Of a stretch of 64,000 nucleotides of DNA, positions 1-64,000 are shown piece by piece (position 1 is the stretch's first letter; each line of letters begins with the position of its first letter). The notes under the pieces are model-generated. The model was not told the DNA's origin. It ran no database searches and saw nothing but the letters and a program-made list of their open reading frames with translations. A program made the position numbers and the translations under genes. The stretch is from Eledone cirrhosa (lineage: Eukaryota): the NCBI GenBank assembly GCA_964016885.1, contig OZ024747.1:34534001-34598000 (forward strand). Reading direction: 5' to 3'.

Positions 1-235
1 TTATAGAGTTCTTTCTGCTTTTGTTACTCTAAATATAAATTATAGTTTAAAGAATTAGCTTTTAATGAATTCCCTTTTCTATCAACCAATGACCTGTACC
101 CATCCCACTCCCTACCCTCTCCTACCACCTGAAGAGACCTATAAATACCATATTTATTTTTTGATACCCTGATTCCCGATGATTTCTAAAGAATGAAACA
201 GTTCTAGTCATGTAGAATCTCATCTATATTAAAAC
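1..235 (+). mobile_element. 3' end (pLTR-like) of a PLE with a degenerate hammerhead-like motif, ending in (TA)n
   Basis: CTGAAGA near 129 and GAAACagttctaGTC at ~195-210. The gatgatttc..gaatgaaacagttct..tgtagaa block is shared with the fold-back at 26345-26538. Confidence 0.45.
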
Positions 236-244
236 TATATATAT

Positions 245-283
<39 letters not shown>

Positions 284-285
<2 letters not shown>

Positions 286-594
286 CGATATTAAATAAAT
301 GGAAACTATATTTATAAAACCATATTTATTTCATTATATATATTTCAGGGATATCATATTAAAACTATGTTATGCCTTCTTCAGACAAAATACAAATATT
401 GTATTTTGTCTGAAGAAGGCATAACATATTTTTAATATTATATCCCTGAAATATATATAATGAAATAAATATGGTTTTATAAATATAGTTTCCATTTATT
501 TAATATCGTAAATATACTCCAAATACTTGTTGAGTGCTTTTATATCAGTTATAAATATTTACTCGTTGTTAACCCAACAATTTAAATAAAACTT

Positions 595-597
<3 letters not shown>
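284..597. mobile_element. Fold-back PLE-type remnant (inverted repeat 284-510 plus ~85-nt one-sided tail) in (TA)n
   Basis: Near-perfect palindrome centred near 397. Each arm has CTGAAGA..GAAA with weak flanking stems. (TA)n on both sides. Confidence 0.6.
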
Positions 598-661
<64 letters not shown>

Positions 662-667
<6 letters not shown>

Positions 668-948
668 CAACATAAGGTCTGCCTGTACGATCTAGAAAAT
701 AATAAATCAATACTCACAGACTCATATGGGCAAAAAGCCCATATGAGTCTGTGAGTATTGATTTATTATTTTCTAGATCGTACAGGCAGACCTTATGTTG
801 TTGAATTAAGATTTTTCACTCTAGCGATCTTATTAGTCAATTGCAACTATAACATGTAAATGTTTATCAAATATTAATTTATACTGCTCAGAAGCGATTC
901 CTAGAGGTGAAATGATTGTAAATGACCTCCTTGAGTCTAAACTCTAAG

Positions 949-950
<2 letters not shown>
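662..950. repeat. Perfect hairpin (662-806, ~70-bp arms, AAAAA loop) plus one-sided extension, in (TA)n
   Basis: attcaacaacataaggtc...tatgggc AAAAA gcccata...gaccttatgttgttgaat. Same layout as neighbouring PLE remnants, but no HHR core seen. Confidence 0.7.
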
Positions 951-998
<48 letters not shown>

Positions 999-1281
999 TA
1001 GATCATCTCCTTAGAATTATTAGATACAATATATACCATTTCCTCTCCCAATTAGCATAATTAACCCCATATAAAAAATTCAAATAGTCCAGGCTATAAG
1101 AATAAAGGCTGCTATAAAGAAATATTTGATAAATAACCGAAAGCGGCCTCTTCGCGGTGACCTCAATAGAGTATTTACCCAACATTTCAACAGCATATAG
1201 AAACTGACTAAATATACCGTCAACCATACACAATTAGGTGTAAATTTAAACTTAGAAGAAACGTGTACATACCGTAATTAC

Positions 1282-1360
1282 ATTTCTACCATGGTTTCGT
1301 CCGTATTTTTAGATATCCTATTGTTAGGATGAATCTAGAGTAACATACTCTTCAGGAGAC
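1282..1360 (-). ncRNA. Hammerhead-like motif (type I, long stem II) in a probable PLE 3' remnant (~998-1520)
   Basis: Minus strand: tctc CTGAAGA gt...ac GAAAC CATG GTA gaaa. Palindromic stem III ACCATGGT, GUA triplet, imperfect stem I. Confidence 0.5.
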
Positions 1361-2062
1361 AAACTCAAGTTGGACAGTTAATTTTCCAAAGCGACCGCGC
1401 CAAAAATAGATTCAAAAATGACTAAGAATCGTGACGTGGCAGTGGTCAAGTTAGAAATAATGTGATTAGTTGCTTACGGCGGGTAGGCTGGTTGCTAGAG
1501 AGCGCAGCCCAATATCGCCCTAATATATATATACATATATATATATATATGTACGTATGTATATATATATATATCTTACTGCTTCCCCGTTCTCTCTGTT
1601 TCTCTCACCTTCTTTCGCCCCCTCTGTCAGTTACACTTTCTCTCGACTGACCTCTTCCTCGCACTTCCACTCACTCACTCTCTGTTTCTCCCCTTCTCAC
1701 TAGATCCCGTTTGGCTAGTAGTGGGGTCCTTTCTTGCTCACATCTCACTCACGTCGGACGGTCTGTGTCTTGACCGCTCATGAAATCCACCCAGCTTATG
1801 CTGACCGGATAACCATATTGCTTGTTTATTTTTCTATCTTCAGTTTGCTTCCTTCTATGTTGTTTACTTGTCTCACTCGCTTTACGCGATTTACGTGTCC
1901 CAATAGCTTTTTTTAGTTATTGCTCGCACCAACCTGAGGTATATGATTTTTAATGCGATGAAATATCAATGATGGTTGGCAAATCACTGACGAGGGACTA
2001 ATTTCATCATATCTAACGCATGTGCAACCACGCAGTATTCTTCTTTCTTCTGATGTTTTTTT

Positions 2063-2098
<36 letters not shown>

Positions 2099-2257
2099 AG
2101 GAGGTTATAGTTTACTTGAAGCATTGTGTAATGAGGTATAAACGTTTGAATATGTATAATAAAGCCAAAACAATGCAGGTATGGACATAGAAAAAGAATG
2201 CAATTGCAAAAGATATTGTTGACAATTCGTCTTTTACCTTAGACTTATTTTAAACGT

Positions 2258-2292
2258 CCTTAATTTTCGAGATAATATCTCTTCTTCAGAGG
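2258..2292 (-). ncRNA. Minimal hammerhead in PLE1 pLTR (other copies 6007-6041 +; mutated at ~2855-2889 and ~8420-8455)
   Basis: cct CTGAAGA A gagata-t-tatctc GAAA ATT A agg. Palindromic AATT stem III, typical of dimer-type PLE HHRs. Confidence 0.7.
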
Positions 2293-3023
2293 GAAATAAA
2301 GGTCTCAAACCAGCGTTCTAAATATCTTTCCAAGCCATGCTGACAGGAAATAGTATAGAGTATATGTTCTATCTCTAATGTCAAAGAGTTAAAATTAGGT
2401 GGATAAAGAGTAGTCTCCCTTTAAAAGGGGTTTGTTTAGGGTTTTTTTATTATTTTTTAATATACATGCCTGTTTAAGTGTGTGGGAGAATGCATGAAGG
2501 TGTAAGTATGTGAGTGTGTGTGTGTGAGTTTGAGAAGATAAGTCTATTCGTAAATGTGGGGGCTGGTGTTATCTGGTGTTAGAACTGGTTTTGTGTGTGT
2601 ATGTGTGAGAGAGAATAAGTGTAGGTGTAAGCGTGTGTGTGTGTGCGTGCGTGTGTGTGTATGGGGGGTGTAAATATGGGGCAAGAAGCCCTAAAGAAAA
2701 AAAACCCCTAAACAAACCCCTTTTAAAGGGAGACTACTCTTTATCCACCTAATTTTAACTCTTTGACATTATAGATAGAACAGATACTCTATACTATTTC
2801 CTGTCAGCATGACTTGGAAAGATATTTAGAACGCTGGTTTGAGACCTTTATTTCCCGCTAAAGAAGAGGTATTATCTCGAAAATTAAGGACGTTTAAAAT
2901 AAATCTAAGGTAAAAGACGAATTGTCAACAATATCTTTTGCAATTGCATTCTTTTTTCTATGTCCATACCTGCATTGTTTTGGCTTTATTATACATATTC
3001 AAACGTTTATACCTCATTACACA

Positions 3024-5606
3024 ATGCTTCAAGTGAACTATAACCTCCTCCTTTCCTTACGCCTGAGCCAGGCCCAGTTCACAACTGTAAAGAAACTCTT
3101 CCAGCTATCTGAAAAGCGCGCCAAAGCCGGCTGCCAAATAAACTTCCTAAAACGATGCCTGAATAACAACATCATCCTCAAAACTATCAAAAATGTGCAC
3201 CTACCAACATGCTTCAAATCACCAGGCCTCAAACGATCACTTAGTTACATACAAAAATTCTGCCTAAGAAAACTCATACAACACCTACACCGCACGCTAC
3301 AACATCACATACGGACTATTTCCAGCCTTGTACCACGACTCGCTAAAATCCCAGAACCTCTGTCCAGAGTCATCTCCGCCACTATAGACAGGTCATACCA
3401 CCATCGCCGAGACTACGAGAAAATACGTCTAACGCAAACATTTCTAAAACTCAGGACGGCCAAGTGTCTTAACAACATCCTAACTCTAAGCACCAACAGA
3501 GACGAACAAGACGGTACCAACACCGAACCTAGCAGTGCCCCGACCAACAACACACCTGACGCAAAACACCTCGTTACAGACTTGATAGGATCCCTCTCCC
3601 GAGAGGAATTAGACCTCCTCAGCCTGGGTCCCAAGTTCATATTGAAACAGAGACTGGACGACAAACTATGGCTCGACATAGAAACGAATTTCTGTCGGGC
3701 TGCCTACCAACTAAAACGGATATCGACTCTCGGCAACAACACCACGAGATCTATCAAACCCAGATTCCCGATATACCAACTTGAACGCCCACTCTGTCCA
3801 CCGCCTGCCAACCGCGAGCTTGAAGAAAAACTCTCGAGACTAAAACATTCCGTATTTAACATCTTACGGAAACAGAAGAAGATAGCCCCAAACCTCTCCA
3901 GGACACAACAACTCGCCCTGAAGAACCTACGGAATAGGGAACTTATATACTTACCATCCGACAAAGGTAAATAGTTTTGCGTCATCTCTCAAGCCACATA
4001 CAATAACCTAGCCTTTGATCACCTAAGCGACAATGAATTATACACAGAGATCCCGGACATGACTGCAGCCCAGATTGAAAAACAGACCAACTCCATTTGG
4101 TTCGATATCTGTAGGAGAAGACAACTCCCAAATAAAGCTAAGCTCAACTACACCACTAGAAATAGCAGACTGCCCACTTTCTACCACCTCATCAAGACCC
4201 ACAAGAATAGCACTAAGACGCAAATAAGACCCATCATCTCTAGCATAGAAGGACCCCTATACAAAATTTCCTGGCTCCTCTCCCAGGTCCTCAAGCCTCT
4301 ACTCTCCACCTTTCCCGGGCATGTCAGTAGCTCCGACGAAGTTATACGTAGACTACACCAACTCCAGCCAGAACAACTTAAACTAAATAAATACGCTTTT
4401 AGCCTCGACGTTGTCTCACTCTACACTACAGTCCCCGCTCATCCAGCTGTCGATTTATTGACGGACTGCGTGGTCGCAGAGAACATCCACTGCTACGGCT
4501 TCCACCCGACGGACATACACCAGCTTTTGTCCTTCACAGTAGACAACACGTACTTCACCTTCCACCACCACACATACAGACAGACAACAGGATTACCCAT
4601 GGGATCCAGCCTATCGGGCCTGCTGGCCATCACCTACATGAACCAGCTAGAATGCCGAGCCCTCAACACCTGCCATTCCCATGCCTTCTTCGCCCGATAT
4701 GTAGATGACATACTCATCCTCAAATCATCCCGTGAGGAGGCAGATAAAATATACACAACATTCTCCAGTATGGACGCCAGTATAAAGTTCAGCATGGAAC
4801 ACCCCGATGACCGCGGATCCCTATCCCTACTGGACTTCCAACTCAGGGTAACAGAGGAAGGCAACATCCACACCTGCTTCTATAAAAAAGCCGCAAGCAG
4901 GGACCTGTTCGTACATTTCAGATCGGCCCTCCTACTCGGTGCCAAGTTCGGATACATAAGGAACGAACTGGCACGTATCCGGAACAAATGCACCGACGCT
5001 AGAGACCGAGACACACACACCACACATTTCCTGGAAGTACTCAAACTGAACGGATACACGACATCCACCACAAACTGTGCCAGAAATAACAGAGGACACC
5101 ACACCCGAGGCACTAACACTTGCTTCCTGAAGCTCCCACACTTCAGTGAAGAAACAACAACAGCCATCCACAGAGCCATCAGACGAGAAGGACTAGATAT
5201 CCAACTGGCCCACTCAGGTCCTTCTCTGCGCGGACAGCTAGCCAAAAGACACTCCACCAGACATGACAACTGCTGCAGACTAGCCAACTGCCCCATCAAC
5301 GACACAGACCTATGCCACCAGGCTTACGTCGTATACAGACTAGAGTGTGACAAATGCAACAACTTCTACGTAGGTAGCACCACCAGACCACTCCACATGA
5401 GAATAAAAGAACACCTCAATACTAACGCTTCCTCATTTAAGAAACACCTAGTTAAATGCAAAAACACCGACAAAACCATAACAGTTAGGATAGAAACTAA
5501 GGAAAGAAACCTCGGCAATCTTAGAATTAAGGAAGCACTAATTATAGATAAAACACAACCACCTATCAATAATAGACTAGAAATCAACACCCAATTTATA
5601 ACTTGA
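3024..5606 (+). pseudogene. PLE reverse transcriptase + C-terminal GIY-YIG endonuclease, 860 codons with one in-frame TAG (3972-3974)
   Basis: ORFs 2922-3974 and 4059-5606 share a frame. Motifs LSLGPKF, SDKG, FYHLIKTHK, RPIISS, SLDVVSLYT, GLPMGSSLS, RYVDD, LLDF, VVYRLECDKC..YVGST..RIKEH. Confidence 0.93.
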
Positions 5607-6155
5607 TAGGGCTTCTAGCCCCATATTTACACAGCCCATACACACACACGCACGCACACACACACACGCTTACCTCCACTTATTCTCTCTCACACATACA
5701 CACACAAAACAAGTTCTAACACCAGATAACACCTATCCCCCACATTTACGAATAGACTTATCTTCTCACACTCACACACACACACTCACATACTTACACC
5801 TTCATGCATTCTCCCACTCACTTAAACAGGCAAGTATATAAAAAAACCAAAAAAAAAACCTAAACAAACCCCTTTTAAAGGGAGACTACTCTTTATCCAC
5901 CTAATTTTAACTCTTTGACATTAGAGATAGAACAGATACTCTATACTATTTCCTGTCAGCATGGCTTGGAAAGATATTTAGAACGCTGGTTTGAGACCTT
6001 TATTTCCCACTGAAGAAGAGATATTATCTCGAAAATTAAGGACGTTTAAAATAAATCTAAGGTAAAAGACGAATTGTCAACAATATCTTTTGCAATTGCA
6101 TTCTTTTTTCTATGTCCATACCTGCTTGTTTTGGCTTTATTATACATATTCAAAC

Positions 6156-6217
<62 letters not shown>

Positions 6218-6221
<4 letters not shown>

Positions 6222-6926
6222 ATACTTGGGGAGGGTCATATTTGTGTAATATTTCCAGAATTAATAACAGAACACGCTCACTGTTTGGTTGGTTTTCGCT
6301 TTTCGCTTCTGTGTCTTTTATATCCGTAATCTAATTTATTCGGTCCTCAATGTGCCATTGACTGACCAACAGTCAAAAATACAGATACAATATAGACACA
6401 AACACATATATATAGTTTATCAAACTTCTTTCGTTGCCATCTGCAACATGGTCAGTGGTGCTATTGTTTCCTCCCGTTGCATTGTATGTTCTACTCCATG
6501 TTTATTTAGTCTGTTTATATATTCATTTATTTGTTTATTTTATTTTGTCTTCTTTGCGCATGTGTTTGCGTCTGTGTATATTGTGTTCTTCGATGTGTGT
6601 TCGTGATTGGGTGACGAAAAAACGGTTCAGTACTATAAGAACATGCCAGACAACAACACGACGGTAACATAGAAATTAGAATAATATCTAAACATAGAAA
6701 TGACGCAGCAGATAGGCAAATCAGAGAGGCCAGTGAAATAGAACTTAGAAGGCCAAGGCTAAACAGAAAAAAAATGAATGGAATAACAACAACACCCAAA
6801 CAAACAACACTGAACTAAGAGAAGAATAAATAAATAAATAAATAGATAAATAAATTAATTAATTAATACATACACACGCACAATAACAACTGGATTACTT
6901 TACTGATTACAGAAGTAAGTGTAACA
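6218..6926. mobile_element. TGT...ACA-bounded repeat related to the MITE-like element at 57182
   Basis: Starts tgttatacttggggagggtcat as at 13517 and 57182. Possible right end aagtgtaaca at 6917-6926. No clear TSD. Confidence 0.35.
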
Positions 6927-7330
6927 CAGTCCTTGTTCAGTTTATTTGCATATTGTCAAATTATGAATCATATCTATGTGCATATATATTTGCGTATACC
7001 AATATGCACACTATATATGCTAGCAGAAAACCGCCAGTTGGCGGTTCTTTTGCTAGTATATATAATGACATAAAAGCGACGTGATATAGAGGTAAAAGTA
7101 TATCATACCTTTTACCACTTAAGAATGTGTGAATGCATATTCGTAAGTGAATATTTTTGTAAGTGATTATATTTATATATTCGTATATATAAAAGTATGA
7201 TCGCCTGCAAGTTCATACATCAGACATAGAGAGGAAAGAGCGAGAGAGTAGTATAAGGGTATGAGGTAGTCATAACTACAGTGGTAGCAGCACACCGATC
7301 GGCTGAAGCGTATGGAAACAAAATTTCTAG

Positions 7331-7389
<59 letters not shown>

Positions 7390-7391
<2 letters not shown>

Positions 7392-8183
7392 GGAAAAAAT
7401 GAAACGAAATTTCATTTCTCACTCTTAGTACGGCTGTTACTTAAATATAAGTATGTATACGTACATACATATATGTATACAGACGTACAATAATATGTAT
7501 ATATATATACATACATGCACACATATATATATGTACGTATGGATTCACCGAACATTTATTATAATGCTCGGTGTGTTTGTAAACAAACATCCCGAATTAA
7601 GCCGTACAGTGTCTAGCAACCATCGTTGCTCATTTGTTCAACACTGACAAAGGAACGCTGTACTAGTTTCAAGCTTATTAGCTATCGTCAGCAACGTATA
7701 CCTTCCTGCCAGACGGTTGCACGTCTGAAAGTATAAACTTTCCTTATGCATATTAACGGCTGAGCAGCCTAATTTGCATATCGAGTGCGTTAATCGGCCG
7801 GGGTACCGAAAACGATAAACGGAAAAAATGAAACGAAATTTCATTTCTCACTCTTAGTACGTCTGTTACATAAATATATGTATGTATACGTACATACATA
7901 TATACGTACATATATATATGTGTTCATGTATGTATATATATATACATACTTCTGTACGTCTGTATACATATACAGCGTTCCTTTGTCAATGTTGAACAAA
8001 TGAACAACGATGGATGCTAGACACTGTACGGCTTAATTCGGGATGTTTGTTTACAAACACACCGAGCATTATAATAAATGTTCGGTGAATTCATACGTAC
8101 ATATATATATATATGCATTTATGTATATATATATATACATACTACTGTACGTCTGTATACATATATGTATGTACGTATACATA

Positions 8184-8188
<5 letters not shown>
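7390..8188 (-). mobile_element. Non-coding HHR-bearing element (retrozyme-like): 429-bp unit, partial second unit, inverted arm
   Basis: acggaaaaaatgaaacg... occurs at 7390 and 7819. 7973-8188 is the reverse complement of ~7446-7660. HHR at 7656-7696. (TA)n flanks and no coding capacity. Confidence 0.75.
7656..7696 (-). ncRNA. Minimal type I hammerhead ribozyme
   Basis: cgttg CTGACGA t-agct-aata-agct-t GAAAC TA GTA cagcg. 5-bp stem I, 4-bp stem II, palindromic stem III ACTAGT, GUA cleavage triplet. Confidence 0.85.
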
Positions 8189-8246
<58 letters not shown>

Positions 8247-8248
<2 letters not shown>

Positions 8249-8570
8249 AGGAAGTTATATTTCACCTGAAGCATTGTGTAATGAGGTATAAACGTTTGTA
8301 TATGTATAATAAAGCCAAAACAATGCAGGTATGGACATAGAATAAAGAATGCGATGCGAAGCATTTCATGTCAGCATGATTTGGCAAGCTATTTAGAACA
8401 CTGGTTTAACCGATTTACTTCCCTCCGAAGAAGAGATATTATCTCTAAAATTAAGGACATTTAAATAAATCTAAGGTAAAAGACAAATTGTCAACAATAT
8501 CTTTTGCATTTGCATTCTTTATTCTATGTCCATACCTGCATTGTTTTGGGTTTATTACACATATACAAAC

Positions 8571-8575
<5 letters not shown>
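8247..8575 (+). mobile_element. Miniature PLE1-family insertion (inverted arm + 3' pLTR piece)
   Basis: Both ends coincide with those of PLE1 (left ggagg.., right ..aaacgttta). Diverged sequence with a mutated HHR core. Confidence 0.85.
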
Positions 8576-8621
<46 letters not shown>

Positions 8622-8689
8622 ATAGTCACTCTATCTATCTCAATCTCACTCTTCATATACTCACACACGCAATCTCTCTCTTTTTATTT

Positions 8690-8756
<67 letters not shown>

Positions 8757-9599
8757 TATATATATATGGTAGTGATAGTGGTTGTTGTAGCTGATAGTGA
8801 TTAGATATAAATAATGCTTTTATAAAATCAAAGCACAACACCAGTTAAAATGCACCTGAGAGCTGTACACAATAATTTTCATTATTATACTTACAGCTTA
8901 CTGGGTTTACTAACGAACCCAATTTTACGGCTATATGTTTATAAAGGATATATACTCACACATATAAATGTATGTATATGCACATACACACACACGCACA
9001 TTCAAACACATACCCCTCAACAATCCCACTGTTTCACTCTCTTTCTCTCTTTTTCTCTCTCTTCATATATATATAACGAAACTATATATATGTAGTTTCC
9101 TTGACCATTATACTAATGTGCACAGACACACAGATATATTGTCCTTGGTATGACAGTGTGGTTTTAGCTCAATATAGGATAACTAGTATACTACAGAGCC
9201 GTTATAAGTTACGGAATAACCAAAGAATGCTTAGAAATACATTGTTTTATTTGCTAACAGTGTTTCATCCATACCTAAGTGTAGGAATCATCAGAGCCTA
9301 TAAACAAAAGTATATCAAAGGTTGCAGGCTACATCGAGGGTATCACCACAACAAGGAAGAAGGACAAGTAGGGGGGCACCCAATACCTATAATGTCACAA
9401 AAATCATAAAAAATTACGTCAAATTGTTATCACATAAATGATGCAATAGATAATAAGGAAGTTGAGAGAGGAGAGCAAGACATGAATGAGGGTCTTACTC
9501 AGCATGATCAAAAAACGAACCAAGCTTAGATACATCAATTCACAAGCAGTGCAAGTACATGATTTACAGGCAGAGTATGAAAGCTTGTAAGCAACTATC

Positions 9600-11230
9600 A
9601 TCCTCTTCGAGGAGCAACTTTGGACCCGGAAGAACGCGCCGAATATCTTTGATATCACAATGGGGTCCAGTGATTCGGCACAGGTCACAGATTTTGTTGG
9701 ACTCTATCTCCTGCACGAACTACATAAGACATTGCCGCATTTCAGAGGCGGGCTGTACCGTGATGATGCCCTATTCACTATTGAATATAAAAAACATAAT
9801 ATAGAAGGGACGAGAAAGGACCTACATAAATTATTCAAAAGCTTTAACCTTAGTATAACGATAGATAAAAATAATAAAAAGATTAACTTTTTAGACGTAA
9901 CCATGGACCTTAATAATAAAGACTTCTTACCTTATCACAAGCCACATGAAACACTAACATACGTAAACGCTAATTCCAACCACCCTAGATCCGTCCTAAA
10001 TGCCATAATTAAAGGGGTATGCAATAGGATTAGCAGACTATCACATATTGAGAATGCATTTAGGTCTAATGCAAGGTATTATAATGAGGCACTAGCAAAG
10101 TCCAGTTTTAAGGAAAAAAATAGACTATATAACTAACAACTCACAAACGACCAGGGCCGGGCCGAATAATGTAATCACGCACAATATGGCTTTGGCTAAT
10201 AGGAGCAGACACAACAAAAGGAACAGCATGGACACACTAAGCGGCTCTGATCAACCCCACCCGATTTCATCTAACACGCGTCCACAGTGTAGTAATACTA
10301 CTAACAGTAGGATAAAAGCTAGAAACTCGAGATACAATAGTACTGACAGGGAAACCAGCGAACTCCTTAAGGTAAGGTCACCACCCCACGATCTCGCTAC
10401 CGGAGAAGGTAGAGCGTCTATGCACAGTGCTGACTGTTTCGCCGGTACGAAAAAACAGAAAAAAATAGGCGAATATTAAATTCCTACTTTAATCCACCAT
10501 ACAACTCGGGGGTATTAACCAATATAGAAAAGGTATTTTCGTGATCTTTGAAAAAATCTCCCCCCACCCCGGTAGTAAATAACATAGCATCATTAATAAA
10601 AACACAGTTAAGCTATCATTCTCCACCACTCCAAATTTTAGCTCGTCACGAACAGCTAAAACATTAGAAAGGGTTTCGATACCATTGCATCTACGGGACA
10701 CACGCAGCCACTGAATGGACCGGATGCGGCGTCACCCTACAGTGCTATCCACACATCTGAAGGACAGTTGACAAATCACGGACATACGGAAAGCCAACCA
10801 TCTCCTGCACTGCAGAATAACATACACCGCAACTGTAACTGTAGACGAAAGGCGGAGTGTCCCCTGATGAGGATATGACTTATAAACAATATTGTCTACG
10901 CTTGTGAAGTTACAATTCGGACCTCTTCCAAAACATATATAGGATCTACATCGACCTCCTTTAAGAATAGGTACAACTCCCATCGTTATACGTTTAGACA
11001 TGATAGACTTCAGAATACCACGTCACTAGCTAGTTACATCTCTCACCTGAAGAGCACCAATATTCAATACACGCTTAATTGGAGAGTTATCACTAAATCA
11101 TCCCCGTACAGACCCCCTAGCAAGACGTGTAACCTTTGTCTCTCCGAGGCACACGCCATAATATTCTCCAAACTGACACTGTTACATATGAAATCGGAGA
11201 TATTCTCCTCTTTCCCGCACATTAATCTTA
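9600..11230 (+). pseudogene. Frameshifted PLE RT (motif B to thumb) + GIY-YIG
   Basis: MGSSDSAQVTDFVGLYLL, GLYRDD, NFLDVT, SNHP, YFNPP (~10485-10500), CNCRRKAECPL (~10834), NIVYACEV..TYIGST, CNLCLSE. Confidence 0.85.
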
Positions 11231-13412
11231 GCTCCTTCTGTTAGTTTAGACCAATTAGCTAACGCTGTAGGATATGCACTCCTCCTTCCTATCAAACCAA
11301 CGTAAAACCACGCCACCAATAATCCTGATTCCTCTGTAACCATAACTGAAAAGTGTAGGCTCACATTACCCATTACATAACCATATACGACACTATACTC
11401 TCCTAGAGCAACCTTGTACGACATGACCTGCTTCGGCATCTCACTGTGCACATCTCTTGGGTCCCCCCTGACCTCTGGAAACCCTCACCCGACCCGACCC
11501 CACTCTACATTTCTTTACATGTGGGCCGGGTCGTCATTGTTGGCAATACCTCACCTCATCCTCATTCCCATACTCCGGGGACCCGCATGGGGGTTCCACC
11601 CATAGCATGCGTCTACGACTCTCCCAACAGCACACCAAACCCACGTATGCAACCTTAACTAAGGTAGATCCCCTCCAGTCCACCAATTAGAGCCCTTCAA
11701 GCTTATATTGGCTATTATCCACTTTTCTCTCTTTCATTCTCTCTTATTTTTTGCTTTACGTTAATCATCTTTTATCTTAAGCCAATAACCCATATGGTAC
11801 AACCCACTTAAGGCCTTTTCACTCCACCCAGCACAGTTTGACCCTATACAGGCACCTACCCATAATAACCAATGGGATAAGGTTTATAATAATGCCCATT
11901 GTGCGCTAACTAATAGCACAACATAATAGTATATCGAAAGCCCAACACACTCCGCCACAGCTATAAGGCCGATGGACTGGGCATCTTGGGTCCAGATAGC
12001 CTTAACCATAACATGGTAGATAGATCAAACATAATATAGTGAACAATGGGAGCGGATCGGGTGGACTATGTCCCACATGATCGATCAAACCCGGTAGGGC
12101 TTGAATCGAACAAGGGGTTCGCCCTAATCGTCCCGGGGATATCTAATGAATCCGCGCTTTATGACGCGAGTTGCCTCTCATACTTTTCATAAGCGCACAA
12201 GGACTTCCTGCGTTCGTATTTTAACAACCGTTGGAAGTTACTAATGAGAAGGTAAATATTGAAATTGTGGAATATGAATTGTGCTGCAAATACGATAAAT
12301 TATAAAACCACATTGAAGGCAAAGTGGGACATTTGATATCGACTTCCGCCGACGCAGAAGGGGTTTTATCCGACTGTGAAAGGATTACAATCTCCAGATT
12401 CAGTGATCTACACAAAAACCACGTGGTGGACATGTAACAACAATGTTGTCATAGGTAGTTCTAGCCGTGAGTTTACTATATCTTCTGCCGTACTTGAACA
12501 CACCAGAAGTTTACACTTTTTCTAATAAGCTCGCCTATTAACCTAACCATAACTGATTTCCATTCACTTTGCCTTAGATAATTCCATGGGTGGAGTTTTC
12601 TATATACTCTTTCTGTCTACGAGACTAACTAGCCATTACGAATAGCATTTACTGTAGCAGATTTACATATGTTATGCCACTTTAGGCAGATGCAAACTAG
12701 GCCATACTGTGTATTTCACGTGGGACGTTGGGTTGCGTAACCGAACGTGAAGACAGTGAGAGATAGCAGATATTGGGGACCCGTCTTATTTCCACTTCCT
12801 CCATTGGAGTGCCAGCAGTGGATGTATTCCGCTTTACCTTATTTCACTATATTTTGTTTTGGATTTAAGGTGTTCGTTTCAGACAACCTCTGTGGAGGGA
12901 TCCTCTATGCGTGTATTTGGAAACCTGGTATTATGTCGCCTAATACTTGGAACTAGAACCAATGGATAGAGGGTCGCGGCCGGATATGGAGAAATCAACC
13001 TGTTACAAGGCGATTCTACTGGAATGCACAACTTTTCCTATAAACAACTCTGCCTGTAAAGCTGCACCGCAGCTAACCAACTTTTCTGTTTATTGACTCC
13101 TGCTTACACGCTCTCATACTCTGCCTGTAAATCATGTACTTGCACTGCTTCTGAATTGATGTATCTATGCTTGGTTTGTATTTTAACATGCTGAGTAACA
13201 CACTCATTCATGTTTTGCTGTCCTCTCTCAACCTCCTTATGATCTATTGCACCATTTATGTGATTATCTTTTGACGTAATTTTTTATGATGTAATTTATT
13301 TTTTATGACATTATATGTATCATTTATTGTGTTGCCCCCTACTTGTCCTTCTTCTTTGTTCTGGTGACTAGGCTCGATGAGCCTGCAACCTCTGATATAC
13401 TTTTGTTTATAG

Positions 13413-13457
13413 GCTCTGATGATTCCTGCCCTAGGCTATGGATGAAACACTGTTAGC
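13413..13457 (+). ncRNA. Minimal hammerhead in PLE2 3' end (mirror copy 9253-9297, minus)
   Basis: gct CTGATGA t-tcc...gga-t GAAAC ACT GTT agc. Core conserved in both arms. Confidence 0.75.
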
Positions 13458-13516
13458 AACTACAACATTGCATTTCTAAGCATTCTTTGGTTATTCCTAA
13501 ACTTATATATATATAT

Positions 13517-13690
13517 TGTTATACTTTGGGAGGGTCATGTTGCCAATAAGAAACACACGCACCAGTTGCTTTCACTTCAATTTATTATAATAAATTTATA
13601 ATAAATTTATAAATTTATAAATTTCTGGTTGGTTGGTTGGTTCCACAATCAGGAAACTTTGGCACCTATCGTAAGTTTCCTGATTTAGAT
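13517..13690. repeat. Left part of the TGT..ACA MITE-like family
   Basis: First ~130 nt match 57182-57310. Confidence 0.55.
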
Positions 13691-13959
13691 TGGTATTATG
13701 AACATTCGACAAAGTTACATTTGACATCGTATTTAAATTTACGGAATCTAGCCTAGAGTTAACATTGACGTCAGGCTTACTATTGTTATTATTATGACGC
13801 TCAGTGTTGGATGGATATGATTTATTACTTAATATTTAAATATTATAAAATACATGGAACTCTTTTAACTATCTTTTGATTTTATAATATTTATACTCCA
13901 GTCCTATAACCTGTTGAGTTTCAATTCCTTCTATAAATAATACTGGGTCACTTGCTAAT

Positions 13960-15470
13960 AACTCTGGTAATTTCTCTAATCGTAATTGCAATTGCCCTAT
14001 TAGAACTAAATGTCCTCTTATTAACCAATGCCTTGATAAAAATTTAGTGTATCAATGTAAGGTTATAACTGGTACTAATTCTTTTACCTATTTTGGTTCC
14101 ACTTCCACTTCCTTTAAGGCAAGATTTTATGATCACAATTCTTCTTTTAAATACCAACTTAAAAGAACTATCACAGCACTCTCAGACCTCATATGGTCCT
14201 TAAATGACAAACATATTAACTACAACAATTATTGGAGAAAGGTTTGCAACGCCTCTCCATACCTTAATTCTTCCCTATCCAGAACATGTAATCTCTGCCT
14301 AGCGGAGAAATTTACCATTATCTCAATATTTAATTCTATAATAAATAGACGTACGGATTTATTTTCGCTCTGTTTGCATAAATCCCATAGCACTTTCCAT
14401 AAAGTATACAGCTAATCTCTTACTACTTAATTAGTTTCAAATCTTTTTTTCTCAAACTCTTTTATATTTTTTACAAATATACCCATCTTTCTACCTTATT
14501 TCAGTATATTATACAATATTGCTCATACTATGTCGTTAGCGGGCCCCTACTTTTCTTCTTTTTTAATTTCTAATCTTTAATCTGCAACATTTACTTCTCA
14601 ATTACTTCTTAATTCATCTTATAGCTCACTATAGCATTTTACTTATATTCTCGGCCATACAAATGTTTATTTTTAATATATACTAATATTACCATTAGAG
14701 GAATTTTGTAAACATTATTTTTTTGACGTTATATATTTTTCTTCGTTGAATTTTTTTCTTTCTTCTCTCCTTCCATGCTCGTATTAAATCTATTATTTAC
14801 TTTTTCCTATTACAATATATAGAAATAAACTTGGACCCTAATTAATTCCTCTAAGTTCATAATTCATTTAACCCCATCTTCATTCACCTTATCTTCTTAG
14901 TATATTTTATTTTAATAATACATTTTAATGAATTCCTTTGTGCACATATTATTAAACCCTTCAATATATAAAACTTAAATACATAGTATACTTAATTCCT
15001 TTTTCTGTAATCATAAGCATCACCATTCATAAACCTCATTAACTTTTAATTTCTTAATTTTTTAAATTATGTATTATCTTACAACAGTTTTTTTTATTTT
15101 TCTCTGAGACAGTATTTCTCGGTATTTAAGGTTATCTCTCTCTCTCACACTCATTTTCTCCTCCTCTCTCATCCTTCCTTCTTATACTCCTCCTCCGTCA
15201 TCCTTTCCTTATTATTATTTTTTTTCTTCTATCTATATTCTTTTTTCCTCTTCCTTACCTTTTCCTTCCCCCCTTCCTTTCCTTTTTTCCAATCTCATAT
15301 ATCCATCTTATTTTATTTTTCATATGTTGATTTAACACTTCACTTCTCGCAAGTGTTTTTTAATCTTCATATCATGTCTCCCTATTTTATCTGATGAAAA
15401 ACGCAAATATCATCCCATGATGATATTTGTTTTTGAAATGCGCATAATAAAATACGTGGAACTCTTTTAT
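13960..15470 (+). mobile_element. 3' fragment of Naiad-type PLE (PLE3): GIY-YIG (~13987-14415), AT-rich 3' UTR, HHR
   Basis: CNCPIRTKCPLINQCL..VYQCKV..YFGSTSTSFKARFYDH..CNLCLAEK..INRR..CLHK. Ends in (TA)n. Confidence 0.85.
15383..15454 (+). ncRNA. Type I hammerhead ribozyme
   Basis: tattttat CTGATGA aaaa..caaatatcatc-ccat-gatgatatttg.tttt GAAA TGCGC ATA ataaaata. 8-bp stem I, palindromic stem III, AUA triplet. Confidence 0.85.
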
Positions 15471-15638
15471 ATTATATATATATATATATATATATATTTA
15501 AAAGTTAAACAAGGTTCAATGAATAAATCAAAGTATGAGTTTTACAATAGATTGGAAGCACTCAACAAAGTTTGGTTTTCCAGAGATATTAATATTAATT
15601 CAAAATATTAACAAAATAGATATTCTTGTGATCAAGTA

Positions 15639-15705
15639 TATTTTATTATACATATTTCAGAAGTACTGAGTTAACTTCAGCAGTACGTCCTCAACAGATA
15701 AAATA
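15639..15705 (-). ncRNA. Hammerhead with mutated core (CTGTTGA) in a minus-strand PLE 3' remnant starting ~15497
   Basis: tattttat CTGTTGA gga-cgtactg..cagtac-ttct GAAA tatgta TA ataaaata. Confidence 0.55.
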
Positions 15706-16279
15706 AGATGATGCATGACATACCCTGACATAGTAGATGGTTAAGATTCAGTCATGGTAGTGAATAATATATGACAAAACTCAATATTTATATACCTTAA
15801 TATTGAGAACATGAGAAAAATATATACTACATACAATAGAGAGGGTGCGTGTGAGAGAGCTTAAAAAGTACTTGGCATCAATATAACTGTTAAATAATTT
15901 AAATTACTGTAGAAAGAGGAAAGAAAAGAAAAGCATAGAGGAAGAAACAGATGAGGGGATAATATAGTTAGTAGGGGCTTAGAAAAACAAAAGAGAGTTG
16001 ATTACAGAGAGAGAGATACAGAGGAATAACTTATGTTCAAGTCTTTAGACAATTATCCATATATACAATATATATCTAAACATATCTGGTTGACCGTTAA
16101 TATTCAAAATATTTAATTTAAGTTAGTTCAGTGTAATAATAATATTTTCACTTCCATGTTTCCCTATAAATATCTGTTTCTGTTACTTAGCTTCCTATAC
16201 ACTTTATTTCATAATTATCAACTATTCTCCCTTTTCTACTTTATATTTCCCTCTTTTACCCCGAACATGCAAATTAACT

Positions 16280-16544
<265 letters not shown>

Positions 16545-16579
16545 GGGGTGTATTTGTGTAAGTGTTGTATATATACATA

Positions 16580-17455
16580 CGAGGTGTGTCTGAAAAGTTC
16601 CAGGACTGATGTCACAAAAGATTTATTTCAATGCCAAATTTCACACAAAGAGTTTTCTCCTTCAAAGTAATCCTCCTGGTGTATGTAACTGTAATCTTAG
16701 CTCTCTGCAGCGATCACACATTTTTCTTCATAATTTTATATACATACTCTCTGTCTCAGGTCGTCAAGCAATGAGCACAGAGCATCGAACACACTTGAAG
16801 TTTCTGGTACGGTTGGGGAAAAAGGTGTATGGAGATGAAACGATGTCACACTCACGTGTTTTTGAGTGGTGCAAGAGGTTTAAAGAAGGACGCGAGGACG
16901 TGGAAGGTGACCCCAGGAGTGGAAGGCCCTCAACAACCAGGACTAAGGTCAACATTGAGCGCGTCAGGCAGATGGTGCGTAGCGATCGTCGGCTGACTGT
17001 TCGACTGTTGGCAAATGATCTGGACATGAATCGTGACAGCGTCTGGAAGATTCTCACTGAAGATTTGGACATGCGGAAAGTCTGCGCGAAGATGGTGCCA
17101 CAACTGCTGAACGATGACCAGAAGGGTCAACGCATGCAAGTGTGCCAGGAGATCCTCGACCGTCGTGAAACCGCACCAGACTTGCTAGGGACAGTCATCA
17201 CCGGTGATGAGTCAAGGGGGTCATCAAGGGGACACGTTTTGAAGACATGAACGACATCAAAAAGGCCGTGACGACGGAACTGCGGAGGATCCCGGAAGAA
17301 TCCTTCCAGCAGTGCATGCAAGCGTTGCAGAAAATGATGGAAAAATGCATTAGACTTCAGGAGGATTACTTTGAAGGGGAAAACTCTTAGTGTGAAGTTT
17401 GGGTTTGAAATAAATCTTTTGTGCATCAGTCCTGGAACTTTTCTGACACAACTCG
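16580..17455 (+). mobile_element. Internally deleted mariner (Tc1/mariner) DNA transposon
   Basis: ~50-bp TIRs cgaggtgtgtctgaaaagttccaggactgatg.. / ..catcagtcctggaacttttctgacacaactcg, TA duplication on both sides. Transposase motifs VFEWCKRFKEG, RSGRP, MRKVCAKMVP, ITGDES are joined directly to the C-terminal KGTRFED..DYFEG. Confidence 0.95.
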
Positions 17456-17537
17456 TATATATATAGAGAGAGAGAAAGAGAATTAGTATATTTACCAACA
17501 TATACGTACAGATGTACACTAATGCTAGCAAATACAT

Positions 17538-18086
17538 AAGTTATGTCATAGTACCTAGGTGGTTCTATGCAGGGGGATGCAGAACAATTATATGAAAGAC
17601 GTAAAATAAGAAAATTTTAAAAAATTAAAAATTAACTTACTTTCTAAAATTTTCACTCCAACTAATTAGTTTCTGTAATGGGATAAATATAGTTACGCAA
17701 TGTAACTATCGAGAATTCATTACGTCATCAGGGAGTCTATTCTCAGCTAAGTTCCCAGGCGATGCGCGGACACTAGGAACTCATATAAAAATAATAATTC
17801 AGTGGATGGAACAGCTAGCGGGGACTAAATTCCATAGCACTGAAAAAGTTCACTGTCTCTGGTCAAGTGGCAGATTCTAAAGAATCAATCACGTGACACT
17901 GAGGCTAGTCAGTAGGAGTGGGGTGGTATTATGACGTAATGAATTGGGGTGGTAGTATGACGTAATGAATTCTCGATAGTTACATTGCGTAACTATATTT
18001 ATCCCATTACAGAAACTAATTAGTTGGAGTGAAAATGTTAGTAAGTAAGTTAATTTTTAATTTTTAAAATTTTCTTATTTTACGTC

Positions 18087-18094
<8 letters not shown>
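17538..18094 (-). mobile_element. Fold-back HHR-bearing PLE-type remnant (arms 17590-17729 and ~17958-18094)
   Basis: ~140-bp inverted arms around a ~230-bp spacer, with a ~26-bp duplicated junction at 17920-17971. Right end in (TA)n. Left boundary is inferred. Confidence 0.7.
17655..17736 (-). ncRNA. Type I hammerhead ribozyme
   Basis: actcc CTGATGA c-gtaatg...cattac-a GAAAC TAATTA GTT ggagt. 5-bp stem I, extended stem II, palindromic stem III. Confidence 0.85.
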
Positions 18095-18140
<46 letters not shown>

Positions 18141-18142
<2 letters not shown>

Positions 18143-19412
18143 CATCATCGTTTAACGTCCATCTTCCACGCTAGTATGGGTTAGACGTGTTTATCCCACT
18201 TGAGGCAAAATTGATCGGGTGACCGTGTCTCGATCGTATAGAACTCTTTCTGGCTGGTTTTCTACGGCTGGATGCTATTCCTAACGTCAACCACATTTAC
18301 AGTGTGGACTGGGAGACATTTTACCGTGTCTCCTACACGACCACTGTACAGTGTTGACTGGGTACCTTTTATCGTGTCACGTACACGATCACTTTACAGT
18401 ATTGATTGGATATTCTGTGATACCAACATCAATTTACAGAGAAAGGGTGGTGTCGGCGGAAGTGTGAGGATGGAGTAGGGTGTGTGCGAGGGGTTGTATA
18501 TTGGGTTAAGAGGTGTATATTGACTGTACGTTTAAGTTCGTACGTAAGGGAAGGCGGGTCTTCTGTATTACTGCATGGATCACGATCCAGTGACATTCTC
18601 TTAGAGAAGTGTAAGTGTGAAAGGTCAGTTTTTATAACCTCGTACCAGGTTTTTCTGGGTCTACCTACTCCGTAGCTTCCATCAATTTTAATCACCCTGC
18701 AGTTTTTTTTATACAAATGTCGTCCTTCATACGCATCACATGACCATACGAATGTAATCTCCTCTCAAGTAGACTGCATCTGATCCTTCTTAATCGTAAT
18801 GTCACTCTTAGTATGTTAACGTGTTATTACTTTTAGTATACTGTACGTGTATATTACTTTTACACATCCATCGGAACATGCATGTTTCCTTCCTTTCCAA
18901 TCTGCGCAGATCCTCAGCACAGAATGCCCATGTCTCACTGCCATGTAACATTGCTCTTCTTATACAAACATCATACTATCTGCCTTTCATTTTTAGAGAG
19001 AAACCTTTTGTGCACAACAGTGGTATTAGCTCTTTGGGCTTTTCCCATCCAGTTCTAACTCTGGCTACTGTACTTTCAGAATATTCTCCTCCACTGGTGA
19101 TTTTGTCACCCAGGTAACGGAAAGTGTCCACTATTTCTATAGAACCATCTGGGCAGTTAAAGGAACTAGTATCCAATGGGCACTTGCTAATTACTTCACC
19201 TGAGCGTCGGCCACAAATTAAAATATACATTCTTAGATAGCTTGCCTGTGATCCCACTACATCTTTTATGTACCCATAGTTTCCATTTGGGACATAGAAT
19301 GGAAAGTCTACCTACTGCTTATAACCTTGTCCCTATTTTCCTTTCTACATACAATAATTTAGTCTTAGACAAGTTAACGATAATGCCTTTTGAGCCTAGG
19401 CCATGCTTCCAT
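18141..19412 (-). mobile_element. Degenerate 3' part of an RTE-clade LINE with (ATG)n tail
   Basis: VDTFRYLGD..ARVRTGW, LHGSETW, GHVMRM, GRPRKTW, with a Cys-rich WVHKRC..CG segment upstream. 3' end ..gacgttaaacgatgatgat. Confidence 0.8.
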
Positions 19413-19432
19413 GTTTATATATATATATATAT

Positions 19433-20119
<687 letters not shown>

Positions 20120-20133
20120 ATATATATACACAG

Positions 20134-20168
<35 letters not shown>

Positions 20169-20726
20169 CTGTGTGTATGTGTGTTTGTGCATGTGTTTGT
20201 GTGTATGTGTGTGTATGTGTGTATGTGTATGTGTGTGCGCGTGTACAAACATCTAAATATATACTGAGTAATCTCTAGGAGCTAAGGCATTTACTTAGCT
20301 GCAAAATTCTCTCGAGAGAAATGTAATTAGTTGCAATATATTAGAAGATAACGAGTCTGTGCTAAACTAATAAATATTGTGAAAAATAATGATGTTGACA
20401 AAGTTGTTGATAACGATGATGATGACGATGATAGGGAGGATAATAAAGATGTTGGTGATGATAATGATAACGATGCTGCTGTTGGTTATTATGATGATAT
20501 TATGATGATGATGATGATGTTAACAATGAAAAGCATGGTGGCGTTTGGTGACAAATTTTTGAAGAAAGGGGAAATGTATTAATAACAATAATATCCTTGA
20601 TAATTAAGGGAGTGTGTGCAGTTACTGCAATTACTGATAAGCAATTCGATGTTAGTTATCTTCTTCAGTGATAACTAAAAATACTGAAAACAGAATAATC
20701 TACTTCGATGAAATGATAAAGTCATC

Positions 20727-20847
<121 letters not shown>

Positions 20848-21589
20848 CATACATATATACATACATATATAAATATATATATATATATAAATATATATAC
20901 ACATATCTCTTATGCTTCCTGTTCTCTACGTTACGCTATGTATATTTGTATTTATGTTTTTATATTTAGCTACTATTAGTTAAACGTGAAGGTGATTTGA
21001 GAATATGTCTTTAATTTTGCGTTACATTACTCACCAACGAATCCCTCACACTGCTGCAATAATTGTCTTTGTCTTGCTGCATATGGGATTCAAATATTTA
21101 TCTGTTCTATGTAGGCTTCATATTCCGAGAGTCAGATCTGATATATAATACAATAAAAAATATGTTAATGTCATAACTATCTGGCGTGTGAGAAAATATG
21201 TTAATGTCATAACTATCAGGCGTGTGAGAACGGCAATCACATATTTTCTAATATTTTAAACGCCATCTGTGGACTTTCAGTACTGAGACAACTATAAGCA
21301 ATAAGTTACACAGTGCTTCGCATACAAGTTCTGCAAGAGATGTGTACGGTTAACTGTTACGAATAAACATTTAATTGAGACATTTCATATAGAATATGTA
21401 TATCAGATATCACTTAATCTTATCTCAGTGACATGGGCTTAACTTTGGTGGATGAAAATTCAGAAACGTGTGCTTGCCGTTCTTACATGACTACTAGGAC
21501 AGTTGTGACACGATCGAAGCTTAAAATATTCATAACAAAGCGAGTGTATGTTTCTTATAGATAAACGTATTGTATATGTCTTCATATAT

Positions 21590-22540
21590 ATACTACACGG
21601 TGTCAAGGCACAGAACTGAAACTTATTGATGACATGAATCCTCAGTTCTGTCTTCAAACACCAAATATTTGCACACTTGCGCAAGTAGAATTGTTGACCT
21701 TGATTCATAGAAACCTATCGGAGAAATGAGGAGATGGTCCATGTTAGTTTTATTAACCTGTTGGATTTTTCGTTGCTTCGGTGTCGTGGCTGCCTGCCAC
21801 AGTTTTCAATTTGTCATGCCGTCTAACGAATGTTATTACTCTGCGATTCCTCATGGAGTGCTTGGCTGACTAAAATCCTGATTGTATCTCGTAGGCTTTG
21901 GCTACAGCCGAAGCTTCGATTTTACTAAACTTCCATTTGTATTATTATCTCCTAGGTCTAATATTTAATTAATTAATTTAATTAAACAATTCCATTGATT
22001 GATTAATTATTTATGTTTATTTAATAACGCCTGGTCGAGTGCTTCTCATTCGGTTTGTGCAGGGAACACACTTCTCTTGTTCACGTTTTCCATTTGCCCG
22101 CCTAAAACCCAGGGTTATATCTTTTGTCGGGAAAGAGAACGTGATAGTTGAGGCATTAGCCGCTGCTAAAATCAATGGCTTACTACTTCATACCACACCG
22201 GGTCAAGGCACAGAGCGGAAACCTGTTGATAACAAGAATCCTTAGTTCGGTCTTCAAACACCAAAAACATGCACACATGCACAAGTAGGATTGTTGACTT
22301 TGGATTATATCGGAGAAATGACGATCTGCCTCCGAGAAGGTACAGGGTTGTTTTATTAACCTGTTGGTTTTTTTCGTTGCTTCTATGTCATGGCTAGGCT
22401 TCCTGGCCAGAGTTTACAATTTGTCATGCCGTCTAACGAATGTTACTCCTCTGAGCTTACTCATGGAATGCTTGGCTGCCTAAATTCCTGATTGTATCTC
22501 GATGGCTTCGCTACAGACGAAGTTTAGATTTTACTAACCA
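21590..22540. repeat. Diverged direct repeat, ~340 bp, period ~600 bp (~21590-21930 and ~22190-22540)
   Basis: Shared blocks gtcaaggcacaga, gtcttcaaacaccaaa, ttttattaacctgttgg, caatttgtcatgccgtctaacgaatgtta, tcctgattgtatctcg, gattttactaa. Confidence 0.75.
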
Positions 22541-22551
22541 TCCATTTATAT

Positions 22552-22622
<71 letters not shown>

Positions 22623-22625
<3 letters not shown>

Positions 22626-25600
22626 AACGAGTAGGACCCCGACCGCTGAGCTCAAGCCGTTTCGACGGCTAATTCTGGACTGAATGAAAATGTTTATCCT
22701 GGTACATGAATAGCCGAGCTTCTCAGGGGGTAATTCCATATATAGTAGAAGTGATTGTCACAAGGATTGGTCAAAAGTTTGTTGTTGAGAAACATAATTC
22801 TATCATGGCATCTTGTGGAAGGAAGGGGTAGCTGAACATGCCAGTAGAAGAAAGAGGGAGAGGGAGTGGAGGAAACCCAATCGTGCGTTGATAGTGCCAA
22901 CTACAGCAGGATCCTAAGGATAAAAGGTCAAGAAAGTATACTAGGAAGCACAGGGGGAGGAAGTCGAAACAATAAATAAATCAATATGGCGTAAATATAT
23001 AGAAGAATAATAAGAATGATTAAAATATAAAAAAAACAATTTCTGGTTACTATTCCCTTACCACAATCATCAAGTCTCTCACTGGTACTGCCAAACTATA
23101 GAAAAGTTTAGTAGGTGGGACGGAATACTAAATACGAGATTGTAGTGAAAGAATTTTATGAGTTCAAATCTATCTTACAGTGACAGGTCAACTAGTAGGG
23201 GGCCAAAATACTAAAGAAACTACTACGAAATAATAGTTCAGAGTCCCGAAACTAATACGAAATAATAATTCAGAATCCCGAAAATGAATACTAATACGAT
23301 ATATAAGAGTGCCGCTACCATACATAAATTCTAATACAAACTGCATCAATGCTCATACGATATATATGAAAAATTTGATACGAAAAATTAATTCAGAATC
23401 CCCCCCCCCCCCACAAAAAAAAATACTGATATACGAGAAACTAAAGAAGATATACCACTAAGAAATCTAGAAAGCACGGAAATGGGGCAGCAATCGGATA
23501 AGAAAGCAAGTATCTGGGTCCTATGACATCTGCTATAAAAAGCGCAGTCGGCCAATTCTATCATAGAGTAGGGGATGGGGGTGGGGGTACTGAGGCTACA
23601 AAGGACCGACGGGCTGCTTCGGGGTGGACGAGAAAGTGAAAAGGACGACAACAAAGAAGAGAACTGGGGTGGAAAGACTAGGAAGGGATGTGGGGAAGAA
23701 GGAAATATAGAGGAAACGATAAAAAATATATAAGAAAATCTTACGTCTACCTTTGCAAGCAGGGTTACTCATTACAAAGTCGGCAAGTGGGGTGTTAGAG
23801 CCTTTGTAAACCCCCCCCCCCCCGGGTCATTATGGGGTTTGAGGGCGAGGTAAGTCCTACGCAATCTGTGTTTGCATGCAGTTACCAGTTCGTCTTTCTT
23901 GTTTAGGAGTTGGTCCGTCAAAAACAACATTTGTGATGTTTCCTCCGAGCCTAAATTACACGGACGGCGTCCTCCCGTGTAAGAGTTGGCTCTGGACAGT
24001 AAGCTCCAAGTGAGATCATAGGTTATATTGTTATCTTTGAGGTCCCAGATGTGGTCCGAAAGTGTGGTGGCGTGACGCCGGGTCGAGTTTCGGAAAGTAT
24101 GTCTGTGTTGGTATAGCCGGGTCTTGAAGTCACAAGCGGTTAATCCTATATAAGCTTTGTTGTAGGTGTCCGTCCTCACGTTGCACTGGTAGATCACATT
24201 ACGATCTCTGGTTAAAAAAAAACCTGGTTAAAAACATCTACCTCCGCATATCTCGTTTGTCCGCTAATCAGCAGATATTCGAGGAACATGCGCCTTATTA
24301 CAACCAGGCCCTCAAGCGGAGTGGCTTCCGGGAGGAACTATCCTACTCTCCAGCTTCCAATAGCGGGGCCAGCAGGCGACACCGCCGCTCACGCAACGTA
24401 ACATGGTTCAATCCTCCCCACAACGCCGAGGTGACAACACCTATCGCGAAAATCTTCTTTAGTCTCATCGAAAAACACTTCCCACTACAACACCACTACC
24501 ACAACATAATCAACAAAAATACCATCAAACTCTCCTACAGCACCACATCTAACTTTGCACAAAACATCGTCTCCTCTAACAAAAAAATAACTCAACCCCT
24601 ATGGAAGAAATAACCTAAACAGCAATGGAGAGCCAACCAGGAGGTGCAACTGTCCTGATGGATCCATTTGCCCCCTCGACAACAGATGCAGAGATCGTAA
24701 TGTGAACTACCAATCGAACGTGAGGACGGACACCTACAACAAAGCTTATATAGGATTAACTGCTTGTGACTTCAAGACCCGGCTATACCAACACAGACAT
24801 ACTTTCCGAAACCCGACCCGTTGTCACGCCACCACACTTTCGGGCCACATCTGGGACCTCAAAGATAACAATATAACCTATGATCTCACTTGGAGCTTAC
24901 TGTCCAGAGCCAACTCTTACATGGGAGGACGCCGTCCGTGTAATTTAGTCTCGGAGGAAACATGACAAATGCTGTCTCGACGGACCAACTCCTAAACAAG
25001 AAAGACGAACTGGTACCTGCATGCAAACACAGATTGCGTAGGACTTACCTCGCCCTCAAACCCCATAATGACCCGGGGAGGGGAGGGGGTAGACAAGGCC
25101 TCTAACACCCCACTTGCCGAATTTGTAATGCGTAACCCCTGCTTGCGTAAGATTTTCTTATATGCTTTTTATCGTTTCCTCTATATTTCCTTCTTCCCCA
25201 CATCCCTTCCTAGTCTTTCCACTCATTTCGCCTTCTTTGTCGTCGTCCTTTTCACTTTCTCGCCCACCCCGAGGTAGCCCTTCGGTCCTTTGTAGCCTCA
25301 GTACCCCCACCCCATCCCCTATTATATAATATAATTGGCCGACTCCGCTTTTTATAGCAGATGTGATAGACTCCAGATACTTGCTTTCTTATCCGATTGC
25401 TGCCCCATTTCCGTGCTTTCTAGATTTCTTAGTGGTATCTCTGCTTTAGTTTCTCGTATATCAGTATTTTTAGGGTTGGTGTGGGGGGGTGGGGGATTCT
25501 GAATAAATGTTTCGTATCAAATTTTTCATATATATCGTACGAGAATTTATGTAGTTCGTATTGGAATGTATGTATGGTAGCGGCACTCTTATATATCGTA

Positions 25601-26305
25601 TTATTATTTCGTAGTAGTTTCTTTAGTATTTTGGCCCCCTGCTTGTTGACCTGTCACTGTAAGATAGATTTGGGCGATTACTACTAACTCATAAAATTCT
25701 TTCACTACAATCTCGTATTTAGTATTCCGTCCCACATAGTAAACTTTTCTATAGTTTGGCAGTACCACTGAGAGACTTGACGATTGCGGTAAGGGAATAG
25801 TAACCAGAAATTGTGCTTTTTTAATATTTTTAACATTCTTCTTCTTCTTCTATATATTTACTCCATATTGAATTACTTTTTGTCTCGACTTCCTCCCCCT
25901 GCTCCTCCCTAGTAAACTTTCTTGACCTCTTATCCTTAGGATCCTGCTGTAGTTGGCACTATCAATGCACGACTGGGTTTCCTCCACTCCCTCTCCCCCT
26001 TTCTTCTACTGGCAAGTTAAGCTACCCCTTCCACAAAATGCCATGATAGAATTATGTGTCTCAACAACAAACTTTTGACCAATCCTTGTGACAATCAGTT
26101 TTACCATATATCGAATTACTCCCTGAGAAGCTAGGCTATTCATGTACCAGGATAAACATTTTCATTTAGTCCAGAATTAGCCGTCGAAACGGCTTGAGCT
26201 CAGCCGTCGGCGTCCTACTCGTTCCTATTACCCACTCTACTACCCTAAGTATTGAGTACTTTGGTGCGTTATGGTCCATTTGTTTCCTTACCACGTTTAC
26301 TTCGT

Positions 26306-26308
<3 letters not shown>
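22623..26308. mobile_element. Naiad-type PLE (PLE4) inserted as a 3.7-kb fold-back: minus arm 22623-24210, plus arm ~24223-26308
   Basis: GIY-YIG on both arms (23772-24197 minus, 24702-24965 plus). Plus arm has YYNQALKRSG, WFNPP, KHFP, KLSYS, CNCPDGSICPL. (TA)n flanks. Confidence 0.93.
26118..26213 (+). ncRNA. Variant-core hammerhead of PLE4 (mirror 22636-22731 minus)
   Basis: actcc CTGAGAA g..ggcta...tagccgtc GAAAC ggct-tgagctc-agcc GTC ggcgt. Confidence 0.6.
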
Positions 26309-26344
<36 letters not shown>

Positions 26345-26353
<9 letters not shown>

Positions 26354-26538
26354 AAGACTTCTACAGGATCAGAACTGTTTCATTCGGGAGAAATCATCAG
26401 GAAGCCCTGATGATTTCTCCCGAACGAAAGAGTTCTATTCCTGTAGAAGCCTTTCTATATTAAATATTTATACTCTGCTTTGTATTGAGTACCTTACTTA
26501 CTGTGGTTACCCCCGTTTGAAGACGGGAAAATCTTATA
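26345..26538. mobile_element. Short fold-back PLE-type remnant (inverted repeat 26345-26462 + ~75-nt tail)
   Basis: Arms carry ctgatgatttc..gaa.gaaa.agttct. Related to 1-235. Sits in (TA)n. Confidence 0.65.
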
Positions 26539-26587
26539 TATTTATATGCGTGTGTGTATATATATATGTCTGTCTGTGTGTGTGTGT

Positions 26588-26912
26588 AAGAGACCACTTT
26601 ACAAGCCAAGGCTGCGATTCGAGGATTGTGTAAACGACTCATTGAAAATAACTGGTTTGATGATAACTGACTGGGAGATAGAAGTTCATGAAAGACGAAC
26701 TTGTCGTGGAATGGTGATACATGGGGTCCAACATTTTGAGGACAGACGCATAGAGAACAAAAAGATCAAATGGGTTGTGCGCAAGCCCTGGCGTATCTCT
26801 CGAAACGATCGGTGTATCCATTGATTTTCAGTGCCCGGAGTGTGGAAAAATTTGGTGACCAAATCTCGTCTCAGGAGTCACAGTCGCAGCCATGTTCAAA
26901 GAGAACCAGTAA
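26588..26912 (+). mobile_element. 3' fragment of an RTE/BovB-like LINE
   Basis: KPRLRFEDCVNDSLK..DWE..FEDRR, then a frameshifted C2H2 finger FQCPECGK / KSRLRSHSRSH. Confidence 0.65.
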
Positions 26913-26920
26913 ATATATAT

Positions 26921-27020
<100 letters not shown>

Positions 27021-27237
27021 TAATATATCTGAGGGTACAAGGTACCCGCAGAAATACATAGGTTGTCTATGATTCACGGTGGTTCTATGGTCATAATTTG
27101 ATGTACCAGAACTTAATATCAAGATAAGCAGAACCACCAAAATTCAACCAATCGTTCAAAATAAATCAAAATTAATTTACAATTAAAATTAATCAAAATT
27201 AAAAAAATATAATATAAATATTTACCTATTCAGATAG

Positions 27238-27315
27238 CCCTTACTGTAGAGTTTCACTTTGCAAAACATTAGATATCACATGGATATTAATGGAAAAACA
27301 AAGATCATCAGAGAA
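27238..27315 (-). ncRNA. Hammerhead motif in a PLE-type 3' remnant (~27016-27420) flanked by (TA)n
   Basis: ttct CTGATGA t-ctttg...caaag-t GAAAC tctaca GTA aggg. Confidence 0.65.
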
Positions 27316-27416
27316 GCATTTTCCTTTCCTAAGGTTAAAAACCTCAGGAACGATAAAATAATTTAAATTTTAATTTTGATTTATTTTGAAAAATTGGTTG
27401 AATTTTGCTTGTTCTG

Positions 27417-27492
<76 letters not shown>

Positions 27493-27859
27493 AGATCAGA
27501 GCAAACAGCACAGACACTCTATCTCAGAATTATTTTTGAAAAGCATTTAGAAATGCGCAACCGGTAAAAACTTAAAAACTTAAAACCACTACTGAATACT
27601 AACCCATACAATCACTAATACTCTTTTATTCCAAGTTAAACCATTTTTCAACTGTGAACAATTTGTCAGCATTTTCTATTCCGTTTACCAATATATATAA
27701 GTATATATATATATGATGATGGCTGCCCTCTCGTTATCGAGTATGGCCATTGAACGATCGATATACCATTATATACAATTACTAATAATTATTAATTAAT
27801 TCTATCGTGCAATGCCTGTGAAGATATTTTTTAAAGTGAGGAAAGACTGTGCACTCTCT

Positions 27860-27933
<74 letters not shown>

Positions 27934-28113
27934 CTTGATCGTTTTTTTTGTTGGCTATGTGAATGATTGTTTAACCATCGTCTCAGTGTGTTTGGCCTTT
28001 AACGTTTGTTATAGCTCTGGTTCTTCTGAATCATTGAGCACTTGCCGCACATCTCGGAGGTTGTTTTTCGTTATTTCGTGGGGTGAAATGCGAATCTCGA
28101 TAATTTATGTTTG

Positions 28114-28296
<183 letters not shown>

Positions 28297-29518
28297 AATA
28301 GTATCCTTAATGTAAAACTATATTAAAGCGATTAGTTTAGTACAGAGAAGAACTCCAGCCATGGACCTATATATTTTAAAGCAATTAGTACAGCTCATCG
28401 ACACTTTTTATATATAAACTGGTTGGAATCAAATTCATCTTTCATCCAACTCATTTCTATACCATAACTACAACAACTACATGTCTCATTCAAGACATTA
28501 GTGGTCGTTACTCACGCTAAATTATATAGGAACAGAGTCTTTCAAACATAGGTCAATTAGTGAAGAACAAAATGGACCATAAAATATCTTGATACGTTAG
28601 CTAATATTAATGCTTCACTAAACATGAAAATTGCCACTGTTAGATACAAATTGCCACTGTTAATTTATGTTGCTGAAACCCTGGTTAAGTGCTGAATATT
28701 TTCATTGTAAAAGGGTTTGTTCGTACAAGGGTTGGAATAAAAGTTCATAGACTGAACATGAAGGAGTGATACTAGAACTGTGAAAGCTTCAATGCATTAA
28801 ATTCAACATTTCCCGTTGATAACTATATTGTTCCTTTCCAAAGACTATGTTAAAAAATAAAACTTATTTGGTCATTCCTTGAGAGTGTTTTGGTCAGCTT
28901 ATGAACAATACGACGGGCCCTCATATAAATGTAAAAATGAAAAGGTTTGAAAAGATAATTCAATGTTTCCAGGCTGGTAAAGACATTAAATTTAAAAATC
29001 TATATCAGTAATTAAATTTAAAAATGATATCAGTAATTTCTTCAATATATTGCTGTGATCGAATTTCTAAATAACTAAGTCAAAAATTACATGCGCAATA
29101 TTTTGGGTATGTAACGAATAACTCTAAGGAAAGCAATTAAATAGGTCCCTTTTGTAGATACATATGAAAACAAGTCCCATAGCGTATATACTTCAATTGC
29201 AGAAACATGGCGTAGCATTTGCTAGAAAACACAGCCGAATAGATTTATGCAATCAGCATGAAGAGCTTTCATAATTTCTTTTTCTGAGACTAACTTCTGA
29301 TTTCCAAGCCTCTACCGATACAGCCAATTCACCATATAATATGGTTGTAATAGGTGCGGCTGCTTTATTAACAATACCTTTGCTAGATAAGACCTATTGA
29401 ATTCTTCTACTTATGTTTTTTATCATTATTAACTCTTTAATTGTTTCTCGTTGATCTTCTCCAAATCAATGATCCCAAATATGTGTATCCTTACTTTCTC
29501 ACTTTAATAGTCTATCTA

Positions 29519-29636
29519 TTCTTCTTCTTCTTCTTCTTCTTCTTCTTCTTCTTCTTCTTCTTCTTCTTCTTCTTCTTCTTCTTCTTCTTCTTCTTCTTCT
29601 TCTTCTTCTTCTTCTTCTTCTTCTTCTTCTTCTTCT
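29519..29636. repeat. Perfect (TTC)n tract, ~39 units
   Basis: Visible directly. Abuts the 5' truncation point of the Tx1-like fragment. Confidence 0.95.
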
Positions 29637-30412
29637 CGGCATGCCGTGGCTGACAATGCGCAAACACGCGCTGAGGCTGCGACGTCTCTGGTGCTACCTT
29701 GACGGTGAACAGGTGTGGTCACCGTTTGCCAGACGCGCTTTTCCCCAGTTATTCTCATTAACGGAGCTGCAGTCCTGGATCAGGAAAAGAGCGAGGGGGA
29801 GCGCTTGGAAGATGGAATGTCTTCAAGCGCTCACCGCTTTCTACCAGCTGGGCACTAGTATCGGTGGAACATCCACCTCATCGTTCTGTAAAGGGCTAGT
29901 GGAAGGGAAGAGTGACGACGGCCTCGGGGAGAACCAGGGTGTCGAAGACGATCAGAAGTTCGCTCTCTTTAAGAGAAGTTTCAGCCTGGGGCTTCCAAAA
30001 ATCACTGGGCTGGCAGTGCTAACGAAGAGCGTTGCCTAATCGAGATAAGCTCGACAAGCTCTACAAGCTCTTCTAATAAGTTTGTTGAAAGGTGGGTGAA
30101 AGTGGCGAGTCTGGTCCGAGTGAACACCTGTCCGAGTATACACCTGTAGACTGAGGAGTGAAAAAAGAGAGGGCGCTTGTCCTGGTGGTCAGGGTGGCCG
30201 TGGTCTTTTATGTGGTTTTCGCCACGAGTGACGCTTGGAAGTTTCTCCCCTATTGGGGAAATTTTGTTGTTTGAAATTTTTAATGATATTTCTATATTCT
30301 TTTTATAACTTTATTTTTACACGGCCAAAACCCACTTTGTATCGTACTGTACCATTCTGTACTGTCTGTAATATTTTTCTTCGTGTTAGCCGTTGTGGCC
30401 AATAAAGAAACC
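29637..30412 (+). mobile_element. 5'-truncated L1/Tx1-like LINE 3' fragment followed by (ATT)n
   Basis: GMPWLTMRKHALRLR..WSPF..LTELQSW, homologous to ~53370-53790. Ends ..ttgtggccaataaagaaacc-(att)n. Confidence 0.85.
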
Positions 30413-30441
30413 ATTATCATTATTATTATTATTATTACAGC

Positions 30442-31703
30442 TGCATTTATCTTGCTTTATGTTCATACAAGTTATCACCAAGTCACAACCAGTGACCTCA
30501 AGAGACAACAAGGTCCGCCATGTTCAAGAAAGAACATACGTACAAACACATGCATCTTTAGATGTTTAGACTTGTGATGTACTTATATTGACAGAATCTT
30601 CCTTAGCATATGGGCAGTTACCATTAGTACTATCTTTTGTATTTCTCCTGTACGCGGGTTTCCTGGGATTTGCGATAAGTAATCATTAGACCCCTTGGGT
30701 ATCATTCCTAGAGCGCCTACAACCACTGGTATTGTTTTAGTTCTCAATTTCCACATTTTTCCAAATTCTAGCTCCAGGTCCTTATATTGCTAAATTTTTA
30801 AAATGTTTTTATAGATACATTCTTGTCTATTGGAATGGACATATCAATTAGCACGCATACCCTCTTTTTAAAGTCCTTCAGTATTATATCAGGTCTATTT
30901 TCATCTATTTTTCGGCTTGTTTGGATGCTAAAGTTCCACAAGATTGAGATGTGATATGTTTCAAGTATGGGATGTGGTTGGTGCTCCCACCAATTCTTTT
31001 GATGGGGCAGGTCAAAATGCTTACACATTATCCAATGTATTTATTGTGCAGCTCTGTCATGCCTGTTTAGGTATTCGGTTGGAGCTATAGGACTGCACAT
31101 TGAAATTATATCATCAATGATCTCTGGTTGTTTTTTACATACAGGGCATAATGGGCTGCATCCATTTTTTATTATGTTGGCTTGGTAATTTTTTGTTGGC
31201 AGACACTGATCTTGAGCTGATATAATCAGTCCTTCAGTCGCCGATATCAGTCCAGAGGATGCCAACCACTGATGGGTCAAAGTTTTGTCAACATCAGGAT
31301 TGTTAGCTCTTTCTGGGTATTTTCCATACAGAGTCTGTTCTTGCCATTTGTTAGCCAGTTTCTGTAGCAGTTCTTTCTTTGCAGTTACTTTTACCTGCTT
31401 TGCTTTTTCTGTGTTTTCCATTTCAGCAGTAAATAGGACTTTTGACATTTGTAGTCCATTACTGTATCTTTGTGCAACTTTTCTAATGGAGTATGATCTT
31501 TTGATGCTTTCGTGTTTCAAGACGAGTTTGATCATCCAATCATGTGATTCCCTTAGATATGTAGATAATCTAATTGTTGCAGTTTTCAACGCAATATCTA
31601 ACTGGATTAACCCACGTCCTCCTTCTTTCCTAGGGAGATATATTCTATCTGTATCTGCCTTACGGCGATGCATTCTGTGCATGGTTAAACATTTTCTAAT
31701 TGT
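30442..31703 (-). mobile_element. 5'-truncated R4/Dong family A copy
   Basis: RIYLPRKEGGRGL, CPVCK..EIIDDIISMC, RHD, RPDIIL..IDMSIP. Matches ~44693-45950. Confidence 0.92.
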
Positions 31704-31713
31704 ATTATTAATG

Positions 31714-34700
31714 TTCTTTGAGTCTCAGTCATTGATGTTAGTTAACTGGAAAGTTTGATGAAATGAATATCAAGCCACTACCTGCAGCCTCAGATATTCA
31801 GGACGTATCGGAGGGTTCTTGCTGTTCCCAGCAAGCATGCCTTTTAAAGTGTTCCAAAAAGCTGGGCGGTGCCAATTTTCTTTAACCATCCCTGGAAACA
31901 TTTTGAGATAGTACCTAGTGCGCCTATGACAATCGGGACAACTTTGACTTCATGGCAGTTCCAAATCCTTTTTACCTCCCACTTTAAGTCCTGGTATCGG
32001 ATAATTTTCTCCCTCTCCTTCTACATCCACAATCAGGCACGATCTTTTTTTCCTTGTCCAAAACCACCAGGTCAGGTCTATTGTGTTCCAGTTTCTTGTC
32101 CGTCTGTATCCTAAAATCCCACAACACCTTCACCTGATCGTTTTCTATCACCGACTCTGGCTTATGCTCATACCACTTCTCAGAATGTGGTAAATTGTTT
32201 AGTTTGCATAGGTGCCAGTGGATCATCCTGCCCATCAGATCATGTCTCCAGCCTTTATAGTGAGTTTGGGCTAGGTGTTTACACTCGGATACAATGTGAG
32301 TCACATTCTCCTCTCTCTCACTCCACAGATCCTGTACAATGGGCTAGCCACTTCCTGTAAATATGGTGTTTCAGCCACTTCGTTTTTAGGGCCTGCTCTT
32401 GCGCAGCCATTAGCATTCCTTCTGTAGCCTTTTTAAGGTCTGCTCTTTTCAAGCAATTCCATGTCTGTGGATCTCTGAATTCAGTTTTCTCAAATAAGGT
32501 ACTATGAAGGGATTTTTCATGAAGGCTGCTCTTTCTCCTTGTTGTTATTTTCTCCTTGGACATCCCCTGGTCTATTGTCCTCTCCTTCAGTACAATTCTG
32601 AGCATTGGCTCCTTACTATCAGTCACATATTTGTGTAGGATGTTGTCATCCCCTGGTCTATTATCTTCTCCTTCAGTACAACTTTCAGCATTGCTCCCTA
32701 TTGTTTTTCCCCATCTGAACACAGTCCTCTATGCTGATAAGACCTCTTACACCTTCAGATCTGTTTAAGTGGAGTATATCGACATCACTCTTCTTGTGGA
32801 ACATGTTGTAGATAGTCAATAACTTCCTAGATTTCCTATCCATTTCATTTTGTTCAGCAACATTCCATCTCAGAATTCCCACAATGTATCTAATAATAGA
32901 CACAGCTCGGGAATTTACTGATGTCATCAGCTTCCAGAAAACACCGAAATACTTGTATCCTTCTTCAGTGTCAATTTCCTTTATCATTTCACCTGTTGGC
33001 ACCTGGATTCCGTTGTTTCTGCTCAAATTACCCCTATTCATCACAAGAACTCCACACTTACTGATACCAAATTGCATACATATATCATTGTTGAAAATAC
33101 GGACAGTGTCAACAAGCACATCCAACTCCTTCTCACTCTTCCCGAATAGCTTAAGATCGTCCATGAAGAGGAGATGATTGATGGTAAGCTCTCCCTTTCC
33201 CAACTTGTATCCTGCTCTCACTTTTCGAAGTATAATGGTCAGGGGCATCAGGGCAAGGACAAACAACAATGGGGACAGACTATCTCCCTGGAAGATACCT
33301 CTATTGATCTTCACGCATCCCAATGATTCTCCAGGTGATGTTAACTCTGTTTTCCAGGACTTCATACTTTTGCCCAACAACTGTCTGATGTTACTTGCCA
33401 CCTTGAAGATCTCTTGGCTTTTGGTGATCCAAGAATGAGGCACCATGTCAAATGCCTTTTTGTAGTCTATCCAGTGGCAAGACCAGTGTGTCTCCTCTTG
33501 CAATTCCTCATTACCATCTTATCAATAAGTAACTGGTCCTTTGTACCACGGGACTTCTTTCGGCATCCTTTCTGTTCGTCCGGTAACAAGTTGTTTGTGT
33601 GGAGGTGATGGAAGGTTTCCTCAGACATAATGCTTGTCAAGAGTTTACACATTACAGACAGACATGTGATAGGTCTATAGTTGGTAACATCATTACCCTT
33701 GATTCGGTCTTTCATTACCAGAACTATGGTACCTTTTGTCAACGACTCTGGTACCTCACCTGACATCAAGTAGTCATTGAACATGGCTGTCAGCTTCGGG
33801 TGGAGGGATGTTGTATTTTTAATCCAATACCCCTGCACACCATCTGGGCCTGGAGATTTCCATTTGGTTAGTTTTTTGGCCTGCCCCTTAAGAGTTTCAA
33901 CTGTGATACTCAAATCAGTTTGTTGGTGTGACTGTTCACTAATCTACTATTGTACTGTCTCAATCCACATTGCCTGGTCATTATGTTTAACATCCTGCTC
34001 CCATATTCCTCTCCAGATGTCTTAGTTTGTTCCGCCACAGGGATCAAGTCGTTGCCTTTTTCCCTTCAAGCTATCCAAACAGCATCTTCTGGTTGTTGTC
34101 AAACATGCGGTTCTGTCTATACTGACTGACTCTGCTCTCGTATCGCCTAATTTTTGCACTCTTTGCTACAATGCGTTGCTTCAGTTCCTCTATGATAATA
34201 TTTAGATTTTTCCTCCTAGTTTTGTACTTTATTTCCAGTCTATTTTTAATGTCTATGTTTTTAGTGTCCCATTCAGTAGGGACTCAAGCTTTCCAATGTC
34301 ATTTCTCATTTCCCTGATTTGACCATTCAGTCGTTTCTTCCACCAAGGTTCTGATCTTTCTTGTTTGTTGTTTCCTCTTGCTTTTATGCCAAGTAATTTC
34401 CTCACCGCATTTGCTGTTGCTTTGAGGATATTGTTGCACTGGTGAAGGCTCCTCGCCTGAAGGTATAGGATGAATTTGTTTACCTTAGCTGTTGTTTCTT
34501 TTAACTTTTTTCCTGTCTACATATCTTAGGTTCATAGGTTTCCCACTATCATTGTTCAATTCATATTCCACTAAGTTTAGGATATCAACCAAATCTTGTC
34601 CTAACCCGTCAGCATTCATCTCCTCAATGGCCGTATCTCTGTTCCATGTATTATTTATTTCAGCATTCAGATCATTGTCTGCTTCGGATGGTTCCTCCGT

Positions 34701-34853
34701 TCTCTCAACCTCTTCACCTCATTTCCCTCTGGCTCGTTTGCCTAGCATAATTCACTCTCCATTTCCAACCTAATCTCTCTGCTCAGTTCCTCCAGTTCAA
34801 GCTCTCTTATCCACCCATTAATTCTTATTACCCGATCCTGCCCGGCCAATTTT
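31714..34853 (-). mobile_element. Older degenerate R4/Dong family B copy (frameshifts, internal deletions)
   Basis: KSPGPDG, YRPITCL, IDYKKAFD, GIFQGDSLSPLLF, FMDD, RHD, RPD fragments. Homologous to 38302-41490. Confidence 0.92.
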
Positions 34854-34888
34854 TATTATTATTATTACTATTATTATTATTGTTGTTA

Positions 34889-36564
34889 TTCCTTGAATCT
34901 CAGTCATTGATGTTGGTTAACTGGAAAGTCCGTTGGAATGAATATCAAGCCACTACCTGCAGCCTCAGATATTCAGGACGTATCGGAGGGTTCTTGCTGT
35001 TCCCAGCAAGCATGTCATTTGAAGCGTTCCAAAAAGCGTGAAGGGGCCGATTTTCTTTAACCATCCCTGGAAACTTTTGGAGATAGTCCCCAGTGCGCCT
35101 ATGACAATCAGGATCACTTTGACTTCATGGCAGTTCCAAATCCTTTTCACCTCCCACTTTAGGTCCTGGTATCGGTTAATTTTCTCTCTCTCCTTCTCTT
35201 GCACTCTCGTGTTGAAAGGGCAGGCCACATCCATAATCAGACACGATCTTTTTTCTTTGTCCACAACCACCAGGTCAGGTCTATTGTGTTCCAGTTTTTT
35301 GTCCGTCTGTATCCTAAAATCCCACAGCACCTTCACCTGATTGTTCTCCATCACCGCCTCTGGCCTATGCTCATACCATTTCTCAGAATGTGGTAAATTG
35401 TTTACTTTGCACAGGTGCCAGTGGATCACCCTGCCCATCACATCGTGTCTCCAGCCCTTTATAGTGGGTCTGGGCTAGGTGTTTACACTCGGACACAATG
35501 TGAGCCACAGTCTCCTCTCTCTCTCCACAGATCCTGCACAGTGGGCTAGCCTCCTCCTTGTAAATATGGTGCTTTAACCACTTCGTTTTGAGGGCCTGCT
35601 CCTGCGCAGCCATTAGCATTCCTTCTGTAGCCTTTTTGAGGTCTCCTCTTCTCAACCAGTTCCATGTCTGTGGATCTCTAAATTCAGTTTTCTCAAAGAA
35701 GGTACTATGAAGGGATTTTCCCTTAAGGCTGCTCTTCCTCCTTGATGTTATTTCCTCCTTGGACATCCCCTGGCCTACTGTCCCCTCCTTCAGTACAGTT
35801 CTGAGCATTGGCTCCTTACTATAGGTCACGTATTTGTATAGGTTGTTTTTCTCCATCTGAACACAGTCCTCTCTGCTGATAAGACCTCTTCCACCCTCAG
35901 ATCTCCTTAGGTAGAGTCTATCGACATCACTCCTCTTGTGGAACATGTTGAAGATAGTCAATAGCTTCCTAGTCTTCCTATCCATTTCTTTGTGTTCAGC
36001 AACATTCCATCTCAGAATTCCCGCACTGTACCTAATAATAGACACAGCTCGGGTATTTACTGCGCTTATGGCATTTCTGCTGTTCAGATGTGACTTCAAT
36101 ACGCTCCTTACTCTCCGAATGTATTCAGTTCTTAACAAGTCCTTCATTTTTTTGTTCTTTATGCCATCAGCCTCCAGAAAGCCCAAATACTTGTATCCTT
36201 CCTCAGAGTCAATTTCCTTTATCATCTCACCAGTTGGTATCTGGATCCCGTTACTTCTGCTCAACCTACCCCTCCTCATCACAATGACTCCAGATTTACC
36301 AATACCAAACTGCATACATATATCACTGCTGAAAATACGGACAGTGTCAACAAGCACATCCAACTCCTTCTCACTTTTCCCGAAGAGCTTAAGATCGTCC
36401 ATGAAGAGGAGGTGATTGATGGTAAGCTGTCCCTTTCCCAACTTGTATCATGCTCTCACTTTTCGCAGCATAATGGTCAAGGGCATCAGGGCAAGGACAA
36501 ACAACAGAGGGGAGAGGCTATCTCCCTGCAAGATACCTCTCTTGATCTTCACGCTTCCCAAGGA
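34889..36564 (-). mobile_element. 5'-truncated Dong family B copy 1
   Basis: RT C-terminal half, CCHC and RLE. 1-nt frameshift near 35458. (TTA)n linkers. Confidence 0.95.
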
Positions 36565-36595
36565 ACTATTATTATTATTATTATTATTGTTGTTA

Positions 36596-38270
36596 TTCCT
36601 TGAATCTCAGTCATTGATGTTGGTTAACTGGAAAGTCCGTTGGATTGAATATCAAGCCACTACCTGCAGCCTCAGATATTCAGGACGTATCGGAGGGTTC
36701 TTGCTGTTCCAAGCAAGCATGCCTTTTGAAGCGTTCCAAAAAGCGTGAAGGGGCCGATTTTCTTTAACCATCCCTGGAAACTTTTGGAGATAGTCCCCAG
36801 TGCGCCTATGACAATCGGGATCACTTTGACATCATGGCAGTTCCAAATCCTTTTCACCTCCCACTTTAGGTCCTGGTATCGGTTAATTTTCTCCCTCTCC
36901 TTCTCTTGCACTCTCGTGTCGAACGGGCAGGCCACATCCACAATCAGACACGATCTTTTTTCTTTGTCCACAACCACCAGGTCAGGTCTATTGTGTTCCA
37001 GTTTTTTGTCCGTCTGTATCCTAAAATCCCACAGCACCTTCACCTGATTGTTCTCCATCACCGCCTCTGGCCTATGCTCATACCATTTCTCAGAATGTGG
37101 TAAATTGTTTACTTTGCACAGGTGCCAGTGGATCACCCTGCCCATCACATCGTGTCTCCAGCCCTTATAGTGGGTCTGGGCAAGGTGTTTACACTCGGAC
37201 ACAATGTGAGCCACAGTCTCCTCTCTCTCTCCACAGATCCTGCACAGTGGGCTAGCCTCCTCCTTGTAAATATGGTGCTTTAACCACTTCGTTTTGAGGG
37301 CCTGCTCCTGCGCAGCCATTAGCATTCCTTCTGTAGCCTTTTTGAGGTCTCCTCTTCTCAACCAGTTCCATGTCTGTGGATCTCTAAATTCAGTTTTCTC
37401 AAAGAAGGTACTATGAAGGGATTTTCCATTAAGGCTGCTCTTCCTCCTTGATGTTATTTCCTCCTTGGACATCCCCTGGCCTACTGTCCCCTCCTTCAGT
37501 ACAGTTCTGAGCATTGGCTCCTTACTATAGGTCACGTATTTGTATAGGTTGTTTTTCTCCATCTGAACACAGTCCTCTCTGCTGATAAGACCTCTTCCAC
37601 CCTCAGATCTCCTTAGGTAGAGTCTATCGACATCACTCCTCTTGTGGAACATGTTGAAGATAGTCAATAGCTTCCTAGTCTTCCTATCCATTTCTTTGTG
37701 TTCAGCAACATTCCATCTCAGAATTCCCGCACTGTACCTAATAATAGACACAGCTCGGGTATTTACTGCGCTTATGGCATTTCTGCTGTTCAGATGTGAC
37801 TTCAATACGCTCCTTACTCTCCGAATGTATTCAGTTCTTAACAAGTCCTTCATTTTTTTGTTCTTTATGCCATCAGCCTCCAGAAAGCCCAAATACTTGT
37901 ATCCTTCCTCAGAGTCAATTTCCTTTATCATCTCACCAGTTGGTATCTGGATCCCGTTACTTCTGCTCAACCTACCCCTCCTCATCACAATGACTCCAGA
38001 TTTACCAATACCAAACTGCATACATATATCACTGCTGAAAATACGGACAGTGTCAACAAGCACATCCAACTCCTTCTCACTTTTCCCGAAGAGCTTAAGA
38101 TCGTCCATGAAGAGGAGGTGATTGATGGTAAGCTGTCCCTTTCCCAACTTGTATCCTGCTCTCACTTTTCGCAGCATAATGGTCAAGGGCATCAGGGCAA
38201 GGACAAACAACAGAGGGGAGAGGCTATCTCCCTGCAAGATACCTCTCTTGATCTTCACGCTTCCCAAGGA
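36596..38270 (-). mobile_element. 5'-truncated Dong family B copy 2 (recombinant of copies 3 and 1)
   Basis: Open frame 36672-38267. Same truncation point and linker as copy 1. Diagnostic SNPs switch between ~37181 and 37268. Confidence 0.93.
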
Positions 38271-38301
38271 ACTATTATTATTATTATTATTATTGTTGTT
38301 A

Positions 38302-41300
38302 TTCCTTGAATCTCAGTCATTGATGTTGGTTAACTGGAAAGTCCGTTGGATTGAATATCAAGCCACTACCTGCAGCCTCAGATATTCAGGACGTATCGGA
38401 GGGTTCTTGCTGTTCCAAGCAAGCATGCCTTTTGAAGCGTTCCAAAAAGCGTGAAGGGGCCGATTTTCTTTAACCATCCCTGGAAACTTTTGGAGATAGT
38501 CCCCAGTGCGCCTATGACAATCGGGATCACTTTGACATCATGGCAGTTCCAAATCCTTTTCACCTCCCACTTTAGGTCCTGGTATCGGTTAATTTTCTCC
38601 CTCTCCTTCTCTTGCACTCTCGTGTCGAACGGGCAGGCCACATCCACAATCAGACACGATCTTTTTTCTTTGTCCACAACCACCAGGTCAGGTCTATTGT
38701 GTTCCAGTTTTTTGTCCGTCTGTATCCTAAAATCCCACAGCACCTTCACCTGATTGTTCTCCATCACCGCCTCTGGCCTATGCTCATACCATTTCTCAGA
38801 ATGTGGTAAATTGTTTACTTTGCACAGGTGCCAGTGGATCACCCTGCCCATCACATCGTGTCTCCAGCCCTTATAGTGGGTCTGGGCAAGGTGTTTACAC
38901 TCGGACACAATGTGAGCCACAGTCTCCTCTCTCTCTCCACAGATCCTGCACAGTGGGCTAGCCTCCTCCTTGTAGATATGGTGCTTCAACCACTTCGTTT
39001 TGAGGGCCTGCTCCTGTGCAGCCATTAGCATTCCTTCTGTAGCCTTTTTGAGGTCTCCTCTTCTCAACCAGTTCCATGTCTGTGGATCTCTAAATTCAGT
39101 TTTCTCAAAGAAGGTACTATGAAGGGATTTTCCCTTAAGGCTGCTCTTCCTCCTTGATGTTATTTCCTCCTTGGACATCCCCTGGCCTACTGTCCCCTCC
39201 TTCAGTACATTTCTGAGCATTGGCTCCTTACTATAGCTCACGTATTTGTATAGGTTGTTTTTCTCCATCTGAACACAGTCCTCTATGCTGATAAGACCTC
39301 TTCCACCCTCAGATCTCCTTAGGTAGAGTCTATCGACATCACTCCTCTTGTGGAACATGTTGTAGATAATCAATAGCTTCCTAGTCTTCCTATCCATTTC
39401 TTTTTGTTCAGCAACATTCCATCTCAGAATTCCCGCACTGTACCTAATAATAGACACAGCTCGGGAATTTACTGCGCTTATGGCATTTCTGCTGTTCAGA
39501 TGTGACTTCAATACGCTCCTTACTCTCCGAATGTATTCAGTTCTTAACAATTCCTTCATTTTTTTGTTCTTTATGCCATCAGCCTCCAGAACGCCCAAAT
39601 ACTTGTATCCTTCCTCAGAGTCAATTTCCTTTATCATTTCACCTGTTGGTATCTGGATCCCGTTACTTCTGCTCAACTTACCCCTCCTCATCACAATGAC
39701 TCCACATTTACCAATACCAAACTGCATACATATATCATTGCTGAAAATACGGACAGTGTCAACAAGCACATCCAACTCCTTCTCACTTTTCCCGAAGAGC
39801 TTAAGATCGTCCATGAAGAGGAGGTGATTGATGGTAAGCTCTCCCCTTCCCAACTTGTATCCTGCTCTTACTTTTCGCAGCATAATGGTCAAGGCCATCA
39901 GGGCAAGGACAAACAACAGAGGGGACCGGCTATCTCCCTGGAAGATACCTCTCTTCATCTTCACGCTTACCAAGGATGCTCCAGTTGATGTCAACTCTGT
40001 CTCCCAGGACCCCATACTCCTGCCAAGCAACTGTCTGATGTTGTCTGCCACCCTGAAGATCTCCAGGCTTTTGGTGATCCAAGAATGAGGCACCATGTCA
40101 AATGCCTTTCTGTAGTCTATCCATCCCATGGCAAGATCAGTGTGTCTCCTCCTGCAATTCCCCATTACCATCTTATCAATAAGTAACTGGTCCTTTGTAC
40201 CACGTGACTTCTTTCGGCATCCTTTCTCTTCGTCCGGTAACAAGTTGTTTGTGTGGAGGTGATGGTAGATTTCCTCAGACACAATGCTCGTCAACAGTTT
40301 CCACATTACGGACAGACATGTGATAGGTCTATAGTTGGTAACATCATTACCCTTGATTCGGTCTTTCATTATCAGAACTGTGGTACCTTTTGTCAACCAC
40401 TCTGGCACCTCACCCGACACCAAGCAGTCATTGAACATGGCTGTCAGCTTCGGGTGGAGGGATGTTACACCATCTGGGCCTGGTGATTTCCAGTTGGTTA
40501 GTTTTTTGGCCTGCCCCTTAAGAGTTTCAACTGTGATACTCAAATCAGTTTGTTGATGTGCCTGCTCACCGATCTCCCTCTGTACTCTCTCAATCCACCC
40601 TGCCTGGACATTATGTCTAACATCCTGCTCCCATATTCCTCTCCAGAATGTTTTAGTTTGCTCCGCCCCAGGGATCAAGTCGTTGCCTCTTTCTTTCCCC
40701 TCAAGCTGTCCAAACAGCATCTTCTGGTTGTTGTCGAACATGCGGTTCTGTTTATACTGACTGACTCTGTTCTCGTATCGCCTGATTTTTGCACTCTTTG
40801 CTACAATGCGTTGCTTCAGTTCCTCTATGATAATATTTAGCTTTTTCCTCCTAGTTATGTATTTTATTTCCAGTCTATTTTTAGTGCCTATGTTTTTTAG
40901 TGTCCCATTCAGTAGTGACTCAAGCTTTCCTATGTCATTTCTCATTTCCCCGATTTGCCCACTCAGTCGCTTCTTCCACCACGGCTCTGCTCTTTCTTGT
41001 CTGTTGTTTCCTCTCGCTTTTATACCAAGTAGTTTCCTCGCCGTATTTGCTGTTGCTTTGAGGATATTGTTGCACTGGTGAAGGCTCCTCGCCTCAAGGT
41101 ATGGGATGACTTTGTTTACTTTAGCTGTTGTTTCTTTTAACTTTTTCCTGTCTACAAACCTTAGGTTCATAGGTCTCCCACTATCATTGTTCAATTCATC
41201 TACCACTAAATTTAGGATGTCAACCGAATCTTGTCCTAGCCCGTCAGCATTCATCTCCTCAGTGGCCGTATCTCTGTTCCAGGTATTATTTATCTCAGTA

Positions 41301-42833
41301 TTCAGATCATTGTCTGCTTCGGGTGGTTCCTCCGTTCTCAGGACCTCTTCACCTTCATTTCCCACTGGCTCGCTTGTCTGGCATACTACACCCGCCATCT
41401 CCAAGCCATTCTCTCTGCTCAGTTCCTCCAGTTCCAGCTCGCTTAGCCACCCATTAGTTCTTATTACCCGAGCCTGCCCGGCCAATTTTTGTTCATCTAA
41501 TTTAAATAAACCAATCTCGTTCCAGATGTTATGCATCCGTCTCCTGTAGCCCCCCTCCTTGGGGTTACTTTTCAGGTAACATTGCATAACAGTTCTATTC
41601 AATTCTTTCGTCCAGTTGGTTCTGGCCCCTTTCCTTCTTCTCCTTCCTCCAACATCAGCAGTATTTGGTTGACAGTCAGGTTCCTGCTGCTGAGCCAGGG
41701 GGCACCTGTTGGGTGAGAGTCTGTCACATGACGTTCTAGTCTCCATTTCACCGTTATTCGAACTGTTTATGTTCGATATTTAAACACTCTTATCGAGGAT
41801 TGGCGAATGTATGGTTACATAGCCATCTGTGGATCCGCCATTCCACTTGGCCCTTGTGTGGCATTATTACCACGCTGTATACGAACACACATAAACAAAC
41901 AAACACACAGGCAGAAAGGGCCTCAAAAATGAATAAGCATAAGTTTCATTGTAATGTAGTGTTCGAATGTCTGACTTAGTTTTTGTTTTTTTAAGTTTTA
42001 GTTTCTCCCCCCTCTTCTCTGTCCGTCCGCCTGCTTCTCTCTTCATTCTTATTTTCTTTACGTTTTGGGTTTTTTTTTTTTTTGTTTTTGTTTTTCTCTG
42101 TTTGTTTTTCTCGTTTTTTGCTGTTGTTGCTGTGCTGCTTTGGTTTTGTTGTTTGTTTTTTCTTTTTTCTTTTTTCTCTTGAGTCTATCTATATATTTTG
42201 ATGCCTTCCTCTTTTTTAGCAGTAGGGATTCTATAATGTGGTGGCAGCAGCCAGCTTGTAGAGGTGGGAGACTGGCGGCGGTAGCGATACTGAGACAGTG
42301 GTGGTGGTGATGTCGATACCGAGGCAGTGGTAGCGGTGATGTGACCGTATTACTGTAGTGATGGTGCTGTAGCGGTGGTAGCAGTGGAGGAGTGAAGGGG
42401 TGATGGCGGCGGTGATGGGATAATGGTGGTAATGATGGCCGTAGTGAGCGGTGGTGGTGAAAATGCCGTTATCTGGCTGTTGTGTTTAGTGGACACATGT
42501 GATGGGGTGGGTGGTGTATCTAGTTTCTGGTGTTGGTGAGTTTGGCTGTTCTATATAGTGTAGACAGAGGAGAGGAGAGGGGGGGGGGGTTCCTCTTCCA
42601 TTTATAGCCATTTTCCTTTTTGGATATACAGTGTACAATACAAAGTTGAATATTTGAATATTTGAGCCTTATAACAATATATTTTGGGTCCGAATTTTTG
42701 GGGGCTCAAGCCGGGTGCTTTACGTAGCATTTGTACTAAGAGTTGTTATTTCACAAATGATTTAAATATGTTAAAAATTCAAAACTTACGGGAGCGATTT
42801 CATGACCTCCGTCACCTCGTGCGTCTTCTTCCC
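38302..42833 (-). mobile_element. Apparently full-length Dong family B element (copy 3) with ~1.1-kb CCA-rich 5' UTR
   Basis: Single long ORF bounded by ATT repeats on both sides. 5' boundary inferred from resumption of the microsatellite at 42834. Confidence 0.85.
38378..41746 (-). CDS. R4/Dong-clade non-LTR retrotransposon protein (RT + CCHC knuckle + restriction-like endonuclease), 1122 aa
   Basis: WT.E.N..VMQCY N-terminal motif, KSPGPDG, YRPITCL, IDYRKAFD, QGDS.SPLLF, FMDD, YKYLG, CRIC..ETVAH..C, RHD, RPD..D..K. Carries an ~8-aa deletion after GPDGV and QGDSRSP, so possibly inactive. Confidence 0.93.
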   Translation of the reverse strand: METRTSCDRLSPNRCPLAQQQEPDCQPNTADVGGRRRRKGARTNWTKELNRTVMQCYLKSNPKEGGYRRRMHNIWNEIGLFKLDEQKLAGQARVIRTNGWLSELELEELSRENGLEMAGVVCQTSEPVGNEGEEVLRTEEPPEADNDLNTEINNTWNRDTATEEMNADGLGQDSVDILNLVVDELNNDSGRPMNLRFVDRKKLKETTAKVNKVIPYLEARSLHQCNNILKATANTARKLLGIKARGNNRQERAEPWWKKRLSGQIGEMRNDIGKLESLLNGTLKNIGTKNRLEIKYITRRKKLNIIIEELKQRIVAKSAKIRRYENRVSQYKQNRMFDNNQKMLFGQLEGKERGNDLIPGAEQTKTFWRGIWEQDVRHNVQAGWIERVQREIGEQAHQQTDLSITVETLKGQAKKLTNWKSPGPDGVTSLHPKLTAMFNDCLVSGEVPEWLTKGTTVLIMKDRIKGNDVTNYRPITCLSVMWKLLTSIVSEEIYHHLHTNNLLPDEEKGCRKKSRGTKDQLLIDKMVMGNCRRRHTDLAMGWIDYRKAFDMVPHSWITKSLEIFRVADNIRQLLGRSMGSWETELTSTGASLVSVKMKRGIFQGDSRSPLLFVLALMALTIMLRKVRAGYKLGRGELTINHLLFMDDLKLFGKSEKELDVLVDTVRIFSNDICMQFGIGKCGVIVMRRGKLSRSNGIQIPTGEMIKEIDSEEGYKYLGVLEADGIKNKKMKELLRTEYIRRVRSVLKSHLNSRNAISAVNSRAVSIIRYSAGILRWNVAEQKEMDRKTRKLLIIYNMFHKRSDVDRLYLRRSEGGRGLISIEDCVQMEKNNLYKYVSYSKEPMLRNVLKEGTVGQGMSKEEITSRRKSSLKGKSLHSTFFEKTEFRDPQTWNWLRRGDLKKATEGMLMAAQEQALKTKWLKHHIYKEEASPLCRICGEREETVAHIVSECKHLAQTHYKGWRHDVMGRVIHWHLCKVNNLPHSEKWYEHRPEAVMENNQVKVLWDFRIQTDKKLEHNRPDLVVVDKEKRSCLIVDVACPFDTRVQEKEREKINRYQDLKWEVKRIWNCHDVKVIPIVIGALGTISKSFQGWLKKIGPFTLFGTLQKACLLGTARTLRYVLNI

Positions 42834-42908
42834 ATTATTCTTCTTCTTATTATTATTATTAGGTCTGAACGGACGTCTTTTTTATTATTATTATTATTAT
42901 TGTTGTTA

Positions 42909-44692
<1,784 letters not shown>

Positions 44693-47600
44693 TGCATTTA
44701 TCTTGCTTTATGTTTATACGAGTTATCACCAAGTCACAACCAGTGACCTCAAGAGACAACAAGGTCCGCCATGTTCAAGAAAGAACACACATATTCACAC
44801 ATGCATCCTTAGTGTTTAGACTTGTGATGTACTTATATTGACAGGATCTTCCTTAGTATATGGGCAGTTCCCATTAGTACTATCTTTTGTATTTCTCCTA
44901 TACGCGGGTTTCCTGGGATTTGCGATAAGTAGTCGTTAGACCCCTTAGGTATCATTCCCAGAGCGCCTACAACCACTGGTATTGTTTTAGTTCTCAATTT
45001 CCACATTTTTCCAATTTCTATCTCCAGGTCCTTATACTTGCTCAATTTTTCAAATGTTTTTATAGATACATTCTTGTCTATTGGAACAGACATATCAATT
45101 AGCAGGCATACCCTCCTTTGAAAGTCCTTCAATATTATATCAGGTCTATTTGCATCTATTTTTCGGTCTGTTTGGATGCTAAAGTTCCACAAGATTGAGA
45201 TGTGATATGTTTCAAGTATGGGAGGTGGTTGATGCTCCCAGCAATTCTTTTGATGGGGCAGGTCAAAATGCTTACACATTATCCAATGTATGTATTGTGC
45301 AGCTCTGCCATGCCTGTTTAGGTATTCGGTTGGAGCTATGGGACTGCACATTGAAATTATATGGTCAATGGTCTCTGGTTGTTTTTTGCATACACGGCAT
45401 AGTGGGCTGCACCCATTTTTTATTATGTTGGCTTGGTAATTTTTTGTTGGCAGACACTGATCTTGTGCGGATATAATCAGTCCTTCAGTCTCCGATTTCA
45501 GTCCAGAGGATGCCAACCACTGATGGGTTAAAGTTTTGTCAACATCAGGATTGTTAGCTCGCTCTGGGTATTTTCCATACAGAGGCTTTTCTTGCCATTT
45601 CTTAGCCAGTTTCTGTAGCAGTTCTTTCTTTGCAGTTACTTTTACCTGCTTTGCTTTTTCTGTGTTTTCCATTTCAGCAGTAAATGGGACTTCTGAAATT
45701 TGTAGTCCATTACTGTATCTTTGTGCATCTTTTGTAATGGAATATGATCTTTTGGTGCTTTCGTGTTTCAAAACGAGTTTGATCATCCAATCATGTGATT
45801 CCCTTAGATATGTGGATAATCCAATTGTTGCAGTTTTCAACGCAATGTCTAACTGGATTAACCCACGTCCTCCTTCTTTCCTAGGGAGATATATTCTATC
45901 TATGTCTGCCTTAGGGTGATGCATTCTGTGCATGGTTAAGAATTTTCGGATTTTTGTATCGAGCCTACGGATCTCTGTGCTTGACCAGTTGATGACATTG
46001 TAACTGTAGGTTACTACTGGTATGGCAAGCGTGTTTATGGCATCGATCCTATTCCTTGCATTCAATTCCGTTCTTAAGATTGCTCTGACTCTGCGGTAAC
46101 ATTCCTTCCTTATCCTTTCCCTCATTGTCGAGTGCTTGATTCCGTCTCCTTCACAAACACCTAGATATTTGTAAGTTTGTTCTTGATCAAGCTCTCTTAT
46201 CACGTTCCCCCGATCAAGATTAATGTCTGAACTCTTCAGCAGCTTTCCTCTGGTGAACGTTGCTTTGGCGCATTTATCCAGTCCAAACTCCATTTTAATG
46301 TCATCACTGAACTGCTTCACAGTGGATAATAGCCCTTGCAATTGTTCATCATTTTTTGCAAATAGTTTCAGGTCATCCATGTAGAACAGGTGATTAATGG
46401 TTTTGTCATAGACTCTATATCCATGTTTTGTTTCATTGAGCATTTTACTTAATGGTATAAGTGCGATGCAGAATAAAAGCGGTGATAAAGAGTCACCCTG
46501 AAAAATTCCACAATTAATGTTAACTTCTCCAGCTTCCAGTGATTTTGTTTCACTATTCAAAAGGAGTGTCGTTCTCCATGTCCTCATACTGAATGACAAA
46601 AACCTCCTGACAACGGGGGATATTTTGAAAATCTCTAAACATTTTTCAATCCAACTGTGTGGCAAACTATCAAATGCTTTTTTATAATCTATCCAAGCAA
46701 TCGATAGATTTTTGTGTCTATTATGACAATCTTCCAGTATCATTTTGTTAACCAGAAGCTGATCCTTACAGCCATATGAGCCTCGTTTACACCCTTTCTG
46801 CTCAATGGGAAATAGGTCATTTGTTATCAGGTGGTCATATGTGTATTCAGTTAGGACTGATGTTAAAATTTTATACATTGTGGTCAAGCAGGTTATCGGT
46901 CTGTAATTTTTGGGATTGTTTGTCTCATCATTCTTCGGTAGCAGGAATGTAATGCCGTTGACTAGCCATGATGGTATTTTTTCTGGCTCCTTAACTATTT
47001 CATTGTAAAGTTGGGCTAACAGCTCATGAGACTCTGTGAAGGCATTTATCCAAAAGTTTTGTATTTTGTCTTTTCCTGGGGATTTCCATTTGCTGGTTTT
47101 TCTTAGAGCCAAGCGCAGCTGTTCAACTGTTATATTTTCCCATGTTTGTTCTTCAAGGTGAGCTGTTTCTTTCATTTGTCTGTCTATCCATGGGGCATGT
47201 ATGTTATGAACTTTTTCTTCGGCCCAGATCTTTTCCCAGAATTCTTGCACTTCCTCCTTGGGTGGTATTGATTTAGCAGTTATTGTTGACTTACCAATTT
47301 TTCTGTAGAAGTTTCTTTGGTTGTTTTTGAAAATATTATTATCCTTATAGAATCTAGATCGTTTTTCAAAGCGCCTTATACGAGCAGCTTTGGCCGACAC
47401 TTTTTGCTTGATTGTTTCTATCAGCATGTCTATGTCACATGTTGATCTTATACTGTACTTTTTTTTCAATTTTCTAAGTTTAGTTTGTTTAACATGTTCA
47501 CCTACTTTATAGTTTGTTAAAATTTCTATGTCAGATCGGAGAAGGTTTATTTGGCGATTGATGTTATCTTGCCAAGTAGATTTCTTGTGGGAATTCCTTT

Positions 47601-49145
47601 GTTTTTTCATCTTCACTCCACATAAGTGAGTGGTGACTTTAGCCGATGCATAATAGAGATGATTTAAGTCAGTAATGTTTATTTTGTTTGTGATGATAAT
47701 GTTTTTGAGAATTATGTTAGTCTTGTGTATTATCTTTTGGTTCTGTTTGGAGTTCTGGATCTTAGGGAGGGTGTCTCGTTCCCCCATGTCAGATTCTTTC
47801 ATTTTCATCCATTCGATCATAATTTCATCCTTCAAGTTGGCAAGTTCATTCTCATTCATTTCTTTATCATTTACGATCTCATTATTTTCATTTAGAGTTT
47901 CATCCTGAGCATGCACTCCCTCCACTTTTTCGCTCCTTTCTTTAATTTGTTCTGTTGCCAGTGATTCCGCCCCAACTCTGGGATTCGAAGTGTTACAGTT
48001 TACCTCGTTTTCACTGACACATGCTTCATTTTCCCTTCGCTGACTTTGTGCTACTAGCTTGATCTGATCAATTTCTATATCAGTTAGTAACTTTTTTCTT
48101 ACAATATTTCTTCGTATATTGGCTAGTTTGTTACTGTCAATATAGCCTCTGTTTTCGGGATGTTTCTTTTTCCAGTTGATATATGTTTGCTCTGTATTCG
48201 ATGTATTTGATGGGTAGTACATGGCAGTGTAGAAAGCCTCAAGGACTTCTTTATTATCTTCCCTTGACCATTTTTCTCTCTTTTTCTTTGGATTTCTTGG
48301 TGGTGAGCATGGAGGGCCAACAGTAGGAGTATTCCGGTTATGGGAGGTCTCCAGCTCCGAAGTGATGGGAAGGTTTGAACCATTAGCTGATTTTTCGACC
48401 CCAGTCTGGTTCCTCTCTGAGGGACGCGGCCCTTTTTTACCCGGGTGACGGCCGATCCGGTATGAGATTTCATCATTAGACATCTACCTTATTTTGTCGC
48501 GTTTTATCCTTAACCGCCAAGGGGTAATCTTTTCGTGTTACCACTTCTAGAACGAGTGTCAACCAAGACTAGAGGGGTCGTTCTCCCCTAGAGACATGGC
48601 TATTCCCCGCCGGCCGCCATCCCGGTATTTCTTGGTCACGGGGTTTTCTTTTTGTTGTTTTTTTTAAATTGTTATTATCATGAGTGGTACCTTAATGTGA
48701 GCATTGCGTGGCTTAAGAATGAAATTATTAATAATTGTCTCCACTCCAGGGACAAGGCCAGCAATCACCCAGTGCATTACAATAATATAATATACTTTTT
48801 GTTGTAGTTGGCTGTTATTGCTGCTGGCTATGTCGGTGGTGGTGCCGGGGCTTTTTATATTGTTGGTGAGGAAGGGGTGAGCCAGCAGTCCCATAATTGT
48901 TGATGTAGACGTTTGTCCGTGGCAAGGTCACCAAGTCAATCTATTTATATCTTTTGCTAGCCTCTCTCTTGTCTAGTGCTACCACCACCTTCCCTTTTCT
49001 CTCTCAAGTTAACAGGGGAATAGTGTCAGTAGCATTGAATGAGTGGTGGCGGCGATGATGGATGTGGTGGGGAGGTGGCAGCGGTGGTGTTGTGGTTACT
49101 GATATAGTATCTATGAGTTTGTGTTCGTATGTTTAATATATATTT

Positions 49146-49147
<2 letters not shown>
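44693..49147 (-). mobile_element. Apparently full-length Dong family A element in (TAA)n
   Basis: Uninterrupted ORF, 140-nt 3' UTR, ~660-nt 5' UTR. Pure ATT tracts on both sides. Confidence 0.9.
44833..48483 (-). CDS. R4/Dong-clade RT + CCHC + RLE protein, 1216 aa
   Basis: KSPGKD, YRPITCL, IDYKKAFD, GIFQGDSLSPLLF, YMDD, YKYLG, CRVC..ETIDH..C, RPDIIL..D..K. The RHD motif reads RHG here but RHD in the 30.4-kb copy. Confidence 0.95.
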   Translation of the reverse strand: MSNDEISYRIGRHPGKKGPRPSERNQTGVEKSANGSNLPITSELETSHNRNTPTVGPPCSPPRNPKKKREKWSREDNKEVLEAFYTAMYYPSNTSNTEQTYINWKKKHPENRGYIDSNKLANIRRNIVRKKLLTDIEIDQIKLVAQSQRRENEACVSENEVNCNTSNPRVGAESLATEQIKERSEKVEGVHAQDETLNENNEIVNDKEMNENELANLKDEIMIEWMKMKESDMGERDTLPKIQNSKQNQKIIHKTNIILKNIIITNKINITDLNHLYYASAKVTTHLCGVKMKKQRNSHKKSTWQDNINRQINLLRSDIEILTNYKVGEHVKQTKLRKLKKKYSIRSTCDIDMLIETIKQKVSAKAARIRRFEKRSRFYKDNNIFKNNQRNFYRKIGKSTITAKSIPPKEEVQEFWEKIWAEEKVHNIHAPWIDRQMKETAHLEEQTWENITVEQLRLALRKTSKWKSPGKDKIQNFWINAFTESHELLAQLYNEIVKEPEKIPSWLVNGITFLLPKNDETNNPKNYRPITCLTTMYKILTSVLTEYTYDHLITNDLFPIEQKGCKRGSYGCKDQLLVNKMILEDCHNRHKNLSIAWIDYKKAFDSLPHSWIEKCLEIFKISPVVRRFLSFSMRTWRTTLLLNSETKSLEAGEVNINCGIFQGDSLSPLLFCIALIPLSKMLNETKHGYRVYDKTINHLFYMDDLKLFAKNDEQLQGLLSTVKQFSDDIKMEFGLDKCAKATFTRGKLLKSSDINLDRGNVIRELDQEQTYKYLGVCEGDGIKHSTMRERIRKECYRRVRAILRTELNARNRIDAINTLAIPVVTYSYNVINWSSTEIRRLDTKIRKFLTMHRMHHPKADIDRIYLPRKEGGRGLIQLDIALKTATIGLSTYLRESHDWMIKLVLKHESTKRSYSITKDAQRYSNGLQISEVPFTAEMENTEKAKQVKVTAKKELLQKLAKKWQEKPLYGKYPERANNPDVDKTLTHQWLASSGLKSETEGLIISAQDQCLPTKNYQANIIKNGCSPLCRVCKKQPETIDHIISMCSPIAPTEYLNRHGRAAQYIHWIMCKHFDLPHQKNCWEHQPPPILETYHISILWNFSIQTDRKIDANRPDIILKDFQRRVCLLIDMSVPIDKNVSIKTFEKLSKYKDLEIEIGKMWKLRTKTIPVVVGALGMIPKGSNDYLSQIPGNPRIGEIQKIVLMGTAHILRKILSI

Positions 49148-49205
<58 letters not shown>

Positions 49206-49417
49206 GGTCTGAACGGACGTCTTTTTGCTCGCTCTCGTAAGTCTCTATATTTACCTGTCAACACGTATTTATTGAATTTTGTGTTGTTGTGTAAGGGATA
49301 TAAGCCCTTGGAGTTTGCCCTGTGAAGGGGAAAGTATAATATTTGGACCTTTTGGCCCAAATATTTAAACTCTTTTACATTTAAAAAAATTATCGAGAAA
49401 AAAAAAACAAAAGAAAC

Positions 49418-51287
49418 ATGGCTGAGCCTCTCCCCCTGCGATATGTCTGCTGTCGTGTAACAACGACGTAGAAGTTGAGAGGAGCGCTACGGCGAAATTA
49501 ACAGAAATTGATACAACAAACACCACCACAAACAACGAGAACAAAGACAGCAATGACAACAACACTGAGAACTCTAATTTTGGAAAAAATGACAGTAACA
49601 GCGACAAGGAAAATACAGATAACAGAAATAATGACAAATGCAACAACAATATCAACACCACTAACATGAAAACAAATAGCGACAACACCAACAGCAACAA
49701 TACTAACTGCACCGATAACAACAACAACCGCAGCACCAAAGATATAGCCAACTGCAACAGTGACAACAGCAACACCACCACCAAGAACAACGACAACATT
49801 AACAACACTACCAACGAAAACACGAAGAAAACTTTCGCTGCGGTAGCTTCAGCATATACCTCTCAAAAGGAAGCTCATCAAGCAAGAGCAAACCTGGGCC
49901 AACTTAACTGTACCGGTAGAAGTTATTGAGGCAGTGGTGCGCAGAACGGTGCATAATAGATGCATCTCAGCACAAACCAAAGGGCAGCTTTAATTCCACA
50001 AGCAGATGTCGAAGTCGAGCTGAGGTGCATTAGCGATGACACCGAATACATAGCGAGGGGCAGACAATACGGTGCCATTTCGGTGCTGTTTAAGTCAGAA
50101 GCCCTCACTATGGAACATGCTATGGCACCTTGCAAAACCAGCAATGTCATAATGTACCCCTCCGACATGGGGAAAAGAACGGCCCGTCTCCGCATTCCCA
50201 GAATCCCACTAGGACTTGATATGTGGTGGCTTCTGGGATGTGTGATTGGGGAGGGGACGGATACCGTCCCAATAGAAGTGACAAGAAATGCCAGAGAGTA
50301 CTGGTCCGGGGTTGACCTGGAGATACATCTCCAGATCAGGCCGGATAATGTCAAGACAATCCCGGACCACATCCGTCTTGAGACTGCGACGGCAAAAGCC
50401 GAGAGCAAAAAGCCGTATTGTTTTGTTTGTGTGGAAAAACCCCATTTGCGAGCATTCTGCCCTCAACTGCTGAAAGATGCAAGAGCTCCAATGATGCCGA
50501 CGCTGGTGAGAAGACCACAAGCAACACCAGCATCTGCAAAACCACCAGCAACAACACCAATGGAAACACCACCACCAACGTTGACCACCCAGCGGAGAAA
50601 CGACGAAAGTTGTCAAATTAACCTCCCCACAAAAAAAAAAAAAATACATTAATAAAAACAGAAACACACACACGGACACACTTACAGACACAGACGCCTC
50701 ATCTACCAGAGAAGATGAAGGAAAACCAAAATACCCCAAAATACATAAAAGTAAACCCAAAATGAAAAAAAAAAAAACTCAACATAGCACAAAATGCCCC
50801 ACAATAAAAAATGCAAACATCTCCCCAACTCAACCAACACCAACACCATCATCATCAAAACCAGAATCCCCCAAAACGCACAACAACCTAAACAGACGCA
50901 CTGAAAACAGACGCAACCGAAACAACAGCATCAAAACCATCACCACCACTGCCACGCAAATAAATAAAATCACACCAACAAAACATACAAAACTTCGTGT
51001 ACGTCAGGAGTGCCAACTAGGAGCTGATGGCCCTCATAGCACGAAGTGATGAAATACAAAATGAGGGGAACATTTTTAAATCAAGCACATTTCGCGTGCC
51101 GGAAGATTTGTTTCTGGTGCGAATGTCACTCGATTTATACAAAGAGATACGAGACAGCTTTCCTCGGGACGTGGGAACCCCAAACGTAAAACACACCTCA
51201 AAACTTTTAAAGGGGATCCCAAAAGAAACCCCACCAACTATGGAGGTCGAACCACCCGACCTTCAGAAGAACGCGGAAGGTAAGTAA
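49418..51287 (+). pseudogene. Disrupted ORF1 (Asn/Thr-rich N-terminus, CCHC zinc knuckle)
   Basis: AAC-rich low-complexity start, TFAAVAS, CFVCVEKPHLRAFC (C-x2-C-x4-H-x4-C). Several frameshifts. Confidence 0.65.
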
Positions 51288-51318
51288 ACCTTTCCTCTCT
51301 CTCTTTTAGCCTGCCAAC

Positions 51319-54237
51319 ATGGCCGTATTAAGAGTAGGAAGTTTAAATGTTCGAGGCCTTGGATCGTCTTGGAAGCAGGGTCAGCTGCTCAAAGACCTCA
51401 TCTCTAGAAATGGATGTAATAGCCGTCAGCGAGACCAGGATTTCCGACACGAGCGCACTAGCCCCCATTTTCGACGACTATCAGATCTTTACATCTGTTA
51501 GTCGGCCGGAAATGGGAGGTGGGGTGGCAGTGCTGTTTAGGAATGGCCTGGTCTCGAGGTAAGGTCAATCTTGTGGGACCCGGACGGAAAGTTGGTGGTC
51601 CTGAACGTGAACAATAACGAAGGTGGTGCCTTTAGACTGGTGGACGTCTACGCCCCTACTGGAGCAGGACGGCCGGACTTCTTTAGACACCTTGAAACAT
51701 TTCTGGGTATGTCTCGCCCTTTACTGTTAGCGGGGGACTGAAACGGTATCTTAGACGCACGATGGGACTGTGTGGGAGTATCCGATATGAGCGGTGGGTG
51801 CAAAAGCCTCAAGAACCTGATAAGCCAGTTCCAACTGTCTGACAGGTACCGACGAGATTTACCTAATGCGCCAGTGTGGACCAGGACTAACCGCATAGTG
51901 TCTTCTAGATCGTATATAGACAGACTATTCATTAAGAAAATAGACAGAAATCGTGTCAGCTCTCTATGTTTTAAAACGGTCGCCTATTCAGATCACAGGT
52001 TTGTGATTTGTATGGTTGACCTAGATAAGACGCGTAGGTTAGGACCTGGTTACTGGAAGCTGAACATGTCGGTTCCGGCATGTAAGTCTTAAGGGACCAG
52101 GTGAACAATTTAGTTAAGAAAAAGTTGACATTGGGAGTCGTCAGCAACAGATGGTAGGGTTCTCTTAAAAGAGAGATTAGAGTAATGTCGATAGGGTTTA
52201 GAAAAGAAGTAGCGTTAGAGAAAAATAGAAAGGAGGGGGAGATGGTAGATAAGCTAGACGAGGCTACTGGTAGTGGCATTGTAACTAACGTGCTAGCGGT
52301 AAATGGCATTAGACCATTTCTTCAACGCGAAATACGGAGGGTGCATTGTAGGAGTTAAGGCCCGTGCTCTGAGAAACGAGGGAACCAAAGCTGTTCGATG
52401 GGCCCGCGTTGCAGAGGCGCAGCGTGGTAATAAAACCACGATTCGGTCTTTGATAAACCGAGATGGATATGAGCTGAGCGATTCCAAGCGGATGTGTGAA
52501 GCCTTTCGCCAACATTTTGCTCGGTATTACGGGGGAAGTAGCGGGACAGAAACGGTGGCCGACTTCAGTCCCTACCTCGATGGCTTGCCGCAACCCTCGA
52601 CGGCCGATGCTGAGCGCTGTGAAAGGCCGATTACTTTAGCCGAGATTCAGGATGCCCTTGTCGGCTGCATGAGGCGCAAGTCACCCGGTTTGGATGGTCT
52701 ACCCTACGAGCTTTACTTAAATATGCCAGACTTGTTCTCCGATCTCTTCGAAGTGCTCTTCTGCAAGTGGCAGCAGAACGGGAGTATTCCCAGTTGTGTG
52801 AGCCGCTGACGTATTGACGCTGATAAGGAATGATGAGAACAGTGAACAAGAGGGACACGGAAAGGCTGTGTCGGCTTATGCGGACGACATCACCGTGATG
52901 GTGTTGGACACCTCAGAAATCGAGTTGGTCGGCAACTTATTGGAGGAATATGAAAGGTTGACGGGTGCAAAACGTAACCCGGAAAAGTCGGTGGGCTTAC
53001 AACTTCTCACCTGGAGAGGAAAGTCCATGCCGACCAGCATCGTCGTTAGGCGCTGGACGGACGGACCGTTAAAGTTGTTCGGGTTTTGGTTGGGGCCAGA
53101 CCACCAGGTGCATAAGAATTGGGACGAGGTGGCGGGCAGTGTAGCCACCTCACCCAGAAATGGGCTTGGAGGAAGCTATCACTGAAAGGTCGGGCGGAGG
53201 TGGCGAACGCGTACATCGCGTCCGTCATCTACTACTGTCTGATCGTCTTCCCTTGCCCCCGTTCGCGTCTGGGAATCTTGGAGCGGCTCCTCTTCAAATT
53301 CTTGTGGAGGTGTCAAGTTCCGTTGGTGAGACGGTTCATCTGCTGCCAGCGATCTCTATGTGGAGGGCTTGGCATGCCCTGGCTAATTAGGCTCAGACAC
53401 GCACTAAGGCTGAGGCATCTCCAGATATTCTGCCTAAACGGTGTGGTCGCCATTTGTCAGACGGCCATTTTTGCAGCTCGTCTCTTTGACTGAGCTGCAG
53501 TCCTGGGTCAAGAAGAAACCGAGACTGGGTGACTGGCATCTGGATTGTTGGCAGGCACTCACTTCTCTCTACCAGCCGGGCAATGCAGTCCGTGGAACTT
53601 CCACTCTCGAATTCTATAGAGGATTATTGGTGGGCAACTGCGACGCGCACCCGGAGAGACTCTGGGCGTCAACGAAGTCGAACTAACCATTCTGTTCTGG
53701 GGGACTGTCGAGCCGGGGAAGATGGATAATTTCAAAAGATCCCTCGCATGGCAGTGCTACCGGGGGGCAGTGGCGGCTCGAGATAAACACTACAGGCACG
53801 GAAGTGCTGTCAGACGGACCTGCCCAAGATGCGCGCAGAGCGACGAAACCGTTCTGCACGCACTCGACCAGTGTCCGTGCATTACTGACTTGTTGAGTTA
53901 TGTCGAACAGCTGTTGTCGTGTGTTGACCGGATCCGGCTATCGCCCGAGTCCATAAGCAAGATCGAGCCGCCACCTTTCTTTGGCCAGGAAGGGCAGGCA
54001 ATTTTCCTCTGTCTGGTGACAGTAGCGAAAGAGGTTTTATGGTAGACGAGGTTGAAATGACTGAAGACTGACACTTTTCTCTTCGGCCAATCCCTCATCA
54101 ACTTTTTTCAAATTTCACTTAGAAAGGAAGGTTAGGATGGAGAGAGAAGTGCTGACCCCAATATACTTGCTGAAAGGTAGGTGAATGTGGCGAGAATGGC
54201 CCGTTTGAGTGGGCCTACTCTTGTCATGCGCCTGTAG
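51319..54237 (+). pseudogene. Disrupted ORF2: APE endonuclease, RT with large central deletion, C-terminal cysteine motif
   Basis: SLNVRGL, AVSET, GGVAVLF, VYAP, AGD*N, YIDR, SDH, GYWKLN, KSPGLDGLPYE, then almost directly AYADD. GGLGMP, CPRC..ETVLHALDQC. Confidence 0.9.
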
Positions 54238-54540
54238 GTGGGTAAATTTGAGGAGCAGAGGGATGCCCTTCCCGGGTGCTCTCGAAGCGTCGGGTCGTTA
54301 AAGATTGGTGGGGTACCTGAGCGAACCTTGGGTGGGATTGGTGGGGAATTTTTATTGTTACTTTGTTATTGGGAATTTTTGTTGTTTGAATTTTTTTGAT
54401 TTCTAGTCCGATTTTATTATATCCTGTTCACACGACCAAAACCTACTTTGTATCATCCTGTACTGTTCTGTGCGGTCTCTAATGTTTTTCTTCATGTTGG
54501 CCCTTGTGGCCAATAAAAAAACCATTATTATTATTATTGT

Positions 54541-54876
54541 TTTTTGAGTCTCAGTCATTGATGTTATTTAACTGGAAAGTTTGTTGTAATGAGTATCAAG
54601 CCGCTACCTGCAGCCTCAGACATTCGGGACGTATCGGAGTGTTCTTGCTGTTCCCAGCAAGCATGTCTTTTGAAGAGTTACAAAAAGTGGGGCTGGACTA
54701 ATCTTCTTTAACCATCCTTGGAAACTCTTTGAGGTAGTACCTAGTGCGCCTATGACAATCGGGACGACCTTGATTTCATGGCAGTTCTAAATCCTTTTTA
54801 ACTCCCACTTTAAATCCTGGTATCGGTTAATTTTCTCCCTCTCCTTTACTTGCATGCTCGTGTCAAATGAACAGGC
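54541..54876 (-). mobile_element. 3' stub of Dong family B
   Basis: Matches the 3' UTR and RLE tail of copy 3. Inserted in the Tx1-flanking (ATT)n. Confidence 0.88.
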
Positions 54877-54885
54877 TTATTAATA

Positions 54886-55415
54886 TTGCTCTCCCTGGGT
54901 GCCCTAGAAGCGCAGGGTGGTTCAGGATTGGTGCGGTACCTGAGTCACTCCTGGATCGTTCACCCCTTTAGAGGTATTTACTTTGTTATATCTATGCATA
55001 GTTTATTTTATATTTTTATATCTCTATTGTTAAATTAATCTTGCCATTGTGCACTTTTATTCGACCTTATTGTAAACCCTACTGTCCCTGTCTTTCTATT
55101 GTCCCCTACATGTCGGCCCTTGTGGTTAATAAATGAAACCATTATTATTATTATATGCCTGTAAACTGAAAGTGGAAAACTGGGAGAGGGCCCTTGTCCT
55201 GGTGGTCAGGGTCACCGTGGCTTTTTCTTAATGAGCTTTCTCTTCCGAGGGCCATCGTGGACAATTTTTGGACAATTTTTCATTGTTCTTTTTTTTGTTA
55301 CATCCTCTGTTTTTGATTTTTAAAACGCAGAAATGCCCATTTGTACCGTCCTGTATTGTCCTGTACTGTCCTTACTGTCTAATTTATGTAAACCCTTGTG
55401 GTTAATAAAGAAAGC
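54886..55415 (+). mobile_element. Two tandem 3'-UTR stubs of Tx1-like elements (54886-55140, 55154-55415)
   Basis: First resembles 54265-54523, second resembles 30140-30412. Both end cccttgtggttaataaa..aaa.c-(att)n. Confidence 0.75.
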
Positions 55416-55457
55416 ATTATTAATATTATTATTTTTATTATTATTCTTTTTATTATC

Positions 55458-55644
55458 GGGTGATGGATTGGCAGTATCGGTAGAGGGTAGGATGTCATGC
55501 ATTGACGCATAGAGTTACGGCCCTTTCCATTCCGAGTTCAAATCCCGCGGAGGTCAACTTTGCTTTCATCCTTACGGGGTCGATAAAATAAAGTACCACT
55601 AATGTACTGGGTAATTGCTGGCCTTGCCCCAAAAGTAGAAACAA

Positions 55645-55681
<37 letters not shown>

Positions 55682-55690
55682 TTATTACTA
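55458..55690 (+). mobile_element. tRNA-derived SINE with (ATT)n tail
   Basis: A-box-like TGGCAGTATCGG, B-box GTTCAAATCC, central gtcaactttgctttcatccttacggggtcgataaaataaagtacca block resembling octopus SINE bodies. Confidence 0.8.
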
Positions 55691-55752
55691 TTTCTCTCAT
55701 TCTATTATTACTATTGTTATCATCATCGTCACCATCATTATTATTTCCTCCA

Positions 55753-55947
55753 AGGTGGTAGATTGGCAGTATCGGTAGGAGGTCTGACGCCATGCTTTGC
55801 AACAAAGAGTTACGACCCATTATGATCTGCGTTCAAATCCCGCCGAAGTTATATTTGCCTTTCATCTTACGGGGTCGATAAAATAAAGTACCAGTAATAC
55901 ACTGGGTAATCAGCTGGCCTTGTGCTAAAAGTAGAAGCAATTATCAT
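55753..55947 (+). mobile_element. Second tRNA-derived SINE of the same family
   Basis: Same A box, B box, central block and ..aaaagtagaa.caat end. Confidence 0.8.
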
Positions 55948-57023
55948 TTCCTCCAATATAAGTTCTTTCCCCACCGTCGTAATAGTTAAAACATCTGTTT
56001 GGAAAGTGTTAATTCATAATTTCAAACTGATGTCAATCACCTGAAAACAATGTTTTACTTTGCTTTATATTTACGAATTGAAATCACATATTTTATAGTT
56101 TTCATGTTCGGGTACTCATCGCATATAATGAATTCAGGATTCAGGAATACTGTTCATTTCTAAATAGAATTTATCAACGTTGGCTAACAACCTCCAAGTT
56201 TGATACCGATGCTCTCTTCTCAAGTGATATATGTTTAAATGTAAGTATGGCTGAAAACCGTACACACGTTATAATCTCGGAGATATACACTACGTACCCA
56301 CCCAACCCTCACACCCACTCACACACACGCCCACACAAAATATGTATTTCTACACACATATATATATATATATATATATACGTGTGTGTGTGTGTGTGTA
56401 TGTGTGTGTTCGTGCGTGTGAATGTATGTGTGTATGTGTTTGTCGTTTGTGCAAGTATGTGTGCGTATATAGTTAGATAATTAGATATGATTGTATGTAG
56501 GCATGTATACATATATGTATATATGTATGTATATATGTAGGCATGCATGAATATATGTATGAACATCTGTAAGTATATATGTATGTATGTCTGCTTGACT
56601 GTATATATAAATCAATTGCATAGTGTTACGTATGAAACAATTGATTGGAACAGTCATTCTCTACTCCTATGCATATTCGGAAAGTCTTGATATTTCAAAC
56701 ATGAATAAAATATCTGATGAATGGAATGTTTTACAAATATGTAGACAGAGAGGTAATTTGACCGTAAATTTGAGATGCTATCTCAAGTGTAGATTTCTAT
56801 TTGATACGGATAAATATTCATCAATAACTTCACACTGACGCGGTGTACCCCTATCAGAGACATTTAGTTTACTTAGAGCTTTCAATACGTTGCTCATTCG
56901 GAATATTTTATAATATATTGAGGCACATGTTTGGTGATAGGCAGCGCACATATATTTCTGTAAATCTACAAGACCTATTGTCAAGTGATTAATAATGGTT
57001 CTCACGGTTGTATATTAAATGTA

Positions 57024-57124
<101 letters not shown>

Positions 57125-57181
57125 CGTTTCTGAATTTGTTTAGCAAGAATTTTATCTGAAAACGTGTGTTGAAACCGATAT

Positions 57182-57494
57182 TGTTATACTTTGGGAGGGT
57201 CATGTTGCCAATAAGAAACACATGCACCAGATGCTTCACTCCAATTTATTATAAATTAAATTTATAAATTTAAGAATTTATAAATTTCTGGTTGGTTAGC
57301 TGGTTCCATAACGGTTGTTCATATATTATCAAAGTTCTTTCGTCACACATTCTGTGATCTCTTCAGTGACTGGGGATTCTTCTCTTTGTTTTGTGCCTCT
57401 CCTTTGTTCTGTCCTACGCCATCTTGTTTTCCTGTGTCACAGCATCTAGTGCGTGTGTTTCTTATTGGCAACATGAATCTCCCAAAGTATAACA
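57182..57494. mobile_element. 313-bp MITE-like element with ~48-bp TIRs ending TGT...ACA (Ginger-like termini)
   Basis: tgttatactttgggagggtcatgttgccaataagaaacacatgcaccaga / tctagtgcgtgtgtttcttattggcaacatgaatctcccaaagtataaca. Flanks atat / gtat. Confidence 0.75.
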
Positions 57495-57501
57495 GTATAT
57501 A

Positions 57502-57997
57502 TATAACAAAGAAAATGTGGTAAGGAACCAGGTGGACCATAACGCACCAAAGTACTCAATACTTAGGGTAGTAGAGTGGGTATTAGGAACGAGTAAGACC
57601 ACGACGGCTGAGCTCAAGCCGTTTCGACGGCTAATTCTGGACTAAATGAAAATTTATCCTGGTATATAAATAGCCGAGCTTCTCAAGGGGTAATTCCATA
57701 TATGGTCAAAGTGATTGTCACAAGGATTGGTCACAAGTTAGTAGTAATTATGTGATGGAAATTAGTGGGGGAGAGGGTAGCTAAACCTACTGGCAGGTTT
57801 AGCCACCCTCTCCCCCACTAATTTGCCATCACAGAATTACTACTAACTTGTGACCAATCCTTGTGACAATCACTTTGACCATATATGGAATTACCCCTTG
57901 AGAAGCTCGGCTATTTATATACCAGGATAAATTTTCATTTAGTCCAGAATTAGCCGTCGAAACGGCTTGAGCTCAGCCGTCGGGGTTTTACTCGTTC

Positions 57998-58000
<3 letters not shown>
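57502..58000. mobile_element. Fold-back remnant of the PLE4 family (palindrome centred ~57795, ~80-nt tail on the left arm)
   Basis: Homologous to ~26010-26308. Arms nearly perfect. Confidence 0.9.
57893..57986 (+). ncRNA. Hammerhead with U3:A8 core (mirror 57598-57691 minus)
   Basis: acccc TTGAGAA g..cggcta...tagccg.c GAAAC ggct-tgagctc-agcc GTC ggggt. Confidence 0.7.
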
Positions 58001-58035
<35 letters not shown>

Positions 58036-58230
58036 GATAAATCTACCAAGAGTTTACGGTAGTGTCCAATCCGTATGAAGAACTCTATGTAATCCGGATA
58101 TCATGGAAAGAAGAGATGCAATGAAAAATCACTTTCGGTGAAAGATAAACGGAATACAGAGTCAAGATAAAATATTTAAAAAATAATGAATAAAACAATG
58201 AAACAGTTCCTTATATTAAACAAAAAAAGT

Positions 58231-58383
58231 TCATTATTTAACGATCGTTTCTAGGATATATATGTGTTAGAATTGGCATGCATATTCAACAGATCTATGT
58301 ACAAAATTATACAAAATTATACAAACTATCAAAATTAAATATACATACCAAACACATATATATGCCGTCCTCAGAAATAATGA
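58231..58383 (-). ncRNA. Type I hammerhead with ~120-nt stem II
   Basis: tcattattt CTGAGGA c-gg.atatatatgtgtt...aacacatatatat-cc.a GAAAC GATC GTT aaataatga. 9-bp stem I, palindromic stem III AACGATCGTT. Confidence 0.85.
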
Positions 58384-58999
58384 AATATATTTATTGATAA
58401 TAACAACAATTCAAAATTACAGGTCTGTTTGGGAGCAGAGTTCAAATTGACCAATGAAAATACAAAAAGTTTATACAGTTAGGTGTGTGTATATATATGT
58501 GTATGTAAGTAACTTCGTTCACAGATATGCATAAAGATATATGTTCACATGCATACGCATGCCAAAAAGATGTATATAAATACAAAAATCCAAGGCTAAT
58601 GTCTCTGTATGTTTATAATCTACAGATAAAATACGTATGCACATATAAATATCAAATAAATATATACACACATTCATATACTCACACATATACGTACATT
58701 CAAACACACACGCGCGTATACGCATAAACATACACACAACCACGAACATACATACACACATACACCCCCACACACATATATATGTGTGTATATACTATTA
58801 TCATAAGCATATGGACATTAATGCGCGCACATAAACACTGCCACACATATTTAGATCCAGATACAGAAAGTAAGTGGGGGGGGGGGGAGAAGAGGTCAGT
58901 ATTCACCGGTGTCAACAGAGTGCCTATTTATAAATGTATCTATAAACTTAGAAATAAAAAGAAAAGAAAAAGAAAAAAGAAATATTTCAAGAGAATATA

Positions 59000-59365
59000 T
59001 CTATATATATATACATACAGACACACACATATATATACATATATACACACACATATATATACATAGACATATATATAAACAAGTAAAATATAAAATATAC
59101 ATCGATATACATACATATACATATATATATATATACACATATACACATACATGCATATACATACATATACATACACATATACACAAACACATACATACAC
59201 ATACATATACATACATACACCATATAAATACACATACACATACACACACGCATACATATAGAGACACATACATATACACATATAAATACATAGACATATA
59301 CACACATATATATATATATACATACACATACACGCATACATTCATATATACATTCACAACACACG

Positions 59366-59432
<67 letters not shown>

Positions 59433-59748
59433 ACACACATACATATATATACACACATACATACACACACATACATACTCATACATAGACATACATATAT
59501 ACACACACACACATACACACATACATATACGCATATATACACATACATACACATCCATGTATGCGTATATACATACAAAACAAACACCACCACACGCTCA
59601 CACAACTCAGACATACATAGATAAAGGGATATACATACACGTATATACATATATAAATAGAGATACATATACATATATAAATATATACACACATACACAC
59701 ACAAACACACACACATACATACATACATACATACATATACACACACAT

Positions 59749-59815
<67 letters not shown>

Positions 59816-59964
59816 TATATACATATATATATACACACACATACATATACATATATATAAAAAAATAAAGAAATAAGATAAATAATAAATAAATAAATTA
59901 ATACACACAGTCAGAAAAATATGCACACACATACATATACATATATATATACACACACACATAC

Positions 59965-60049
<85 letters not shown>

Positions 60050-60096
60050 TATATACACACATATACACATATATACACACATACATACATCAACTG

Positions 60097-60195
<99 letters not shown>

Positions 60196-60530
60196 TAATA
60201 TATATATATATATATACACACACTCACATATACATGCGCACATACGTACACATATACACATACACACATATACACATAGACATATACATGTGCCTACATA
60301 TACATACACACATATACCCACATAAATACATAGATACATATATATATATACACATATATATACACACATATATATATATACACACATATATACACACATA
60401 TATATACATATATATATATATATACACACAATCATACACCCTTATTTACATGCGCACATATGTATTTTTATACTCACATACAAACACCCAAACATACATA
60501 CCTACCTACATATACATACATACATCCACG
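59000..60530. repeat. Complex (CA)/(TA)/(CATA) microsatellite field
   Basis: Visible directly. Confidence 0.95.
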
Positions 60531-61620
60531 CTTACAAATAATAATAGTAGGGGGGGTGGAAAAAGGGGGTGGGGGAAGGGGATTATAGTAAATATAGGTT
60601 TCAAGAAACATAGAATATTAATCTGCATTTAGATCATAATATGTGTTTACATAATTTCAGTATTAGGAAATGTAAGAAAGAAGGCAAAATTATGCATTTC
60701 AATATATGTATACCATTAATTATAGGTTAACTAAACTAAAGATAGTTAATATATTGATTTCTAAGGTGTATACTACTTAGGTTTATAATATTTGAAGCGG
60801 AATTTTGAAGTTAAATAGTAGTAGAGTATTAATTATAGTATAACAAAATTAAAATTATTAACGTTATGGTATCAATATTAGGAAATGAATTTAGTAATAG
60901 GGAAAAACAAATAAAGTATTACATCGGTAGTAGAATATAAATTATAGGTTAACTAAATTAAAAATTATATATTAATTTCTATAGTATATGTTAATTAGGT
61001 TTATAATAATTAAAATAGATATTGTATTTTATCTATAGTAGAATATAATTATAGGTAAACAGAAATTAAAATTAAAATTAAAATTAATACATACACATAT
61101 ACATATATATATACATATATATATACATACATACATATATATACATACATATACATATTTTTTCAAAAATTGCAAACAATATATTAACTAGGTATACATC
61201 CAAAACCTATCTCAGTCTATGATTACATGACATTCTGCAATCCATCTGTATTAGGATATTAATTTTAAGCCAATTAAATTAAATTTTTAGGTTGACCAAA
61301 TTTAAAACCAAATTATAAATATATTTCTAAAAATGTACATTAATTAGGTCTATAATACTAAAAATTATTTCTCTGTCATTGAATACACGATATTTTGCTA
61401 TATTTTATCTGTAAAGGAATTTAAATAAAAGGTTAAATAAATTAAAATTAATCTATAAATTAATTTACGAAGTATATATTAGTAATATTTAAAAGTTTTT
61501 CACAATTTATGATTACGCAATATTTTATAATCTCATCTGTAGTAGAATTTTAATTAAATTAAATTTATAGGTTAACTAACATTTAAATTAAATTATATAT
61601 TAATTTCTAAAATAATGTTA

Positions 61621-63995
61621 TTAATTAGGTTTATAATATTTAAATGTTTTTCTTAGTTTATGATTACACGATATAATTAATTCCTGTCGTTTATTTAATA
61701 GGATATCCTTAGATTTCATTATTTCAAATAGTTCTTGGGAACATAATCTACATTCATTTCTATTATTTTGATAACGGGTGGCTCTTTTGAGCACACTCCA
61801 GGTCAAATCATATTCTATATTCTTATTTTTATAACTACTGATTTTTTCTGCTAGAGATGTTGTATTAGCCAGTGCGGCATTTTTAAAACTATGTTTGTGG
61901 GTATTAAACCTTGTCTTAAAATTGTTAGAAGTAGCTCCTATATATGAGCAAATAGAATCTTTAGTTTTAACATTACATTTATAAACTATGTTGTTAACAA
62001 GACAATTTCCTTTTAATGGGCAGTTTGCTTTGTTTCTACAGTTACAACCTTTCGTTAATTCTGTATTTGAGGAGATATTATGGTTAGTTTGATGTATTGG
62101 TGGTATACTTATGGTATTCTTACATTTATATGCATTATAGGCACTTATATTTTGTTTTATGTTATTTGTTGTTGAGTATGAGAATTTAACTGTAGACCTA
62201 TTTAAGATTTGATGGTATTTGTGGTTTGGCGGGAAGTTTTTCTCTAGGATATAAAAAAATTTTTTAGCAATATTATCCTTAATTTGTAAATTAAATGGAG
62301 CATTATACCAAGTAACCCGTCTATTACGGTTTCTATGTTGTTTATTATTTGTATAGGTTGTATCGTGATGTTTACTAGGAGGATTAATGTTAATGATCTC
62401 ACCACGCACATTTTTAGTTAGATTTGTAGATTTAGGTGTTTTATCTTGTTTATTAGGAGTTTTATTATTAACATTTATTAGAGTTGTATGATGAGTAGTT
62501 TTTTGAGAGTTACTATACTTTATTTTAGAAGAGTTGGTATTTTGGGGTATAGTGTGGGTGGCATTTAGGTGTGTACTTTTCATTTGGTGTTTGTTGGTAA
62601 TATTAGGTTGTATGTTTATAGTATTTTTAGTAGAAGGTATATATTCTAATCTATTTTTGTGGCCACTTCTATCTAGAGCTTCATTATAGAAGGTCGCATT
62701 TTTATCAAATACATCTTGGTTAGAAGAAAGGTTAGAAATTCTAAGTGATATATTATATGCAAGGTTTTTAAGGATAGATTTAGGGTGATTAGATTGTGAG
62801 TGTATGTAGTGTAAGTTTTGGTTGGGTTTATGGTAAGGTTGGTAGATACCCGTAGCTAAGTCTAAAGTTATATCTAGGAAATTTACTACTTTACTTGTTT
62901 TTTCAAAAGTAATATGAAGACTATAATAGTCTTTAAGGAAAGTTCTAATATGCTTTTTGTTTTTTTCTATTTCTGAAAGGCTAAGGTTGTTGGAAAGAAG
63001 AAGACAGTCATCATGATATAAACCACCTTTAAGGTGGGGAAAGGAGGCATTTATGTTGAAATATCAAATAGATTACTATATGTGTTTCTGGTCCAGTATT
63101 CATTCTGAAATTCAATAAGTGTTAGTCTAGCATGTGTAATAATATTAATGTCATCCAAAGTTAAGTTAGATCTATTTTTAGCAAATATCAATGCTTTGTT
63201 CAGGAGTATAGTTGATATAGAAGAATAGTAATTATCTATATCAAATTGTAGAAATGAAGCAGAAGATTTACATCTAATATTTTTAAACCAGTTAATTACC
63301 TGGGAAGTGTTTTCCCAGAGTGGTAAAATATTATGTTTTCTTATTTGTGGGATGACTCTTTCCAAAATTTTTTGGCTAATTATTCCAATATCAGATTTGG
63401 AGGGACATATAAGTCTTATAGAAGGATTTGAGTTAAAGTTTGATTTATGATCCTTCAGGTTGCAGTGTGGTCTGTTCAATGCCAAAGGTTCAGTTCTATC
63501 TTCAATGTTTAGTTTTTTTACTATGTTGTGTGTTTTGTTGTTGATGTTGGTGAGTGACGCATTATTAGATTTTTTATAATTTTTCCTGAGTTCTTTATAT
63601 ATGAACTCATTATAATCTTCAATATCCATGTGATACAAGTTACCAGTTTTGTCCGAGTGGACATGGATTTTTTTAGACTTTTTTAGGTCCAATAGGGTAG
63701 AATCAAGGTCCTTTTGAAAGACAGATTTATACTTTTTAAATTTGAGGTGTTTAATTAAATTAAAAAGGTCTTTCTCAAAGTCTTCAAGCAAAGAGTTGTG
63801 TGGTGGATTCTTGTAAGTATTGAAATCATACATATATTTCCTATCTGCATATTTAGATTTTTTATCGAAGTGGTAGGCCCTCCATCTAAATCTTCTGATA
63901 AATTGGTTAGTTTTTTGAATCATAAGGAGTAAGAAATCATCCTTAGAAGGTATTGGTATGTTCTTTAAAGAGGTTCCCAAATATTGTTTTTCCAT
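61621..63995 (-). pseudogene. Naiad-type PLE RT + GIY-YIG with one frameshifting deletion (~63055) removing RT motif B
   Basis: SLKNIPIPS, RRFRWRA, SDKT, DHK..RLICPSKS, FDIDNYY, LFDIS. The other frame is then open through GGLYHDD, NFLD, SNHP, WYNAP, KFSYS, CNCRNKANCPL, IVY..YIG, CRLCSQE, LLNKR. Confidence 0.92.
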
Positions 63996-64000
63996 TGTGA

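Follow-up and report, generated by a model that had tools for sequence, protein, structure and literature searches.

Metazoan non-LTR retrozymes are described as short head-to-tail repeats of 150 to 450 bp that occur in many copies, as dimers to multimers, and whose target-site duplication, when present, is longer than 4 bp (PMC7229834). Absence of LTRs, PBS and PPT, self-cleaving transcripts and expression as linear and circular monomers also belong to this description. Mobilisation of retrozymes by PLEs was proposed in the same work, and circular templates for PLE tandems were proposed in PMC4209133. A preprint (Li, Clavereau, Pollet, bioRxiv 10.64898/2026.07.22.740005) treats animal retrozymes as non-autonomous PLE derivatives and reports in vitro cleavage for one of nine tested dimers. 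The prior case for how animal retrozymes move has thus been a hypothesis based on shared ribozymes, co-occurrence and pLTR phylogeny. For the PLEs themselves, in vitro work describes a protein, predicted to be a dimer, that cuts and extends both target strands and starts reverse transcription at two internal RNA sites, which define the tail; hammerhead (HHR) mutants inserted normally in these assays, making cleavage dispensable (PMC11167929). PLE insertions in genomes carry the tail on one arm, include inverted copies and show a bias toward microsatellites (PMC8557442, PMC3846280), and self-priming on an antisense template has been raised as the origin of head-to-head arms (PMC3846280).

The window analyzed here is a stretch of 64,000 nt from Eledone cirrhosa (GCA_964016885.1, contig OZ024747.1, positions 34,534,001 to 34,598,000), in which the insert, counted with its flanking (TA)n runs, occupies 7334-8246. 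A full 429-bp non-coding unit of what we term family A lies on the minus strand at 7390-7818, where the original prediction had placed it, and a direct repeat at a spacing of 429 is present in the insert. Unit positions are numbered q1 to q429 from 7818 down to 7390, and q429 is the long 3' end. The segment between this and a second, short 3' end forms a tail with a terminal hairpin (7390-7441, minus strand, q378-429), found in this arm only; the unequal arms and tail of about 55 nt that had been proposed were recovered, with the tail at 52 to 55 nt. It is followed by a TA-rich imperfect palindrome (7442-7540, minus strand, q279-377) that varies in length from copy to copy and has the short 3' end at its distal edge. 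Head-to-tail with the full unit is a 5'-truncated upstream partial unit (7819-7949, minus strand), 86% identical to q305-429, which had been noticed earlier but extends to about 7949 rather than to 7910. About 21 nt of filler (7950-7970, no strand assigned) mark the junction between the arms and resemble the unit's own TA-rich hairpin, as judged from a plus-strand match of 7902-7972 to q279-349. The inverted arm runs on the plus strand from 7971/7973 to about 8190 (q157/159-377), in agreement with the 7973-8188 first given; it is 94.6% identical to q157-377, ends at the short 3' end and does not include the ribozyme core.

The insert sits in (TA)n, as had been stated. One target run, assigned from the sequence, adjoins the long 3' end at 7334-7389 (to 7390), and the other lies beside the short 3' end at 8186-8246, where the boundary to the arm is ambiguous; neither has a strand. 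Next to the right-hand run, at 8247-8577, is a palindromic stump belonging to the family of a PLE located at 2062-6214. The unit has a GC content of 37%, and its longest stop-free frame is 72 aa, in keeping with the lack of coding capacity noted at the outset.

A type I hammerhead motif, the predicted ribozyme, was located at 7644-7710 on the minus strand using the sequence, pair counts and folding. Its core spans 7656-7696, and the predicted cut falls between 7661 and 7660. Helix II has 4 bp, helix III consists of 2 bp that close a 6-nt palindrome, and helix I is long and interrupted. The original prediction of an intact minimal HHR was right about the core and its position, but the 2-bp helix III means that the motif is not of the minimal type. 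Core positions are 96-100% conserved in 82-92 aligned pieces, a sample picked in part by the same motif. Across the 21 modelled pairs, 99.6% of 246 cells hold standard pairs in an alignment of eight family A copies and four copies of a sister family, B, and two double changes at paired positions distinguish the families, each representing one evolutionary event. Rfam returned no match in the window at gathering score, and the 113 matches at E<=10 include no hammerhead family, so the ribozyme assignment is based on the core motif, the helices and the covariation. Rfam miRNA matches at E<=10 were dismissed, as they fall on the TA palindrome with scores well short of the gathering cut-offs. In folding predictions helix III has a probability of 0.0 in the monomer, which suggests that a dimer is probably required for activity; the helix III palindrome pairs with itself at -4.8 kcal/mol. 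Hammerhead-core matches in the window number 13 against 4.05 expected. Further core motifs at 343-451, 9263-9294 with 13416-13447, 26378-26429 and 57338-57366, several of them in inverted pairs, belong to other PLE-type insertions.

Genome-wide, a 31-nt motif spanning the cut site of family A has 6,060 exact occurrences in 3.0 Gb. The many copies with a 429-bp period anticipated for the element are therefore present, and a one-off local duplication at 7819 can be ruled out. Family B, first considered as a divergent variant and possible partner, has 8,621 exact motif copies, is about 77% identical to family A and has a period of 460-500 bp (for example L133:1652-2117 on the minus strand, L218 and L220, where L numbers denote fetched loci). 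Its insertions have long multi-unit arms on both sides, with downstream hairpins of the same shape as in family A and a different sequence. The arms of family B differ at 8 of 2,434 sites (approximately 0.3%), with near-zero divergence in many loci, and the family is very young.

Family A arrays (L211, L212, L213-L215) reach 40 or more units, and the largest one has more than 45 over approximately 20 kb. These long arrays are period-2 and period-4 higher-order repeats; in L211 and L212 alternate units are identical while neighboring units differ at 8-13 of approximately 298 sites. Such arrays grew at the DNA level, so their use as evidence for rolling-circle reverse transcription was rejected. 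The same loci present a case of satellite birth from a retrozyme insertion. Other tandem structures were encountered as well. At L405-L406 (C4, ~58.99 Mb), a 3.7-3.9-kb segment that carries a rearranged B copy and no PLE ORF is present three times in tandem. A third ORF-less tandem family with a 310-bp period (L059:1-500, L130, L131, L082, L426) has the same ribozyme architecture in an unrelated sequence, with (TA)n targets and two 3' ends separated by about 33 nt. A short inverted-arm element (L015, minus strand, ~2500-3200; L016) contains a hammerhead motif with a different 6-nt helix III palindrome.

The 66 position-ordered family A loci have 100 3' ends, of which 46 are located at q420-429, 43 at q370-382 and 11 elsewhere, and 74 of the 89 classified ends lead into a TA run. 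The concentration of 89 ends at two positions supports the internal priming at fixed sites proposed at the start. It had also been proposed that copying continues past the ribozyme into another unit; 46 of 99 arms in these loci are longer than one unit, in a sample picked by the cut-site-spanning motif and hence favoring long arms. Among 34 partner arms that had not been picked for the ribozyme, 16 cross the cut site and 9 enter a second unit. Head-to-head pairs were found 125 times in 242 loci. Both ends could be classified in 96 pairs, an unclassifiable end being present in the other 29, and 92 of the 96 join a long end to a short one, compared with two long-long and two short-short pairs (p=9e-23). 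The same long and short combination occurs in 15 of 17 family B pairs. The 5' ends are scattered round the whole unit and also inside upstream units. The (TA)n flanks mask any target-site duplication, and no LTR layout was seen in the loci examined.

Variable 5' truncation, partial tandems, head-to-head inverted arms and microsatellite (TA)n targets thus accompany two 3' ends spaced 52-55 nt apart, and the PLE-type integration originally suggested is borne out. The insertion ends themselves carry a PLE signature, and their near-strict long and short pairing fits the two start sites found in vitro. We consider PLE-type mobilization well supported; given this signature and the published biochemistry (PMC11167929), the mobilizing agent would most likely be a PLE protein. 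An RT and GIY-YIG element in the window (2062-6214; Pfam RVT_1 and GIY-YIG) likewise has a pair of ends at (TA)n, with a separation of about 45 nt; 18 motifs from these ends in 30 loci comprise 7 short, 6 long and 5 that were not automatically classified. The ORF of this copy is broken by a stop near 3972, a hammerhead motif lies at 6010-6034, and the copy has an inverted arm and a 45-nt tail. Its family yielded 20,187 first-look candidates.

We examined whether arms end at the ribozyme cut site, since the original prediction had the short arm stopping at the 5' end of a self-cleaved linear monomer and expected the ends of arms to accumulate at the GUA site. The search pattern combined an anchor with three required mismatches just upstream and so counts rearrangements at a chosen place. 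Genome-wide, 62 junction-like matches were obtained at the cut site (q157-159, 17-nt anchor), compared with 111 and 53 at the control sites q134-136 (17 nt) and q189-191 (20 nt), and no pile-up was evident. Fetched loci truly started at the respective position in 19 of 30, 13 of 15 and 6 of 15 cases, giving scaled counts of approximately 39, 96 and 21, so that the cut site falls within the range of the two controls. Only one of the 34 partner arms not picked for holding the ribozyme ends at q155-161, which leaves the proposed stop at a monomer end unsupported. A mixed model, in which self-cleaved linear monomers serve as a regular template and arms stop at the cut site, does account for the window arm, which starts at q157-159, and for the approximately 39 such ends in the genome; given the control counts, the single partner arm ending there and the 6,060 exact copies that span the cut site, we regard it as very improbable. 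The start beside the cut site is real at the window locus and is not a trait of the family; it is best read as chance. As a general rule the cut-site stop is contradicted, and such stops may at most make a minor contribution.

It was also asked whether the unit belongs to a larger autonomous element. Of the 465 loci examined, 390 carry a family A or B piece (overlapping loci counted). An endonuclease match is also present in 36 of these, in four cases on the same strand and within 600 nt upstream, and those four look like nested insertions with no common junction. No RT/GIY-YIG ORF is joined to the unit at a common junction in any of the 390 loci, consistent with the expected absence of an adjoining PLE ORF. 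Searches of the loci with the PLE proteins of the window did not find a partner. Copies that diverge just past the ribozyme showed no recurrent new sequence among the 100 listed of 272 matches, and the same was true of 55 matches diverging after q38-54. Comparison of the unit with three pLTR regions in the window gave no significant match. It also has no match, outside the TA-rich part, to the flanks of family D, an abundant autonomous family, and neither D nor a second abundant autonomous family, P, shows homology to the unit outside TA-rich sequence.

These results bear on an alternative reading, in which the unit is the pLTR of an autonomous PLE and each copy is a stump of it, truncated at the 5' end; the tandems would then have formed through successive insertions of the element into its own TA-rich part, or through duplication at the DNA level. 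PLE stumps do look alike (PMC8557442), DNA-level expansion does occur in family A, and the 465 loci are a sample of many thousands. In the examined loci, however, q1 is preceded either by another unit, joined at its q429, or by an inverted arm, and the spread of 5' ends round the whole unit, the lack of recurrent sequence past the divergence points and the four apparently nested endonuclease loci all argue against a parent element. We consider this reading improbable, and continue to regard the unit as an ORF-less element that is likely mobilized in trans.

Several other retroelements were observed in the course of these searches. A very abundant young PLE family, represented at 61621-63063 (minus strand) and in L151-L180 and L419-L435, gave 64,437 first-look candidates, of which 150 were scored at 97-100%. 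It has open frames of up to ~830 aa and a 3-4-kb AT-rich, internally repeated 3' region; up to 5 kb past the stop, no canonical hammerhead of its own was found. Judged by their motifs, the PLE fragments of the window would be Poseidon-like and Neptune-like. At 31000-48500 (minus strand) is a cluster of tandem non-LTR retrotransposon ORFs (to 1,133 and 1,216 aa) with (TTA)n runs between them, which by their motif presumably encode a C-terminal restriction-like endonuclease.

The form of the RNA template was approached through rare sequence variants. These are shared by adjacent units in 14 of 224 cases and by the two arms of a locus in 16 of 216, compared with 45 of 11,334 random pairs and 3 of 142 comparisons with the nearest other loci. 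Since sharing within a locus exceeds the random level, each insertion appears to have had one source, which may be either a circle or a fairly homogeneous array. One account of the same PLE-driven element makes the main template a monomeric circular RNA, produced by dimeric hammerhead cleavage and host ligation, with the reverse transcriptase rolling round the circle from both start sites. In line with it, many young B insertions carry identical variants throughout both arms, in each unit, which a homogeneous array would also explain; those of 3-9 units are near-uniform, and locus-specific variants or lengths are common to both arms. Arms are often longer than one unit and show no stop at the cut site, which is what a circle would predict; compensatory changes accompany the conservation of the ribozyme; and the unit folds far better than its shuffles (z=-8.5, partly due to the TA palindrome). 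Retrozymes of coral, mussel and axolotl are reported to accumulate as circles (PMC7229834).

A monomeric circle cannot, barring later gene conversion, give rise to two arms with the same succession of non-identical units, and such cases were found. Variants common to the arms and absent from neighboring units occur in L083, L221, L268, L058 (at common sites) and L382/L383. In L382/L383 (family B) the same variant and length are present in the second unit of both arms only, L382 having been found by a search for its own variant. In L218 (family B) an ordered pair of unit types is common to both arms, not in 3' register. Of the six family A loci that could be tested, three are compatible with a monomeric circle and three are not. 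Sharing in register (26/260) exceeds that out of register (7/170; p=0.026) in an unmatched comparison, and a locus- and site-matched test gave 11 versus 6, a non-significant difference (p=0.33). The cases in register could also be imitated by gene conversion between the two arms. The long family A arrays, being higher-order repeats formed in DNA, lend the circle no support, and the normal insertion of HHR mutants in vitro also speaks against it (PMC11167929). Taken together, we judge a monomeric circle as main template to be rather unlikely, and the sequences weakly favor an uncleaved multimer as the usual template. Two further candidate markers were discarded. The helix II variant of L218, considered as a marker of a master multimer, has 39 matches, mostly single units at unrelated loci, which indicates recurrent mutation. 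Haplotype switches between q105 and q187, considered as ligation-junction recombinants, are explained equally well by stepwise intermediates.

The explanation we favor, and hold with moderate confidence, is that of a high-copy, ORF-less hammerhead tandem repeat that is likely mobilized in trans by a PLE RT/GIY-YIG protein, likely from RNA that is longer than one unit and probably uncleaved. In the proposed mechanism, tandem copies would be transcribed as read-through multimers, and a PLE protein, probably as a dimer, would bind the conserved 3' hairpin region and nick both strands of a (TA)n run. Two cDNAs would then be primed from two internal RNA start sites 52-55 nt apart, each would extend over a variable distance, and the pair would be joined in head-to-head orientation. 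Ribozyme cleavage would require a dimer and proceed slowly, leaving most templates to be copied intact, and long arrays would later expand at the DNA level. A more specific version, put forward tentatively, has a dimeric PLE protein copying the young family B, with both target strands primed from two fixed positions of a single RNA and an obligatory circle disfavored. If it is correct, B insertions record their template unit by unit, and one genome could settle the choice between circle and multimer.

By comparison with described elements, families A and B resemble metazoan non-LTR retrozymes in their short, low-GC, ORF-less tandem units present in thousands of copies, in having in each unit a type I hammerhead whose helix III is short and palindromic and, as in mussel, in the occurrence of two related families (PMC7229834). 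Their units (429 and ~460-500 bp) are at or above the upper size quoted there; their insertion ends are mapped here, with two fixed 3' ends and inverted arms, which goes beyond what the cited sections of that work describe. The hammerhead of family A shares with those of PLEs an unpaired base at the 5' end of helix II. The min-HHR of metazoan PLEs, as outlined in PMC4209133, has no helix III or loop 3 and an enlarged helix II, in contrast to the 2-bp helix III, palindromic loop and 4-bp helix II of family A, which is closer to the short-helix-III type of that paper.

Because the sequence characters of retrozymes and PLE-type ends are present and an ORF of its own is absent, family A is classified, on sequence grounds, as a metazoan non-LTR retrozyme, a non-autonomous PLE-type element that appears not to have been reported before: a search of mostly open-access literature returned no report of family A or of a count of long and short pairing. 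Its insertions are like those of EN+ PLEs in 5' truncation, partial tandems, an inverted copy, a tail on one arm, microsatellite targets and two internal RT starts (PMC8557442, PMC3846280, PMC11167929). They differ in lacking an RT or GIY-YIG ORF and in a tail of 52-55 nt where 30-40 bp is usual, which counts against the model. ORF-less PLE passengers with multicopy head-to-tail insertions have a precedent in MRC1 of Chlamys (PMC8557442).

The element class and its link to PLEs are already in print; what is gained is evidence and a test system, as the family allows the old idea of circular templates for PLE tandems to be tested in practice. The closest account also reads HHR tandem repeats as non-autonomous PLE derivatives (bioRxiv 10.64898/2026.07.22.740005). 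That reading draws on co-occurrence together with pLTR phylogeny, for the most part in vertebrates, and suggests that a pLTR was amplified locally. For the families described here, by contrast, no parent pLTR was found in the loci examined, and the signature of the insertions shows that tandems are deposited at scattered positions.
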